A DNA stretch of 64,000 nucleotides from a virus. This document shows positions 1 through 64,000 of the stretch, piece by piece (position 1 is the first letter of the stretch; every line of letters begins with the position of its first letter). The stretch spans positions 33,862-97,861 of IMG/VR virus record IMGVR_UViG_3300036771_000052; one strand, given 5' to 3'. The notes under the pieces are model-generated. The model searched no databases. It saw only the letters and a program-made list of their open reading frames with translations, and was not told the origin of the DNA. The position numbers and the translations under genes were made by a program.

Positions 1-314
1 TCAGTCAGGTGTGGTCCGGCGGCGGCATTGAGGCGACGTTCACTAACTATTCGCGGCAGACCATCACCAGCTCGGGTATCACGATCGGGGTCAACACCGG
101 CACCGGGACAGCCACGGTGAGTGTGCCGAGCCAAGTGTGGAACGCCGCTGGTGGCGCGACCAATAACACGTTGGGCGCGTTGCTCACTTGTTACCAGCCG
201 ACGTCGATCAGTGCGGATTCCAGTATTCAGTTGTTGACGAAACATAATTTTGCGGCGACGACGACGGGTGGGAATCTGACTGCTGTCATCACGTCTGTCG
301 GGACTGTGACGTAA
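1..314 (+). CDS. Virion structural protein, 5' truncated by window edge
   Basis: Thr/Gly-rich ORF, stop overlaps next start (TAATG); tail-region context. Confidence 0.6.
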   Translation, partial: SQVWSGGGIEATFTNYSRQTITSSGITIGVNTGTGTATVSVPSQVWNAAGGATNNTLGALLTCYQPTSISADSSIQLLTKHNFAATTTGGNLTAVITSVGTVT

Positions 315-1093
315 TGCCGGCAACTCTCCAGTTCTTTGACATGACTGCGTCGGTCACTCCACCCAAAGGTCATTTGGAGCCATTGGTGATCACGTTGGGT
401 CCGAACTGGCAGCCTAACGATATCCGGTTGTTCATCGCTTCCGGGTCGGCGTCTGAGACCGCGCCAGGCGGGACTGTCTCGGTTGAGATGCCGATGCTGA
501 CGGACCCGCCGCCTGCTTTCACCGCGGCATACAGTCTCAATCCCGGCAACGAGACACACGGTGTGTATTACCGCCGGCTTGTGGCTGGGGATGACGACCA
601 GTTTGTGGACTGGGTGAAACCGCCGAACTGGATGCATTACATGACCGCGTTTCTCACGGTGCGGGGAGTGGACCCGGGCACTAACCCCACGGCGGGGTCA
701 TTGTCGGCTGGGTTCCCTGGCCGTATCAGCTACATCACCGCCGATTCCACGGACAGCACCACGGTCAGTTCGATCACGGTGCCGCATGCGGGGACGATGG
801 TTTTCGCCATCGGGAATGTTGCCGCGCCGTCGTCCACACCGTGGCCGAACTGGGCGGTGGCTATGGGTGTTCCGTCGGGTTGGACACCGCTGGTCGCCAC
901 TCCGAATAGCGGGAACACCTATTACCAGTACGACACGAATCCGTGTTTCGAGGTAGTGGCGAATTCGTATAGCGCGGCCGGGTCGACCGGGAGCGTGGTG
1001 TTCCCGACTGGTCAAGGGTCTCCTGCGTTTGCGGGTTTGTATGTGTTTCTGACTCCGGCACCTGATGTGTCGGTGACGGTGGGAGCTGCGTAG
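314..1093 (+). CDS. Putative minor tail/virion protein
   Basis: 259 aa, beta-rich composition, coupled to upstream gene. Confidence 0.6.
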   Translation: MPATLQFFDMTASVTPPKGHLEPLVITLGPNWQPNDIRLFIASGSASETAPGGTVSVEMPMLTDPPPAFTAAYSLNPGNETHGVYYRRLVAGDDDQFVDWVKPPNWMHYMTAFLTVRGVDPGTNPTAGSLSAGFPGRISYITADSTDSTTVSSITVPHAGTMVFAIGNVAAPSSTPWPNWAVAMGVPSGWTPLVATPNSGNTYYQYDTNPCFEVVANSYSAAGSTGSVVFPTGQGSPAFAGLYVFLTPAPDVSVTVGAA

Positions 1094-1115
1094 CTTCGGA
1101 GAGAAAGCATGAGGA

Positions 1116-1739
1116 ATGACAGTACCTGAGAACGGTGTCCTGGTGGTACGGAACTTCGTGTTACCGCCGGAGGTGGCGTTGCTTGTTTCCATACTTGACG
1201 CCGCCGACGAACCTACCGAACTTAAGTCGGGAGAAGATCGCCAAATCCTCTTTAAGAGAGGCGTGCGCCGCACAGAGATCGAAGTGTCGGAAAAGATGTC
1301 CGCGCTATTGGAACCCGCTGTTGTCAAGCAGGTTTTAGCTATCCGGGACCGGGTTGCCGCGGCTATGTGCGAGGTTTTCGAGGTTCAGGGGCACAGCAAC
1401 GATTTCAGTGCGCTGGTGGAGATGCGCGAGGGCGATTCTCATCGGCTCCACGCGGACGCCGAGAGGCTCACCCCGAAGGGGTGGCAGCCGAACCATTGTC
1501 CCTGGCGCAGCCTTTCCGCTCTCCTCTATCTCAACACCCAAGGTGTCGACTTCGAAGGCGGCCAGCTGAGCCTTCCCGGGGTTGGGCTGACTCTCTCCCC
1601 TGAGGTCGGGATGTTGGTGGCGTTCACCGCTGGCCGCCGCCACCAACATGAGGTGTGGACGATCACGGCTGGTAAGCGCCGGACGATGCCGGTCTGGCTA
1701 CGAGATGATCATTGGGTACCCGGCGCGCCCACTGAATAG
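1116..1739 (+). CDS. 2OG-Fe(II) oxygenase, prolyl-4-hydroxylase-like
   Basis: HxD (LHAD), LSALLYLN..DFEGG.L, distal His (HQHEV) and 2OG-binding Arg (GKRRT); RBS GAGGA. Confidence 0.85.
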   Translation: MTVPENGVLVVRNFVLPPEVALLVSILDAADEPTELKSGEDRQILFKRGVRRTEIEVSEKMSALLEPAVVKQVLAIRDRVAAAMCEVFEVQGHSNDFSALVEMREGDSHRLHADAERLTPKGWQPNHCPWRSLSALLYLNTQGVDFEGGQLSLPGVGLTLSPEVGMLVAFTAGRRHQHEVWTITAGKRRTMPVWLRDDHWVPGAPTE

Positions 1740-1794
1740 TCCCTCGTTGAGCACCCGAATCGGGGTTTCAGGGGTTTAGAAATCGGGGTTTTTC

Positions 1795-3420
1795 ATGGCT
1801 GAAATAGATGCCGCAACTACGATCACCCCGAATGTGTCCACCGCGGTTACTTACGCGATTTCGCCGGCGTTTGAGGTGGACAGTTCGGGTCCGGTGTTTA
1901 ATCCGTTGTTGGGGTATTGGCAGTCTGATCCGTTGGTGTTGCCGGGGAATCCGGTGACGGGGTCGGTGGTGCGGTGGACCGCGAATGTCCCTGTAGGTAC
2001 GGGTCTTGTGGTGCAGACGAGTATCAATAATGGTGTGTCGTGGGATTTGGCCACGAATGACCAGTCTGTGCCGCGGCTGCTGAATGGTGATACCACTACG
2101 CAGTCGGTGTTGGCGAAGATCACGATGACGAGAGCCACGAGTCCGTCGTTGTTCCCGAGTCCGTCGTTGTTCCCGAGTCCGTCTTTGTATCCAAGTGGTT
2201 CGCCGCCGTCGGTGTCCTACTTCGAATTAGATGTGTCGGTCGACGCCAGCGTTGACGAGCTGGTCCCGATCGGTGTGGGGATGATTGATGATGTCACCAC
2301 CCACGCTACAGCCGGTACGTCCGGTTCCGGTTCAACCACGAATGTTTCCACCTCTACCAGCGTGGTCAGCCAGGGTGGTGGCCAGTTCGGCGGCGGAGTC
2401 GCAATTAAGGTTCATGCTAACGATTTGAGTTACGCGATCAAAAGGAACGTGTGGCAACAACCATATACGGTTCCTAGTGGATTGTTGTACACCGACGCTA
2501 TTAAGGCGATGGTGGAGGATCGTTTGCCGTCGCAGACCGCTTTCAATCTGTCGACCACAACAGCGACTACTCCTCTGTTGGTTTATGGCGCGTCGCAGGG
2601 TGGTGATCCGTGGCAGGACATTATGGAGTTGGCGGCGGCTATCGGGTTCGAAGTGTTTTTCGACGCCACCGGAGTGTGTGTGGTGCGGCCAATTCCCGAT
2701 CCGGGTATCGGCGACCCGGTGTGGGCTTTTGACGAGAATCTTGTTCCGCTGGTAGCGGAGGCGGAATTTGATTTGAGCTCGGAGCAAACATTCAATGACA
2801 TTGTCGTTGTTGGCCAGTCGACTTCGTCGGCTAATCCTTTTTCCGGGGAGGCATTTGATAATGACCCAAACTCTCCGACATATATTTTGGGTCCGTATGG
2901 TCGGGTCACGCAGCGGGTTAATTCGTCTCTGATCACCTCACAGTATCAGGCGCAGGCGATGGCGTATTCCGCTTTGTATGCGTCGCTCGGCGCGGCTAAT
3001 ACGGTGACTTTGACGACTGTTCCGATGCCGGCGTTGGAGCCGGGGGACATCATCTTCATTGTGTGTTCGGATGTGAAAGCGAACGGCACCTATATGATTA
3101 ACCATTTGGAAATGCCGCTTTCCCCCGCTGATCCAGCTATTTACACGTGTTTCCGCCAGTCTACGAGTGGGACGTTGGGGTTGGCCGGTGCGTTCGGCGT
3201 CACCGATGGTGTCACGATTAGTGGTTCCGCGGTGATCACGTCCGAGTCCGCGGGCTTCACTTCGGGTGATATTGGTGCGTCGGTTTATGGGGTGGGGATT
3301 CCTGTGAATGCGACGATCATTTCGATCACCGATCCCGATACCGCGGTGATGTCGGCGAACGCGACCGCTTCGAACACTGATGTGTATTTGGTTGTGAGTG
3401 TCGGTTCCGGCACTCTCTAG
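1795..3420 (+). CDS. Minor tail protein (baseplate hub-like)
   Basis: 541 aa; DPW..I..LA.AIG.EVFFD..G, FNDIVV.G, YGRV and P.LEPGD motifs typical of actinophage tail hub proteins. Confidence 0.7.
   Translation: MAEIDAATTITPNVSTAVTYAISPAFEVDSSGPVFNPLLGYWQSDPLVLPGNPVTGSVVRWTANVPVGTGLVVQTSINNGVSWDLATNDQSVPRLLNGDTTTQSVLAKITMTRATSPSLFPSPSLFPSPSLYPSGSPPSVSYFELDVSVDASVDELVPIGVGMIDDVTTHATAGTSGSGSTTNVSTSTSVVSQGGGQFGGGVAIKVHANDLSYAIKRNVWQQPYTVPSGLLYTDAIKAMVEDRLPSQTAFNLSTTTATTPLLVYGASQGGDPWQDIMELAAAIGFEVFFDATGVCVVRPIPDPGIGDPVWAFDENLVPLVAEAEFDLSSEQTFNDIVVVGQSTSSANPFSGEAFDNDPNSPTYILGPYGRVTQRVNSSLITSQYQAQAMAYSALYASLGAANTVTLTTVPMPALEPGDIIFIVCSDVKANGTYMINHLEMPLSPADPAIYTCFRQSTSGTLGLAGAFGVTDGVTISGSAVITSESAGFTSGDIGASVYGVGIPVNATIISITDPDTAVMSANATASNTDVYLVVSVGSGTL
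2143..2196 (+). repeat. 3 x 18-bp in-frame tandem repeat (PSLFPS/PSLYPS)
   Basis: ccgtcgttgttcccgagt x2 plus a degenerate third copy. Confidence 0.9.
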
Positions 3421-3428
3421 GAGATGTT

Positions 3429-3746
3429 ATGGCTACAGGTTCGGCTATTGCTCGCGCGGCGCGCGCCATCAAGAACGCGAATACCACAAATACGGCGTGG
3501 ATGACACGCTCCGGTGTTTTAACAGTCCACATGGGGACATTGACCAGGGTTGACCCTTTCAACGGGGTGGCGGATTTTCAGTTCCCTGATCCGTCTGTGC
3601 CGATTGTGCAGTCGGTGAGCTACCTCCAGCCGTACAGTTCGACGAACACTCCATCGGTGGGGGATGTTGTTATTGCTCACCAGTTCGGTAACGGTTTCAT
3701 GATTATGGGTCAGCATATTGTTTTGAACGGTTTGGTGAGCATGTGA
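3429..3746 (+). CDS. Small tail protein
   Basis: 105 aa, P.VGDVV motif, RBS GGAGA. Confidence 0.6.
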   Translation: MATGSAIARAARAIKNANTTNTAWMTRSGVLTVHMGTLTRVDPFNGVADFQFPDPSVPIVQSVSYLQPYSSTNTPSVGDVVIAHQFGNGFMIMGQHIVLNGLVSM

Positions 3747-4135
3747 CATCACCTCAGGGTCTGACCACGTTGGTGTATCCGTTGTGTATCCCGCAGGGAG
3801 CGGATTGGCCTGGTATCGATTTCCCGATTATTGGTCCGGATGGTTCGCCGTACGATTTGACGGGGTGTTCGGCGTTGGGTCAGATTCGGTCTTCCCCCGG
3901 GTCGGATCAGTTGTATTTCACGTGGTCCACATCCCCTACCACGGGTCAAGGTTTGATCACCTTATCGGCTAGCGTTCTGAATATCAGGGTATTGGCGGCT
4001 GAGTCGTCTTTGTGGACGTTCGAGTATGGCGCCTACGACATTCTATTAACTAACCCTGCCGCTCCTACGGGTTTTCAGGAATCCCGGGTTGTGATGGGTA
4101 AAGTCATTGTTTCTCAAGAGGTAACGGTTCTATGA
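3743..4135 (+). CDS. Tail-associated beta-sandwich protein
   Basis: IPQGADW, P.DLTG..A..QIR, YDILLT motifs. Confidence 0.65.
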   Translation: MTSPQGLTTLVYPLCIPQGADWPGIDFPIIGPDGSPYDLTGCSALGQIRSSPGSDQLYFTWSTSPTTGQGLITLSASVLNIRVLAAESSLWTFEYGAYDILLTNPAAPTGFQESRVVMGKVIVSQEVTVL

Positions 4136-4308
4136 GCGAAGTTCGTGTTCCCCGTAAATGCATCTATTGCAAGGTTGAAGACACTGAGCCTAAGCATGAA
4201 AATATTTTGCCGGGGTTTGTGTCTGTGTATGCGCATAAGGGTTGTTGCGCGGATGTCACCAATTGTGAGTTGTGCGGTCCTGAGGTCCTGGAAGGGGTTA
4301 ATCAGTGA
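4132..4308 (+). CDS. 58-aa Cys/His-rich protein (not in ORF track)
   Basis: MSEVRVPRKCIYCK...HKGCCADVTNCELCG...; 4-bp overlaps with both neighbours. Confidence 0.65.
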   Translation: MSEVRVPRKCIYCKVEDTEPKHENILPGFVSVYAHKGCCADVTNCELCGPEVLEGVNQ

Positions 4309-4706
4309 GTAATATCGTTACCGTTGAGGCTAACAACATTTTGGGTTCGAGTGTCGCCGGGAGCTCTTACACCGCTCCGACAACGCCGGTGAATTTGGCG
4401 TTGATCACCACTACCACTCCTTCGACCGCTACCGCGGCTGGTAGCGAGGTGTCGGGTGGGTCGTATGCGCGTATGTCCACTGCGGGTATTTGGGGGTCGG
4501 CGTCTAGCGGGTCGATCACTAATTCGGCGGGGTCGGTGAGTTTCACCAGCATGCCATCTTGCACCATCGGCGGTATCGAGTTGTGGGATTCCGCAGGTAC
4601 TCCTATTCGACGTTGGTTCGGAACTTTAACCGGCGGCAGCAAAACTGTGAACAGCGGCGACACCGTCACATTCGCCACATCGAGCATCTCCATCAGCTTG
4701 TCCTAA
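4305..4706 (+). CDS. Small tail fibre-associated protein
   Basis: LAL.T..P....G.EVSGGSYAR...SKTVNSGDT.TF motif common in phage tail regions. Confidence 0.7.
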   Translation: MSNIVTVEANNILGSSVAGSSYTAPTTPVNLALITTTTPSTATAAGSEVSGGSYARMSTAGIWGSASSGSITNSAGSVSFTSMPSCTIGGIELWDSAGTPIRRWFGTLTGGSKTVNSGDTVTFATSSISISLS

Positions 4707-4756
4707 AAGTCTAGGCCGGGTATCCGGTCATCTAATCGGTGGAGGGATGACCGGGT

Positions 4757-7657
4757 ATGGCTATCGCGTTCGTTTCCGTCGGCGCCGTCCCCACTAGCGG
4801 CAGCTTCGGCGCCGGTTCCGTTTCTTGTCCGTATCCTGCTAGTATTGTTGCTGGGGATATTCTGATCCTGTTCGCCGGGATGACTGGTGGCAGCGGAACA
4901 TGGAACACCCCGTCGGGTTGGACGCTTCAACAAAAAAATAACAACATTCTGTCCGATCTTGGTGTGGTGTGTTTCACCAAGGTCGCGTCGGGTAGCGAAA
5001 CCGGCTCGTTAGTTGTTGGTAACGGTGGCACGGCTGGTGTTGAGCATGTGTGTATGCTGCTGTATAGCGGCCAAAACTCCACAACACCTATCGGTAACAC
5101 CGCGCTCGCGGTCAGTACATCCACGAGTACCACATCTCCCACCCAGGGAACTGTTACACCTGGCGCCAGTGATGTGGTGGTCCGCTGTTACATGGTGGGA
5201 CAAGTAACAGGTTCCACTACGGGTACGGTCACGTTCCCGACCGGAACAACTTGGACATCGCGTCTCAACTTCTTCACAAAAACCTCCAGCCACGTAAACG
5301 TCGGCACTATCGTTGTCGATAAAACAGCTGGTACAGACACCGAAACAGTTACGGCTAACTCGGCTGGCGCGTGGGGTGTCATCGACGTTGTTATCCAGTC
5401 GAGCCTCACAGTGTGGAACGCGGCGGCTTCTTTGGCCGCTACCGCCGGATTGTCCGCGAACGCGCATGACACACAACACCCGGCGGCGGCGTTCTCAGCG
5501 CATGGTGCGTTAGCCGCTACAGCGACGGATCACATTCCGGCTACAGCGTCGTTGTCGACGCATGCTGGATTGTCGGCTGCCGCGACCGACACTGTTTTCG
5601 GCGCTGTTTCGATGTCGGCGACAGCTGGGTTGTTGGCCAGTTCCGTTTCGCAGTTCGCGGGGTCGGCGTCGTTGTCCGCGTCGGCTTCGTTGTCGACGAC
5701 AGCCAAAGACATCATTCCTGCTGCCGGGACGCTAGCGGCTAATGGTTCTTTGTCGGCGACACTAGAGGTTGTTGTCCCCGCCGCGGCGTCACTATCGGCG
5801 ACTGCGGGGTTAATTTCAGCCGCCACGGTAACCGAGCTCCCACATGTGGCTCTGTCCACTACGGGGTCGCTATCGGCGACGCCGCGGGCGACCGTCCTAC
5901 CATCGGCGGCGTTAACAGCCTCTACAGGTCTGTCGTCGTCGTCTATCGACGCCAGTCACGGAGTGGTCGCGGCTTCGGCTGTGACTGGGTTGTCGGCCGC
6001 CGCGAAGATCACCGAATTCCCAGCCGTCTCCTTCACCGCATCAGGGTCTTTGACCGCCGCGGTACACGACGCCATCTACCCGATGGTGTCGCTGTCGGCG
6101 AACGCAATTATGTCCGTCCCGGCGGAAGACACCACCCTCCCCGATTCGACATTCACCGCCGCGGCTGGTCTGTCCGTCCTGGCGCATGTCACCGTGTTGG
6201 GTTCGGCGCATCTGTCCGCGACAGCGGGACTTACCGCTAGCGCTCACGCAAGTGTTGTGTCCGCAACAACGCTGTCGGCGACCACAACACTGTCGGCTTC
6301 ACCTGTCGATACTGTTTCAGCGGCTGTTGTTTTGGCCGCGCATGGCGGGTTAACGGCGCAACCCACCGACCTCATCCACACGTCAGTAGCGTTCACCGTT
6401 TCCGCTGGGTTGACGGCGCACGCGGTTGACATTGTTTATGCGGCGGCATCGTTGGCCGCCGCCGGAGGGTTCAGCTCCACCCCAACGGATTTGGCCACAG
6501 TTGGTCTGTCCGCTGTTGCTCATTTGTCCGCTGTTGCAGTCGACACTATCCACGCGGCTGTTTCCTTCACCGCAACAGGGTTGTTGACCGCGACCGGATT
6601 CGCCACCGTTCACGGCTTGTGCGCGATGGCCGCCGCAGCTACTGCGCATGCGTCTTGTCTTGTCAGAACACTCCCAACAGTCGGCTTAACCGCACACGCA
6701 GTATTGACGTCTTCCGCAAGGGACGTCACCTTCCCCGCAGTGGGGTTGTCGACGGCTGCGTCTTTGTTGGCGACGGCTGTTGATGTTGTTCGTCCGCATG
6801 TGGCGTTGTCGGCTTCGGCGAGTTTGTTGGCGTCAGCCACCGATTCCGTCGGCGGCGCCGTCCACCTAGCGTCAACCGCAACACTCACCGCTAACGCGGT
6901 TTCCACTGTTCGACCCGCAACTGTTCTGTCGGCGACCGCGAACCTCACAGATCGAGCGGTCGACACCACCCGTCCAACTGTGGGGTTGACTGCGTCTGCC
7001 GGTTTAGCGGCGACCGCGGAACTCGCTCTCCCCGTCCATGCTGTTCTTACCGCATCGGCTGGTTTGGCAACTGTCGCGGTGGATCACATCCTGCCGACGG
7101 CTACATTGCTGGCCACCGCCGGGTTGATCGCACACCCAATTGTTCGGGTGTTCCCGGCGGTGTTTCTCGCCGCGGCCTCATCTTTTGCTGTTGGGATGGA
7201 TGTTTCGGTCCCGGCGGCTGTGGTGGCCGCCGCGACCGCCGCATTGGATGTGACCGCGACACTCGAAGCGGTCAACAGCATCCACATGGCGGCGGGTACT
7301 TCATTCACCGCCGAAATGCGGGTGATCGCGGTAGCCGGCGCCACACTCGCCGCTCAAACCAACATCACCGCGAACCCGCAACTGGATCATTACCCAGTTG
7401 CGGTGTTGGGTGCGTTCGCTGCGTTAACCGCAACAGGTCATATCCGGTTGTGGGAAGCGTTCTGCAATACACCGCATGTGGTGGCGGGGGTTATCGCGGC
7501 GCAGGCAATCGCATTGGCCGTTGTCCGAGCCGCATACGGCAACCCGGTTGGTGTGACAACCGCCGAGAACGGAACCCCGGTGATACCGGTTCGCGCAGCC
7601 ACCGGGGTTCCATTGGCTGCCACGGATTCCGGTTCGCCATCTCGCGTAGTGCATTAG
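4757..7657 (+). CDS. Long Ala/Thr-rich repeat fibre protein (966 aa)
   Basis: Globular N-terminal domain, then >30 ~20-aa repeats of consensus (S/A)LSATAGL.A. Confidence 0.75.
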   Translation: MAIAFVSVGAVPTSGSFGAGSVSCPYPASIVAGDILILFAGMTGGSGTWNTPSGWTLQQKNNNILSDLGVVCFTKVASGSETGSLVVGNGGTAGVEHVCMLLYSGQNSTTPIGNTALAVSTSTSTTSPTQGTVTPGASDVVVRCYMVGQVTGSTTGTVTFPTGTTWTSRLNFFTKTSSHVNVGTIVVDKTAGTDTETVTANSAGAWGVIDVVIQSSLTVWNAAASLAATAGLSANAHDTQHPAAAFSAHGALAATATDHIPATASLSTHAGLSAAATDTVFGAVSMSATAGLLASSVSQFAGSASLSASASLSTTAKDIIPAAGTLAANGSLSATLEVVVPAAASLSATAGLISAATVTELPHVALSTTGSLSATPRATVLPSAALTASTGLSSSSIDASHGVVAASAVTGLSAAAKITEFPAVSFTASGSLTAAVHDAIYPMVSLSANAIMSVPAEDTTLPDSTFTAAAGLSVLAHVTVLGSAHLSATAGLTASAHASVVSATTLSATTTLSASPVDTVSAAVVLAAHGGLTAQPTDLIHTSVAFTVSAGLTAHAVDIVYAAASLAAAGGFSSTPTDLATVGLSAVAHLSAVAVDTIHAAVSFTATGLLTATGFATVHGLCAMAAAATAHASCLVRTLPTVGLTAHAVLTSSARDVTFPAVGLSTAASLLATAVDVVRPHVALSASASLLASATDSVGGAVHLASTATLTANAVSTVRPATVLSATANLTDRAVDTTRPTVGLTASAGLAATAELALPVHAVLTASAGLATVAVDHILPTATLLATAGLIAHPIVRVFPAVFLAAASSFAVGMDVSVPAAVVAAATAALDVTATLEAVNSIHMAAGTSFTAEMRVIAVAGATLAAQTNITANPQLDHYPVAVLGAFAALTATGHIRLWEAFCNTPHVVAGVIAAQAIALAVVRAAYGNPVGVTTAENGTPVIPVRAATGVPLAATDSGSPSRVVH

Positions 7658-7666
7658 GAGCTATTT

Positions 7667-8812
7667 GTGTCATACCCAACTGACCCGGTACCGAATTGGC
7701 AGGACTCTCCGTCTGCGGCGACACCGCTCGATGCCGCTAATTTGAATGAAGACAGCACCGCAATCCAGCAGTTGCAAACGTATGTGACGACGTTGCAGCC
7801 GCAGATTCCGTTCACGGGTGTTCAAACAGCTAGTACTGTCACCGCCACGGCGAACACGTATGTGTTGGTGTCGACTGCATCGAATGCGGTGACGGTGAGT
7901 ATGCCGGTTGCGCCGCCGAACTTCACTATCGTTGGTATTAAGATGGTCGCGCAGGCCGGTACTAATATGGTGACCGCGCAGCTGGGTGGGTCGGACCATT
8001 TTGATACTGCAACTGGTTCGACGACCGCGACGTTGAAGTTGCTCGGCGCGGCTGGGATTTGGCAGTACAGCTCGTCCACCGCTGTGTGGGTGCGTATCTC
8101 GGATGATTTGCCGTTAGGCCAGCTGGATTTGCGGTATGTGAACTCGGTGACCGCCGCGGATTCGTCGATCACGGTCGCCGGAACAACGGTCGCTCCGACG
8201 GTGAAAGTCGCGCAAGCTAACTTGACGCTCGCCGAATCACAGATCACCGGTCTCGTCGCTAACCTGAATCAAACTAATCAGGGTGGTGGTGTGTGGGGTT
8301 CAAACACGTACGGCAACCAGATGTCTAACATCGGGATCGACGACGCCACCGGCACCTACCTTATGGTTACCGCGTCTAGAACATTGTTGATGCTGATCGG
8401 TCTAGCGCCGGCCGCGACGTATTCCACATTCAAACTGTATGTCACCAATGCTGCGGCGTCGAGTACCTTGACCGCTGCGTTGTACAGTTCTAGCACGCTC
8501 ACGAACACGTCGTGGTCTCGTCTCGGTTCCGGGAACATCACCCCGGTCATCACAGCAAACGGGTTGGTGTCGACAGCTATCTCGTTCACCCTCGCTTCCC
8601 CCGCATATGTGGTGGCGGAAATGGTTCTGACGACTGCCACCAACTTCCCCACCTTCGCGGCGTCCGCTTCGGGTACGGCGGGTTTGTTGAATCCATCTTC
8701 GGGGTGTCCGGTGGCGGCCAACTTGAACGCGTCGTCCGCGCCCGCGGCAACTTTGAACCCGACGACTGGTTTCACAAATATGGCTCAGAAGGTTTGGTGC
8801 GCGCTCGCTTAA
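7667..8812 (+). CDS. Tail fibre/receptor-binding-like protein
   Basis: N-terminal WQDSPS..TPLDAANLN motif, ESQITGL repeat, beta-rich C-terminus. Confidence 0.65.
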   Translation: MSYPTDPVPNWQDSPSAATPLDAANLNEDSTAIQQLQTYVTTLQPQIPFTGVQTASTVTATANTYVLVSTASNAVTVSMPVAPPNFTIVGIKMVAQAGTNMVTAQLGGSDHFDTATGSTTATLKLLGAAGIWQYSSSTAVWVRISDDLPLGQLDLRYVNSVTAADSSITVAGTTVAPTVKVAQANLTLAESQITGLVANLNQTNQGGGVWGSNTYGNQMSNIGIDDATGTYLMVTASRTLLMLIGLAPAATYSTFKLYVTNAAASSTLTAALYSSSTLTNTSWSRLGSGNITPVITANGLVSTAISFTLASPAYVVAEMVLTTATNFPTFAASASGTAGLLNPSSGCPVAANLNASSAPAATLNPTTGFTNMAQKVWCALA

Positions 8813-8851
8813 CCATTATTTCAATCTATTCGAATTTTTGCTAGGACGGCG

Positions 8852-9658
8852 ATGAGTCTCCCCGAGAATGTGAATGTCGTCCGGGTCCGCGGCTACTGGC
8901 TCGACCAATCAGGTCAAGGTACGACACGTTCAATTAACTTCCAGCCTCTGCCATGCGACCTGGTCACCGACAGCGGCGCGTTCGCCTACATTTCCACCAC
9001 AAACACCAGAATCGTACCCGACCCAACAACCGGGTACTTCTACGCCGATTTGATCGCCACGAACGACCCGGACTTGACCCCGTTCACATGGAAAGTGACA
9101 TTACAGGGTCAGCCGCCGTTCACCATCGAAGTCGACTACCAATCACCAACCGTTGACGTCGGTGACGGTGTGATGATGCAGGCGGTGTGGCTAGTGGACG
9201 CCGCCACCACAACAGTCCCACAACCAATTAGTTCTTATTACACCAAAACACAAACAGACGCCGCGATCGCCACCGCTATCGACGGAATAACCCTAGGCGC
9301 AGCCACCTCACTCACGACAACCGCCGTCGCGGCTGCCGCATTGTCGGGACACCAAATCGTCACCCCCGCCGCAAACGGGACCGTGAACTACGCCGACAAC
9401 ACTTCGACACCCTCGGGTGCGCCACTGTGGATGACCACCGCAGCCGTAACACAAGGCACCAGCGCAACCGTCCTCACCGCCGGACCGTGGACCGAACCGT
9501 CATGGACGTGGACACCCGGACCGATCTACCTCGGCGCCGCCGGCGTAATCACCCAGACCGTCCCGACAGCGCCAGCGTTCCTGGCTCAGATCGGCTATGC
9601 CACCACCCCCACGTCGATTGTGCTCGACCGGTGGCCATCAATCATCCTCGCCTCATAA
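8852..9658 (+). CDS. Virion structural protein
   Basis: L.ATNDPDL.P..W.V motif; YYTKTQTDAAI linker; C-terminal W.WTPG.IYLG..G..TQT.P domain. Confidence 0.6.
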   Translation: MSLPENVNVVRVRGYWLDQSGQGTTRSINFQPLPCDLVTDSGAFAYISTTNTRIVPDPTTGYFYADLIATNDPDLTPFTWKVTLQGQPPFTIEVDYQSPTVDVGDGVMMQAVWLVDAATTTVPQPISSYYTKTQTDAAIATAIDGITLGAATSLTTTAVAAAALSGHQIVTPAANGTVNYADNTSTPSGAPLWMTTAAVTQGTSATVLTAGPWTEPSWTWTPGPIYLGAAGVITQTVPTAPAFLAQIGYATTPTSIVLDRWPSIILAS

Positions 9659-9670
9659 GGGAGAGCTTTC

Positions 9671-10183
9671 ATGGCTGGAAACAAATACCTCTCGAATAAC
9701 GCCGGCACGATCACAGAAGTGCACGGGACTCAGGTGTCGGCTGGTGGCGCGAACGCCAACCAGATTCCCGCGTTGAACGCGAGCGGTGTGTTCGACACCT
9801 CGCTGCTACCTACCGGAATTGGCGCAGATACCGCTCAGATCGTCGCTAGCGAAGCTCTCTCGGCTGGTGCGTTCGTGAACGTGTGGAACAACAGCAGCGC
9901 GTTCAATGTCCGCAACGCCGACGGTTCAACCTCCGGCAAGGAGGCACACGGGTTCGTCTTGGCCGCAGTCAGTTCAAGTGGTACCGCCACGGTTTATTTC
10001 GCCGGCACCAACAACGCTGTTACCGGTGTCACTGCGGGTGTGCAGTACCTGTCGTCGTCCGCGGTGGGGGGGTTTAGCTCCACCGCGCCGTCGGGTTCGG
10101 GTCAGACTGTGCAACGTCTCGGCGTTGGTACCACTTCCACGGCGATTGATTTCAATCGGCAAACCCCGATCGTTCTCGCATGA
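9671..10183 (+). CDS. Virion structural protein
   Basis: ASEALSAG.FVNVW...RNAD....KEAHGFV motif of a widespread phage family. Confidence 0.6.
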   Translation: MAGNKYLSNNAGTITEVHGTQVSAGGANANQIPALNASGVFDTSLLPTGIGADTAQIVASEALSAGAFVNVWNNSSAFNVRNADGSTSGKEAHGFVLAAVSSSGTATVYFAGTNNAVTGVTAGVQYLSSSAVGGFSSTAPSGSGQTVQRLGVGTTSTAIDFNRQTPIVLA

Positions 10184-11397
10184 CGACGCGTCGGCCACTG
10201 TATCTCAACGCTGGCCAGATACAGCAAATCGTTGATGGCGACACGCTGCCGAGCGGGATCACAACAAATTTATCGCCAGCTCTAACCCCCACCGCAACGA
10301 AGACATCCGCGTATACGGCTGTTGCGGGTGATCTAGTGGTGTGCAATACCGCTAGCGGCGGATTCACCGTCACTATGCCGGCGGCTGCGGCCGGGACAGT
10401 GATCGCGGTTCGAAAGGACGATACCAGCGCTAACACGGTCACGATCTCCCCTAATGGTGGTGACGTGTTCGGTGCCGTTAACACGGTTAGTTCTCTGACG
10501 TTGGATGTGGCTCGTCAGGTTGTCACGTTGGTGGGGGTGTCGGGGGGATGGATTCTTTCCGGCGGAATTCCGACCCCGCGGACTTTGCCAGATGTGCAGA
10601 TTTTCACCAGCAGCGGGACCTGGACTAAGCCACCGGGTGCTACAACGACCAATGTCATCATAGTTCCCCCCGGTGGCGGCGGCGGTTCCGGACCTCGGCT
10701 CGCTTCCGGTACCGCCAGTTCGGGCGGCGCGAGCGGCGGCTGCGGCGGATGGACGATAGGAACATTCCGAACCGCCGATCTCGGCGCTACCGAATCAGTC
10801 ACAGTCGGCGCAGCAGGCACCGGTGGTGCCGCTGTCACTGCTGACAGCACCAACGGCAATGCGGGAGGCAGCGGGGGCACCTGCCTGTTTGGCACCCCGA
10901 CCAAGATGCGCGCCAGCGGCGGCTCCGGCGGTGGCGGCGGTGGTACTACAACCTCCGTAGCTGGTGGTGTCACTTCAGGCGCCTTTCTTCTGGGCGGCAA
11001 CGGCGCTACATGCACGGCTGGCGGTGTCGGCGCCAACGGCGTAGCCGTCAACTCTGGCGCGACGAGTGGGGGCGCCGGCGGCGGCATTACTTCTGGCGGT
11101 ACTGCGCAGGCCGGAGGAACGGCCGGGTTCGCGCTCCAGATCGGACAAGCCGGTGGCGCCGGTGGTGGTGCTGGTGGCGGCACTGGTGTCGCTGGGGCTG
11201 GCACCGTGACGAACTGTCCCTGCGGCGGCGCTGGTGGTGGTGGTGGTGGTGCCAACACCGCTGGTGCGGGCGGCGCAGGTGGTGCGGGTGGCATCTACGG
11301 CTCCGGCGGTGGCGGCGGCGGTGCGTCGCTGAATGGAAGCAACTCCGGCGCGGGCGGTAACGGCGCTGCCGGCATCTGCATCGTCTTCAGCAATTAG
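10180..11397 (+). CDS. Glycine-rich tail fibre protein
   Basis: FTSSGTWTKP.G followed by GGGGG repeats ending G.GAAGICIV. Confidence 0.8.
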   Translation: MTTRRPLYLNAGQIQQIVDGDTLPSGITTNLSPALTPTATKTSAYTAVAGDLVVCNTASGGFTVTMPAAAAGTVIAVRKDDTSANTVTISPNGGDVFGAVNTVSSLTLDVARQVVTLVGVSGGWILSGGIPTPRTLPDVQIFTSSGTWTKPPGATTTNVIIVPPGGGGGSGPRLASGTASSGGASGGCGGWTIGTFRTADLGATESVTVGAAGTGGAAVTADSTNGNAGGSGGTCLFGTPTKMRASGGSGGGGGGTTTSVAGGVTSGAFLLGGNGATCTAGGVGANGVAVNSGATSGGAGGGITSGGTAQAGGTAGFALQIGQAGGAGGGAGGGTGVAGAGTVTNCPCGGAGGGGGGANTAGAGGAGGAGGIYGSGGGGGGASLNGSNSGAGGNGAAGICIVFSN

Positions 11398-11408
11398 TGG
11401 GGTAAATC

Positions 11409-11759
11409 GTGGCTGTTTATGTACTTGTATCTACCGATCCAACGAATCTCGTCATTGTTGAGGGACCGATTGTGTGGGACGGCCAAACCCCCTATCAGTT
11501 GCCGCCGAATACTCAGGCGATGTTGGCGTCGACCGCGTTGGCGGCTGGTTACACCTATCCGCCACCGGATGTCGGCACCGCAAACATGCTCGCGTTGCAG
11601 CAGAAGGCGTTGAACGCGTTGACGTCCAACGCAACGTATTTGGGTATTGGCAGTCCTACGACCGCTCAGGCGGTTGCGCAGGTGGCGAGTTTGACTCGGC
11701 AGGTTAATGCGTTGATTCGGTTGCAGGTGGGTGTGTTGGATTCGACGTCTGGGACGTGA
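11409..11759 (+). CDS. Tail fibre accessory/chaperone-like protein
   Basis: WDG.TPY..P; C-terminal N.TYL...SPT.AQ..AQV..LTRQ. Confidence 0.55.
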   Translation: MAVYVLVSTDPTNLVIVEGPIVWDGQTPYQLPPNTQAMLASTALAAGYTYPPPDVGTANMLALQQKALNALTSNATYLGIGSPTTAQAVAQVASLTRQVNALIRLQVGVLDSTSGT

Positions 11760-11789
11760 TCTCCGGCTGAGTTTTTTCGGAGGGAGTCA

Positions 11790-12188
11790 ATGCCGAATCG
11801 ACCTGAGTTGACCTCCAGTCGAATGTGGTATGCCGGGTTGTGGCGCATCGTATTAGGCGCCATCGATTCTCTCTACGGCGGCATCATCCTCTCCGGAGCA
11901 CACGCGAACAGCGCCTACCAGCAAATCCTTGAACGGGTGTGTCCGCTGCAACTTTTCGCGGCGGTCTTGGTGATTGTTGGGTCGCTCCTCATTTCCCGAA
12001 CTTTGAAGTGGGGTGGGGTGATGGGTGCGGCGGTGTGGATGTCTTTCGGGATGGCGTCTTTGGTGACGGTGTTCCAACATACTGCGGAGTCTGATACGGG
12101 TCCGGTGTTGCTGATTGGGTTCGCCATTCTCCATTTGTTGATCACTTATGGCGCTGCTGCTGGTTTGGCGGCGAAGAAAAAAGAGTAA
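11790..12188 (+). CDS. Membrane protein (about 4 TM)
   Basis: Hydrophobic segments, basic C-terminus, RBS GGGAG. Confidence 0.6.
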   Translation: MPNRPELTSSRMWYAGLWRIVLGAIDSLYGGIILSGAHANSAYQQILERVCPLQLFAAVLVIVGSLLISRTLKWGGVMGAAVWMSFGMASLVTVFQHTAESDTGPVLLIGFAILHLLITYGAAAGLAAKKKE

Positions 12189-12197
12189 GGGACGCTG

Positions 12198-12563
12198 GTG
12201 CCACCTGGAATCAATATCCCAACCAGTGGACCGCTCGCATGGATCGTTGTTGTCACGTCGCTCCTTATCGCGTTCGCTCCGCTGATTGTAGCTCATTTCA
12301 AAAAACCTGATGCTCATGTTGTGTTGCCGGTGACGGCGGCGCAACCACAGCTCGACGCGGGTAATGCGTTACTCGCAACCCTGGTGGCTAATTTGGAGAA
12401 GCGGACGTCGGCGGCGGAGGACCGAGCCAACGACTATATTGGGATAAATAATGAGCTGCGGGAACGTTTAGCTCGCGCGGAGTCTGAGATCGCCGCGTTG
12501 AAGAGTGAGATTGCTGTGTTGACCGCTCGTCTTATGGAGCGAGGAAGGCGTCGGGATGAGTGA
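12198..12563 (+). CDS. TM + coiled-coil protein (lysis-region accessory)
   Basis: One N-terminal TM, heptad-rich C-terminus. Confidence 0.6.
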   Translation: MPPGINIPTSGPLAWIVVVTSLLIAFAPLIVAHFKKPDAHVVLPVTAAQPQLDAGNALLATLVANLEKRTSAAEDRANDYIGINNELRERLARAESEIAALKSEIAVLTARLMERGRRRDE

Positions 12564-13086
12564 CGCTAAGGAACCGCTGGAGCTTCACGAGGATTCCCCA
12601 CCTGCTGATGTCGCCGCGAAAATCGGTGAGCTTTACGCCGAGGTTGTTCAGAAGATGGTGGAGGAAGCTCCGGCGGTTGCGAAGTTGGAGGCGAAGATTG
12701 AGGCCACCAGGATTGTTCGGCGTTGGTATTTGATGGCGGTGTTGGCGGCGGCGATCGTGTCTCTCACAGTGTCGGCGATGGCGTTGAATATTATTTTGTC
12801 TACGCGTACTCAGCAGGCGGCGTGGCATGCCGTTTTCGAGGCGCGGCAGCAAAACTTCACCAGCGATAAGCAGAAGTTGGCGATGTTGAATGACACGTTG
12901 AAAGCGGAGGGGAAAGCGCAGGTCCCGGAGCCGCAAACCCCTCTGGATGCCACCGCGGCTGTGTCGTTGGCTACTGTGTTGTTGCGGAATGGTCCGGTGT
13001 GTCCGGACGCCTCGACGGTGCAGAAGGTTACTTATTCGAGTGGGGTCACGGGTTGGGGTTGTGTGAACGTACCCCCGAAGCGTTAG
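12556..13086 (+). CDS. Single-TM membrane protein
   Basis: Central TM, two C-terminal Cys. Confidence 0.55.
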   Translation: MSDAKEPLELHEDSPPADVAAKIGELYAEVVQKMVEEAPAVAKLEAKIEATRIVRRWYLMAVLAAAIVSLTVSAMALNIILSTRTQQAAWHAVFEARQQNFTSDKQKLAMLNDTLKAEGKAQVPEPQTPLDATAAVSLATVLLRNGPVCPDASTVQKVTYSSGVTGWGCVNVPPKR

Positions 13087-13145
13087 AAGCGTTATATAGT
13101 TTTGGTGACGAGAAATTCTCGGTCCCCGATAGGAAGGTTCCACAA

Positions 13146-13331
13146 ATGCGGCTTCTGGTCGCGGCGGTTCTGGCCGTCGGTGCTCTCGGCGTCGGCGCCG
13201 GCAGCGCAACAGCGCATGATTTCCACCGTCATCACCATCATTTGGGGTGGCGGCTTGGTGAGGTTGTGCATCATCCGTTCCACCTGTTCCATCCGGATCA
13301 TCCGGGATTTCATCATGGAGGACATCACTAA
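13146..13331 (+). CDS. Secreted His-rich peptide (61 aa)
   Basis: RBS AGGAAGG; signal peptide ending ATA; mature HDFHRHHHHLGW...HHGGHH; stop overlaps next ATG. Confidence 0.7.
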   Translation: MRLLVAAVLAVGALGVGAGSATAHDFHRHHHHLGWRLGEVVHHPFHLFHPDHPGFHHGGHH

Positions 13332-14233
13332 TGCGTAAGGTTTTGTTCGCCGTCCTCGCCATCGTGGTGAGTTTCGGCTTGTCTACGGGTGCGGCGTTCG
13401 CGTCGACACCAACCCAAGGCGTCGACTGTTCTACTGGTCAGAGCGGCCTGGTGAATTTGGGTACAACAACGTGTACTAACACGTCAACCGCTACTGGTTT
13501 GACTGGTTTGTTGCCGTCGGTAACTAATCTGTTGGGGGTTCGCCATCGGCCACGCTGGCCATATCCTGGGTTGCCAGCAGGTTTCCCGTCGTTGTATGAC
13601 GGGAATCTTCTTCCGCTGTCCGAGCTGGGTTTGACTGGTGTAAACCAGGATCTAGACGTCTGCGCTTACGGCAATTACAACGCGCTCGACCAGTACGGTC
13701 TGAGGACGTATGGCGGTCGTTGGCGTGGTGTCGAGTCACGTTGGTTCGCGGTTCAACGCGCTGAGCGCATGGCGGCGTTGCGCGCCGCGGCTGGCTGTGG
13801 GAGTACCGCGGTGATTCCGTGGCAGCTCCGTGGGAACGAACTGAACCTCGGCTACTACGGCGGTTCCGGTTTCTACAATGTGTGCGAGTCGCCAACGTTC
13901 GACGGTTTCCAAGGTGTGTTGCGTCCACGTCTGCGTGGCGCTTGGCCAGGTTTCGAACGCCACTATTTGGGTGGTTCCCGTGAGGCGTGGCTGAATTCGT
14001 TCCGTCAGCTTCATGAGCAGGCGGGTTGTAGTCCGTCGGTGGTGGTGGTTCCCGGCGCCACCTACGAGCAGCCGCTCATTGAGCAGCCGCAGGTGATCGA
14101 ACAGCCACAGGTTATCCAGCAGTCGGCTCCGTGTGGGTGTGCTCCCGTTAGCGCTCCGCCGGTTGTTCAACCTGAGGGTGTTCCGGGTGCGGGGAATTCT
14201 GGTTTGGCTCCGGATGCGGTGAGGGTTAACTAA
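13331..14233 (+). CDS. Secreted protein, candidate sortase F substrate
   Basis: Sec signal (AFA), two internal Cys-bounded repeats, EQP-VI repeats, C-terminal QPEGVPGAG motif, adjacent to sortase. Confidence 0.7.
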   Translation: MRKVLFAVLAIVVSFGLSTGAAFASTPTQGVDCSTGQSGLVNLGTTTCTNTSTATGLTGLLPSVTNLLGVRHRPRWPYPGLPAGFPSLYDGNLLPLSELGLTGVNQDLDVCAYGNYNALDQYGLRTYGGRWRGVESRWFAVQRAERMAALRAAAGCGSTAVIPWQLRGNELNLGYYGGSGFYNVCESPTFDGFQGVLRPRLRGAWPGFERHYLGGSREAWLNSFRQLHEQAGCSPSVVVVPGATYEQPLIEQPQVIEQPQVIQQSAPCGCAPVSAPPVVQPEGVPGAGNSGLAPDAVRVN

Positions 14234-14809
14234 ATGCTGCGGGTCCTTCTTTCGGGACTCGCCGCGCTGGTCGGGGTGTCGATGACGTGGTGCGACCCCC
14301 CGGCCTCCCTCGCCGATATGAGTGTGTATCCGACGGGGATTCACATCCCCGCTATCGGTGTTGATGGGAATCAACTTATCCCGTTGGGTTTAGCGAAGGA
14401 CCGCACACTTCAAACCCCACCGTTGTCCACACCACAGATTGGTGGCTGGTACACGGGAGCATCAGTCCCGGGTGATCCGGGAACTGCGATAATCATTTCC
14501 CACGTGGACGGGGACGGGAAGAAGGGTTTGTTTTACGATCTTTCCCGGGTTCAGGTGGGGGACGAGATTTCGGTTGACCGGTCTGATGGTCATATGGCTG
14601 TTTTCACGGTCACTAAGGTGGGGTTGTTTTGCAAGGAGAGAGCCGCGTGTCCCCGGGGGAAGAAAGTTTTTCCTTCCGCGGAGTTTTACTCCACGCAGTC
14701 TGAACCGCAACTTCATTTGGAAACTTGTGGTGGCAGGTTTGATGCGAAAGACAAAAACTATTTGGACGCGTTCGTGGTGTTCTCGACATTGACTGCGAGT
14801 TTCGGATGA
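14234..14809 (+). CDS. Class F sortase
   Basis: IPAIGVD, GWY....PG.PG.A.I.SHVD (His), L.LETCGG.FD (Cys), N-terminal hydrophobic anchor. Confidence 0.9.
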   Translation: MLRVLLSGLAALVGVSMTWCDPPASLADMSVYPTGIHIPAIGVDGNQLIPLGLAKDRTLQTPPLSTPQIGGWYTGASVPGDPGTAIIISHVDGDGKKGLFYDLSRVQVGDEISVDRSDGHMAVFTVTKVGLFCKERAACPRGKKVFPSAEFYSTQSEPQLHLETCGGRFDAKDKNYLDAFVVFSTLTASFG

Positions 14810-15807
14810 TCTTCGATGAGTTGTGGCAGGAGATGCTGTCCCGGAGGGACCCTCAACACACCACTGAGTTCCTTGCTTCTCCTGGCTTGTATGGGATTGA
14901 CACTTCGTCGTGGCAGGGGACGGTTCAGTGGTCGGCGGTCGCGGCGTCGGGTCACCAGCTGGTTTATGTGAAGGCTTCTGAGGGTGCGGGTTTGAGTTAC
15001 CCGACGTTGGATGCGCAATATCGGGGAGCTGTGGCTGCGGGGATGAGTGTGGGGTTGTACCACTTCGCCAACCCCGCTTTGACCCCTGAGGCGAACGCTG
15101 ACGCGTTCTCCACGCAAATCAACAGGTTGGGCGCCACGGTCAATCATTTGCCGCCAGCGCTCGACCTAGAGATTGGTTCTGGTGACTTGTCGGGGTGGTG
15201 TCAAGCGTTCATCGCTCGGCTTCGGCAGCAGATCAACTGGCAACCTGTGTGTGTCTATTCCGATGCGTCGTTCTTCAAAAACCAGATCGGCGAAGAATGG
15301 ATGGACGACGATATTGTTTTGTGGATCGCATCATTCAACAACAACCCCGGCCACCCGTCGTACATGTCTCCTCGGGTGGCGATCCATCAGTATTCCCAAT
15401 CCGGGAATGTTCCTGGTGTGGCGGGTGATGTTGACTTGGACTTTGCGATCTGGCCGCTCAACCAGCTTATCGGAGATGACGACTTGACCCCGCAAGAATC
15501 GCAGATGCTCACCGACATCCACCAAATGCTCCCCGTGATCACCTGGCTATACGGCCAATTCGCCGGCCTCGGACCAGACGGCACACCCGCACCATTCCCC
15601 GACGTCCCAGGATGGGAAACCCTCCCCGGGGGAACAAACCAACACTTGTCATTCCTGGACTACGCTCGACAAGCCAACGTACAGCTAGCCGGGTTGACAC
15701 AGTCGGTACAAAACATTATTTCCACCTCTGGTGGGACGGTGGATGCGAAGGGTTTGGCAGATCAGATCGTCGCCGAATTTGTGAACAAAATCCACAACAA
15801 TGTGTAA
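14806..15807 (+). CDS. Endolysin, GH25 muramidase
   Basis: GIDTSSWQG, YVKASEG, GLYHF, ALDLE, HQYS..G.VPGV.GDVDLD. Confidence 0.92.
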   Translation: MIFDELWQEMLSRRDPQHTTEFLASPGLYGIDTSSWQGTVQWSAVAASGHQLVYVKASEGAGLSYPTLDAQYRGAVAAGMSVGLYHFANPALTPEANADAFSTQINRLGATVNHLPPALDLEIGSGDLSGWCQAFIARLRQQINWQPVCVYSDASFFKNQIGEEWMDDDIVLWIASFNNNPGHPSYMSPRVAIHQYSQSGNVPGVAGDVDLDFAIWPLNQLIGDDDLTPQESQMLTDIHQMLPVITWLYGQFAGLGPDGTPAPFPDVPGWETLPGGTNQHLSFLDYARQANVQLAGLTQSVQNIISTSGGTVDAKGLADQIVAEFVNKIHNNV

Positions 15808-16081
15808 CCACATCCCTGAGGGGATGTGGGCCAGGATTTGGACATGGTTCCTCTCCGCCACGTTGGGGACTTTCGTCGCGGTGGAAACCGTCGCGTTAAC
15901 CCTCGAAGGTTCCCCCGCCACCCTCTCCGCCTACATCCGAACAGTGGCGGGATCGGACCCACGCTGCCATCACGTCCACGCCGGACGCCTAGCGCTGCTG
16001 GTGATCTTCGGGTGGGCTACCGCTCATTTGGGTTGGGGTCTGTTCGGGTACGACCCGCATCATCGGAGGAACAGATGCTGA
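15800..16081 (+). CDS. Small membrane protein
   Basis: Two TM segments, TLSAYIR motif. Confidence 0.55.
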   Translation: MCNHIPEGMWARIWTWFLSATLGTFVAVETVALTLEGSPATLSAYIRTVAGSDPRCHHVHAGRLALLVIFGWATAHLGWGLFGYDPHHRRNRC

Positions 16082-16470
16082 AAAAAATTTGGTCCGCTCT
16101 CTCGCGTGCGGTGACCCGTAACCCGGTGGTGATCTCGGGGGGGTTCGCGGCGCTGTTGCAGTTTGTGTCCACCCAGATTGTTCCGTTGACAGTGGACCAG
16201 CAGGGAACGCTCAACGCCGCCGTGGTGGCGTTGTTGGGGTTCATCGCCGCCGCCGCGGTGTCAGAGGAGAAAGCTGTTCCCGCGATCGCCGGACTCGTCC
16301 AAGCCGTCCTGGCTGTGGTCCTGGCGTTTGATGTTCACATGTCTACGCAGTGGCAGACGGCGGTGATGGCGTTTGTTACGACGGGTGTGGCGATGTTTGT
16401 TCATACTCAGGTGACCGCTAGGGGTGGTCCGCCGAGGGGTCGACACGAGGTTAATTGGATGCGTGGGTAA
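16075..16470 (+). CDS. Holin
   Basis: Start moved to ATG 16075 (RBS GGAGGA); 4 hydrophobic segments, follows endolysin. Confidence 0.75.
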   Translation: MLKKIWSALSRAVTRNPVVISGGFAALLQFVSTQIVPLTVDQQGTLNAAVVALLGFIAAAAVSEEKAVPAIAGLVQAVLAVVLAFDVHMSTQWQTAVMAFVTTGVAMFVHTQVTARGGPPRGRHEVNWMRG

Positions 16471-16527
16471 CCATCCTGAATGCCTGGTCGAAACCCCTCG
16501 AATTCGGGACGAAGGGTTTCCCAGGCG

Positions 16528-16574
16528 GGAACCCCCGGCGCCTAGAAGCCTTATGGCTCGACGCCGGGGGTTCC
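16528..16574. terminator. Hairpin between convergent late and leftward transcription units
   Basis: 13-bp inverted repeat ggaacccccggcg / cgccgggggttcc; a second imperfect hairpin at 16483-16525. Confidence 0.7.
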
Positions 16575-16584
16575 ATTAAAATTT

Positions 16585-16833
16585 CTACTTACATTGGGTG
16601 ATGGTGCCGGGGAACCCGAACCATCCGAAGACGATTGCGATGGCGCTCCCGCAGGTTGCGGTCCCCACCCCGGATGAACCGGAACTTCCCGAAGACCCGG
16701 AAGAACCCCCGGAGCTTCCTCCCTTGCCTCCGGCTCCGCCGGGACTGGATGCCGCGGATGCGAGTCCGGGTGTGGCGGTGAGTGCGAGTGTGGCGATGAC
16801 GGTGGCGATTAACGCGCGGGTGCTGCGCTTCAT
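16585..16833 (-). CDS. Secreted Gly/Ser-rich small protein
   Basis: Signal peptide (ASA), RBS GAGGAG, two Cys. Confidence 0.7.
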   Translation of the reverse strand: MKRSTRALIATVIATLALTATPGLASAASSPGGAGGKGGSSGGSSGSSGSSGSSGVGTATCGSAIAIVFGWFGFPGTITQCK

Positions 16834-16928
16834 TGCTTTCCTCCTCAGTGGTGTGGCGTCTCAATGGTATCGGCCTTCGCCACAGCTCCCGGTGTGCCAT
16901 TCGGGTGAGTGAGGGTATTATAACGTGG

Positions 16929-17054
16929 TCACTCGTCCTCTTCTCCCTCGCCTTGATCTTCCGTCTCATCTGTCTCTTGCTTTTTCTTCCACCATGCCAA
17001 CGCGGCCACCGCAGCCAACACCGCAGCAATCGTTGTTTTAATTCGAGCGTTCAC
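16929..17054 (-). CDS. 41-aa single-TM peptide with acidic tail (not in ORF track)
   Basis: VNARIKTTIAAVLAAVAALAWWKKKQETDETEDQGEGEEDE. Confidence 0.55.
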   Translation of the reverse strand: MNARIKTTIAAVLAAVAALAWWKKKQETDETEDQGEGEEDE

Positions 17055-17074
17055 CTTGTGGTTTCCCTTCATGC

Positions 17075-17110
17075 GCGCCTCACCCTTCCGGGGTGGGGCG
17101 CTCTTTTTTT
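17075..17110 (+). terminator. Rho-independent terminator
   Basis: GC stem gcgcctcaccc/gggtggggcgc followed by T7. Confidence 0.8.
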
Positions 17111-17134
17111 GTGCCTAAGAGCGGCCTCAGCGAG

Positions 17135-17297
17135 TGGCCAACATCAACATACCGTGTGGCCAAGATCAGATGGCCACCGGGGGTTGGCCGCTATAACGCG
17201 ACCGTGGCCACCCCACGATGGCCACGGTCATGTGATAGCGGCCAACACTACCTTGACACGATGGCCACCCTATCCCCCACATAAACCTTCATGGCCA
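17135..17297. repeat. TGGCCA cluster with long imperfect palindrome (17183-17246)
   Basis: Seven exact TGGCCA; arms gttggccgctat/atagcggccaac and gaccgtggcca/tggccacggtc. Confidence 0.8.
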
Positions 17298-17472
17298 CCT
17301 GTTCCGGCCGCATCCCACCACCCATCGCATCTGCGATCGCAACCTTGGCCGCCTCCTCAACCTCATCCCATAGCTTGGTCTGTGTCACCAGGTCCAACAC
17401 CGGGACCCGGATCATCCACCAGCCGTCTTCCTCGAACGCCTCGACCTTGAAGTGGATGAACGGCTCGGTCAT
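17248..17472 (-). CDS. HicB-like antitoxin-fold protein (solo)
   Basis: EEDGWWMIRVP.LDLVTQ....DEVEE.AK.AIA pattern; start ATG 17472 with RBS AGGAG. Confidence 0.7.
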   Translation of the reverse strand: MTEPFIHFKVEAFEEDGWWMIRVPVLDLVTQTKLWDEVEEAAKVAIADAMGGGMRPEQVAMKVYVGDRVAIVSR

Positions 17473-17524
17473 ACGTGCTCCTGAAGAGAGGGACCCCCCG
17501 CCACGTATCCTGTGACGGGGGGTC

Positions 17525-17953
17525 ATATTTGGACTCGGCAGCGAGTCGATTTAACATGCGGTGCTGCCATTCCGATGTAACTGCGGAGAATCGCCACCAC
17601 TGTTCACAACAGGTCAGCATGTAATGTCAGCGCGTGTTGCCATTGCACCACGGGACCATGTGGAGGTCCCGCCGGGGGTCGAACCCGGAATCTCGCTTAG
17701 ACATAGCCTGTCGTACTCAGATGCGGCGGATGCAGTTGTCGAGAATCTTAGAGCGTTCCTGAAGAATCTCGGGTTCCTCGCCTGCGTCTCTACCAGTTGG
17801 ACTACCATGGCTTGTGAAGTGTTTCTTTGAGTTCCATCACGAGTGATGGAGTGCCACGGGTAGGTCTCGAACCTACACTGTACAGACTCGGTACTGCTTT
17901 TTCTGGAGGATTTTCATCTTGCGCTCTTGCGCAGTACCGAGTCTAACACAGTC
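17525..17953 (-). ncRNA. Putative structured ncRNA with two permuted tRNA-like (T arm-acceptor-D arm) modules
   Basis: Two GGTTCG T-arms, each followed by a loop-closed 7-bp acceptor stem and then a D-arm; no credible ORF in the interval. Confidence 0.8.
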
Positions 17954-18709
17954 CTAGCCGAAAATGTAGTTCAGAACCTTCTCACCGATCACCTGTTCGG
18001 GTGATTCGATGCGCTTCGCTTCCTCCTTCGCCGCATGGACAGCGTTCTTCAGCTTCGTGATACGAGTGAGAATCTGCTCCCGCTCCGAAACAGGCATCGC
18101 ACCGCTGAACTTCACCCGAGTCCATTTGCCTTCAACGACGACTTCCTGGATGGTGACGAACTGTCCGGGTTGTTTATCCGTCGGCTGGAACACGGTGACC
18201 ACTTTCGGCTGTTGCGTCTGCCGCAAAGTAACCACCGGCTTCGACTTGTACACCCCCCGGCCGGAATCCTCCAACGTCCACTCGGTAGACGCCGAAAGCG
18301 TGGGGATGCGGGTGGCGAACGCTCGCAAATCGTCGAGCCTCTTATCCAGCCACAACAGATACGGCACCGGCGCGGCCTTGATGAGAGTCACCTCACCCAC
18401 CACCACATCAGCCTGCGCTTTACCTGATGAGTTGGTGAAATCTCTAGCCGCGGTGACGTCGAACAGTTCCGCCAACTGCTCCCTGGTGGCGTCGATCATC
18501 TCCTTCACTGTGGACTGGACTCGTTGTTCCTCAGGTACGAGTTCGAGTCCACCTTCCGCCGCCGGGGTGTACTCGCCGCGCATACCTTCCATCAATGCGG
18601 TCGGCTTGTCCAGCGCGTGATACCTTTCGGTCAAGCTCCGCATAACGGTTTTGCGGAGCTCACCTTCCTTCCCGACGATCGCGCCGAGAGTTTTCGGTTT
18701 CCCTGCCAT
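17954..18709 (-). CDS. 251-aa conserved protein of unknown function (recalled as DUF7873-like)
   Basis: LFDVTA.RD.TN...ADVVV, P.PYLL.L.K.L.DL, G.W...KFSGA.P, L..AV..A.EEA, GEKVL.YIFG match a widespread coiled-coil/beta-hairpin family; Pfam label unverified. Confidence 0.75.
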   Translation of the reverse strand: MAGKPKTLGAIVGKEGELRKTVMRSLTERYHALDKPTALMEGMRGEYTPAAEGGLELVPEEQRVQSTVKEMIDATREQLAELFDVTAARDFTNSSGKAQADVVVGEVTLIKAAPVPYLLWLDKRLDDLRAFATRIPTLSASTEWTLEDSGRGVYKSKPVVTLRQTQQPKVVTVFQPTDKQPGQFVTIQEVVVEGKWTRVKFSGAMPVSEREQILTRITKLKNAVHAAKEEAKRIESPEQVIGEKVLNYIFG

Positions 18710-18742
18710 CTGTGTTCCTTAATCTTGATCTTGAAGGGGGGG

Positions 18743-18850
18743 TCGGCGGCGGCAGCAGGACTAAGCTCGCCGGATCAACGGGAACGGGTCATGGCCAGCC
18801 TTTACCCCCGAAGGAATAGCGGAAAAGGAGGTTTTGACGTCCGCCGCCGA
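18743..18850. ncRNA. Inverted-repeat-bounded ~110-nt structured element upstream of the 251-aa gene
   Basis: tcggcggcgg ... ccgccgccga terminal stem. Confidence 0.4.
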
Positions 18851-18986
18851 AGTCTTGGTACCTACACAGCACACATGTACGATGCATACATGGGTGAAGA
18901 CATGTCACACCTCGACGGTTACCCGGAGGTGTTTGTCCGCGCGCTCGAACAATGCCTAAACGTCCAAGCGGGACTAGATGCGGTGC

Positions 18987-19670
18987 TTAACGCCGCGAAA
19001 ACACATACAACCGATCATGCATCCCCGACCACTGAGGAATCTCCACACCCGCAACCTCCTCAAACAGAGGTTCCTTAGGACAATCACACGCTCCATCATG
19101 CCAACACGCGCCGGTCCCTAACAGAACATGCATCTTCGGATCACCAGTACACCCCATACAACCTTCGCCAACATAAATGATCGTGTCACCGTCATACAGC
19201 TCCACCGTTTCATGTGGCCAATCCGCGTAGTGTTCCGGCCAACACATAAACAGTGTTCGTTCTCCCTTCCCCACCACATTGGTATGGTCGCCGGTGATGA
19301 CTTCGGTGAAGGTTTCCTCGCGGAGGGTCCAGTCGGAGCCGGGTGGCGGGTTGATGTCATACGCCACCACATCCAACCCCCGCTCTCGGAGAAGAGAGGT
19401 CCAGTAGCCGGCTCCGGCGCCGATCTCGATCAAACCATTCGGGGAGTACTTGATGATCGTGTCCAAAGCTTCATCGTTGGGGATGGCCCACGACCATTGT
19501 TTCCGCATGCTCTGATAGTTGGCTTCCCCTTTAGACACGCATTCGTAACAGTATTCCTCGGGTGCTTTGAGGAGTCGTGTCATGACGGGGATGTGTTCCT
19601 TCTGATGCTCAAACATTTCTTGATAAGCATCGAGGTACGGATTCTTGGTTGCTACCGCTGTGTCAGTCAT
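18987..19670 (-). CDS. Class I SAM-dependent methyltransferase-fold protein
   Basis: WAIP...AL, IEIGAGAGYW, VVAYD, LFMCWP, IYVGE. Confidence 0.7.
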   Translation of the reverse strand: MTDTAVATKNPYLDAYQEMFEHQKEHIPVMTRLLKAPEEYCYECVSKGEANYQSMRKQWSWAIPNDEALDTIIKYSPNGLIEIGAGAGYWTSLLRERGLDVVAYDINPPPGSDWTLREETFTEVITGDHTNVVGKGERTLFMCWPEHYADWPHETVELYDGDTIIYVGEGCMGCTGDPKMHVLLGTGACWHDGACDCPKEPLFEEVAGVEIPQWSGMHDRLYVFSRR

Positions 19671-20524
19671 TCCTCACCTGTGTAGTGGACGACTTGGATC
19701 GCGCCGACTGTGTTGTTGAGGGTCAGCGTGGTGTATTTCCCGGCGGAAAAAATGTACAAAACGTTATGGCCAGTGTGGTCACCAGTATTATCGAACACAA
19801 GATTGCAACCCTGGGGGACAATAATATCTAGAGCGTCTTCGTTGTAGAGGGGACGCAGCCGCAGATAAGAATATTTAGGGGTCCAGTAGTTTCGGGGTTT
19901 CCCGGGGTCCCTTCGGGAGGGAACCCCCCCGCTGTGAAGGAACCCTTGGAACCAACGATGGTATTCGGCTTCGGTTGCGGGTCGGAGCTGTTCCAACACG
20001 TACGCTTTGTCGCGTATGGCGGTTTCTTCCCGTACTGCTTCTAACTCTAGTTTGGCGCGTTCTTTAGCTTCTTGTTCTGTTTTCTCTTTGGCGTCATGAG
20101 CTAGACGAAGCTGTTCTCTTTGTTCTCTGTTCCACCGTTCCCTCTCTTCCGCTCTCTTAACGGACCGCTGTTGGTCTTCCCACCTGCGTATCCATTCTTG
20201 TTCGAAATTCCACCGTTTGTTCTTCTCCATGTGAACAACGAACATGGTAGCCGCGGCGGTGAAGAGTACCCAGATGAGGAGCGCCCACCACGCGAAGCCG
20301 TTGATCACCACACCGGGAATGCAAGCCAGGAACGTTGGTGATACCACCAAAGCTCCTCGACGTATCGTCGCGGTTTTTGATAGTCGCGGCGGCCACACCA
20401 CCGGCGGCGGAACAGGTTTTGCTTCTTCTATCCCGGCGAGACGGTTCCACCGTTCTAGATCCTTTTTGTCATCGTCGGTCAGAAATTTCCGCGGGTCGTC
20501 CTCTCTGTACCCCAGCTCCGCCAT
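19667..20524 (-). CDS. Membrane protein, 2 TM + coiled coil + globular C-domain
   Basis: ORF composition; coupled to neighbours. Confidence 0.6.
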   Translation of the reverse strand: MAELGYREDDPRKFLTDDDKKDLERWNRLAGIEEAKPVPPPVVWPPRLSKTATIRRGALVVSPTFLACIPGVVINGFAWWALLIWVLFTAAATMFVVHMEKNKRWNFEQEWIRRWEDQQRSVKRAEERERWNREQREQLRLAHDAKEKTEQEAKERAKLELEAVREETAIRDKAYVLEQLRPATEAEYHRWFQGFLHSGGVPSRRDPGKPRNYWTPKYSYLRLRPLYNEDALDIIVPQGCNLVFDNTGDHTGHNVLYIFSAGKYTTLTLNNTVGAIQVVHYTGEE

Positions 20525-20525
20525 T

Positions 20526-20777
20526 TCATTTGCCTTTACAACTCGGGTCCTGCGGGATCACCTTCAGACCACCATTATCCCATCCGCCGTTAGGGACACT
20601 GTAGAGACGGTTTCCATGGTCGCATGCCGTGGTTACGTTCTCCATGCCGGGGAGCGCGTTCGGGTTCAACTGAATGTACTTCGGTGTGTATGTGGCGTCG
20701 CAGCCGACGAGACAAAGCGTCACCAACACACCCATGGCAAGAATGAAAACATTCATCATCCGTCTGGCCACTTCCAC
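20526..20777 (-). CDS. Small lipoprotein
   Basis: Lipobox-like LVGC; CDHGNRLY motif. Confidence 0.6.
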   Translation of the reverse strand: MEVARRMMNVFILAMGVLVTLCLVGCDATYTPKYIQLNPNALPGMENVTTACDHGNRLYSVPNGGWDNGGLKVIPQDPSCKGK

Positions 20778-21070
20778 TCACCGAGAGGTATCTGAGCGGC
20801 TTTCTCACACGCCTCCGACAAACTCCACGCACGAACGGTTATCTGAAACGGGTCGGACACTTCGCTAGAGTCCTGTGACGGTTCTCCGGGTACTCTCGCG
20901 TAGCTCGCTTGGAGCGTCACGGAGAAGTGGAATTGATGTCCATCCTCCGGACTCTCGTTCTGGTCTTCTAAAGCTTGGCGTTCCGCGGTGACGCGGGGAA
21001 GTCGGCGATCGACAGGACCGGCGCGACGCCGCAACTCCTGAATCGCGCGAACCTTCTCCTTATCACTCAT
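20756..21070 (-). CDS. Hypothetical protein
   Basis: Overlapping operon gene. Confidence 0.5.
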   Translation of the reverse strand: MSDKEKVRAIQELRRRAGPVDRRLPRVTAERQALEDQNESPEDGHQFHFSVTLQASYARVPGEPSQDSSEVSDPFQITVRAWSLSEACEKAAQIPLGEWKWPDG

Positions 21071-21342
21071 GACTTGGCCGCTACCTCTTCATCGTGAATT
21101 TCTTGAGCTATAGACAAGACTGTCTTCGCGCAGGTCGCTTGGACTTCTTCCGGCATCTCCGCAAAATGATCCGCAGCGATGAATTCTTTAATCACGTACG
21201 TAGTCCAGCTTGGATAGTCGAGTGCCTCCCAAGCGCGACCTCGATACGCCTTCCTCATCTGTTCTTTCATGAGACCAAGTGAGTTTTGGATATGCTCCAC
21301 TCTGGCTAGTGCTAGCGCTTCTTTGTACCTGTCACTTGACAT
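21067..21342 (-). CDS. Hypothetical phage protein
   Basis: RAWEALDY.SW..YV..EF motif; start reassigned to 21342. Confidence 0.6.
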   Translation of the reverse strand: MSSDRYKEALALARVEHIQNSLGLMKEQMRKAYRGRAWEALDYPSWTTYVIKEFIAADHFAEMPEEVQATCAKTVLSIAQEIHDEEVAAKS

Positions 21343-21538
21343 GACCGAGCAGTCTCCCGAGTTCCTCGTTTGGACATATTTCGCCGGGGTCCAAAACAAA
21401 ACTGTGTTCCTGACAGTTACCATGATGATCGAATGCACACGGATTGGGATCGTAGAAGAGCTCTATAAACTCCGAGGGGACGGTGATGTACGCTGTACCA
21501 GCAGTGCTGTGTGTCTTGATCGTGATGTGGTCAGGCAT
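21332..21538 (-). CDS. Small Cys/His protein
   Basis: DP.PC.FDHHG.CQEH motif. Confidence 0.6.
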   Translation of the reverse strand: MPDHITIKTHSTAGTAYITVPSEFIELFYDPNPCAFDHHGNCQEHSFVLDPGEICPNEELGRLLGHVK

Positions 21539-21890
21539 CCCGCGCGTCCCTCCTCGCTTTCATTCGCAAACCATCCTCTACTGTGAATCCATTCACTGTC
21601 ACATTCGGCGCGTACCTCTTAGCGATCTCAATTGCCTCATCAAGCGTGAACTGTCGAGCTTCCCGCCACGACGGTGACCGCGACCACGGCTTAGCTTCTA
21701 GACACCACTTGCCGTGACGGTCAAGCGTATCCGAGGGATTGAAACCGTCGGTGACGGAGTACCAGTCCGCTCCGTCACGGTGGCCTCGGAATTCCACGTA
21801 GATGGTGAAATGGAAATCTCCGGGAACACAAGACACCGCTACCCGCATGACCCGAACTGTCGGTTCAGGTATCTCCACTTCGGATGTCAT
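21531..21890 (-). CDS. Hypothetical protein
   Basis: Start MTSEVEIPEP; operon coupling. Confidence 0.55.
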   Translation of the reverse strand: MTSEVEIPEPTVRVMRVAVSCVPGDFHFTIYVEFRGHRDGADWYSVTDGFNPSDTLDRHGKWCLEAKPWSRSPSWREARQFTLDEAIEIAKRYAPNVTVNGFTVEDGLRMKARRDARDA

Positions 21891-22007
21891 CTTTAGCTTT
21901 CCGTCTCTCCCGGCGATTTGTTCGACGTTTAGCTTTCCTACCACTGCGGATCACCGCGACAGCGTCGGAATGTTTGGAGAACAGAGCCGCTAATTCTTGT
22001 ATCCAGT

Positions 22008-22292
22008 TCATGCGGCGTTTTCCAGCGCCGCTCGACAGAGCTCGGGGGTGTGGGTTTGTGTCGTCACATGCCACCCACGCTTACCGTTCTGCATCCCGGG
22101 GGAAATCATCTCAACCTCATCGAGACAATATTGATATTGTTCATCGATGAGACCCACAACTTTCGTCCCACACCGGTCACACGGTCCATAGGGTTGGACC
22201 ACGGTCCCGGAGGAGCCGTCTACTTGTTCCACGGTGCGCCCGGCGGCGAAGAACGCTTTTACGGACGCTTCGAACAGTTCCTTGTCATCCAT
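22008..22292 (-). CDS. Hypothetical protein (CxxC)
   Basis: Operon coupling. Confidence 0.5.
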   Translation of the reverse strand: MDDKELFEASVKAFFAAGRTVEQVDGSSGTVVQPYGPCDRCGTKVVGLIDEQYQYCLDEVEMISPGMQNGKRGWHVTTQTHTPELCRAALENAA

Positions 22293-22602
22293 GAGGTGTC
22301 TCTTCTTTGGTCACTGTTATCGGAATCTTTCTGTCGAAAGCGAGGAGATCGTCCACCGCTTGACACACCGATCGCAGGTATGTGACGAACTCTTGTAAGT
22401 TGACGTGGAGACGTTCGTTCTCTACACGCATCCGAGTGACTTTCTCAACGATCTGATCCACACCGTATGGTGCGGGTACTCCAGCGGCGGTTGCGATCTT
22501 AACTTGCGCTTCACCCATGCGTTCGTTGGCGTCTACGAGGTTCGTGACGAACTCGTTGTCGTTGTGAGGTTGTTGCTTCCAATCTGCGACTGGACTAGTC
22601 AT
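22285..22602 (-). CDS. Hypothetical coiled-coil protein
   Basis: Start MTSPVADW. Confidence 0.5.
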   Translation of the reverse strand: MTSPVADWKQQPHNDNEFVTNLVDANERMGEAQVKIATAAGVPAPYGVDQIVEKVTRMRVENERLHVNLQEFVTYLRSVCQAVDDLLAFDRKIPITVTKEETPHG

Positions 22603-22720
22603 GCGGCCACACCTTCCGCAAATTACCCCGGTACGCCACGTACAGGGTGAAATGGTATTCCCCGGGGATACAGGACACCGCAACTCGCATCGTCCGAACG
22701 GTCGGTTCAGGTATCTCCAC
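22595..22720 (-). pseudogene. Truncated paralog of 21531-21890
   Basis: VEIPEPTVRTMRVAVSCIPGEYHFTLYVAYRG vs VEIPEPTVRVMRVAVSCVPGDFHFTIYVEFRG; stops after 41 aa. Confidence 0.7.
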
Positions 22721-23021
22721 AGTCCGACTCCCGAACTTCTTCCCATCTCGATCGAAGGAGCCGAGCTCCCTCTGATTTCAACCGGTCATACAGCGCGACC
22801 GCTTCCACCTCGTGGTTGCAACGCCACACCTTCCCATCATGAAGTACCCCCCAAATGGGGGGACCGTCCTCGTCTATCTCATGCATTTCCACGACAGCTT
22901 TGAGGTCATCAGCGCAGCCGTAGAACGCTTTCTGCGACAAGCCGGTAGTCCGTCTCCCGTACTTGTACCAATTCTGGTAGGTTTCGCGGAGATGCTCGAT
23001 CAGCGGTATCGACTCAGCCAC
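22707..23021 (-). CDS. Hypothetical protein
   Basis: Operon coupling. Confidence 0.5.
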   Translation of the reverse strand: MAESIPLIEHLRETYQNWYKYGRRTTGLSQKAFYGCADDLKAVVEMHEIDEDGPPIWGVLHDGKVWRCNHEVEAVALYDRLKSEGARLLRSRWEEVRESDCGDT

Positions 23022-23625
23022 TGTGTGGCTCCCCGACGACGGGTTTCGACACCCCAAGGTCCGCCGCCAATATCCTCACCAGACGTTCCGTCAGCTCCGG
23101 CTGATCAAACCCCGCGTCCCGGAGAATGGTCAGCGCGGTACGTGTCGCGCGCCACAGAGGATCACTATCGTCGTACTCCGGGAACGCCACCGCCGGGGGG
23201 TCATGCGCTGTCACATGGTTAATAAGGTCAGTCGACCAACCCTCCTCGTCTTCTTTGTGGAAGTGGCCGTGACCTTGCCAAAAGTATTGGTACTCCCCCG
23301 GAATCTCCCACTTATGGTCACAGGCGCTGCACTTGTACACCGCGACATGCCGGCTTCCACACACGAGACAGTCAAGGTCGTCGCATCGATCCGGAGTCCG
23401 TGTGGCTTCGCCGCGGATACGGATATTTCCCCCGGCGAAAGCGATACGGCGCGGCTCCCGCGGATCGTGAAGATACACCGCATCCTCCGGCAGCGTGGAC
23501 AACTCGGAATCCATGTCGGCGCCAGTGTCGAACAGTTTCACCGTGTCGTAGCATCCACCATAACGGTGCGCGACGATCCACGCTTCCGCGCTCTCCGACC
23601 ACCAAATCGGCGGCATCCTCGTCAT
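23014..23625 (-). CDS. Hypothetical protein with CxxC pairs
   Basis: CLVC...CSAC; start MTRMPP. Confidence 0.55.
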   Translation of the reverse strand: MTRMPPIWWSESAEAWIVAHRYGGCYDTVKLFDTGADMDSELSTLPEDAVYLHDPREPRRIAFAGGNIRIRGEATRTPDRCDDLDCLVCGSRHVAVYKCSACDHKWEIPGEYQYFWQGHGHFHKEDEEGWSTDLINHVTAHDPPAVAFPEYDDSDPLWRATRTALTILRDAGFDQPELTERLVRILAADLGVSKPVVGEPHSG

Positions 23626-23879
23626 CCCAACTCCATTACGCCAGAGACCATGAGCCTCAGGTAGCTGTCGTCCGATATCCCACTGGACCGTATCCGGCAA
23701 CCCGGCCGCCACACGATCCCGTTCGGAACAATCACGTCCCACAGATGTTTACCATCGTGGAACCCTAAGTAGCGGCAATCGACCGGTATAACAGTGTTAT
23801 CTTCAAGTATGAGACGGACGTTCTTCGGTGGCTCAGGGAGAGAGGTCAGTTCTTCAATGTCTGCGGCACCGGTCAGCAT
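23622..23879 (-). CDS. Hypothetical protein
   Basis: PP.NVRL...D..VIPVDC.Y.G; start uncertain. Confidence 0.45.
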   Translation of the reverse strand: MLTGAADIEELTSLPEPPKNVRLILEDNTVIPVDCRYLGFHDGKHLWDVIVPNGIVWRPGCRIRSSGISDDSYLRLMVSGVMELG

Positions 23880-24318
23880 CTTGCGGATACGCGTAAATAT
23901 TAGCGACCCAGCTCCCCGCATGACTCTCCTTAAACAACACCAAATGTCCGATCGGGATGAAGCTGTATGGTCTTCCTGTCATGAACTCCCAGCTGATATC
24001 GATGGTCCGCCGAAGATCGTCAGCGTTCTTCCAACCCCGAATGTGGAAGAACTTCTCCGGGTCCGACGTCGACACCAGACATGCGGCAGTCTCCGTCATC
24101 ACCCAAAGCAGAGCCTCCCGCGGATCGGTACACGCTTCACCGCGCGCTACCCGATCCGCGATCTCCTCACCGACGAACTGGTTTTCCTTCAATGTCAACT
24201 TTCGGTCCCACCGGGTCAGATGCCAGTGGGTGATCCCCAAGCTTCGCCACACCTCGCTGTCGCGGAGCGTGGGGATGTACTCCTCCGGGACTGTCAACAA
24301 CTCACTGAAGTCGGTCAC
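23854..24318 (-). CDS. Hypothetical protein
   Basis: Operon coupling. Confidence 0.5.
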   Translation of the reverse strand: MTDFSELLTVPEEYIPTLRDSEVWRSLGITHWHLTRWDRKLTLKENQFVGEEIADRVARGEACTDPREALLWVMTETAACLVSTSDPEKFFHIRGWKNADDLRRTIDISWEFMTGRPYSFIPIGHLVLFKESHAGSWVANIYAYPQDADRCRRH

Positions 24319-24554
24319 CCTGCTTGCTCGACCCGCTCCATCTCAACCGAACTACCACCTGGCGGCTCTTCGGTGTGAAGCCGAACCAGCTCCCGTAGGA
24401 ACAGTTTCCCTATCCAGCGGACGTGGCTGAGCTTTCGGCTGTCGTGTCCTCCCGCTCGCGCCTCGATGGCGCGTACGGCGATGTCCAGCTTGGTGTTGTA
24501 TTCGTGTACGTCGTCGACCAGCTGGTGACCCAGTCTGGTGAGCTCCTCGTCCAT
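24315..24554 (-). CDS. First gene of leftward operon, hypothetical
   Basis: RBS GGAGAGGA, directly downstream of promoter. Confidence 0.6.
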   Translation of the reverse strand: MDEELTRLGHQLVDDVHEYNTKLDIAVRAIEARAGGHDSRKLSHVRWIGKLFLRELVRLHTEEPPGGSSVEMERVEQAG

Positions 24555-24581
24555 CAGGTTCCTCTCCCCGTTGTGTTGGCG

Positions 24582-24626
24582 ACGCTACTCCCGGGTGGCA
24601 AAACCTGTCAACTCAGGGGTGGCATC
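24582..24626 (-). promoter_or_regulatory. Leftward housekeeping-sigma promoter with operator-like TGCCACC repeats
   Basis: TTGACA (24611-24606)-N18-TAGCGT (24587-24582); upstream block shared with the promoter at 27455-27498. Confidence 0.75.
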
Positions 24627-24699
24627 TTTTGCCGATTCCCGCCAACGGTGCCACCTGGCCGACGCCGACCCAAAGGGTCGAGGGTACTCGAACCAGAAC

Positions 24700-25016
24700 A
24701 AGATCAAAGATGCGTAGGGGAGCGTGATCCTCAGCAGTCCTATGTGGACTGCGGTCTGTCCTTAGTGGACGGCTTCGGGACGTGTAGGGGACGCGGCAGG
24801 GTGAGAACTAGCGGGAACTGGAGGGAACCTCGTTGATCCTTATTAAGATGTATAGATGCAGGTGAAGGCCATGATCAGTGTCCGGAGACGCTGGCCACAG
24901 CCTTCCCCATTTTCCCAGTTTCCACTTGTTGAAGAAGTACCCACATCTCAGAGAAAACTATCTCTGACCTGCGACGATGTTATCGTGAAGATCGCTCGGG
25001 ACGCGTCAGGGACGCG
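24700..25016. other. Probable attP
   Basis: Non-coding gap 3' of int; tandem arm-type repeats GGGACGYG x2 at 24777-24795 and 24998-25016; inverted gcaggtga (24858)/tgacctgc (24965). Confidence 0.65.
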
Positions 25017-26146
25017 CCAGCGCGAGCGAAAGCAGCGTCAACCGCATCCCGAATCCGATACTCCTGACCGGGACGCCGGTGGCCGTAGGTCTTCGCCACC
25101 AACGTCGCGTCCTTGTGACCCAAGTACTCAGCCACCGTCACCATGTCGATCCCGGCATCCAACAACACCGACGCGTAGTAATGCCGAAGATCATGCGGGG
25201 TGGCATCAGCGGGGAACGCCGAGTCCCGCTCATGCAACTTCAACACGGCGGGATGGAACACCCGATGGTGATATATCTCCCGCGCGTAAGGACGTCCCGT
25301 GCTGGCGTGGAACAGCAACCCCTCCCAGCCGGGCCGACTTCCCGGGGGGAACGTGGCGATATGGGTGGACAGCTCCTCCGCCACCCTCTCCGGCAGCGGG
25401 ATGGTCCGCTTGCTGTATCTGGTCTTCAGCTTCACCAGCTCGCCGGTGTCCGGATCGGACTGGCGTCGGATGCGGACCTCGCGGCGGAGGAAGTCAACGT
25501 TGTCCAGACACAGTCCGAGCGCTTCCCCGACGCGCAGACCGAGGCCGGCTTGAACCACCAAGATGCCTCGATACCGAGGCCGGACGAAATCGATCAGCGA
25601 CTCCACCTGATCATCTTCGAGGGGGACGACACGTTCGTCTTCGATCTCCGGGAGATCGATCGACGCGAACGGGTCGTCTTCCAACAGGTGGTCGGCGATG
25701 GCGGCGCGGATCGCGCTACGGACCATCCCGGCGATGATCCGTATCGTTGACGGCGCCAACCGTTCCCGCCGGCTTTTCAGCCACATCTTGGCGTCGGACA
25801 CCCGGAGTCGGTTCAGCTGGCAGTTCCCGAACGGTGTCCCCTCAACATGGTTTCTGATGTCGCGTTCGAAGCGGTCGGCGGTCCGCTTGCCGTGGATTTG
25901 CATCTTGGACCAGTGGCGCATCCATTCGATGACGGTGGTTTTGTCGGCGTGGTCCACCCATCGGCCGCGGAGCATGCTGGACTCGATCTCGATGCGGCGT
26001 TTCTCGGCGTCACCCTTCTTGGTGAAGCTACCGCCGTCCTTCTCCCGGCTGTCTTTGCGGTATTTGACTTGCCAGCGCATGCCGGTGTCGCAGCGGTCGG
26101 TGGGGCTACCGTCTTTGTTATACCAGCGGTCTTTGACGTATGCCAT
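24980..26146 (-). CDS. int: Tyrosine integrase
   Basis: GLRVGE (R), LKT (K), HDLRH, LGH, KTYGH (Y); ATG 26146 with RBS GAGAGGA. Confidence 0.95.
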   Translation of the reverse strand: MAYVKDRWYNKDGSPTDRCDTGMRWQVKYRKDSREKDGGSFTKKGDAEKRRIEIESSMLRGRWVDHADKTTVIEWMRHWSKMQIHGKRTADRFERDIRNHVEGTPFGNCQLNRLRVSDAKMWLKSRRERLAPSTIRIIAGMVRSAIRAAIADHLLEDDPFASIDLPEIEDERVVPLEDDQVESLIDFVRPRYRGILVVQAGLGLRVGEALGLCLDNVDFLRREVRIRRQSDPDTGELVKLKTRYSKRTIPLPERVAEELSTHIATFPPGSRPGWEGLLFHASTGRPYAREIYHHRVFHPAVLKLHERDSAFPADATPHDLRHYYASVLLDAGIDMVTVAEYLGHKDATLVAKTYGHRRPGQEYRIRDAVDAAFARAGASLTRPERSSR

Positions 26147-26171
26147 CGGTGTCCTCTCATACACTGGGTGG

Positions 26172-26354
26172 ATGGGTGAGTCTGTGGAGACCTGGCTGAC
26201 GCCGGTTCAGGTCGCCGAGGAGTTTCAGTTGTCGGTGAAGACGTTGGCTAATCAGCGGTGTCGGGGTGAGGGTTTTCCGTTTGTGCGCCTCCCTGGTGGT
26301 CGTATCCGGTACTCGCGGTCCGCGATTTCCAAGTATTTGGCTTCACGGCGGTGA
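26172..26354 (+). CDS. xis: Excisionase/AlpA-like HTH
   Basis: WLTP.QVAE...LS.KTLAN.R..GEG.PF.RL.G.RIRY; TACACT 6 nt upstream suggests a leaderless mRNA. Confidence 0.8.
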   Translation: MGESVETWLTPVQVAEEFQLSVKTLANQRCRGEGFPFVRLPGGRIRYSRSAISKYLASRR

Positions 26355-26379
26355 TGTGAGACCCACCGGCTACGTGGGT

Positions 26380-26727
26380 CTATTCGTGAGGGTCGACTAA
26401 CTTTCCGTTGGAGGCGATGAGCCAGGGTCGCCGGGTAGGGTCGAGGCCGTCGAATTCTGAGTCGAAGACGAGGCTGCCGACGATCCGGTCGAGCGCTCGT
26501 CGCTGCTCAGAGAGGCTGTACCAGGTCGGTAGACGAACGGTTCCAGTGTTGCGATTGATGCAAAAGTCCTCACCTCGGACCAGCGTTTCGTCTGCGACAA
26601 AACGGACGTGGAACCGCTGACTGATGGTCAGACACTTCCCAAGAAATGCGGTCCCCGGGAAGGGGTAGAACTTCTGCAAAGCCTGTACCCCGGACCCTGC
26701 CGGTGAAGCTTCCTCCGCGCTTGTCAT
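26380..26727 (-). CDS. Hypothetical protein in immunity region
   Basis: RBS GGAGGA; lies between xis and repressor. Confidence 0.5.
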   Translation of the reverse strand: MTSAEEASPAGSGVQALQKFYPFPGTAFLGKCLTISQRFHVRFVADETLVRGEDFCINRNTGTVRLPTWYSLSEQRRALDRIVGSLVFDSEFDGLDPTRRPWLIASNGKLVDPHE

Positions 26728-26838
26728 CGTGTGTTCCTCCCTGCTTGATGGGATTCTTTTCGATGTTCGGCGAAGAAGTTAACGTCGATCATGTGAGAAA
26801 CACAATCCGGGGTCAGTTTTGAGCGTTGATTAGGCCGT

Positions 26839-34859: not shown

Positions 34860-36305
34860 ATGCCTAGAAAGATCGTGATCGACCCTGACGCTATCACCGG
34901 GGATGAGATCGAGTACCGCAAGGACGATCTATTTAAGGTCACCATCCCGCGGAACATGCCGTATTCGAAGCTGATCGACATCTTGCAGGCGAAGAAGCTG
35001 GAACAAGACACTGTTGCGGATTTCCGCCGAGAGTTCAATTACCGTCCCCACGACGGCGCCGCCGCCACAGCTGTGGTACTCAAGGCCAGGTATGGGTTGG
35101 TGATGGGTAAATCCATCCCGCAAATGTTCGGACCCGACCAGCCACCCGTAGTCCTGGACATTCCGATTGGTCCTGGCGGGAAGACGATGCAAGCTCCGTG
35201 GGGGAGGATTCAAATCCCCGCGATCGCCGGGGGGGACGTGTACTTGGATGATTCTCACCATCGGGATTTTGGGAGAATTTTCCAGATCGTTGTCCGTGCG
35301 AAGAAAATGTTTTACAAGGAGATCGAATCGTTCTTCGCGGATGTTGCGGAGCAGCTGAAGAACGCGTCCATCTATCGGGGGAAGGCGGTGTGCGGCGCCG
35401 ATGAGCTCACCTTCATCGAAGACTTGGACAAGTTCGATCCGAACCATATTGTTTTCTCCGCGGGGGTGCAGGACAAGTTGGACGGGGCGCTGCTTTCCCC
35501 GCTGCGGTGGCCACAAGCATATAGGCGTGAGGGAATCAATCTGAAGCGCGCTGTGTTGCTTCACGGTCCGTATGGGACTGGGAAGACTTCGGTGGGGATG
35601 ATCACCGCGAAGGTGGCCGTGGAAAACGGGTGGACCTTTGTGATGGCTCGACCCGGCCGCGACCGTGTACAAGACGTTTTGACCACCGCGAGACTGTACG
35701 CGCCGGCTGTGGTGTGGGTTGAAGATATCGATACCGATACTGGGTCCTCCAACCCGAAGTCCATCAGCGAGATGTTGGATGCGTTCGACGGGATCAATTC
35801 CAAGCATGGCGAGATCATGGTCGCCATGTCGACTAACCACATTCAAAGGGTCCCCCCGGGGATGTTGCGTCCTGGCCGTCTTGACTATGTGATCGAGATC
35901 GCTGAACTTGACAGAGCCGCCACCGAGAAACTGTTGTGGGTTGTGGTGGCTCCCGGGAAGCTGGCTCCCGATGTCGACTTCGACGCGGTGTATGCCGAGA
36001 TGAACGGGTTCTTGCCGGCGTTTGTGAAGGCCACCGCCGACCGTGCACGTTCCTACGCTATCAACCGTACCCACGGCAACACCGACTATGTGTTGACCAC
36101 GGATGATTTGGTGAATGCGGCGAGGAGTCTCCACGACCAGCTCGCGCTCCATCAAGGCGCTTCCGATCCCGCTCCTCTGCCGACCGCGGACAAGGTCCTT
36201 AAGTCGTTGGTGGGTAGCGGTGTGGATGGGATGCAGTTGAAGCAGAAAAATAACGGCACGTTCGAATTGAAGCTTCCGGCGGCTCCCGTCCGCAACGGGA
36301 ACTGA
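34860..36305 (+). CDS. Classic-clade AAA ATPase
   Basis: GPYGTGKT, VWVEDID, STNH, LRPGRLD. Confidence 0.9.
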   Translation: MPRKIVIDPDAITGDEIEYRKDDLFKVTIPRNMPYSKLIDILQAKKLEQDTVADFRREFNYRPHDGAAATAVVLKARYGLVMGKSIPQMFGPDQPPVVLDIPIGPGGKTMQAPWGRIQIPAIAGGDVYLDDSHHRDFGRIFQIVVRAKKMFYKEIESFFADVAEQLKNASIYRGKAVCGADELTFIEDLDKFDPNHIVFSAGVQDKLDGALLSPLRWPQAYRREGINLKRAVLLHGPYGTGKTSVGMITAKVAVENGWTFVMARPGRDRVQDVLTTARLYAPAVVWVEDIDTDTGSSNPKSISEMLDAFDGINSKHGEIMVAMSTNHIQRVPPGMLRPGRLDYVIEIAELDRAATEKLLWVVVAPGKLAPDVDFDAVYAEMNGFLPAFVKATADRARSYAINRTHGNTDYVLTTDDLVNAARSLHDQLALHQGASDPAPLPTADKVLKSLVGSGVDGMQLKQKNNGTFELKLPAAPVRNGN

Positions 36306-36316
36306 CGGAGGGAATG

Positions 36317-36346
36317 GGGGGGACCCCAATGGAGTGGGGTCCCCCC
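36317..36346 (+). terminator. GC hairpin after AAA ATPase
   Basis: ggggggacccca / tggggtcccccc. Confidence 0.55.
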
Positions 36347-36374
36347 TTCGGTAACACAACAAAGGAGAAAAGAA

Positions 36375-36599
36375 GTGCCTGTCCTGAATGTGTTGGACCG
36401 TACCGGGGACACCCGGATCGAGTGGACCCCGGGGAACGAGGCGGAGGTGGAGGTCGCTCGGATCGCGTTTGACGCGGCGAAGGCGAAGGGTTTCCTCACC
36501 TACCGGTGTGACGCCGATGGGAATAAGGGTGAGGTTATCCACGAGTTCGATCCGGCGGTGGCGCAGATCATCGCGGCGCCGCCGACTGTCGGCGGCTGA
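36375..36599 (+). CDS. Conserved small protein
   Basis: LD.TGDTRI.W......EV..AR..FD.....G...Y......FDP......P..VGG. Confidence 0.65.
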   Translation: MPVLNVLDRTGDTRIEWTPGNEAEVEVARIAFDAAKAKGFLTYRCDADGNKGEVIHEFDPAVAQIIAAPPTVGG

Positions 36600-36605
36600 G
36601 TAAAA

Positions 36606-37253
36606 ATGCCTGAGGCGGTGGCCACGAATACGTACTCCTTCACGGTGGGATATAACAGCTCGAACACTGTCACGGGACCCTACTATTCGGCCACCGCCTC
36701 AAGCACCAACTTCACCATGACCGTGGAACATAATCTCGCTGCGCAAGAGGCGATCAACCAAATACGCGAGATGTTCGATGAGAGGAATTATCGGCGGCGG
36801 GAACTCACCCCGGAGGAAGAAGCGGAGCAACGGCGCCGGGCAGAGGAACGTGAACGCGAATACGAAGAATACCACCGTCAACGCCAACAAGCTCACGACC
36901 GCTCCCGCGAACTACTGATCTCCGTCCTCGACTCTACACAGCGGGAAACCTATGAGGAGCTTGAATGGTTCGAGGTCACCGGGTCGGCGGGGAACCGATA
37001 CAGAATCCACCGGGGAAACTCCGGGAATATTCACTGGTTGTCTGATGGTGATGTGCGGGGTCGGCTGTGTGCGCATCCGGATTTCAGTCATGGCTATCTG
37101 CCTGATCCGGATGTTGCGTTGGCGCAGATGCTTGCTTTGCAAACTGATGAACCTGGTTTTATCCGATTGGCGAATGTCCATCGGGGGGAACGTCCCACGT
37201 TTGGAGATGAAGATGTCAACGTACCGGCGGACCGTGCAAACTACGCGGCTTGA
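36606..37253 (+). CDS. Hypothetical protein
   Basis: F.VTGS.G.RYRI, LCAHP, LP..D..LAQ.L.L..DE..F...AN. Confidence 0.65.
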   Translation: MPEAVATNTYSFTVGYNSSNTVTGPYYSATASSTNFTMTVEHNLAAQEAINQIREMFDERNYRRRELTPEEEAEQRRRAEEREREYEEYHRQRQQAHDRSRELLISVLDSTQRETYEELEWFEVTGSAGNRYRIHRGNSGNIHWLSDGDVRGRLCAHPDFSHGYLPDPDVALAQMLALQTDEPGFIRLANVHRGERPTFGDEDVNVPADRANYAA

Positions 37254-38464
37254 TTACCACATTCCGGCGTCGGACAGGTGGGGAGCGTCGTGGTCGGAAG
37301 TGGATAAAGCTGTCCGTGCGGCGTATCAGGAGGTGTTACGCGGTGGTAGACAGCCGGTGGATGTGGCGGATGATGCTATTCGTTTGTGGCCGGCGGATGG
37401 GGAGATCATTGTGTCGGTCGAGTTGGAACGCGAGATTGTGGCCACCGAGGGAGCGTCGTGACCGACATTCAGTGGGTGGGTAAGCCGCTGCTTATTCAGA
37501 TGGTGAAACCCGAACGGGATAAAGACGATGCGGAGGTGTTCCTCCTCGCCTTCCTCATCGAGGTGTTTGCGCGTCCAGCGATTTTTATGTTCGGTTTGAG
37601 TTATGCGCATGGTTTGTTCCCGATGGTGCCGGCTGCTGGGTATTGGCAGTGTTTCTGGATCGGCGCCGCGATCGCATGGTTTATGGCGATGGTGAAGCCA
37701 CGTAAGACGTGGTATGAGAACTAACATGTACGTGTATCTCACCAGCGATTTCACTAACCCGGTCACGAAGGAAGCTCTCGGGTCGGGGATGACTCTCGAT
37801 AAATGCGGCGACAAGATCATCGGCGTGGAGTTTTTAAGTTTCCTCCGCGTCCAGGTCGGCGGGAGGGACATTATCGAGGAGCGGGACAAGCTTTATGAGG
37901 CGTTGCAGCGTATCGCTTCCGAGCGTTGTTTCATCGAGGACATCATGGGGAGTCCTTGCAGGGAACGTGGTCCTAGTTACAGGTTATGCGGTGCGTGTAT
38001 CGCCAATGAGACTTTACAGAAGCTAAGAGGCTGACTCATGTGTGGAATGTGTGAGAACCCGGCGGGACATATCGCCGCGGTGGACCAAACCAGGACGGAG
38101 CTCGGGGAGAACCTCGATAAAACCCTCACCTCGATCGGGAACGCGTTGAAAGACGGAGTCGATCCGTCGTTGGTGTGGATGAAAGTTGCGACCGATTTGG
38201 TGACGGTGTTTGAGATTCCCGACGACCGCCTCGAACTCGGCTACATGTTCGCGGAATGTTTGGTGCGGGACGCCGCGAGAAATGGCTGAACCGGTTTTAG
38301 GTCCGTCGAAAGATGGGATTTATCCGCGGTGTGTGTTCTGTCGCGGAGAAAACTATGGACCAGCGGTGATTGCGTACAGCCGTAGAGAGATTCCGTGTGT
38401 CGCTGTGGCTGGCTGCGGCGAGTACCTCCCGGAGTCCTACGTGTCGCTCCCGAAGGATGGGTAA
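37213..38464 (+). other. Run of small hypothetical CDSs (37213-37461, 37458-37724, 37714-38034, 38038-38289, 38282-38464)
   Basis: Tightly coupled start/stop overlaps. Confidence 0.55.
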
Positions 38465-39669
38465 TGAACCTCGACGACCTGATCGACCCACTGGATTTGA
38501 AACTTGCGGTGGAGGTGAAAGATGTATCGACGCAACGTCACCCGACGTTGCCGTTGACTATCTATAATTACACTACGCAGTGTCAGTTCCGCCGCAATTG
38601 GACCCCGACGACACGCTTGGCGCGGGGTTTGATTGTCCGCGATGATGGTGTTGTGGTGGCGCGGAGTTTCCCGAAGTTCTTCACTTATGGTGATCCGTTG
38701 GCGCCGGCTATCGGACCGGATGATTTGGTTGGTGTCACCGATAAGGTCGATGGTTCGTTGGGGATTGTGTATCCGACTCCGGCGGGTCCGGCTGTGGCTA
38801 CGAAGGCATCCTTCCAGTCGGAGCAGGCGATACATGCCACCAAGATTTGGTGGGAGCGTTATAAGGATGTGTTGATTCCGGTGGGGGTTACTCCGCTGGT
38901 TGAGATTGTGTATCCGTCGAACCGGGTTGTGGTTGATTATCACGGCATGGATGATCTTGTCCTCCTGGGTGGGATGGATATTGATACGGGATGGTTTGTT
39001 CGTGCGGATCGGATGGCGGCGTGGATGTCGTGGCCGGGTCCGGTCGCCGAACAATTCGGTTACACGACGTTCGCTGAGGTTGTCGCCGCTCCCCCGCGCG
39101 AGGGGAAAGAAGGTCTCGTCGTCCAGCTAGTGGACGGGGAGCGGGTGAAAATCAAACAGGACGACTATCTCGCTCTCCACCGGATTTTAACAGAGGTGAC
39201 GACAAGGAGAATCTGGGAGTTCCTCGCGGTGGAAGCCTGTTGGGATCAGGCTAAACCAAAAGAGGGGAAGACTCCCGCGGACTATTTGGAGTCGAAACTT
39301 CACTTGGATCGTAAGCGGATCGAGCAGTGTCACGCAACGGAGAACTGGAAGGAAGCGTTCCTCCAAAACGTCCCTGCGGCGTTCGAGGCGTGGCTGAACA
39401 AAACCGTTGAAGACCTCACCGCGAAGGCGAAAGCAGCGTACAAACGTGTCGCCAGGGACTACGGGTCCGCGGTCATGGCTTCTGGTCTGGACTTTGAAGA
39501 GGTGAAGAAACCGGAAAACCGCCACCAGTTCGTCAAGGCTGCGCAGGAGGTTGCGGTGGAGAACTGGCGCCTCACGGTGACGATGTTAGACGGGAACGAG
39601 TTTATGACGTGGGCGTGGCTTCAGTGTTACCCGGAGCATGAGAAGCCGTTCACGGTGGAGGAGCCATGA
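38464..39669 (+). CDS. RNA ligase, T4 Rnl1-like
   Basis: YNYT, RGLI, FPKFF, motif I KVDGSLG, EGLVV, RVKIK. Confidence 0.9.
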   Translation: MNLDDLIDPLDLKLAVEVKDVSTQRHPTLPLTIYNYTTQCQFRRNWTPTTRLARGLIVRDDGVVVARSFPKFFTYGDPLAPAIGPDDLVGVTDKVDGSLGIVYPTPAGPAVATKASFQSEQAIHATKIWWERYKDVLIPVGVTPLVEIVYPSNRVVVDYHGMDDLVLLGGMDIDTGWFVRADRMAAWMSWPGPVAEQFGYTTFAEVVAAPPREGKEGLVVQLVDGERVKIKQDDYLALHRILTEVTTRRIWEFLAVEACWDQAKPKEGKTPADYLESKLHLDRKRIEQCHATENWKEAFLQNVPAAFEAWLNKTVEDLTAKAKAAYKRVARDYGSAVMASGLDFEEVKKPENRHQFVKAAQEVAVENWRLTVTMLDGNEFMTWAWLQCYPEHEKPFTVEEP

Positions 39670-40589
39670 CGGGAACGCTGTTCATCACCAGGGGTTTGCC
39701 GGCGAGCGGGAAATCAACATTTGCTAAGAAGATCATTGAGTCCCGTCCGGCGGGGTCGGTGGTGAGGCTGTGTCGGGACGATTTCCGCGCGATGATGCTC
39801 CCATCTTACTACCGTCAACCGGAGTACCGCGCAGAGCAGATTGTGACTCTTGTCCAGCAGGGTCAGATCACCGCGTTGTTGTTGGCCGGGGTGGATGTGA
39901 TCGTGGACGACACTAATCTTCGAGCTCGCACCGTCAAAAGGTTAGCGATGATGGCGGAGAAAGCGGACGCGAAGTGGGAGTGTTTGGACCAGTTCCTTGA
40001 GGTTCCGGTGGAGGAATGCATCCGAAGGGATAAGGTTCGGGATAGTCCGATTGGAGAGATGGTGATTCGGGGGATGTGGCGGAAGTATTTGTCTCATGGT
40101 AGGCAGCTTCCTCTCCCGGAGTTTGACACGTGTGTGTTGGGGAAGCCGTATGTTCCCCCGGAGGGTGGGACGCCAGCTGTGATCGTGGACATCGACGGAA
40201 CTGTGGCGTTGATGAATGGTCGTGGACCTTACGACACCACAGGGTACGCAGAGGATAAACCGAACCTTCCGATTGTTGATGTGGTGCGGTTGGAGAAGAA
40301 AGCTGGGAACCACATCATTTTTTGCTCCGGTAGGGACAACAAGTTTTTCCCGGTGACACACAAGTGGATTGTAAAGAATGTGTTCGGCAAGCCGGACCCA
40401 GTGTTTTCCTTGTTTATGCGTCCCAACGACGATAAACGCAATGATGCGGTGGTGAAATTGGAGCTGTTCGACAAACACATCCGCCACGAATTCGATGTGA
40501 AAAGAGTCTATGACGACCGGGATCGTGTTGTTTCGGCTTACCGTGGAATAGGGTTGACCGTATTGCAGGTAGCGGAAGGAGATTTCTAA
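39666..40589 (+). CDS. pseT: Polynucleotide 5'-kinase/3'-phosphatase (T4 Pnkp/PseT-like)
   Basis: GLPASGKST, RDD, DDTN; HAD DIDGT, SGR, YDDR. Confidence 0.92.
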   Translation: MTGTLFITRGLPASGKSTFAKKIIESRPAGSVVRLCRDDFRAMMLPSYYRQPEYRAEQIVTLVQQGQITALLLAGVDVIVDDTNLRARTVKRLAMMAEKADAKWECLDQFLEVPVEECIRRDKVRDSPIGEMVIRGMWRKYLSHGRQLPLPEFDTCVLGKPYVPPEGGTPAVIVDIDGTVALMNGRGPYDTTGYAEDKPNLPIVDVVRLEKKAGNHIIFCSGRDNKFFPVTHKWIVKNVFGKPDPVFSLFMRPNDDKRNDAVVKLELFDKHIRHEFDVKRVYDDRDRVVSAYRGIGLTVLQVAEGDF

Positions 40590-41095
40590 TGACGGCGGCG
40601 TGTGGTCAACCCCGACGCTGGTCGGTGTGGTTAACCCATCACCAGCTGGAAGTGTATATTTTCTTCGCTGTCGGTGCGACTTTGAATCAAATGTTCGACA
40701 ACATGTTCGCTGTGGGTTTGTTGTTGACAGCGTTTGTGGGGTTGTGCGCGGTGTGTGTGGCGTTGATTCGACATAACGCGGTGTTGTGTGAGCGATGTAT
40801 CGCGGATTTCCCGGTTGATGGTGAGGCGCAGGCGGAGAAGCATAACTTGTCGCTGGCGTACACCCACAATATCAATAATATGTTGTGGCGCGCCGCGATT
40901 TACTGGTTCGCCGCGTTGATTATTGGTTCCGCGTGGCCGATTTTAACTGGGTTGCCGTGGGTTGTGATTTGTTTAGATTTACGCGCGAGGATGCTCCATC
41001 GCCGTTTGGAGCCGTGGTGTCCGTGGTGCCGGAACGATGACGATTGGGGTGTTTCTGTTGAGACACCTGTTCCGACTGGAGAGGCGACACGATGA
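40589..41095 (+). CDS. Membrane protein with CERC and CPWC motifs
   Basis: Hydrophobic segments, H..L.PWCPWC. Confidence 0.6.
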   Translation: MTAACGQPRRWSVWLTHHQLEVYIFFAVGATLNQMFDNMFAVGLLLTAFVGLCAVCVALIRHNAVLCERCIADFPVDGEAQAEKHNLSLAYTHNINNMLWRAAIYWFAALIIGSAWPILTGLPWVVICLDLRARMLHRRLEPWCPWCRNDDDWGVSVETPVPTGEATR

Positions 41096-41481
41096 ACGCT
41101 GAACCGTACCGTCAGACCATTCCCACGAACATGATTTTGGGGACGATGGCTGATGGGAAGGAACGTTATGGCGGTGAGATCGCCAGGATGACTGGGTTGC
41201 GACCTGCCAGTGTGTACGCGATTTTGTATAGATTGTATTCGCGGGGTTTTTTGTTGGACCGGTGGGAGAATGTTGCCACGTTGCGGGGTCCGCGGAAACG
41301 GTATTGGCGATTGAACCCGGAGAACCCCCTTCCTACTGAGTTGGAGCAGTTGCGTGCGGAGAATCTGGTGTTGAAGCGGCAGCTGCGGGAGAAGTCGACG
41401 GCGCAGGTGGCGTTGGCGGAGGAGTTCCATTCGTTGGTTGATGAGGTTCGGAAGGGTTTGTCTGCGATGGTGCAAAAGTGA
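41092..41481 (+). CDS. PadR-like winged-helix regulator
   Basis: ERYG.EIA..TGL...SVY.IL.RL...G.L..RWE......P.RYWRL. Confidence 0.8.
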   Translation: MNAEPYRQTIPTNMILGTMADGKERYGGEIARMTGLRPASVYAILYRLYSRGFLLDRWENVATLRGPRKRYWRLNPENPLPTELEQLRAENLVLKRQLREKSTAQVALAEEFHSLVDEVRKGLSAMVQK

Positions 41482-42776
41482 CGCTCACATACAATCAGAG
41501 GATGCGCGCGGCCGATGCGTTGCGCTACCAGGTCACCCCGAGCGCGGTTCACCCGTTCCACACGTTGACGTCGAGCCAACAGGAATATTGGCTTGGCCAG
41601 GCGGATGCGGTAATCGACCAGTTGCGTGAAGAAGACTTGATTGATGACGACACGAAGCGGGATGGGACGATCACCGCGATGGGGGATGAGATTGAGCGTC
41701 TCCAATCGCAGTTGAAGGAATGTCGAAAGCAGATCATCGAACTGTCGGCCACCATTAATCGGCGTAATTCGTCGTTGACTGGTGAGGATATGCGTAAGCG
41801 CGCGGCGAGTGCGGCGCGATGCGCATATCTACAAGACGCTGGTTCGTCCTTCGACGATATCACTCCATATAACCAGGAGAGATGGTATGCGGTGGCGGAC
41901 GCGGTCATTCTCCGACTCCAGGACGACGGATTGATTGCGGAAGGTCGTTGTCCGGACGCGCTATCGAAGATCTACAAGCTGTGGAACGACGACAGCCTCG
42001 AACACTACCGGAGGCATCTCTCCTCAAGTTGGCCTGCTCTGCTTGAAGCGATTGATGAGTTGGTGAATTGTGGCGACACCACGTCCAGCGAGATTGCAGC
42101 GCTCAAGGCCGAGGTTGAGCTGTGGAAGCGGCGTAAGAACTTCGTGGACTCCCGCATGGAAGTTCTTTTGGGGAAGAACGCTAGTCTTGAGCAGAGGATC
42201 GCAACGCTCGTCGGGGACAATGAGAGCCTTGTCAAGATGGCTGAACACGAGAGCAGCTACTACGAACGTTATCGGACTGCTGTTGCGCGAGCGGACCGTA
42301 TAGACGATGAGGTCAAACGTTTCCAGACGAGTAATCAGCGACTTCGTGACGATCTAACTGCCGCAAATAAGAGAGCAAAACACTTCGAACAGGTCAAGGA
42401 TTCTTTGCGTAAAGTGTTCGACGTCGACCGCGAGAAATGGACCGTAGAGATCGGGGAACTGAAGCGACACAACGAGGAACTCACGTCCCTCAACAAATAC
42501 CTTGAGGACGACAGAGAGACGTGGAAGTGGTCGGACTTCACGTCGTCGAGTGAGTTGGAGAAGTTGCGCAAGCAAATCGCGGAGATCACCGACGATATGG
42601 CGTGTGGGGTAGCCGATTGCGGATGCGCGCCGAAGAATCTTCTACCGTATTTCAACCGGTTGATGAGAATTCGAGACCCGAAACCTGGGAAACCCGTCTA
42701 CAAGAAGGTGCTCAATGGGAAAAGTCACGGTCACCGAGTGGGAGATTCGGTACAGGAGTCTGCATTGGGAGACTGA
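41478..42776 (+). CDS. Coiled-coil protein with internal duplicated motif
   Basis: Q..W...ADAVI..L....LI occurs twice. Confidence 0.6.
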   Translation: MTLTYNQRMRAADALRYQVTPSAVHPFHTLTSSQQEYWLGQADAVIDQLREEDLIDDDTKRDGTITAMGDEIERLQSQLKECRKQIIELSATINRRNSSLTGEDMRKRAASAARCAYLQDAGSSFDDITPYNQERWYAVADAVILRLQDDGLIAEGRCPDALSKIYKLWNDDSLEHYRRHLSSSWPALLEAIDELVNCGDTTSSEIAALKAEVELWKRRKNFVDSRMEVLLGKNASLEQRIATLVGDNESLVKMAEHESSYYERYRTAVARADRIDDEVKRFQTSNQRLRDDLTAANKRAKHFEQVKDSLRKVFDVDREKWTVEIGELKRHNEELTSLNKYLEDDRETWKWSDFTSSSELEKLRKQIAEITDDMACGVADCGCAPKNLLPYFNRLMRIRDPKPGKPVYKKVLNGKSHGHRVGDSVQESALGD

Positions 42777-42942
42777 AGAGTTCAGCGACTATGTTTCTGT
42801 TGAAGAATGTTTAGATGAAGCGGAAGCGATGGATGTCTATCGGGACCTCAAAATGTCTCCGAATGCGTATACGGATGTTCACCTCATGAAACGGATCGTG
42901 GTCCGTGATGAGGCCGAGTGGGAAGAAGTTTTAGATGACTGA
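42715..42942 (+). CDS. Hypothetical protein
   Basis: ORF track; coupled to next gene. Confidence 0.45.
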   Translation: MGKVTVTEWEIRYRSLHWETEEFSDYVSVEECLDEAEAMDVYRDLKMSPNAYTDVHLMKRIVVRDEAEWEEVLDD

Positions 42943-43570
42943 CGCGAATTATACGGCGATCATGCTGTTGGTGGACCGTAGTGGCTCGATGATTTCGATT
43001 AGGGACAGCGCCGCTGAGGCTGTCAACGGGTTTTTGGATCAGCAGAGGACGGCTACAGGTCGGCGTACGGTGCGGGTCGCGCAGTTCGACACCCAGTATG
43101 AGACAGTCCACAAATCCCTCAACGCTGCGGACATCCCGAAGTATGAATTGCTTCCTCGTTATGGGACAGCGTTGCATGACGCGATGGGATGCTCCATTGA
43201 CGAGTTTGGTGCTGAGCTTGCTCTGTTGAAGGAGGAGGAGCGTCCGTCCACGGTGATCTATGCGGTGATGACTGACGGGTTGGAGAATGCGTCGACGGAG
43301 TACACCCGCGAACAGATTCGGGAGATGGTTCGCCACCAGGAAGACAAATACTCGTGGCAGATTCTGTACTTGGGTGCGAACCAGGACGCAATCCGGGTCG
43401 GTCATGGTTTGGGTGTTCGCATGGATAGGTCTATCTCGTATTCGGCGAGTGATGTGGGGACGCGCGCGGTGACGAATTCGCTGTCTGGGTATGTGGCGGC
43501 GGCGTCGGCGGGAACTCACGCCACGTTTTCCGATGAGGATCGTGAAGAGGCCATGAAGGATGATGAATGA
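42935..43570 (+). CDS. Stand-alone vWA-domain protein
   Basis: MIDAS DRSGSM, TALHDA, TDGLENAS, YLGANQDA. Confidence 0.9.
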   Translation: MTDANYTAIMLLVDRSGSMISIRDSAAEAVNGFLDQQRTATGRRTVRVAQFDTQYETVHKSLNAADIPKYELLPRYGTALHDAMGCSIDEFGAELALLKEEERPSTVIYAVMTDGLENASTEYTREQIREMVRHQEDKYSWQILYLGANQDAIRVGHGLGVRMDRSISYSASDVGTRAVTNSLSGYVAAASAGTHATFSDEDREEAMKDDE

Positions 43571-43656
43571 ATCTTTATACCGGTTTTTGACGGAGAAGTT
43601 GTCGAAAGCGCCGTGTGAGTGTTGGGGGACGAACGAACGATGGTGTCCGGAGTGGC

Positions 43657-44635
43657 ATGACCAGGATGAGTGGTGTTGGCCGTGTGAAGCGCGAGCAAGA
43701 TTGGACGGAACCTGGCGTGGACCCTGACGACAAAGTGGAGGACCCACTTCTAGTTTTGGCTGATCAGCTTCACGTCCTCATCAGCCAGGAACAGGAATGT
43801 TCCGAACCGGATGGTGATCCGATGTGTTATCGGTTAGCGACGGAGCTTATACGTTTGGGTTGGCGGAATGACTGACGAGGAAGTGGCCGCGCTGCGTTGG
43901 GAGCATTCGAAGCTTTTAGCGGAGGTGGAGAAGCTTCGTCGTATTGCGGAGCGTGTCGCCGGGGCTCTCTGCGAACACGCTTCTTCTGTTGAGGGTCGGC
44001 GTTGTTCGCAGTGGTTGATCAATGGGGAGATTTTGTGGTGTTGGCCGTGTCAAGTCCGAGCAGTGTTAGAAGGGAGTTGGGATGGACGCTGAGTTCGAGT
44101 GTCCCGAGTGTGGAGCGGTGGTCCGTGGTCAGATGGCGAACGTGGATGAACCTATTTTGATTGATTTGCCGCTGGAGCCGCCGCGGAATCGTATCATCGA
44201 AATGGTCAATGGTTGTGGTGAGGTTGTGGAAAGTTATGTTTATGATGAGAAGGTGGGTGAGTGGTCTCTGACGGAGACTGGGTTTCATTTTATGTGGTAT
44301 GAGATTGTTGGTGATGCTATGTCCGCGGGTGAAACTCTGCGGAGTGTGCGTAATGAGGAGGAAGTATGTATCTGAATGTTGATCCGGTTGTTCCGATTGT
44401 TCCGATTGTTCCGCATGCTGTGGAGCCGGTCACTCCGGTGGTTCCGCATGTGATTGCTCCGGTGGGTCCGTATCTGCCGCGGTTGGCGGTGGATATGCCG
44501 GTGGTGCGTTCGTCGGTGTTGCCGTGTGCGCCGGTGCCGTCGGGTGCGTCGGAGGCGGTGTTGTTGTTGGCTATCGTGGGGTTGGGTTTGATTGTGTGGT
44601 TGGTTGTCCAGATGATTCGAGAATGGCGCGCATAG
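43657..44635 (+). other. Small hypothetical CDSs (about 43657-43875, 43868-44092, 44082-44375, 44366-44635)
   Basis: Overlapping start/stop chain. Confidence 0.5.
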
Positions 44636-44715
44636 ATATATACGGTTTAGGTTGTTTTCCGTGTAGATGATTAAGACCGAATGGTTGAATTCCGTTGGTG
44701 AAGAGTCGATAAACG

Positions 44716-44744
44716 TTCACAACCCACCTCAGGTGCGGTAGATT
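44716..44744 (+). promoter_or_regulatory. Candidate promoter
   Basis: TTCACA-N17-TAGATT in an AT-rich intergenic gap. Confidence 0.45.
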
Positions 44745-44772
44745 CCTCACTACGGGGGAAGAAGGAGTTCCG

Positions 44773-45087
44773 GTGGGAAAACACAGCCGGCCACCCACAC
44801 CACTGCAACAGTTCAACAGAAAATCCCGGCGAGCATGCGCGAAATGGGGGTCCTCCATAGCTTTAAGTTACCTCATCATCTCCGTCGCCGCCGTGAACAC
44901 ACAAGCCATCGCGGCACCACTCGACGTACACAAACCACCCGTCCACCACACACCAACAAGAATCGAACCAATCACCACCGCACCACTGCTAAAACAACCC
45001 CCTCCGCATGTGTTGATACAGCATCATGTGTGGCATCACGTGTGGAAAGACACACGCCACCACGTAAGAAAGCATCGTCGTGTATGA
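44773..45087 (+). CDS. Secreted/TM His-Pro-rich small protein
   Basis: MGKHS start, hydrophobic segment, His-rich tail. Confidence 0.5.
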   Translation: MGKHSRPPTPLQQFNRKSRRACAKWGSSIALSYLIISVAAVNTQAIAAPLDVHKPPVHHTPTRIEPITTAPLLKQPPPHVLIQHHVWHHVWKDTRHHVRKHRRV

Positions 45088-45221
45088 GTTGAAGGATTGC
45101 GCCGGCTGCGGGGAGCGTATGGAAATCCGGGACCTCCCGAACCATCTAGGGTTGGAACCGAAGTGGCGGTACAACAAACGGAAGTTCCATAATCGAGTGT
45201 GCAGGGAGGGTAGGAGAGCTG

Positions 45222-45644
45222 ATGCCGGATATCAGCAAGTTGGAAGCTGTCCTCGATCAGATCAGGATGCACCCGGAGACACATAACCAGGTGTATTGGG
45301 GTAAGAAAACTGCGTGTCACACGGCATACTGCTTCGCCGGGTGGACATGTGTACTGGAGGGATACAAGGATTTCGATTGGGAACTGTTTCGCCACACGTC
45401 GGTTGAGCTCGCCGAGTGTGTGAAAGTCGACGGCGCCTATCGTACGATCGGTGCTTTCGCCAGAGAAATTCTCGGGTTGAGCTCCAACTACGCTAACGTT
45501 TTGTTCTCTGCGACGAACACGTTTGATGAGCTTGAGTTGATGGTGAAGAACATCTCCAACGGCGACCACATCACTCACAATATCGAGAGGTTCGCCAAGT
45601 TCAACGCAGGACTGGAAGCCATCTGGGAACAGATCAATGGCTAA
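45222..45644 (+). CDS. Hypothetical protein, paralog pair A
   Basis: HP..H.Q..W.....C.T..CFAG. Confidence 0.7.
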   Translation: MPDISKLEAVLDQIRMHPETHNQVYWGKKTACHTAYCFAGWTCVLEGYKDFDWELFRHTSVELAECVKVDGAYRTIGAFAREILGLSSNYANVLFSATNTFDELELMVKNISNGDHITHNIERFAKFNAGLEAIWEQING

Positions 45645-46050
45645 CATCCCTAAATGCGAGAGTGTCCTAGGGTACATCCTCACCCATCCCGATGAGCATG
45701 ATCAGTATGTGTGGGCTGAGAGAGGTCCGTGCGGAACAACGATGTGTTTCGCGGGAACAGCGGTCCATCTGTCGAATGAATATGACTTACTTTGGGGGAG
45801 GTGGACTGATGCCGACTACTGGTCTGCGCCTACAGCGAAACGTAAACGTGATGGCGTGATTGTGGCGGTGTCGGATGCGGCGCAAGAACTCCTTGGTCTC
45901 ACCGACAAACAAGCGAACTATATGTTCCACGCCGCAAACGATGTCGATGATTTGGAGCGGGGGGTGAAGAACATGGCTAATGGAGTCGACCCGGATGACG
46001 AAGGGGATGAGGTTTATGATGACGACTATGAAATTGATGACGCTGCTTAA
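45637..46050 (+). CDS. Hypothetical protein, paralog pair B
   Basis: HP..H.Q..W.....C.T..CFAG. Confidence 0.7.
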   Translation: MANIPKCESVLGYILTHPDEHDQYVWAERGPCGTTMCFAGTAVHLSNEYDLLWGRWTDADYWSAPTAKRKRDGVIVAVSDAAQELLGLTDKQANYMFHAANDVDDLERGVKNMANGVDPDDEGDEVYDDDYEIDDAA

Positions 46051-46058
46051 GGATGTGA

Positions 46059-47828
46059 ATGAACGCTCCCCCGAAGCGTAATAAAGCTGGCTACTACACG
46101 CTCCCCGATGGCCAAAAGTGTCTGTCAGTGACGAATGTGATCAAGTTCGGTGTTCCGAAGGATTTGACGGAGTGGGCGGCTTGGGAAGTCGCCAATGCGG
46201 CTGTGGAAGCTGTACCGAAATTGTCTCGGATGCGTGGGTCATCGGCGCGGTGGGAGATGATCCGATACCTTCAAGAAACACCCAACCGCAAGAGGGACGC
46301 CGCTGGGGATTTTGGTACGGCTATCCACGATATCGCGGAGGCTTATGTTCTTGGTAAGCCGATCGGGAATCCGGAGCCGGATCAGACTCCGTTTGTCCAG
46401 GCGTTTGAGAATTTTCTGGAGGATCATCAGCCGGTTTATCATGCGGCTGAGTTGGTGGTGGCGCATCCGGAGCATGGGTGGGCTGGCAGGTGTGATGCGT
46501 GGTGTGAACTACCGAAATTACCGGGATTCGATGGTGTGATTTCGGTGATCGACTACAAAGGTCTGGCGTTGGACACGCCACTGCCGACTCCAACGGGGTG
46601 GACGACAATGCGTGACGTTCAGGTAGGTGACACATTGTTCGGCTCGAATGGTCGTCCGTGTACTGTCACCGCGAAATCTGAGGTGCATTGGAGACAGTGT
46701 TATCGGATTCGTTTCGATGATACGAGCTCAGTGATCTGCGACGATGAGCATCTCTGGATGTCCGACCACGGACCCGGCGGTAAGACTCGACGGTCAGTCC
46801 TCACTACCGATGAGATTCGGCGCACGTTGACGCTTGGAGGACAGAAGCAACACCGTATTCCAATTGCTGGCGCGCTCGATCTTCCGCCGAGAGAGTTGCC
46901 GATCCACCCGTATGTTCTTGGATGCTGGCTGGGAGATGGCAAAGCCACTTCAGGTGAGGTCTCGAAGCCTGATGCGGAGCTGTTCGAAAACATTGAGGCG
47001 TGCGGATATCGGGTTGGTCCCGATTACTATCCTGACGGATGTAGAACGAGCACGATTTACGGTTTGAGAACACAACTACGTAAAGCAGATTTGTTGGGTC
47101 AGAAGAGGATGCCGGGGGTCTACCTCCGCTCTGGTTATGATCAGCGTCTCGCGCTGATGCGAGGACTGATGGATACGGATGGTTCGTGGAACTCTGAACG
47201 CAAGCAGGCAGTCTTCTGTTCCTCAGATAAAGCTTTGGCTCTTCAGTTTCAGGAGTTGGCCTGTTCACTGGGACAACGCGCTCTTCTCCAGGAGGTGAAA
47301 GCGCATGGTTTCGGGTTGGATGTCATTACCTATAAGGTTGTGTTTTCGGCTGTAGAGATTAATCCGTTCCGGCTCTCACGCAAGGCGAACCTGGTGCAGC
47401 CTGCCGGGAGCAGATCGCTTTCCCGGCGGAGAATGGTGATTGAAGTAGAGAGTGTACCGACGGTGCCGACGCAATGTATCACCGTGGATTCGCCGGATAA
47501 CACGTACCTGTGTACTGAGTCGATGATCCCAACTCACAACACCGGCAAGAATGCTTACCCGGAGGCGTGTTTGCAGTTGTCGTGTTATCAGAGAGCGATT
47601 AAGTGTTGGTTAGATGATGGGACTGAGGGGTTGCCGCCGGCCGCGGTGAATGCGTTTGTGTTGCATATTCGACCGGATAAGTATCCGGATAGGGGTTATG
47701 CGTTGATTCCGTGTGATACGTCGGATGAGGTGTATGGGTATTTCCGTGCGGCTCAGCAGGTGGCGGAGTGGAACATGTCCCGATCGAAGTCGGCGTTGGG
47801 TGATGCGGTGGAGTTGGAGGCGGTCTGA
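46059..47828 (+). CDS. PD-(D/E)XK exonuclease (RecB/Cas4-like) interrupted by an intein
   Basis: SVT.V, GTAIH..AE, WAG.CD, IDYK|TGK, LQL..Y. Confidence 0.88.
   Translation: MNAPPKRNKAGYYTLPDGQKCLSVTNVIKFGVPKDLTEWAAWEVANAAVEAVPKLSRMRGSSARWEMIRYLQETPNRKRDAAGDFGTAIHDIAEAYVLGKPIGNPEPDQTPFVQAFENFLEDHQPVYHAAELVVAHPEHGWAGRCDAWCELPKLPGFDGVISVIDYKGLALDTPLPTPTGWTTMRDVQVGDTLFGSNGRPCTVTAKSEVHWRQCYRIRFDDTSSVICDDEHLWMSDHGPGGKTRRSVLTTDEIRRTLTLGGQKQHRIPIAGALDLPPRELPIHPYVLGCWLGDGKATSGEVSKPDAELFENIEACGYRVGPDYYPDGCRTSTIYGLRTQLRKADLLGQKRMPGVYLRSGYDQRLALMRGLMDTDGSWNSERKQAVFCSSDKALALQFQELACSLGQRALLQEVKAHGFGLDVITYKVVFSAVEINPFRLSRKANLVQPAGSRSLSRRRMVIEVESVPTVPTQCITVDSPDNTYLCTESMIPTHNTGKNAYPEACLQLSCYQRAIKCWLDDGTEGLPPAAVNAFVLHIRPDKYPDRGYALIPCDTSDEVYGYFRAAQQVAEWNMSRSKSALGDAVELEAV
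46560..47540 (+). mobile_element. Class 3 intein with LAGLIDADG homing endonuclease (327 aa)
   Basis: Starts GLALDTPLPTP (no N-terminal nucleophile); EHLW, QCI and PTHN|T = WCT triplet; LGCWLGDG and LMRGLMDTDG. Confidence 0.88.
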
Positions 47829-48880
47829 TGGGGATGCGGATTTTGACGCTCCAGCAGCAGCTTCAGGAGCTTGGGAGGTTGCGGACGGGGTATGTGGACA
47901 CGTCGGGGAGGAAAGCTCGTCCAGCGCGTTCTGAGACGTGGATTGTGACGTCCCATTCGCAGGACTTCGTGAAGATCGCCGCGGAAACATGGGGTGGGGA
48001 ACCAGAAAAATGGTCACCCCAAGGAGGTGGTGTCGCACAGTGGAGAGTGGTCACCGAACAAGACACCCTTGACGCCATCCTCCCCCCCGGCGATCCTCTA
48101 TCACAATCTTTGGAACTGTGGTCGAAGGGTGGATGCGCGCGTCGTTGCGACGGGATGACGGAGTTACTTTCGGATAAGCCGTGTCTGTGTCGCGCGCAGC
48201 ATGGACAGAATTTCCATGAACAACCCACAGGTGTGGTGTGTGCAGAGTTCACTCGGTTGAATGTTTTTCTTCCCCAGATTCCGGATGTGGGGATTTGGCG
48301 GGTGGAAACTAAATCCCATTATGCTGCTATGGAGATCGCGGGGACTGTGGATGTCATCAAGTCCGCGGTAGGGACAGGTCCGACGATTCCGATTAGGTTG
48401 CGGATTGAGCAGCGGCAACGTAAGTCTGAGGGGCAGACCAAGAAGTTCCCGGTGATCACGGTGGGTTTGCGTGGTGTGAACGCGGAGCAATTGTTTCACA
48501 CTGAGATTTCCCAGGCCGCTCCCCAAGCGATCGAGGCGCCGATCCAAGCTGTCACAGATGGGTCGATCCAGATAGATAGGGATTCCGTGCGCGCCGCGTT
48601 GGAGGCGGCAGAATCGTTGGAGGAGCTGCGGGAGTTGTGGCCGGACGCCATCCAAGCTGGCTGGCAGGGTTTGGCGCGGGAGCTCGCCGCCAGGTTCGAG
48701 CGTCCGGTGAAGGAAGACGACGCCGGTGAGGTGTGGGCTCAAGTGATGCGCGCCGTCCCCGACGACTGGTCAACTTCGCAGACGGAGAAAGAGTTCGAAA
48801 CGTTCTCCAACACCAAAGTTGAGGAGGCCACCGCCGAACAAATCCGGGAGTATCTCGACCATCTTGAGTTCGCCAAGTGA
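47828..48880 (+). CDS. Recombination protein (Gp3-like RDF/SSAP family)
   Basis: LQQQL.ELGRLR.G, ELWS.GGC.RRCDG, TRLNV.LP, G.WR.ET.S.YAA.E; follows exonuclease. Confidence 0.75.
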   Translation: MGMRILTLQQQLQELGRLRTGYVDTSGRKARPARSETWIVTSHSQDFVKIAAETWGGEPEKWSPQGGGVAQWRVVTEQDTLDAILPPGDPLSQSLELWSKGGCARRCDGMTELLSDKPCLCRAQHGQNFHEQPTGVVCAEFTRLNVFLPQIPDVGIWRVETKSHYAAMEIAGTVDVIKSAVGTGPTIPIRLRIEQRQRKSEGQTKKFPVITVGLRGVNAEQLFHTEISQAAPQAIEAPIQAVTDGSIQIDRDSVRAALEAAESLEELRELWPDAIQAGWQGLARELAARFERPVKEDDAGEVWAQVMRAVPDDWSTSQTEKEFETFSNTKVEEATAEQIREYLDHLEFAK

Positions 48881-49242
48881 ACGCGGCGTTGAAACACCTC
48901 GGCGCCGTATCGAGGGTGTATGAGATCAAAGCCGACGAGTACGTCACCGTGTGTACGGATTTGGCGGAGGCGAAAGCTGAATACACCCACGCGAAAGCCA
49001 TCTTCAAGATCGAAAAGAAAATCCACTTCCTCAAAATTTCCGACGTGGAATTGGAAACGAGAGCTCACGCCGACGAACACATTGCGGGACTGTATCGGCA
49101 AATGTTGTTGTGTGAAGCCGCGGAAAAATCCCTCGAAGCGAAGTTGCGGCAGTTGAAGGAGCAGCAAGCCAACGGGAGAACCGCGGTGGTGCAAGAGCGT
49201 GAAGTGGATCAGATTCACGCGAATGGGTTGAGTGTGGCCTGA
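48877..49242 (+). CDS. Helical hypothetical protein
   Basis: Operon coupling. Confidence 0.55.
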   Translation: MNAALKHLGAVSRVYEIKADEYVTVCTDLAEAKAEYTHAKAIFKIEKKIHFLKISDVELETRAHADEHIAGLYRQMLLCEAAEKSLEAKLRQLKEQQANGRTAVVQEREVDQIHANGLSVA

Positions 49243-49265
49243 ATCAGAAGTTAGCTCGGGACCTG

Positions 49266-49565
49266 GTGAGGGAACGGTCATCGGATTGTTGTGAACGGTG
49301 CGGCCGAGCGCGAGCGAATAATTTGCATCACCGTAAGAACCGTAGCCAGGGAGGTGAATGGACTCCATCTAACTTGCTACACGTCTGTGGGAGTGGCTGT
49401 ACTGGCTGCCATGGGTACATAGGAAGTAACCCCACGGAGAGTTATGAACAGGGGTGGATGGTTCGTAGGATCGATGATCCATCTAAGACCCCTGTGTGGT
49501 TGTTCGGTTGGGGATTTGTGTACCTAACTGACTCAGGGAAGATTGAACTGTTCGAGGAGACATGA
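49266..49565 (+). CDS. HNH-like protein
   Basis: CERCG, HHRKNRSQGG, NLLHVCGSG..GCHG. Confidence 0.75.
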   Translation: MRERSSDCCERCGRARANNLHHRKNRSQGGEWTPSNLLHVCGSGCTGCHGYIGSNPTESYEQGWMVRRIDDPSKTPVWLFGWGFVYLTDSGKIELFEET

Positions 49566-51512
49566 TGGACCTGAAAGATGTTCAGATCACCGTCGAACCG
49601 TATGTTGGGAAACTCACCGGGTTAGCGACGTCGAACGATATTGCGGAGTTTATGGTGGAGCAGGGGGTTCGCGCTCTCCCGGGGAACGCGATGTCGTGCG
49701 CTATCGCCGTCTACATTTCCAATGAGACGGGTTTGAAGGTTCGGGTGGATCGGAACGCTATCGCCGTTCAACATCCCGACGGGGACCAGCACATGGGTTA
49801 CTCGGACAAGGGTGTGTGGTGTGAAGAGAATTATGTGAATGTTGGTTGTCACACCGAGGCGATGAAGTCGTTTCTGTGGAAGTTTGACCACTACTACTAT
49901 GCGGACCTCGTCGCCAATTACTCGTAGAAGGTGGAATGATGGATGTCGAGACAATCCGCGCCGACCTCCTCCCCTATGTGGAGAAACTCCGCGCGCTCCA
50001 CACACCCGAAGAGATCAGAGACTTCCTCCTACACGAAGAGGTGAAAGCGCAGCAGAGCAAAGCGACCGGGTGCGCCATCGCTGTGTATCTGTTCGAACAC
50101 ACTAATCATGTGGTGGGGGTGTCGCAGAATCATATTTATGCGTTCACTGAGGCGTTGGGTGGTCAGTCGGTGTGTTCGTGGCCGGTTGTGGCTGACACCA
50201 GCGAGGCCATGAAGCAGTTTGTGTATAACTTCGACGATGGATTCTATCCGGAATTGCTGGGATAATGAAAACACAAGTGGCGACGGACATGATCATAGAG
50301 GCGATTCGTCCTCTAATGCCGCAGGGGGAACGTGCGGTTTGGGATGCGAGGATTGCGGAGCGTCGCGCAAGATTGCTGGCGCGGAACGATCCCGATCTGG
50401 TGATGGCGATCGCACCGTATGTCAACAAGTTGACTGACATGAAAACCGCGGACGAGATCAGAGATTTCCTCGCCGCTGAAGAAATCCAAGCGGTCCCAAA
50501 CGTTGGTGACAAGTGTGCGGTGGCGGAGTATGTCACGTCGAGGTCGGGTTACGAGGTGTCGGTGACATATGTGTCACTGTCGTGTAAAGATGAGAACAGT
50601 TCGTTGTGGCTTCCTCATAGTGAGCCGATGCGGGAGTTCGTGAGGAATTTCGACGTCGGTAAATACCCGGAGTTGGTGAAAAACGATGACTGAGGACACT
50701 CTCGCAGCCGAGTTCAAGATCTATAAGGAGGAGTATGAGGAGAAGATCGCCACTCTGAGGTTCGACATCGAACCGTACTACACCAAGCTAAAAGGTATGG
50801 CGACACCGGCGGAGCTCAGGAAATTTTTTGGCGACGAAGGGATACAGGGTCAACAGCGTGACGGCAACAGATGTTTAATTGCCGCGTACATTCGGGAGAG
50901 GACGGGACATACGGTGGCGGTGTCCGGGTCGGGTCAAGTCTTCGATGAAGAAATGTCGGTCGGTTTGTTCGGTTCGTCGAATGCGTTGACGAAATTCGTG
51001 TACTACTTCGATAACGGAAAGTACCCGGAGCTTGTGAAGGATTTCGACAAGTATGGGTATGTGGATGAGAGTGTGGTGGGGTCATGATGAATGTTTTCAG
51101 TTTCGATCATGAAACGTTGGAAGCCTCCGGGTTGACGCTTGAGGATGCGAAGCTGGCGGTTGAGCCGTATCTGCGGAAGCTGAGCGAGTGTTCCACTCCG
51201 GATGAGATCAGAGACATTCTCGTCGGGGAAAAGATCAAGGCAGTGCAGGGTCGGGTGAACAAGTGCGCGGTATCAAAGTATGTGACCCAGAAGACTGATG
51301 TGTTGGTGTGTGTTCACAGTCGAGGCGCGTATATGCCTGAGTTCGGGATAGTGAGGACACCTGGAAAGAGCGGCGGAACTGTTGTTAATTACGCCGGTGA
51401 GTTGCCAGGACATAATGAGGTATTGAGAAGATTTATCAGGAAGTTCGACGACGGTGACTACCCGGAACTGGTTGATCGAGATTATCAAGCATCTGGGGTG
51501 TCTGCGAGTTGA
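49562..51512 (+). other. Tandem array of five paralogous CDSs (49562-49927, 49936-50265, 50265-50693, 50686-51087, 51084-51512)
   Basis: Shared PY..KL....T..EIR.FL..E...A......CA(I/V)A.Y ... F...FD.G.YPEL. Confidence 0.85.
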
Positions 51513-51706
51513 GTTTGCGGAAGTTGTCCGATAGAGATATTCGGTTGATTCGTCACCGGCGTGCTAGGGGTGCGAATCAGCAGGATTTGGCTGACGAGTT
51601 TCAGTGTGCGCAGTCGACTATTTGCGCGATCGTTACTGGTAGGCGGTATCCGCATTTGGGGGGACCGATTATGCGTCCCCGCATGTATTCACGGAGGATG
51701 CACTGA
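51509..51706 (+). CDS. Small HTH protein
   Basis: KLS..DIR.IR.....G..QQDLA.EF...QSTI..IV.G. Confidence 0.7.
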
Positions 51707-52125
51707 TGGCGCAAGGCGATGTGAACACCACGATCGTGGGTAATCTCACGGCCGATCCAGAACTAAGACATACTCCGTCGGGTGCGGCGGTCGCCAATTT
51801 CACCGTGGCGTCTACTCCTCGGTCTTATAACAAAGACAGCAAGGAGTGGGAAGACGGCGAGAGTCTTTTCATGCGGTGTTCGATTTGGCGGCAGCCGGCG
51901 GAGCATGTGGCGGAGTCGTTGCAGCGTGGTCACCGTGTCATTGTGACGGGGAAACTAAAGCAACGGTCGTTTGAGACGAAAGAAGGTGAGAAGCGTACCG
52001 TTATCGAGTTGGAGGCTGAGGAGGTGGCTCCGTCGTTGAGGTATGCGACGGCGAAGGTGACTAAGGCTGTTTCTGGGGGTCAGTCTAAGCCTCAGCAGGA
52101 GTGGGAAGATGAGCCGCCGTTCTGA
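51706..52125 (+). CDS. ssb: Single-stranded DNA-binding protein
   Basis: [29 protein letters not shown] ... DEPPF. Confidence 0.97.
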
Positions 52126-52146
52126 TGGACAGGATCGTTTAGCAAA

Positions 52147-52542
52147 ATGACAATCATCCGGGCCAAGATTTCCGAGCTTTCGCTTGCTCTGGCTCAACGA
52201 GGAAACCGCGGTCACTGCGCCATCGCACATAGTCTGGCGATGGAGCACCCCAATTACCGGTACATCAAGGTCGATCGGGACCAGATCAGATTTAGCGACG
52301 TCGATACTCGGTTACGACACGTCTACCGAACACCCCGGAAGGAGCAGAGGTTCATTGATGAGTGGGATGCAGGTGGCACACCTACTCTTGATGAGGTGGT
52401 CCTCACGCCAAAGGATAAGGTCGAGACGATGGTTATGAAAGCTCGACCCCCACGCACTGTTGCGACGGGGCTGAAGCCGGTCAAGCCACCGAGGGAGCCT
52501 GGCTCACGTACATACAGATCGCTGGCGAGGGCTGGTCGATGA
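52147..52542 (+). CDS. Hypothetical protein, paralog of 30920-31384
   Basis: HCAIAHSL ... YRTP ... FIDEWDAG. Confidence 0.7.
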   Translation: MTIIRAKISELSLALAQRGNRGHCAIAHSLAMEHPNYRYIKVDRDQIRFSDVDTRLRHVYRTPRKEQRFIDEWDAGGTPTLDEVVLTPKDKVETMVMKARPPRTVATGLKPVKPPREPGSRTYRSLARAGR

Positions 52543-53123
52543 TGTCAGGTCAGCAGACAGTCACCGAGCGCATCAGGTGGTGCGAAGCGGAGGCGCAGCG
52601 ACTCAGCACTTCGGCGGATGGTCTGCGCTGGGAAGCGGCCGAGCTGATTGCGGCCGAGCTGGAGAGCGGGAAGACTCAGCGGCAGTTGGCCGAGGAGATC
52701 GGCAAGAGCGTCATGCACGTCAACTATATGAACAAAGTCTGGGCCGTACACCATGGTGTACAAGATGGATCAAGGTCTTTCGACTCCTACTACCAAGAGG
52801 TAAAGCGCGCCACATCTGGTGTGGATGAGTCGGAGCTTACATCTTCGCCGCAGCCTCAGTCTCCGGCACCGTCACTGTCGTCCAAGGCGAGTTCGCCATT
52901 ACCCTCAGGCGATGACGACGCGCCAATCAGAGCGCCTGGCTTACCGCCTGTGTGCCGAGCTAAAGACATTCGAGAGGAGATCATCACCCGACTGGCCTTT
53001 CCAGAAAAGGAGCTTGTGGCGATCTGCAATGAGGGCTTAACGGTTGATGAATTATACCTAGTACACGAAGTACTCCGGCGTCTACTTGACGAGATAGAAA
53101 GTTTGATTCACAAGAGTCAATGA
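52539..53123 (+). CDS. HTH DNA-binding protein
   Basis: GKTQRQLAEEIGKS..HV.YM..VW. Confidence 0.7.
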   Translation: MMSGQQTVTERIRWCEAEAQRLSTSADGLRWEAAELIAAELESGKTQRQLAEEIGKSVMHVNYMNKVWAVHHGVQDGSRSFDSYYQEVKRATSGVDESELTSSPQPQSPAPSLSSKASSPLPSGDDDAPIRAPGLPPVCRAKDIREEIITRLAFPEKELVAICNEGLTVDELYLVHEVLRRLLDEIESLIHKSQ

Positions 53124-53572
53124 GCGCTGACGAGAGGACGTTCCAACGCGACCTCACCTACGGACTGTGGCACCGGTGGAGAAACATTAAACAGTTCGTG
53201 GGTGAGGACGCCAAGTTTTTGACGCAGATCGATATCGATTTCTGCGAGTACTGCATCCACTGTAACACCCCCCTAGCGTTGATCGAGACCCAAAGATCAG
53301 TACGTGATCCGAAGAACGCTCGGGTGACGGAGAACCTGGCAAGGATGGCTGGGATCGAGGCGTATAGCGTGTCGTATGCGGTGGGCTCGGAGGGTGTGAT
53401 TGAATCGTTCCGGGTCCGGCAGTTGGCTCCTGTGCGGAGTGAGGTGTTCACGTTGACACCGTACATGTATGCGCGGTTTATCCGTTCTCTACGAGTCGGT
53501 CATAAGTGTGGAGAGAAGGATGATTGTCAACACGACCGGTCATCCGGAGTCGGAGTACAACGAGCTAGTTAG
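53120..53572 (+). CDS. Putative PD-(D/E)XK-like protein
   Basis: WHR, IDIDF.EY, PLALIET. Confidence 0.5.
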   Translation: MSADERTFQRDLTYGLWHRWRNIKQFVGEDAKFLTQIDIDFCEYCIHCNTPLALIETQRSVRDPKNARVTENLARMAGIEAYSVSYAVGSEGVIESFRVRQLAPVRSEVFTLTPYMYARFIRSLRVGHKCGEKDDCQHDRSSGVGVQRAS

Positions 53573-53761
53573 GCAGTTGGCTGATCCAGCTGTGGTTCGA
53601 GCGTTTTGGGAGGGTGAGCGTCCGGAGAACTGGCCGGACGCTGTACCTTTTCCGTCTGTGGTTGTGGTGTTGTCGAAGAATTGGGTTCAGGAGCGTCGGG
53701 AAGAGCTCGGGTTATCAACGCGTCGTTAGTGAGAGGGGACCGTCATTCCCCGGGGTTCGCT

Positions 53762-54832
53762 ATGACCTGGTTTCAGGTTGATGACTGCCTTTCGGATCAT
53801 CGGAAGGTCAGGAAGTTGGGTGACGACAGGTTACTTGCTGTCGGTTTGTGGACGTTGTGTGGTTCATGGTGTGGCGCGAATTTGACGGATGGGTTTGTGC
53901 CGTTGGAGGTTGTTGATCGGTGGGACCCTGGGTTGAAGGTTGCGTCGAAGTTGGTGGAGGTGGGGTTGTGGTGTGAGGGTTCGTTGGATGGGGAGGCGGG
54001 TTTCAGGTTTCACGGGTGGGGTGAGTATCAGCTCACGCGTGAGGAGGTTTTGCGGCGTCGTGCGGATGCTCGGGAGCGGATGCGTCGGTATCGGGAGCGG
54101 CGTGATGTGGAGCTTGCGGAAGATTTCCGTCCCGGAAACAATGTAGAGAGTGACACGTCACTCTTTGAAGGATTTTTGAATACTTCAGAAGAAACGCGTC
54201 ACAACACTGAAGAAACGCGTCACAACACGAACGGAAAAGTCAACCTTCCTGGTCAAACGGGTAGAGACGCGTCACTCTATTCATTAGGTGAGCAAAGTAG
54301 TGACGCTGCCCCTACCCTACCCTACCTAAAGAATAAAAAGACTTCTTCGTCCAAGACGAAGGAATTTCAGGAAGAGGCGGTGTTCACCGAGTTCTGGAAC
54401 GCTTATCCTCGGAAGCAGCAGAAGCAGGACGCCAGGAAGGCGTGGATGCAGCAACGTCGGAAGGGGACCTCTCCGCGGGAATTGATCGACGGTGCGAGAG
54501 GCTACGCCGAGTACCACCGACAGCGAGGGACTGACCGTGAATTCATCAAGCTTCCCGCCTCCTGGCTTCGCGCTGGAGGCCACGAAGACCACCAACCCAC
54601 CCAACCATCCCAACCCGACACCCGGGAGCCTGTAGACGTCCTCAGAGCGTTTTGGAAAGCCGCCGATGCGCAAGCCGTCGCAACCATCCTCCGCATCCCG
54701 TTCATCCACCGCGACCCACCACCGTCCGACACCACCCCGAGAGACAAATGGGTCCGTGAGTACAAACAATCCTGGATCACGGACCACTTCGAAGCCGCCG
54801 TTGAAGCCTTGAAGAAATCCAGGGAGCAATGA
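53762..54832 (+). CDS. Phage replication initiator
   Basis: MTWFQVDD....HRK, GLW...GSW....LTDG.VP, F..FWNAYPRK..K..A.KAW, FIKLPASWL; precedes DnaB. Confidence 0.8.
   Translation: MTWFQVDDCLSDHRKVRKLGDDRLLAVGLWTLCGSWCGANLTDGFVPLEVVDRWDPGLKVASKLVEVGLWCEGSLDGEAGFRFHGWGEYQLTREEVLRRRADARERMRRYRERRDVELAEDFRPGNNVESDTSLFEGFLNTSEETRHNTEETRHNTNGKVNLPGQTGRDASLYSLGEQSSDAAPTLPYLKNKKTSSSKTKEFQEEAVFTEFWNAYPRKQQKQDARKAWMQQRRKGTSPRELIDGARGYAEYHRQRGTDREFIKLPASWLRAGGHEDHQPTQPSQPDTREPVDVLRAFWKAADAQAVATILRIPFIHRDPPPSDTTPRDKWVREYKQSWITDHFEAAVEALKKSREQ
54147..54308 (+). repeat. Iteron-like repeats; probable replication origin inside the initiator gene
   Basis: gaagaaacgcgtcacaacac x2 (54188-54228, 21-bp period); ACGCGTCAC/GTGAC variants at 54147-54164 and 54261-54278; locally AT-rich. 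Confidence 0.65.
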
Positions 54833-56112
54833 CCGAGTTCACCGAGTTCGAACTACGTTCCGAGCCGGCCGAGAAAGCGTTGATCGGCTGTCTCGGGTTC
54901 CACGGCACCGAGATGCGTCACATCATGGAAGCTGTCTCCCCCGAAGACTTCTACCGACCCGCTCGGGAAGACGTGTGGCGCGCCGCGAGGAAACTCGTCT
55001 CCGCCGGGGAGCCGGTCGATCCGGTTGCGATCATGAGGTTGCTCCACGCCGATGGACACCTCAACCACGCCATCGAACAGTTGGTGGCGGTGGAGATGAC
55101 CACGTCGTGTCCCGTCGAGATCGCTGGTCGTTACTCCGAAACCGTCGTCGAGCTCGCCAGGAAACGTGAGCAGTACCGTGCGTTTCAGCGAGCGTTCGAG
55201 ATCATCACCACCCATCCCGGCAGCGCCAGTGAAACCCTCGCTCTTGCGCGGTCGGAGCTGGACAAGCTCGTAACGAGGGATGATGATCCGTCCACGTTGA
55301 ACTGGCGTCAGCTCGTGGACGAGTTTGAGAACACTCACGCGCCGGGTGGAGCGAGTGAGGGTGTCCCTACTCCGTGGTGGGAGCTGGATATGTTGTTGGG
55401 TGGGTTGTTCGGTTCCCGGATGTACATCATCGGTGGTCGTCCTGGCCAGGGTAAAAGTACGGTTGCGTTGTTGTGGGCTATGCATGCCGCGAAAGAATCC
55501 GGACAGCAGGTTCTGATTTTTTCGAAGGAGATGCCGTCGGTTGATGTGACCGGAAGGTTGTTCGCCGCCGCGGTCGAAGTATCGTTGAATGAGATCGCCG
55601 CTCGACGGCTGTCTCCTGAGTCGAAACGTCGCATCAGGGACTGGACGAACAAAGTTGGGAACCTCCCGCTAAGGGTCAACGCGAAGCCGTGTAGCTTGTC
55701 CCAAATCAAGAACCAAGCACGCGCTCAAGCAACCCGCACCGGTTTGAACATGCTGGTGGTGGACTACCTTCAACTGGTCAGAGCGGACTCGGGGAGAAAC
55801 CGTGAACAGGAGGTTGGTCAGGTGTCGAGAGAATTGAAAGAGCTCGCCATGGAACTGGATACGATCCTTGTTGTCCCGGCGCAGTTGAACCGAGGTTCCG
55901 TCACCAGAACCGACCCGAAACCCACCATGTCAGACCTCCGCGACAGTGGCCAGATCGAACAAGACGCCGACGCGGTGATTCTTTTGTATCGTCCGTTGGA
56001 TGAGCAAGGTCAACCCACCCGCGGGATCGATTTGTTGGTGGATAAGAATCGTCATGGTCCGACGGGTTCGGTTCATTTGGATTGGCGCGGCGAGTACGGG
56101 ATGATCCAATGA
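54829..56112 (+). CDS. dnaB: Replicative DNA helicase
   Basis: GGRPGQGKS, FSKEM, VVDYLQL, AQLNR, DLRDSGQIEQDAD, KNRHGPTG. Confidence 0.97.
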   Translation: MTEFTEFELRSEPAEKALIGCLGFHGTEMRHIMEAVSPEDFYRPAREDVWRAARKLVSAGEPVDPVAIMRLLHADGHLNHAIEQLVAVEMTTSCPVEIAGRYSETVVELARKREQYRAFQRAFEIITTHPGSASETLALARSELDKLVTRDDDPSTLNWRQLVDEFENTHAPGGASEGVPTPWWELDMLLGGLFGSRMYIIGGRPGQGKSTVALLWAMHAAKESGQQVLIFSKEMPSVDVTGRLFAAAVEVSLNEIAARRLSPESKRRIRDWTNKVGNLPLRVNAKPCSLSQIKNQARAQATRTGLNMLVVDYLQLVRADSGRNREQEVGQVSRELKELAMELDTILVVPAQLNRGSVTRTDPKPTMSDLRDSGQIEQDADAVILLYRPLDEQGQPTRGIDLLVDKNRHGPTGSVHLDWRGEYGMIQ

Positions 56113-56864
56113 TTCGACCCTCCGTCGACCGAACCATAGAACTCATGAAGAAACTCTCCGAGGTTGATAATCCGGATTTTGAGATGATGGACCTCCTTGC
56201 GGTGGCGGAGTATGTGAACTTCGACCACCAGTCCATCGGTGATGAGTATTCCGATAAGCTTGGGTGGGGTGAGTGTGAAACCTGCGGTACACGATGGCCG
56301 TGTACCCCGTGGATTCGTTTAGAGGTGGCGTTAACGGAGTGGCTGATTAAAGCGGTGAACCGTGGGATCGCATGCATGCAGTCAATCTCGTAACACTGTG
56401 GTATGTGACGGTGGCGACGGCGGCGATGGTCATCACTGCGGGATCGTTTCATAAGTGGTAGGTGTCTGCATAGCGGTGTATGTGGTGTTGGTGTCTATTG
56501 CTCTGTTCCTGTTCGAACCGGTCATGAATGACATTCCTATGTTTCTCGGGATTCTGGTTTTGTTGGGGTGGTTGATGGTGTGGATGGTGGGTGTACCGAT
56601 GTGGATTTTCCATCAGACAGGGTTGAAATGAATGCTGAGCGTACGGCGCTGTTCGCGGAGATAGACCAATTCCGTGCCGCGGCGAATGAGATAATCACCC
56701 AAGAGGTCACACAAATCCATGCGATGCGGGACGCCGGGATGGATTCGGCGGAGATTCTGATCGAGGTGATCGGGAAAAACTTGGTCGCCGCGAAAGACAT
56801 CCCACCACACAACATGGCGATCATTTACTCTTTGATGGTTGTGTCTCTCGCGGAGAAAGTTTGA
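56109..56864 (+). other. Small hypothetical CDSs (56109-56393, about 56455-56631 membrane peptide, 56628-56864)
   Basis: ORF chain; C..CG..WPC motif in the first. Confidence 0.5.
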
Positions 56865-57259
56865 AGTTTTTGTTGTTTGTTCCCGGTAGGCCGGCTCCCC
56901 AAGGTTCGAAGCGGCATGTTGGGAGAGGGATTATGGTGGAGTCATCGAAACAGTTAGCTCCGTGGCGTACAACGGTCGCTTGGCATGTTGCTCAAGAGTG
57001 GAAGTCTCCCCCGTTGTGTGGCGCGGTGTGGGTGGATTTGGAGTTTGTTTTGCCGCGACCGAAGTCGACGCCGAAGAAAAAAACTCCCCCGGCGGTCAAA
57101 AAACCCGACGCGGACAAGCTCACCAGGGCAGTCTTTGACGCTTTGACTGGGGTGTGTTGGCGGGATGACTCTCAGATCATCGATTTCCACACGTCGAAAC
57201 GCCTTGCGGAGCTCGACGAGCTCCCCGGGGTGCAGATCGAAATCGTAGGTGATGAATGA
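56861..57259 (+). CDS. rusA: Holliday junction resolvase RusA
   Basis: PAPQGSK, KPDADKL.RAVFDALT, W.DDSQI. Confidence 0.92.
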   Translation: MKFLLFVPGRPAPQGSKRHVGRGIMVESSKQLAPWRTTVAWHVAQEWKSPPLCGAVWVDLEFVLPRPKSTPKKKTPPAVKKPDADKLTRAVFDALTGVCWRDDSQIIDFHTSKRLAELDELPGVQIEIVGDE

Positions 57260-57570
57260 ACGATCCCGTCGTGAAGACATGTGTCGTATGTGAAATCCCC
57301 ATCGGAACTAGACGTACTGAAGAGGTTAGGAAGCATTCTGGGAGAGGGTTGTGCGCGTCGTGTTGGAATTGTGCTTACCATACCGGAACTTTGGATCACT
57401 ATCCAAGGAGCTACCGTAGAGGGAACGACCTTCTAGCGGAGTGGGATTCGCTGCGAGGACACGTCACGTTTGAGGAGTTCCCGCGTGCGGTGAACATTTC
57501 CCGGGAAGCGTGGTTGTCGGTCTATCGCCGGGGAGTGAAAAAGGGTGACCCGAGAGCGGTGGCACGATGA
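57256..57570 (+). CDS. Zn-finger hypothetical protein
   Basis: CVVC...H.GRGLC..C. Confidence 0.55.
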   Translation: MNDPVVKTCVVCEIPIGTRRTEEVRKHSGRGLCASCWNCAYHTGTLDHYPRSYRRGNDLLAEWDSLRGHVTFEEFPRAVNISREAWLSVYRRGVKKGDPRAVAR

Positions 57571-57977
57571 CGTTTAGGATTCTATTGACCGGTGCGCGGA
57601 CGTGGACGGATCGGCCGGCCATCGTCACAGGGTTCACGGCGGCGTTCCGACAGTTCTTCGACGGAGACGAGGACACACCCTCTGCGCTGGTTCACGGCGG
57701 CGCGGTCGGAGCTGATTCTATCGCGGGTGAGATTTGGTTGGCTTGGGGTGATGTGTGGGGTACTGATCTGTATGTTCCCCCGGAGGTTTATGTGGCGAAG
57801 GATTTCTCGACACCTCTTGAGCGGAATAAACACATGGTGGGGTTGGGTGCGGATGTGTGTATCGCGTTTGCGCAGAGGTGGTCTTCGGGGACTGGTCACT
57901 GCGCGAGGTTGGCGCGGAAAGCGAACATTCCTGTCTTGGATTTTGGTGTTCCTACCGGCTATAAGGAGGGTGTGTGA
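57567..57977 (+). CDS. SLOG/DUF2493-like protein
   Basis: RILLTGAR.W.D, LVHGGA.GAD, RN..MV..GAD, S.GT..C. Confidence 0.75.
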   Translation: MTFRILLTGARTWTDRPAIVTGFTAAFRQFFDGDEDTPSALVHGGAVGADSIAGEIWLAWGDVWGTDLYVPPEVYVAKDFSTPLERNKHMVGLGADVCIAFAQRWSSGTGHCARLARKANIPVLDFGVPTGYKEGV

Positions 57978-58152
57978 CGAAGAGGAAGAGGAGTCCGCGG
58001 CGAATTCCGTATTCGGTGGAGCTTCCGGATGGTGTGCGGCGGCGTGCTGTTTGTACGGTGATGCGGGGTCGCCGTGACGGGGATGATATGTGGAATTTGT
58101 TGGAGCATCTGGGTTTGGATGAGGTGGCGCGGGAGATGTTGGCGGAGAGAGC

Positions 58153-58485
58153 ATGAACTTTCTGGATTTGAAACTCACGGTTGAACCATACCTCAACAAG
58201 CTTTGCGATATGAAAACCCCGGAGGAGATTAGGGACTTCCTTGTCGGGGAGGGGATTTTGGCGCAGCGTGGCCATGCGCAGGCGTGCGCGATCGCCGCGT
58301 ATGTTTTCCGGGAGACTGGCCAGATGGTGGCGGTGGGGAACATCGCAACGTGTCCTCCCGGGAAAGGAGACACTTCTTTCGCCGGGAAGATGATTGAGGG
58401 GAACTTTTTGGGTTGGCATACGAAGGCGATGGCGCAGTTCGTGGTGAACTTCGATGCGGGTGACTACCCAGAGCTTGTGGGATGA
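58153..58485 (+). CDS. Sixth member of the CAIA/FD.G.YPEL paralog family
   Basis: VEPYLNKL..MKTPEEIRDFL...CAIAAY...FDAGDYPELV. Confidence 0.8.
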   Translation: MNFLDLKLTVEPYLNKLCDMKTPEEIRDFLVGEGILAQRGHAQACAIAAYVFRETGQMVAVGNIATCPPGKGDTSFAGKMIEGNFLGWHTKAMAQFVVNFDAGDYPELVG

Positions 58486-59370
58486 CGGAAGAGGAACGTA
58501 CCCAATGGTTGGCCGCGGCTGATCAACATCGCGCCACCTACGACAAAACCCTCGATGGGATGATCAAAGACGTAGCTGGAAGTTTGGAGAAAAATGATTC
58601 GACAAGAGTGTGGGGTCAGATTGTGTATGAATTGCATCATCAACACGGTGTATCTCTTAGCACAGCGCTGATGATGGCAACCGCGCTGGTGCGGTTGGCG
58701 GAAAGGAAGAAGAAAAGTGGGTAACTGGCGCTCAGTGGTCACGATCGCCACCGTCCTAGTCAGCATCATCTTCACGGTGAACGCTTCCCTTCACCCCGAT
58801 GTGAATTCTCGGATGGCGGCGATGGCGTGGATTGGGGTGATGTTGTGTTGGTGGTGCTTCGACATGAACATGGACATCAGGTCGCATCGCAGAGTGATCA
58901 ACGCGCAAGCGCAGGAGTTGATGGAACATCGGAGAGTCATTGAACACTTATGTGAGTTGGAACACGACCATTTTAAGGAGGTTGCGTGACGCCGGATGGT
59001 TCATTGTTGGCGTCGCCACCGCCATAGGATCGCTAGTTGCTTATGTTCATGGTCGGCGTAGGTCGATGCTGGCTGAGGTGACGTGTCAGAAGTGTGGGAA
59101 GTGTTTCACCTGCCACATGAGGGAGATCAAACCGGCGATCCGGTTTCATGAGGAGTTCGACTGCGCATGACCGAAAAGTTCCTGGATATCGGCTACCTCG
59201 GCGCTTCGGCGGTTGTGGTGGCGATAGGGGTGTCCGATGTGTACACCGACAACACCCACGGTGTGGAACTCACCGTCGTCGAGCTCCTGTCCCTGATCCT
59301 GCTGCGCGGCTGGATGAACTGGAAACGCATCGGCTACCTCCAAGACGACATCCGAAAGCGTCGTGGTTGA
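58482..59370 (+). other. Small hypothetical/membrane CDSs (58482-58724, 58717-58989, about 58982-59170, 59167-59370)
   Basis: Overlapping ORF chain. Confidence 0.5.
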
Positions 59371-60089
59371 TGCCGCTGTTGCTTGACCTGTTTTGTGGGG
59401 CCGGAGGCAGTGCGAAAGGTTACCGATACGCAGGGTGGGAGGTCATCGGTGTCGACATCGTCAAACAACCCCGCTTCCCGTACGAGTTTTTGCAGCGTGA
59501 CGTGATGGAACCCGGTCTGCTCCCCCATCTAGTTGATACGTATAGACCTCATGTAATCCATGCATCGCCACCCTGTCAGGCGTACTCCCCGCTCAACAAC
59601 ATCAACCGAAAGAGTTATCCCGACCTCATCGCGCCAGTTCGTGATATGCTCTGCGCTACCGGCATCCCCTGGATAATCGAGAACGTCCCACAAGCACCCT
59701 TGATCGACCCGGTGATCTTGTGTGGCTCGATGTTCGGACTGAGGCTCTACCGTCACCGAGGTTTCGAGTCCAACATCAGACTCGTCGGGAGGAAACACCC
59801 CAACCATGTAGCCAGATGCTCACGCAACGGCAGTCTCCCCACCGTAGACAAGCCGTTCATGACCATCACCGGCGGGAGACACTCACGCGCATGGCAACTC
59901 AAAGCATGTGAATACATGGGTTTACCGTGGCTGGCGGCCACCAACCCGAAAGAGCTGCCACAAGCCATCCGGGAAGTGTGTGAGGCGATCCCCCCTTGCT
60001 TTACCTGGTGGGTAGGCAAACAACTCATCGAGGCGATCGACATCCCGCCGATGGATTTGGGGTGGCTGTCGTTCGCATCTTCCGCATAA
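59370..60089 (+). CDS. DNA cytosine-5 methyltransferase (compact, orphan)
   Basis: LLDLFCGAGG, GVDI, ASPPCQ, IENV, R.HR.FE, EAIPP. Confidence 0.85.
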   Translation: MPLLLDLFCGAGGSAKGYRYAGWEVIGVDIVKQPRFPYEFLQRDVMEPGLLPHLVDTYRPHVIHASPPCQAYSPLNNINRKSYPDLIAPVRDMLCATGIPWIIENVPQAPLIDPVILCGSMFGLRLYRHRGFESNIRLVGRKHPNHVARCSRNGSLPTVDKPFMTITGGRHSRAWQLKACEYMGLPWLAATNPKELPQAIREVCEAIPPCFTWWVGKQLIEAIDIPPMDLGWLSFASSA

Positions 60090-60131
60090 ATTTTTGCGCT
60101 CTCGCGCGGGCGCAGCTTTGAAGGAGGACGC

Positions 60132-60323
60132 GTGAAGTATGCGGTCGCTAAAGGCGCCGGGTGGGTGAGTGTCAATCTCCCCGCCGAGGTGATGGCCGAG
60201 TGGCGAGTCGGAACCATCATCAGCATCGGCACCGAACAACGCATGGTCTGCGGATTCGACGACACCAACGGAACCAGAACGTTCCGCCTCGTCAAGACAG
60301 AGCAGTTAACGGAAAAGGAGTAG
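60132..60323 (+). CDS. Hypothetical protein
   Basis: RBS AGGAGG. Confidence 0.5.
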   Translation: MKYAVAKGAGWVSVNLPAEVMAEWRVGTIISIGTEQRMVCGFDDTNGTRTFRLVKTEQLTEKE

Positions 60324-60325
60324 AC

Positions 60326-61231
60326 ATGAGACGAGTCGTGTATGCGCTTATGGCGGTCATCGCCATGGCGTTGATGGCCGGGTGTGGCGTGGCCGACCCC
60401 AACCCATCCGAAGTGGCGTTGGAATACAATGGCGGACCTTTCAGTAATCAGCAGTTCATCTCGTGCGTGACACCGGGAACGAGGGATGTGACGGGACCCA
60501 ACGATACGTTTTTCTATTATCCTCATGGGACGCGTACATACTCGTTTGCGGGTGATCCAGGTCAACCAGCCGGCGGCGCCGATGAAGGCGCTATCCTGGT
60601 CAACACGAAAAACAATGTTCAGATGACCGTCACCGGATCGATCACCTTCACGTTGAATGAGTCCTGCGCACCCTTCACCGACCGGAATCACCATTTTTGG
60701 CCGGGTGGGATGCTGCAAAAGTTCCACGACACCATCGGACGGTCCCACAACATGGCCGCGGCTGTATCCAATGCCGACTTCGGCGGCAACAACGGCTGGG
60801 GACAAGGTCTCAACCTCTACCTGGGTGGACCAGCGTCGAAAGCGTTGAACAACGCCGGGTTGGGATACAACTGGCAAGACCTCTACTCCAATCTTCAGGC
60901 TAGGAACGCGTTCGTCGCGCAAGCCGAAGCCGACATCAAAACCTTGATCACCCAACAAGCCGGGGATGATTTCTTCCTGATCCAAAATGTTCAAGTCGAT
61001 CAACCTCAACCCCCCGCATCTACCGTCGGTCAGATGACCGCATTGCAAGATCAGATCATCCAAAATCAGCAGGCTGACCAGGCTCAGAAGTTGGCCGCGG
61101 GTTTCCCGGGTGGGATCAACGGCTATTTGGACTATCAGCAGAAGCAAGCGGTGAACAAGGCCATCGCCGACGGTAGAGTCCAGGTGTTGCCGATCCCGTT
61201 CGGTTCCAGTGTGATCGTCGGTGGACATTGA
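60326..61231 (+). CDS. SPFH/band-7-like lipoprotein
   Basis: LMAGC lipobox, Y.GGP, YP...RTY, C-terminal QQ coiled coil and AIADG.V.V.PIP.GS. Confidence 0.75.
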   Translation: MRRVVYALMAVIAMALMAGCGVADPNPSEVALEYNGGPFSNQQFISCVTPGTRDVTGPNDTFFYYPHGTRTYSFAGDPGQPAGGADEGAILVNTKNNVQMTVTGSITFTLNESCAPFTDRNHHFWPGGMLQKFHDTIGRSHNMAAAVSNADFGGNNGWGQGLNLYLGGPASKALNNAGLGYNWQDLYSNLQARNAFVAQAEADIKTLITQQAGDDFFLIQNVQVDQPQPPASTVGQMTALQDQIIQNQQADQAQKLAAGFPGGINGYLDYQQKQAVNKAIADGRVQVLPIPFGSSVIVGGH

Positions 61232-62026
61232 GATGGATAAGACGCAGAAAATCTGCCGCATCATCTATGTGGCGCTCGTCATCTTCGTCCTCGGCATCGT
61301 CCTCGGCTGCGTACTCGACTCCATCGGAACGTTCGGCATCTTCTCCGGGATAGCCGTACTAGTTGCGGCATCCACCCTGTTGCTGGCCGACGACAAGACA
61401 CAGTGGTGACCGATGGGTAAGGCAGACATCTATGTGTTCCTCATCATCCTGGCCGTGATCGCGCTAATCGCTGGCTCTTACGGTTTGGTGAGGTTGTTCG
61501 AGAACATGGCCGCGGCGGCGCATGAACGGCGACGCAGCGAACTCGAACGCACCACCCCATGGTCCCACTACCTGAAAGTCGGCCAACAAGGCGAATATGT
61601 CATCGGTGTACAACGCTGGGTCCAAGGATTCAAACCGTTCGAAGGACCCGTGGAGATATGCCGACTCCCCCACGACCGGGATTTGGTTGATGTGAACACG
61701 CGGGTGAACGAGGCGAAGGACCGTGCTAACTTGTTGAATGAGACACGGAACATATGAGAGTCCCCGTGCGGCAGTACGCGTGCGCCACGCAAGACTGTAC
61801 AGCGTACGGAATCATGTATGTTTATCCCGTCTACCCGGGGGTGTTTCCGGAGTGCGATCACTTTCAGTGGCCGATCGTGAAGTGTGTCCACTGTGGTTGG
61901 CGGAATGAGATAGTGTGGGAGAAGTACATGGATTTGGATGATTGGATACCAGGGGTTCATCCGTCTAATCCGATCCCGGAGGATGTGTTGACGGAGATGA
62001 AAGCCAACGGTGTAGAGTTCCCATAG
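61221..62026 (+). other. Small CDSs (61221-61409 TM, 61413-61757 TM, 61754-62026 Zn-ribbon)
   Basis: ORF chain. Confidence 0.5.
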
Positions 62027-62030
62027 AAAA

Positions 62031-62073
62031 GTCTCGTCCCTTTCACCGTTGCGGGGAATAAAAGGGACGAGAC
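62031..62073 (+). terminator. Hairpin
   Basis: gtctcgtcccttt / aaagggacgagac. Confidence 0.6.
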
Positions 62074-62118
62074 CGGTCTTCCAAAAATGAGGATACATCC
62101 CCTTTTTGGAGGCTCCAC

Positions 62119-62961
62119 ATCGACACGCCGATCTGCGGCAACATTTCTTGCGACAACCCCACCCGCGACAGTGTTCTATGCTACTCGTGTCAGTCCCGTC
62201 TGCGGAGGAAACTCCGCGACGTCGAAGAGCTGTGGAAAGAACTGGAAATCACACGTCGCAGACTGGCGAACACCGCTCACGAACGAGTCGGAGGGAGATC
62301 AACCACAAAACCACTCCCGTGGAACGAGTCCGCGGCGCAAGCGGCCACAGATTTGTGGGGAGTGATGAACGCGTGGGCTAAAGACATCCACCTCAAAGGT
62401 GACTTCCATCCGTCTGATCCGTTGCATGTGGCGATTCAGAGTCCGGTGTTGGTGTCTCGATGGTTGCTGCGTAATTTCACGGCGTTGATGCGGCTTCCTG
62501 ATGTGGGTGAGTTCGCGGATGCGTTGTTTAATGCGTGGTCGCGTGCGGTTCGGGTGATTGATCGTCCCCCGGATAAAGTCTTCGCGGGGTTGTGCAACAC
62601 GTCATCCGATGGGGTGAATTGTGCGGAGTCGTTGTATGGTCTCCCCGGCGGCGAAGGAGTAAAATGTGTGGCGTGCGGAGCGGAACACAACTTGAAGGAT
62701 CGGCGTGCGTGGATGTTGGAACACGTGGAGGATGAGTTGGCGTATTCGGGTCTCCTAGCTGGACTTATCACCAGTTTGGGTATTCCGATTGCGTCTGCTA
62801 CGATCAGGAAGTACGCTCAGAAAGGCAAGATCGTCCCGGTGGATTTCGACACAAGAAACCGTCCCCGCTATAGGGTTGGGGATGTGTTGGATGTGTTCCT
62901 CAAGCGGGACGAAGAAAAATTCTTGGAAAAGTACTTGACAAATGGTTCAGCGCCACAGTAA
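62119..62961 (+). CDS. Zn-ribbon + C-terminal HTH regulator, probable ATC start
   Basis: Frame open from 62062; N-terminal C..C/LC..C; PLPWN..A; IDRP; C..CG; TIRKYA..G; R.YRVGDV; GGAGG 6 nt before ATC. Confidence 0.7.
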   Translation: MDTPICGNISCDNPTRDSVLCYSCQSRLRRKLRDVEELWKELEITRRRLANTAHERVGGRSTTKPLPWNESAAQAATDLWGVMNAWAKDIHLKGDFHPSDPLHVAIQSPVLVSRWLLRNFTALMRLPDVGEFADALFNAWSRAVRVIDRPPDKVFAGLCNTSSDGVNCAESLYGLPGGEGVKCVACGAEHNLKDRRAWMLEHVEDELAYSGLLAGLITSLGIPIASATIRKYAQKGKIVPVDFDTRNRPRYRVGDVLDVFLKRDEEKFLEKYLTNGSAPQ

Positions 62962-62964
62962 GGT
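62935..62964 (+). promoter_or_regulatory. Promoter for tRNA cluster
   Basis: TTGACA-N18-TAAGGT about 25 nt before the first tRNA. Confidence 0.75.
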
Positions 62965-62988
62965 TTAGTTAACTCGCAAGAGTTATGA

Positions 62989-63062
62989 CGCGACGTAGAG
63001 CAGCTCGGTAGCTCGCCAGCCTCATAAGCTGGAGGTCCCAGGTTCGAATCCTGGCGTCGCCA
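62989..63062 (+). tRNA. tRNA-Met(CAT), initiator-like (C1:C72 mismatch)
   Basis: Cloverleaf; anticodon arm ccagc-ctCATaa-gctgg; GGTTCGAATCC. Confidence 0.9.
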
Positions 63063-63071
63063 CGAAAGCAT

Positions 63072-63145
63072 AGCGGGATGGCGCAGTCTGGTAGCGCGCG
63101 AGACTCATAATCTCGAAGACGTGGGTTCAAATCCCACTCCCGCCA
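63072..63145 (+). tRNA. tRNA-Met(CAT) (A1:C72 mismatch)
   Basis: Cloverleaf; cgaga-ctCATaa-tctcg; GGTTCAAATCC. Confidence 0.88.
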
Positions 63146-63205
63146 CGGAGGTACCCGCTGTCCCGTTCCTAGTCCGTTCGTACCAGCGGGTACCTCTACA
63201 CCAAT

Positions 63206-63280
63206 CGGGGTGTAGCTCAGTTTGGTCAGAGCACTCGCTTTGGGAGCGAGGGGCCGTACGTTCGAATCGTACTATCCCGA
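63206..63280 (+). tRNA. tRNA-Pro(TGG)
   Basis: ctcgc-ttTGGga-gcgag; C1-G72. Confidence 0.9.
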
Positions 63281-63282
63281 CA

Positions 63283-63714
63283 GTGTCAATTGTTGTTGAA
63301 AAAGAGTGTACCCGTTGCGGTGAAGCCAGTTTGCATCATGTCCGAGACACCGGGAAAGTACAGGCATACTGCATTACCTGTACGCGAGCCTACTCGAAAG
63401 CTCACTACGAAGCGCATAGAGAGCAGCACAACGCAAGACGCTACGTTAATCAGCAGCGATACAGGCAAGAGGCACGTAAGATAGTAGATGAGTTGAAGTC
63501 GGTTCCATGTGCGGACTGCGGTTTGTCGTACCCACCATGGGTCATGGATTTCGATCATCTGGATGCTGATGCTAAGTTGGCAAACGTCGGCGATATGATT
63601 GGCAGAGGTGCGATTCGAAAGCTGTTGGCTGAAGTCGAGAAGTGTGAAGTGGTATGCTCGAACTGTCACCGAGTTCGTACGTGGAATCGGTCTCACGCCG
63701 AGAATGCAGCATAA
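63283..63714 (+). CDS. HNH endonuclease within tRNA cluster
   Basis: CADCG..YP..VMDFDH, EVEKCEVVCSNCHR.RT; GTG start right after tRNA-Pro. Confidence 0.85.
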   Translation: MSIVVEKECTRCGEASLHHVRDTGKVQAYCITCTRAYSKAHYEAHREQHNARRYVNQQRYRQEARKIVDELKSVPCADCGLSYPPWVMDFDHLDADAKLANVGDMIGRGAIRKLLAEVEKCEVVCSNCHRVRTWNRSHAENAA

Positions 63715-63726
63715 CTGAATAGACGT

Positions 63727-63799
63727 GCTTGTCTTAGCTCAGTGAGTAGAGCACCCGACCTGGGGTCGGGGGACCCCGATGCAACTCCGGGAGCGAGCG
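63727..63799 (+). pseudogene. Degenerate tRNA-Pro(TGG)-like
   Basis: D arm TAGCTCAG..GTAGAGC intact; C33 instead of U33; T loop TGCAACT; bulged acceptor stem. Confidence 0.6.
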
Positions 63800-63804
63800 C
63801 TTTT

Positions 63805-63878
63805 TGGCTTGTAGCTCAATTTGGCAGAGCATTCGGCTGTTAACCGAACGATTGTAGGTTCAAATCCTACCAGGCCAG
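63805..63878 (+). tRNA. tRNA-Asn(GTT)
   Basis: ttcgg-ctGTTaa-ccgaa; G73. Confidence 0.92.
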
Positions 63879-63938
63879 CGGCGCCGGGTGGCGGCGGGCG
63901 CCTACTTCGGTAGGGGTCGTCCCCCGGTGACCACAAAT

Positions 63939-64000
63939 GGGTTCGTAGCTCAATGGTAGAGCACTCGCCTGTCGAGCGAGCGGTTTGCGGGTTCGAATCC
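63939..64000 (+). tRNA. tRNA-Asp(GTC), truncated by window edge
   Basis: ctcgc-ctGTCga-gcgag; GGTTCGAATCC. Confidence 0.85.

Follow-up and report, generated by a model that had tools for sequence, protein, structure and literature searches.

A divergent class-F-type sortase with a candidate private substrate, encoded next to the endolysin of a large actinobacterial phage

Introduction

Why would a phage carry a sortase, and to what would this enzyme join its substrate? The question is raised by a large uncultured phage (IMG/VR virus record IMGVR_UViG_3300036771_000052, ~98 kb; 97.8 kb), whose hosts are high-GC, actinobacterial. In the window, as we call the 64,000-nucleotide stretch of this record that was analysed and to which the coordinates refer, a cassette of three genes (13146-14809) encoding a His-rich peptide, a protein of 300 amino acids (p300) and a sortase lies directly 5' of a GH25 endolysin gene. 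To our knowledge there is hardly any record of sortases in viruses, and we know of no physiological role for class F sortases, the class to which the phage enzyme comes closest; a quadruple class F knockout in Actinoplanes had no phenotype. A reading made from the letters alone (here the sequence-only reading) had proposed that the cassette encodes a class F sortase next to its substrate. We have followed this up with profile searches, structure prediction and comparative genomics.

The cassette in the late region

The sequence-only reading had described three tightly coupled genes directly before the endolysin, and this is what is found. The gene of the His-rich peptide (13146-13331, + strand; ATG at 13146, ribosome-binding site AGGAAGG at 13132-13138) overlaps the p300 gene (13331-14233, +) by 4 nt with a shared stop/start (TAATG), the sortase gene (14234-14809, +) starts at the base right after the p300 stop, and the sortase stop overlaps the endolysin start by 4 nt (ATGA), so that the cassette is read together with the lysis gene. 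Export signals are predicted on all three cassette products and none on the endolysin.

The endolysin (14806-15807, +) was identified by Pfam GH25 (128.8 bits) and by PHROG endolysin families. It is followed on the same strand by two small membrane proteins (15800-16470), a holin-like one of 93 amino acids with two transmembrane segments (15800-16081) and one of 131 amino acids with three (16075-16470), which is the gene order of a lysis cassette. The pair contains a weak match to phrog_3555, and relatives of the second gene are found after the sortase/endolysin in three other phage loci (L017, L021 and L025). The sole convincing terminator (17075-17101) lies 3' of this lysis cluster.

Tail genes are found upstream of the cassette, and holin-like membrane proteins, an integrase and tRNAs downstream; the integrase gene of the record is of the tyrosine type (24980-26164, −). 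Upstream of the cassette a hydropathy scan revealed three membrane-protein genes (11790-13086, +) with three predicted transmembrane segments (11790-12188), an N-terminal one (12198-12563) and a single one (12556-13086), respectively. They have homologues in identical order in a related phage (L009; 51%, 46% and 36% identity), gave no match in Pfam or PHROG, and are probably accessory to the lysis/envelope module. That the cassette is host DNA on a viral contig was considered and rejected, because it is flanked by tail and lysis genes on the same strand.

A 59-nt intergenic gap (13087-13145, +) precedes the cassette and holds, besides the ribosome-binding site, a direct repeat (GCGTTA-GAA-GCGTTA) and the TATAGT to which the sequence-only reading had drawn attention. 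The hexamer is indeed at 13095-13100, but a promoter scan of the gap called no two-hexamer (sigma-70-type) promoter, and in two related phages (L009 and L109) the place of the gap is taken by a collagen-like gene that directly adjoins the His-rich one. Because these two phages lack the gap, TATAGT speaks only weakly for a promoter of the cassette's own.

This bears on the reading of the cassette as lysogenic-conversion cargo that is transcribed from its own prophage promoter and equips the lysogen with a wall-anchored protein and a peptide that binds metal (serving metal tolerance, adhesion or the exclusion of other phages). The tyrosine integrase and the −10-like TATAGT in the gap are what one would expect of such cargo, and in other phages the substrate-sortase pair is scattered like an accessory element (in the terminase/portal gap, after the portal gene, after the primase gene). 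Against this, the cassette shares its strand with the late genes and has no terminator ahead of it, its last gene overlaps the endolysin start, no two-hexamer promoter was called, and L009 and L109 have the collagen-like gene instead of the gap. We hold this reading to be unlikely. As the cassette is coupled to the endolysin, expression late in infection is more likely than expression in the lysogen, the timing being inferred from the gene arrangement only.

The sortase

The third gene of the cassette encodes a divergent class-F-type sortase of 191 amino acids with a hydrophobic N-terminal anchor (residues 2-20), of which residues 36-183 match Pfam Sortase PF04203 (peptidase C60) with 55.4 bits (cut-off 26.6). 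The sequence-only reading had assigned it to class F, with a profile search as the check. In this search the NCBIfam class F model NF033748 scored 142.4 bits, which is under its cut-off of 166, and class E 24.7 bits. Judged by these scores class F is by far the best family for the enzyme, though under the NCBI cut-off.

AlphaFold2 predicted the eight-stranded β-barrel of the sortase fold with high confidence (pLDDT 91.9, pTM 0.82), and Foldseek matched the model to solved sortases of classes A, C, D and E (E 2e-8, TM 0.5-0.74). The motifs listed earlier, SHVD, TCGG (within LHLETCGG) and the extra Cys pair C133-KERAA-C139, are all present. His90 (nt 14501-14503) and Cys165 (LETCGG, nt 14726-14728), which a profile alignment puts on the His and the TC of solved sortases, are invariant in all 57 aligned class F relatives, and so are Gly166 and Tyr176 (the latter 57/57). 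From the class F signature L-x-L-x-T-C-G-G...Y-x-x-N-x-V-V the phage enzyme has LHLETCGG and Tyr176, and it has Ala in place of Asn179, which is found in 52/57 relatives. A search of the alignment columns for the catalytic Arg revealed no conserved Arg column after Cys165 among the 57 relatives; Arg168 is conserved only within the enzyme's own clade.

In the tree this clade is supported at 100% SH-aLRT and falls within the cellular class F sortases (33-47% identity to the phage enzyme), the deeper branches being weak. Its members are distinguished by nine residues inserted after Lys134 (β6/β7 loop, residues 135-145, nt 14636-14668), with Cys133 and Cys139; 5/5 clade members and L109 have this insert, against 0/52 of the remaining class F sortases. 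In the sortases that have been studied (SrtA) the β6/β7 loop sets the specificity.

The score under the class F cut-off, the loss of Asn179 and the exchange of Thr for Ala in the tag (see below) could also mean that the protein is decayed or non-catalytic and merely binds p300. With His90, Cys165, Gly166 and Tyr176 invariant, a very confident structure model, and a clade in which, at 50-77% identity, the gene has stayed intact and coupled, this appears to us barely credible. The claim of a class F sortase with a neighbouring substrate is borne out by the profile scores, the fold model and comparative genomics, and is qualified by the under-cut-off score and the missing Asn179.

The candidate substrate and its tag

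Upstream of the sortase is p300 (nt 13331-14233), the candidate private substrate, with 8 Cys and a signal peptide. The protein is composed of a disordered N-terminal part, helical repeat modules at ~80-155 and 165-235, and a Pro/Gln-rich disordered stalk at 240-280. The two modules are weakly similar to each other (23% over 79 amino acids, E 0.015) and were modelled by AlphaFold2 as like helical units. Disorder in the stretch ahead of the tag is what one would expect of a linker that spans the wall.

The C-terminus of p300 reads ...VVQPEGVPGAGNSGLAPDAVRVN. It contains the tag P281-E-G-V-P-G-A287-G288 (nt 14171-14194), followed by a tail of 12 polar or small residues, NSGLAPDAVRVN (nt 14195-14230); in a hydropathy analysis no hydrophobic or transmembrane stretch and no basic tail was found after the tag. 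The sequence-only reading was thus right about a secreted protein of 300 amino acids with two repeats (albeit weak ones) and without a transmembrane segment or charged tail, but the end that it quoted is followed by nine more residues. A membrane anchor and a basic tail normally keep a substrate near the sortase, and sortase tags normally carry an acyl-donor Thr.

The p300 family has 13 representatives among 1.84 billion, and its members end with ...VP-x-G-x-x-T-G-D-(G/S)-G. In the family alignment PGAG-NSG of p300 lines up with xxTG-DGS/DSG; Gly288 is invariant, and the other members have Thr at the column where p300 has Ala287. Ala for Thr is also seen in some cellular tags, such as PSGAAQAG. 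By this alignment the C-terminus of p300 appears to be a divergent version of P-x-G-x-x-x-T-G, the tag found alongside class F sortases. PEGVPGAG, proposed earlier as the tag, aligns with the class F tag both in the p300 family and in ~90 other loci. In the 97.8-kb record p300 is the only open reading frame with such a tag; the endolysin is untagged. The NCBI model of the GVDTG sorting domain, NF058571, did not match p300 even at E 10; a cellular tailed substrate (L035) scored just 13.2 bits against a cut-off of 29.

For p300, family searches in Pfam, NCBIfam, PHROG and PADLOC came back empty, as did the search for neighbours in the ESM Atlas; the PDB gave nothing at E<=0.001 (Foldseek), and VIA-align (wide) a best Z of 3.9, which is the noise level. 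In these sequence and model comparisons the passenger domain shows no recognisable fold or function, by which the fold is not shown to be new.

Mature p300 lacks Lys. Against the window-wide frequency this would be a strong signal (276 residues, P 8e-5), but the late proteins of the phage are Lys-poor (~1%), and on this background P is ~0.06; the signal is weakened accordingly.

The His-rich peptide

The first gene of the cassette encodes a peptide of 61 amino acids with an N-terminal hydrophobic segment and a predicted signal-peptide cleavage A-T-A|H. The mature form begins with HDFHRHHHH, contains no Lys and, as had been claimed, counts 15 His among its 38 residues. HDFHRH also begins the mature form of the L109 counterpart (71% identity over 28 amino acids), and the one in L009 is 45% identical over 31 amino acids; a word-based search of 5.8 billion clusters gave no further homologue, and the single NCBIfam match was insignificant (LpqS, E 0.079). 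Most likely the peptide is a co-secreted metal-binding partner (for Cu, Ni or Zn), a role that is putative.

The sortase could, in principle, be a protein-protein ligase that, instead of using the wall, joins p300 to a protein amine such as the N-terminus of this peptide (HDFHRH...) or another p300, yielding a metal-binding conjugate or a fibre. That the His-rich gene is first in the trio in three phages, with the mature N-terminus conserved in two, would suit such a function, and since p300 has no membrane anchor it could act as a soluble donor. However, the His-rich gene is absent from most other phage modules, and the lack of Lys in both mature p300 and the peptide is against pilus-like Lys-linked polymers. 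We regard the ligase reading as very improbable.

Distribution

The sequence-only reading had called a sortase an unusual cargo for a phage, which the surveys bear out. Three queries (megablast or tblastn) against 50,697 GenBank phages brought up no class F sortase, and the phage sortase matched no PHROG family. According to a preprint of October 2026 (bioRxiv 10.64898/2026.10.24.761521), viruses had no documented sortases. A scan of IMG/VR with the single protein gave no relatives; the IMG/VR phage loci were recovered by an alignment-based scan, for p300 with an alignment of the subfamily, the full p300 alignment being too divergent.

Within the last 70 residues of the open reading frame upstream of the sortase the strict pattern P-x-G-x-x-x-[TA]-G was present in 71/80 cellular and 13/19 viral loci and in 54/1653 control open reading frames; a looser pattern raised the count in these viral loci, which are from other IMG/VR phages, to 16/19. 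The cellular count agrees with the earlier statement that class F sortases are usually encoded beside their substrate. In no phage copy is there a membrane anchor at the tag. As for the class F tag itself, only a curated model of NCBI recognises it; the experimental papers searched do not.

A survey for the complete trio, also suggested earlier, found it in two further phages, L009 and L109 (106 and 120 kb). The trio is beside the endolysin in all three phages at an identity of only 37-58%, and the catalytic domain of the endolysin is PF08924 in L009 and L109 versus GH25 in the phage under study. Only the trio clade combines a variable residue at the tag Thr position with the nine-residue β6/β7 insert.

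The location next to the endolysin in the studied phage, L009, L109 and L014, and closely upstream of it in L011, L017, L020, L021 and L025, also invites the idea that sortase and p300 act on the wall and so speed up lysis by endolysin and holin, through competition for lipid II or cross-links or through a tethered wall-loosening factor. We consider this quite improbable, given a p300 in which no enzyme-like domain was found, an untagged endolysin, and a pair that is distant from the lysis genes in L018, L019, L026 and L027.

Proposed function

The explanation that we favour, and think moderately probable, is that late in infection the phage anchors a protein of its own on the infected cell's envelope, using a self-contained sortase module that is read with the lysis genes. 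After export the membrane-anchored sortase would bind the p300 tag P-E-G-V-P-G-A|G-N-S-G and cut before Gly288, releasing a tail of 13 residues. From a thioester with Cys165, p300 would then be transferred to an amine of peptidoglycan or of the lipid II precursor, and would thus be covalently fixed to the wall on its Pro/Gln-rich stalk shortly before lysis. The most plausible use would be to mask or alter the surface, so that later phages or the progeny are kept off the doomed cell and its debris.

Several observations count against this explanation: the tag has Ala at the usual Thr, p300 has neither anchor nor basic tail and its passenger domain has no recognisable fold or function, the sortase scores under the class F cut-off, lacks Asn179 and belongs to a family in which no conserved Arg was found after the Cys, the one class F sortase studied biochemically is reported to use LPXTG, and the Actinoplanes knockout had no phenotype. 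Probably the β6/β7 insert retunes recognition to the tag of the clade, which tolerates other residues at the Thr position and continues into a long SGLAPD tail. A bolder proposal, to which we give a small chance, is that the clade is a distinct sortase subclass with co-evolved enzyme and tag, in which a disulfide-braced insert would let the enzyme accept X|G-(N/D)-S-G-L-A-P-D without Thr and substrates without an anchor, for a late wall graft (perhaps metal-loaded by, or ligated to, the His-rich peptide) that spares the progeny from the debris.

If the favoured explanation is true, actinobacterial phages covalently remodel the envelope of their hosts. One enzyme and exactly one substrate on a phage are also the simplest natural system for probing the class F tag, and the natural paired change of loop insert and tag Thr loss could reveal what determines specificity, to the benefit of protein ligation with sortases.

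Comparison with known systems

Cellular class F loci of Actinomycetota (NF033748, with NF058571 upstream) share with the phage cassette the enzyme family with TCGG and Tyr176, the gene order from substrate to sortase, and the tag pattern P-x-G-x-x-x-T/A-G-(D/N)-(G/S). Unlike them, the phage locus is endolysin-coupled and has a His-rich third gene, and its sortase scores under the cut-off, has the nine-residue β6/β7 insert and contains Ala179. A membrane segment and a basic tail are present in 43/71 cellular substrates; p300 has neither.

With Llp of phage T5, a lipoprotein that masks the surface by binding the receptor non-covalently, the cassette shares the proposed purpose only; Llp involves no enzyme and has no homology to the cassette.

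According to two articles (PMC8225981, PMC13251363, citing Di Girolamo et al. 2019) the SrtF of Propionibacterium (Cutibacterium) acnes is the only biochemically studied class F sortase, a housekeeping enzyme reported there to use LPXTG. It can be likened to the phage sortase by class F assignment alone.

In gut huge phages (genomes of >200 kb, Bacillota hosts) a sortase B with an upstream substrate has been described (bioRxiv 10.64898/2026.10.24.761521). As in the phage studied here, the substrate gene is immediately 5' of the sortase gene, and the proposal is likewise that a phage protein is displayed on the wall of the host. In contrast to p300, these substrates have the full sorting signal, in which PXTG is joined by a hydrophobic segment and a charged tail, and the enzymes are of class B; the preprint only begins to raise envelope remodelling, for these unrelated gut phages.

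Also close are the systems of the other actinobacterial phages in IMG/VR (L010-L027), which likewise have a coupled substrate-sortase pair in late regions, adjoining or near the endolysin in about half of the loci. Their tags retain Thr and are in most cases followed by just 1-5 residues (25 in L014), their enzymes are mostly lipoproteins in which the β6/β7 loop is short and Asn179 is kept, and the passenger domains are other ones, some of them Excalibur Ca-binding, with no His-rich gene. What the phage described here adds to these is the His-rich third gene together with the diverged pair of enzyme and tag.

Setting and gene layout

The source virus record is linear, 97,861 bp long and estimated to be 81% complete; the window is its right-hand 64 kb. 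Since the tail genes at positions 1-11400 (assigned by PHROG tail families) have tblastn matches confined to phages of Brevibacterium, Gordonia, Streptomyces and Rhodococcus and since a tyrosine integrase is encoded at 24980-26164 (minus strand), the window is part of a large, integrase-bearing phage of an actinobacterial host, which, given the integrase, is probably temperate. Among 50,697 GenBank phage records no close relative of the window was found. The record ends on the right with a cluster of four genes for tRNAs (Met, Met, Pro, Asn; 62989-63879), and a 251-aa protein (17954-18709, minus strand) strongly matches DUF7873 (221.6 bits).

A sequence check bore out the existence and tight packing of the three genes that the sequence-only reading had described before the endolysin. 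The first (13146-13331, plus strand) has a good ribosome-binding site and encodes a His-rich peptide, the signal peptide of which ends in A-T-A; the mature form of 38 residues contains 15 His and is free of Lys. Its stop codon overlaps (TAATG) the start of the gene for p300 (13331-14233, plus strand), a protein of 300 aa with a signal peptide and 8 Cys. The sortase gene (14234-14809, plus strand) starts at the base right after the p300 stop and overlaps (ATGA) the start of a GH25 endolysin gene (14806-15807, plus strand; Pfam 128.8 bits). The endolysin is without an export signal and is followed by a protein with two and then one with three transmembrane segments; the only convincing terminator (17075-17101) lies 3' of this lysis cluster. 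Because the cassette is joined to the endolysin gene through 4-nt overlaps and zero-nt junctions and a convincing terminator comes only past the lysis cluster, the layout points to expression of the cassette late in infection. That the cassette is a direct helper of lysis we regard as improbable.

On the strand opposite to the lysis genes lies an 82-aa ORF (16585-16833, minus strand), the product of which has a signal peptide and an extended stretch of Gly and Ser (SSGGSSGSSGSSGSSG); its C-terminal part is hydrophobic and framed by two Cys (TATCGSAIAIVFGWFGFPGTITQCK). It has no Pfam match and, from its sequence, resembles a small secreted peptide, either bacteriocin-like or of the surface type.

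The cassette in related phages

The same trio was found in two other IMG/VR phages, L009 (106,197 bp) and L109 (120,119 bp), in the common order His-rich peptide, p300 homologue, insert-bearing sortase, endolysin and small membrane protein. The sortases are 58% (L009) and 50% (L109) identical to that of the window, and both p300 homologues are 37% identical. The His-rich peptides of L109 and the window have in common the signal peptide and the first mature residues, HDFHRH (71% over 28 aa); in the peptide of L009 it is the C-terminal half that matches (45% over 31 aa).

In both relatives the gene immediately before the His-rich one encodes a secreted collagen-repeat protein (L009:6738-7109; L109:5282-5788; Pfam Collagen 30.7 bits and, under the cut-off, 22.2 bits, respectively). 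In the window this place is taken by a mere 59-nt gap that contains a GCGTTA-GAA-GCGTTA repeat, which suggests that the gene was deleted there. The catalytic domain of the endolysin has been swapped, being GH25 in the window and PF08924 (Rv2525c-like glycoside hydrolase) in L009:8501-9373 and L109:7614-8513; the C-terminal approximately 140 residues are still related (30% identity between window and L109). Since these neighbours differ, the cassette has been kept beside the endolysin while its surroundings changed.

PHROG scans of flanking genes revealed two-gene class F modules embedded in real phage genomes. In six IMG/VR loci (L010, L013, L017, L020, L021, L025), and probably in L011 and L014, the module lies between tail genes and endolysin; elsewhere it lies between terminase and portal (L018), before terminase (L019), after portal (L026) or after primase (L027). 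This variable position, the integrase and the gap with TATAGT preceding the cassette would fit cargo expressed in the prophage state, a reading we consider unlikely, as the cassette is coupled to the endolysin and the two relatives lack the gap.

The sortase

The assignment to class F made from the sequence holds in so far as the NCBIfam model class_F_sortase scores 142.4 bits, far above any other class, but stays under the curated threshold (166); with the Pfam Sortase profile the score is 55.4 bits. A structure model computed with 57 relatives as input (pLDDT 91.9) resembles experimentally determined sortase structures of classes A, C, D and E (E 2e-8, TM at most 0.74).

In an alignment of 57 class F sequences (loci L002-L107) His90, Cys165, Gly166 and Tyr176 are invariant; that the enzyme is dead is very improbable indeed. 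Past the catalytic Cys the alignment shows no conserved Arg. The conserved residues of the same strand are Tyr176 (57/57) and Asn179 (52/57, Ala in the window), and Arg116 (50/57) sits elsewhere; class F enzymes may, on this pattern, use a different third catalytic residue.

In the tree the viral sortases fall into at least four groups, and the window sortase forms one clade with that of L009 and the protein relatives P0002, P0003 and P0005 (SH-aLRT 100%). Besides the loss of Asn179, this clade is distinguished by an insert: Lys134 and Phe146 are separated by 11 residues, versus two in each of the other 52 class F sequences. The insert, flanked by two Cys in most members, lies in what is, in the structure model, the loop joining strands 121-133 and 159-170, the β6/β7 loop. 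In studied sortases (SrtA) this loop recognizes the sorting motif.

The probable substrate and its tag

Class F relatives were gathered from 19 IMG/VR loci, 7 metagenome loci and the best 80 of at least 589 species-representative genome matches, and the gene upstream of each sortase was read for the pattern P-x-G-x-x-x-[TA]-G within the last 70 residues. The tag was present at 71 of the 80 cellular and 13 of the 19 viral loci, the viral number rising to 16 when the pattern is relaxed; among 1653 control ORFs 54 have it. Of the cellular tags 43 are followed by a hydrophobic segment and an Arg-rich tail, and 27 of the other 28 by only 5-9 residues; at the phage loci every tag is tail-less. The tailed form has already been modelled by NCBI curators ("GVDTG sorting domain", NF058571); scanned against p300 and further tail-less substrates, this model gave no hit.

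Cellular loci (L028-L107) come in two forms, one with a lipoprotein sortase close behind a tail-less substrate, the other with a membrane-anchored sortase some 100-250 nt past a substrate with a transmembrane segment and RRR tail. The tail-less substrate of L028 is a "choice-of-anchor P" protein (NF040603, 70.8 bits). In the substrates of phage loci L012, L013 and L022 the tag comes right after an Excalibur calcium-binding domain (DxDxDGxxCE; 22-24 bits, cut-off 22).

The p300 protein consists of two modules of weak mutual similarity, predicted confidently by AlphaFold2 as two like helical units (residues 80-155 and 165-235), followed by a disordered Pro/Gln-rich stretch and the C-terminal end ...VVQPEGVPGAGNSGLAPDAVRVN. 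Its passenger domain has no family in Pfam, NCBIfam or PHROG, no defence-system match and no structural neighbour. Among 1.84 billion proteins, p300's own family is small, with 13 representatives. In their alignment PGAG-NSG pairs with xxTG-DGS or xxTG-DSG, Gly288 is invariant and the position of the "Thr" is occupied by A, S, G, L or T; some cellular tags likewise read ...AQAG. PEGVPGAG, already singled out as the candidate cleavage site, is therefore best read as a diverged class F tag. As no second tagged ORF occurs in the whole 97.8-kb record, p300 is the probable private substrate of the sortase.

Proposed function

We propose that all three products are exported, that the anchored sortase would recognize the p300 tag, cut before Gly288 and transfer p300 to a wall amine, and that the helical modules would then stand outside the wall on the Pro/Gln stalk. 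Our guess is that such a surface change just before lysis masks receptors, to prevent superinfection or to keep progeny from being lost on debris. The mature His-rich peptide, which has an N-terminal His after signal cleavage, would most simply be a metal chelator; ligation of p300 to it by the sortase seems to us a decidedly remote prospect.

Comparison with known systems

A 2026 mBio paper states that no physiological role is known for class F sortases and reports no phenotype for a quadruple class F knockout. According to a 2021 review, the class F enzyme of P. acnes is reported to use LPXTG. Three different queries detected no class F sortase in GenBank phages, and no PHROG family matches the sortase. 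Gut huge phages are reported to have sortase B with classical substrates (preprint, 24 October 2026; bioRxiv 10.64898/2026.10.24.761521), by authors who state that viral sortases had not been documented. To the two-gene class F modules of other phages the window adds a conserved His-rich third gene, an enzyme with an insert and loss of Asn179, and a tag in which the Thr is replaceable.

What the first reader, a model, noticed from the sequence alone, without database searches (positions are those of the whole stretch)
17525..18709. Uncharacterised 251-aa protein followed by a ~430-nt RNA with two circularly permuted tRNA mimics
SEEN (minus strand, from the stop codon): a ~20-bp stem (agactcggtactgc/gcagtaccgagtct core) with a purine-rich loop. 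Module 1 = T arm gtagGTTCGAGAcctac, acceptor 3' strand ccgtggc, a linker with hairpin tccatcac/gtgatgga, acceptor 5' strand gccatgg, then D arm TAGTCCAACTGGTAGAGAC. A second hairpin follows (cgaga...tctcg). Module 2 = T arm ccggGTTCGACCcccgg, acceptor cgggacc-tccacat-ggtcccg, then D arm TGGTGCAATGGCAACAC, closed by agcg/cgct, with further hairpins after it. Neither module has an anticodon loop or free CCA end. KNOWN: the T-acceptor-D order is the topology of bacterial YrlA Y RNAs, which normally accompany Ro60. No Ro60/TROVE gene is visible in this window. INFERENCE: a Ro-independent ribonucleoprotein made of this protein and a tandem tRNA-elbow scaffold, possibly a decoy for tRNA-targeting defences. 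The phage also encodes Rnl/Pnkp tRNA repair and a tRNA cluster.
Basis: partly seen in the sequence, partly recalled or inferred. Interest (0 to 1): 0.9.

Follow-up and report, generated by a model that had tools for sequence, protein, structure and literature searches.

The report
Double tRNA-mimic RNA with DUF7873 partner
A phage gene of unknown function (DUF7873) is followed by a folded RNA of about 460 bases carrying two back-to-front, anticodon-less tRNA look-alikes, and this gene-RNA pair is kept together in many phages and bacteria without the Ro60 protein that normally partners such RNAs, so it probably forms an undescribed RNA-protein particle.

Summary
On the minus strand, ORF 18709-17954 (251 aa) is a clear member of Pfam DUF7873. 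The 462 nt after its stop codon (17953-17492) fold into a large RNA with two circularly permuted tRNA-like modules in the order T arm, 7-bp loop-closed acceptor stem, D arm.

The RNA is conserved, not chance:
- At least one module was found downstream on the gene's strand in 160 of 168 fetched DUF7873 loci (both modules in 144).
- All stems covary heavily.
- In 61 Streptomycetaceae genomes, all 25 with the RNA have the gene, and none of the 28 without the gene has the RNA.

It is not in Rfam 15. Only module 2 gives a sub-threshold YrlA hit (25 bits against the gathering score of 69). I found no paper describing it.

It appears independent of Ro60:
- The phage record has no TROVE gene.
- The Ro-binding motif is absent.
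- Two complete phages that carry the pair lack TROVE.
- In Streptomycetaceae the TROVE genes are never adjacent to it.

DUF7873 has a confident predicted fold with no informative structural match.

Best reading: a Y-RNA-like ribonucleoprotein with a new protein partner. Its function is unknown, and the decoy idea is untested. The scan has flagged this same system before on other genomes.

The parts
17954..18709 (-). DUF7873 protein gene, 251 aa
   Evidence: Pfam PF25283 at E 1.7e-65, 221.6 bits against a cut-off of 27. There are 66 homologs in the protein database. The AF2 model has pLDDT 93.5 and shows four long helices plus a beta sheet.
18716..18733 (-). Hexamer tract CAAGAU CAAGAU UAAGGA in the gene's 5' UTR, just before the start codon
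   Evidence: It matches the RNA's own tract CAAGAU GAAAAU. Tandem hexamers of this type occur in the 50 nt before the start codon in 12 of 82 viral loci, against 0-2 of 82 in control regions (p = 0.0095).
17881..17946 (-). Clade-specific 15-bp hairpin enclosing the GCGC box and the hexamer tract
   Evidence: MFE -27.7 kcal/mol, z = -7.2. The arms differ but still pair in the relative L001, and L161 can form a hairpin at the same position, by eye.
17922..17927 (-). P1 helix, 5' strand (AGAGCG)
   Evidence: It pairs with 17755-17750. The helix covaries across loci, for example GGAGCG/CGCUCC, GGGAGA/UCUCCC and GGAGUA/UACUCC.
17898..17921 (-). Single-stranded hexamer-repeat tract (CAAGAU GAAAAU CCUCCA GAAAAA)
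   Evidence: A tract with period 6 is conserved in most loci. No covarying partner was found in an all-against-all column scan.
17786..17887 (-). Module 1: anticodon-stem-like strand, 5-nt variable-loop analogue, T arm, 7-bp acceptor stem closed by a 41-nt loop, D arm
   Evidence: Model R1 scores it 64.2 bits, but this sequence was in the seed. In alignment A3 the T, acceptor and D helices are 96-97.5% paired, and 14 of 15 pairs show double compensatory changes.
17742..17785 (-). Return strand of the anticodon-like stem (GCAGGC), two AAGAUUCU-type direct repeats and the P1 3' strand CGCUCU (17755-17750)
   Evidence: plus comparison with L001, L161 and L164.
17581..17735 (-). Module 2 with its enclosing long-range helices: CGCCGC 17728-17723 pairs with GUGGCG 17597-17592, and ACGACAGG 17714-17707 pairs with CCUGUUGU 17613-17606
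   Evidence: Rfam YrlA scores 25.1 bits, E 0.005, at 17600-17717. R1 scores 34.7 bits, E 1.2e-7, at 17601-17702, and module 2 was not in R1's seed. The helices covary; the acceptor stem is 98% paired and all 7 pairs covary.
17492..17524 (-). Terminal 13-bp hairpin with loop CAGGAUA, the likely 3' end or terminator
   Evidence: z = -5.7. In the alignment it is a 10-bp helix with 9 covarying pairs. In Herpetosiphon the equivalent hairpin is followed by a U run.

Best explanation
This is one instance of a widespread, unnamed two-part module: a DUF7873 protein gene and, about 25 nt after its stop codon, a structured non-coding RNA of about 440 nt.

RNA architecture. Two tRNA-like 'heads' have canonical T-loop and D-loop sequences that should form the tRNA elbow. 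Each has a 7-bp acceptor stem closed by a loop that often still reads discriminator-CCA. They sit on long helices that replace the anticodon arm. The RNA also has a single-stranded tract of six-base repeats and a conserved terminal hairpin.

What is shown: the architecture, its covariation, and the strict coupling of RNA and gene across genomes.

What is inferred:
1. Protein and RNA form a particle that does not need Ro60. The protein holds the non-tRNA scaffold, most likely the hexamer tract.
2. In this phage a matching tract on the gene's own ribosome-binding region would let the protein limit its own synthesis.
3. The two tRNA-like heads engage factors that read the tRNA elbow and acceptor end, such as RNase P, the CCA-adding enzyme, modification enzymes or tRNA-directed toxins. 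This would tether, titrate or present them, as Y RNAs tether partners to Ro60.
For: Identity and structure:
- The protein matches DUF7873 at E 1.7e-65.
- The RNA folds well beyond shuffles (z = -5.1).
- nhmmer finds both modules downstream on the gene's strand in 144 of 168 loci and one module in 16 more, with no minus-strand hits.
- On 81 sequences, 88.6% of cells pair, against 70.2% in shuffles and 32-47% with slid partners. The covariation score is 0.48 against 0.16, reached by 0 of 500 shuffles.
- Further covarying helices enclose module 2 and form the terminal hairpin.

Coupling of gene and RNA:
- In 61 Streptomycetaceae genomes, 33 have the gene. 25 have the RNA, all among those 33, with the RNA 70-230 nt (mostly under 100) past the matched part of the gene. 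None of the 28 genomes without the gene has the RNA (p = 1.7e-10).
- In two Herpetosiphon genomes and one Ktedonobacterales genome the RNA is encoded elsewhere, with no DUF7873 within 1.5 kb. In H. aurantiacus it has its own promoter-like site and a U-tailed terminator, so it is an RNA in its own right.
- No other neighbouring gene is conserved.

Hexamer tract and CCA:
- The hexamer tract recurs in the 5' UTR in 12 of 82 viral loci, including this one.
- NCCA follows the acceptor 3' strand in 44 and 50 of 128 RNAs for modules 1 and 2 (chance is 1.6%).

Ro60 independence.

Not previously described: no Rfam family reaches its gathering score in the window or in 13 related loci. No paper was found.
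Against: - There is no direct evidence of transcription, binding or function.
- DUF7873 is mildly acidic as a family (median pI 6.0) and has no recognisable RNA-binding or catalytic fold.
- The 5'-UTR hexamer tract is present in only about 15% of viral loci and 1 of 77 bacterial loci. A general 6-mer sharing test between UTR and RNA was negative.
- 8 of 33 Streptomycetaceae genomes with the gene had no RNA hit at E <= 1e-10. Some may be variants that keep only module 2, and the genome search used strict filters.
- TROVE-like hits are somewhat more common in genomes with DUF7873 (19 of 33 against 9 of 28, p = 0.07). One jumbo phage has TROVE 9 kb from DUF7873. Some cooperation with Ro60 is therefore not excluded.
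Confidence: 0.6

Rival explanations
1. It is a divergent YrlA-type Y RNA that works with a Ro60 (Rsr) protein supplied by the host or by the missing part of the phage genome. DUF7873 would be an accessory factor or unrelated.
For: Module 2 gives the only Rfam hit, to YrlA (25.1 bits, E 0.005, whole model aligned). Model R1 cross-detects a YrlA-like RNA 1.2 kb upstream of a TROVE gene in one Streptomycetaceae genome at 54.9 bits, so the modules are probably related. The record is only 81% complete. One jumbo phage has TROVE 9 kb from DUF7873. TROVE-like hits are mildly enriched in genomes with DUF7873 (p = 0.07).
Against: The score is far below the gathering score of 69. The GNCGAAN0-1G motif is found at the expected place in 0 of 64 viral and 10 of 64 bacterial RNAs. 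TROVE is absent from two 100%-complete phages that carry the pair, from 14 of 33 Streptomycetaceae genomes with DUF7873, and from the Nocardia and Ktedonosporobacter genomes checked. TROVE is never adjacent, whereas YrlA genes lie within 4 kb of Ro60 on the same strand (PMC4201824). The RNA tracks DUF7873, not TROVE.
Confidence: 0.12
2. It is a defence or counter-defence cassette. The tRNA-like heads act as bait for factors that attack the tRNA acceptor end or elbow, or the RNA neutralises a toxic DUF7873 in the manner of a type III toxin-antitoxin pair.
For: It is a self-contained two-part unit with no conserved neighbours. It is present in only about half of related genomes (33 of 61). It is carried by many unrelated phages, often inside tRNA gene arrays. 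This phage also carries Rnl1-like and Pnkp tRNA repair genes.
Against: There is no anticodon loop, so it cannot be bait for anticodon nucleases. The RNA lies downstream of the gene and has no tandem antitoxin-type repeats, unlike type III systems. DUF7873 has no nuclease-like fold match. I did not scan DUF7873 or its neighbours against the PADLOC defence library. No toxicity data exist.
Confidence: 0.15
3. It is only a cis-acting 3' UTR. The tRNA-like structures act as RNase P/Z processing marks and stabilisers for the DUF7873 mRNA or for neighbouring tRNA transcripts.
For: The RNA starts about 25 nt after the stop codon with no promoter-like site between. In Gordonia phage GodonK the pair sits inside a tRNA array on the same strand. 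The 7-bp acceptor stems with encoded NCCA look like RNase P substrates (M. smegmatis YrlA is cut by RNase P, PMC4201824).
Against: About 400 nt of architecture are conserved beyond the tRNA-like parts: P1, the long-range helices, the hexamer tract and the terminal hairpin. The RNA is encoded away from the gene in Herpetosiphon and Ktedonobacterales, with its own promoter-like site and terminator in H. aurantiacus.
Confidence: 0.1
4. The modules are decayed ordinary tRNA genes or a chance juxtaposition.
For: Model R1 also gives a weak hit (22.8 bits) across the junction of two adjacent tRNA-Met genes at 63024-63119. Tandem tRNA genes can therefore imitate the permuted order, and such a duplication may be how the modules arose.
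Against: The permuted order, both loop-closed acceptor stems and the enclosing helices are kept with many compensatory changes across several bacterial phyla and across phages.
Confidence: 0.01

Closest known systems
YrlA-class Y RNAs with Ro60/Rsr (Rfam RF02553; Chen et al. 2014, PMC4201824), especially the M. smegmatis form with a 7-bp acceptor stem
   Same: Both have a tRNA-like domain in the order T arm, loop-closed acceptor stem, D arm, mounted on a stem formed by the flanking sequence. Both have canonical T- and D-loop sequences. Both are encoded next to a dedicated protein gene on the same strand and occur in bacteria and phages. The M. smegmatis RNA is cut by RNase P and receives CCA, which fits the 7-bp stems and encoded NCCA seen here.
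   Different: The partner gene is DUF7873, not TROVE/Ro60. There are two heads (one or three in some relatives) instead of one. This RNA has a hexamer-repeat tract, the P1 helix and a conserved terminal hairpin. It has no GNCGAAN0-1G Ro-binding motif. The RNA is about 440 nt, where the Rfam YrlA model has 114 positions. The Rfam score is 25 against the 69 required.
Circularly permuted tRNA genes (Cyanidioschyzon merolae) and two-piece permuted tmRNA; both recalled from general knowledge
   Same: The 3' half (T arm, acceptor 3' strand, CCA) is encoded upstream of the 5' half (acceptor 5' strand, D arm).
   Different: Those genes are processed into functional tRNA or tmRNA with an anticodon arm or a tag reading frame. 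Here the anticodon arm is replaced by long helices. ARAGORN finds no tRNA or tmRNA. Unlike the tmRNA tRNA-like domain, a full D arm is present.
Type III toxin-antitoxin systems (ToxIN and relatives; from general knowledge)
   Same: A protein gene and a structured RNA form a self-contained, patchily distributed unit found in bacteria and phages.
   Different: In those systems the RNA is a tandem array of short repeats upstream of an endoribonuclease toxin. Here it is a single large RNA downstream of the gene, with no such repeats and no nuclease-like fold.

Membership tests
Pfam DUF7873 (PF25283) | Match to the family profile above its gathering score | tested here: met
   221.6 bits against a cut-off of 27; residues 8-250 align to profile positions 4-242 of 244.
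YrlA / bacterial Y RNA (Rfam RF02553) | Covariance-model score at or above the gathering score (69 bits) | tested here: not met
   25.1 bits, E 0.0053, for module 2 only. There was no YrlA hit at gathering threshold in the window or in 13 related loci.
YrlA / bacterial Y RNA (Rfam RF02553) | tRNA-like domain in the order T arm, closed acceptor-like stem, D arm, closed by a stem of flanking sequence | tested here: met
   Both modules have this order, and their stems covary.
YrlA / bacterial Y RNA (Rfam RF02553) | GNCGAAN0-1G motif near the 5' end, the presumed Ro60 contact (PMC4201824) | tested here: not met
   Absent from the window RNA. At the expected place it occurs in 0 of 64 viral and 10 of 64 bacterial RNAs.
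YrlA / bacterial Y RNA (Rfam RF02553) | Encoded within about 4 kb of a Ro60 (TROVE) gene on the same strand (PMC4201824) | tested here: not met
   There is no TROVE match in the 97,861-base record, which is 81% complete. TROVE is never adjacent to DUF7873 in 61 Streptomycetaceae genomes.
YrlA / bacterial Y RNA (Rfam RF02553) | Bound by Ro60/Rsr in cells | not testable with these tools
   This needs immunoprecipitation.
tRNA | Cloverleaf with an anticodon arm and free acceptor ends | tested here: not met
   ARAGORN and Rfam RF00005 find no tRNA at 17492-17953. The anticodon arm is replaced by long helices.
tmRNA (including the permuted two-piece form) | tRNA-like domain plus a tag reading frame, detectable by ARAGORN or Rfam | tested here: not met
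   There is no tmRNA call by ARAGORN and no Rfam tmRNA family hit up to E = 10.
Type III toxin-antitoxin | Tandem array of antitoxin RNA repeats upstream of the toxin gene | tested here: not met
   The only tandem repeat is an 8-nt unit in 2 copies. The RNA lies downstream of the gene.

The most novel reading that the evidence does not exclude
RNase P cuts inside the NCCA-bearing acceptor loops. This turns the RNA into a multi-piece particle with one or two free, tRNA-like CCA ends held together by the long helices and by DUF7873. Such ends could be aminoacylated or otherwise modified. The particle would then act as a non-ribosomal tRNA surrogate: a sensor, a sink or a substrate carrier for enzymes and toxins that act on charged tRNA ends, in both bacteria and their phages.
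Probability: 0.12. Interest if true: 0.9.

Novelty: new variant of a known kind. Interest (0 to 1): 0.8.

Why it matters
Y RNAs with tRNA-like domains are known only as partners of Ro60. This RNA has the same kind of head, but doubled, on a larger conserved scaffold. It is tied to a different protein of unknown fold and occurs in several bacterial phyla (Streptomyces, Nocardia, Chloroflexota, Myxococcota, cyanobacteria) and in phages of many hosts.

That points to a second family of tRNA-mimic ribonucleoproteins missing from current RNA libraries. In the cultured phage examined (Gordonia phage GodonK) the RNA region is unannotated apart from a small reverse-strand ORF, and the gene is labelled hypothetical in every cultured-phage hit listed.

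Cultured carriers exist, including Gordonia phage GodonK, Arthrobacter phage Mimi, Vibrio and cyanobacterial phages, and about half of the Streptomycetaceae genomes sampled. The question of what tRNA mimicry outside translation is for is therefore directly testable.

Tried and rejected
- Close DNA relatives among cultured phages: none found.
- A single-sequence scan of viral contigs found nothing. The alignment-based scan worked.
Only L001, L161, L162 and L164 represent the window's own clade.
- Fold searches gave nothing usable. Foldseek against PDB had no hit at E <= 1e-3; the top hit was Rogdi (TM 0.26), followed by Cas7/Cascade at E about 1e-2 with TM 0.13. I considered the Cas7 lead because Cas7 binds RNA in 6-nt steps. 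I rejected it because the VIA second look gave no Cas7 chain with Z >= 2. The VIA wide search gave a best Z of 7.9, in the helical-bundle noise range. BFVD gave nothing.
- The Atlas gave only unnamed phage clusters and DUF6847/DIP1984 (TM 0.45 by query, 0.66 by hit).
- Generic 6-mer sharing between the 5' UTR and the RNA was not above controls. Only the specific tandem-hexamer pattern is enriched.
- An all-against-all column scan found no covarying partner for the hexamer tract and no pseudoknot. The alignment may be too rough to see one.
- Isotype of the heads: module 1's D arm is closest to tRNA-Leu-type D arms in 102 of about 125 RNAs. Module 2 is ambiguous (Arg, Phe, Gln, Asn) and not specifically Gly. 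The reference set was small and phage-biased.
- Conserved neighbouring genes: none.
Full report
WHAT IS THERE

The window is part of a 97,861-base viral contig estimated to be 81% complete.

On the minus strand, ORF 18709-17954 encodes a 251-aa protein. It matches Pfam DUF7873 over its whole length (E 1.7e-65). No PHROG family matches it.

The next ORF starts at 17472. The 481 nt in between fold far better than shuffled sequence (z = -5.1).

- A 15-bp hairpin with an A-rich loop.
- Module 1: T arm GUAGG-UUCGAGA-CCUAC, acceptor strands CCGUGGC and GCCAUGG joined by a 41-nt loop that holds a small hairpin, and a D arm.
- Module 2: T arm CCGGG-UUCGACC-CCCGG, acceptor strands CGGGACC and GGUCCCG joined by UCCACAU, and a D arm, closed by AGCG/CGCU.

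ARAGORN and the Rfam tRNA and tmRNA models see nothing here. The only Rfam signal is YrlA on module 2: 25.1 bits against a gathering score of 69.

IS IT MORE THAN CHANCE?

Yes.

Loci collected. The protein has 66 homologs in the large protein database, many on contigs of 90-150 kb. Scans based on alignments of these proteins fetched:
- 80 viral loci (105 relatives found).
- 80 bacterial loci. Hosts include Streptomyces, Nocardia, Herpetosiphon, Ktedonobacteria, Kofleriaceae and cyanobacteria.
- 8 metagenome loci.

RNA presence. T-loop motifs lie about 90 and 235 nt after the stop codon in most loci. Profile HMMs of the two module regions gave, over 168 loci:
- both modules in 144 loci;
- one module in 16;
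- none in 8, of which 7 had enough downstream sequence to judge;
- every hit on the gene's strand, with module 1 starting a median of 82 nt after the stop.

Covariation:
- An alignment of 128 distinct RNAs gives a consensus with strongly covarying T, acceptor and D stems for both modules. For example, the seven acceptor pairs of module 2 are 97-99% paired, with five or six pair types each.
- Long-range helices enclose module 2.
- A helix, P1, encloses the hexamer tract plus module 1.
- The terminal hairpin has 10 pairs, 9 of them covarying.
- On an independent tool alignment of 81 sequences, 14 of 15 predicted pairs show double compensatory changes.
- The 27-pair structure I specified is 88.6% paired, against 70.2% in shuffles and 32-47% when partners are slid. 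Its covariation score is 0.48 against 0.16, reached by 0 of 500 shuffles.

Covariance model. Model R1, built from module 1 and its 3' flank, scores the window's module 1 at 64.2 bits; that sequence was in the seed. It scores module 2, which was not in the seed, at 34.7 bits (E 1.2e-7). There is no other copy in the phage record.

COUPLING TO THE PROTEIN

No neighbouring gene is conserved across loci. The unit is the gene plus the RNA.

In a sample of 61 Streptomycetaceae genomes:
- DUF7873 is present in 33.
- The RNA (R1, E <= 1e-10) is present in 25. All 25 are among the 33, and the RNA lies 70-230 nt (mostly under 100) beyond the matched part of the gene.
- None of the 28 genomes without the gene has the RNA (Fisher p = 1.7e-10).
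- The 8 genomes with the gene but no RNA hit may include variants in which module 1 is replaced by a plain hairpin while everything else is kept. I saw such variants in L085, L117, L125, L153 and L160.

The pair can also be unlinked. In two Herpetosiphon species and a Ktedonobacterales genome the RNA is absent next to the gene. A full copy lies elsewhere in the genome, with no DUF7873 within 1.5 kb.

In H. aurantiacus that copy has:
- a promoter-like site (TTGCCC-17-TACAAT) a few bases before the GCGCAAGAGCGC box;
- a hairpin followed by a U run at its end.

This marks the RNA as an independent transcript of about 365 nt and fixes its likely boundaries. By analogy, the window RNA would run from about 17931 to 17492.

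RELATION TO Ro60 AND YrlA

The head topology is that of YrlA. R1 even picks up a YrlA-like RNA 1.2 kb upstream of a TROVE gene in one Streptomycetaceae genome, on a different contig from that genome's DUF7873 locus. The heads are therefore probably related, but the two systems are distinct.

The defining YrlA features fail here:
- The Rfam score is too low.
- The GNCGAAN0-1G motif described by Chen et al. (PMC4201824) is absent from the window. At the expected place it is found in 0 of 64 viral and 10 of 64 bacterial RNAs.
- No TROVE gene is in the record.
- Two 100%-complete phage records with the pair have no TROVE. One jumbo phage has it 9 kb away.

In the 61 Streptomycetaceae genomes, TROVE-like hits occur in 19 of 33 with DUF7873 and 9 of 28 without. 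They are never adjacent to it (p = 0.07). All of these hits are partial, covering about 75 of the profile's 442 positions, so they are TROVE-like rather than proven Ro60 orthologs.

FEATURES THAT BEAR ON MECHANISM

1. Acceptor loops. The acceptor stems are 7 bp. The loop begins with discriminator-CCA in 44 of 128 RNAs (module 1) and 50 of 128 (module 2), where chance is 1.6%. The window's module 2 reads U-CCA-CAU. M. smegmatis YrlA, the one Y RNA with a 7-bp stem, is cut by RNase P and receives CCA in vivo (PMC4201824). RNase P processing is therefore a concrete prediction.

2. Hexamer tract. A tract of six-base repeats lies between P1 and module 1. Its consensus is CAAGCU GAAACU GAAGCU; in the window it is CAAGAU GAAAAU. 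I found no covarying partner for it. The same kind of tract, CAAGAU CAAGAU UAAGGA, sits immediately before the start codon of the window's gene. Such tracts occur in that position in 12 of 82 viral loci, against 0-2 of 82 in control regions, but in only 1 of 77 bacterial loci (p = 0.0095). This fits a protein that binds the repeats and, in some phages, its own mRNA. That is an inference.

3. The protein. The AF2 model is confident (pLDDT 93.5): four long helices alternating with strands that form a sheet with a long hairpin. It has no informative match in PDB, BFVD or the Atlas. The family is mildly acidic. It has conserved aromatic residues, a few conserved basic residues and a DxxAARDFxN motif.

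CONTEXT

- The phage carries a T4 Rnl1-like RNA ligase (38395-39669, at the Pfam cut-off) and a clear Pnkp (39666-40589).
- It has a tRNA cluster from 62989 to the window end.
- Cultured phages with DUF7873 include Arthrobacter phage Mimi, Gordonia phages GodonK, Ziko, Volt and Fryberger, Pseudanabaena phage PA-SR01 and about 29 Vibrio phages. In every hit listed the gene is annotated as a hypothetical protein.
- In GodonK the gene sits inside the tRNA array on the same strand. The 500 nt after it are unannotated apart from a small reverse-strand ORF.
- R1 also gives a weak hit across the junction of the two adjacent tRNA-Met genes in this window. This shows how a tandem tRNA duplication could have given rise to a permuted module.

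VERDICT

It works like a Y RNA but is not a member of the YrlA family by the tests above.

I found it neither in Rfam 15 nor in the papers searched. Earlier notes of this scan report the same system on at least 61 other genomes. My results agree with them and add:
- the genome-level co-occurrence table;
- the unlinked stand-alone RNA with a promoter-like site and a terminator;
- the variant that lacks module 1;
- a quantified test of the 5' UTR hexamer tract.

Noticed in passing
window 38395-40589 (+): This is a T4-type tRNA repair pair. A 424-aa Rnl1-like RNA ligase matches PF09511 at 28.4 bits, right at the cut-off. A 307-aa Pnkp follows, with a kinase domain plus a HAD phosphatase domain (PF25109, E 1e-44).
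   Followed up: partly
window 62989-64000 (+): This is a tRNA gene cluster: Met, Met, Pro and Asn, plus two further Rfam tRNA hits, one cut by the window end. Model R1 gives a 22.8-bit hit across the junction of the two tandem tRNA-Met genes (63024-63119). This suggests how permuted modules could arise from tandem tRNA duplication.
   Followed up: partly
window 17248-17472 (-): A 74-aa ORF immediately downstream of the RNA has a weak HicB-like antitoxin PHROG match (E 6e-4). I looked for no HicA partner.
   Followed up: no
window 18987-19670 (-): The 227-aa ORF just upstream of the DUF7873 gene has weak SAM-methyltransferase Pfam hits (below cut-off) and matches phrog_19090, of unknown function. 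Whether it is linked to the cassette in relatives was not checked.
   Followed up: no
L161:1038-1500: A close metagenomic relative (58% protein identity) carries a third permuted tRNA-like module after module 2. The number of heads therefore varies from one to three across the family.
   Followed up: partly
L085, L117, L125, L153, L160 (Streptomyces): In these variants module 1 is replaced by a plain hairpin on the same stem. The hexamer tract, P1, module 2, the 3' domain and the terminal hairpin are all kept. Module 1 is therefore dispensable in some lineages.
   Followed up: partly
L170:1285-1694 (-), Herpetosiphon aurantiacus: This is a stand-alone copy of the RNA, far from the DUF7873 gene. 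It has a promoter-like site just before the GCGC box and a U-tailed terminator hairpin.
   Followed up: yes
L162:3741-4020: In this relative a small ORF of about 95 aa (Cys-rich, possibly a zinc ribbon by eye) is inserted between the DUF7873 gene and the RNA.
   Followed up: no
Terminal hairpin loops across loci (window 17505-17511): The loop of the terminal hairpin keeps a GG(A/C)UA(C/U)-like sequence across distant clades, while the stem covaries. This was seen by eye in about ten loci. That is more than a plain terminator would need.
   Followed up: no
Module 1 D arm (window 17786-17802): Module 1's D arm has a 3-bp stem and an AAnUGGUAGA loop. It is closest to tRNA-Leu-type D arms in 102 of about 125 RNAs. 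Module 2 has no clear isotype in the same test.
   Followed up: partly
window 14806-15807 (+): A 333-aa ORF is a glycoside hydrolase family 25 lysin (E 3.9e-37).
   Followed up: no
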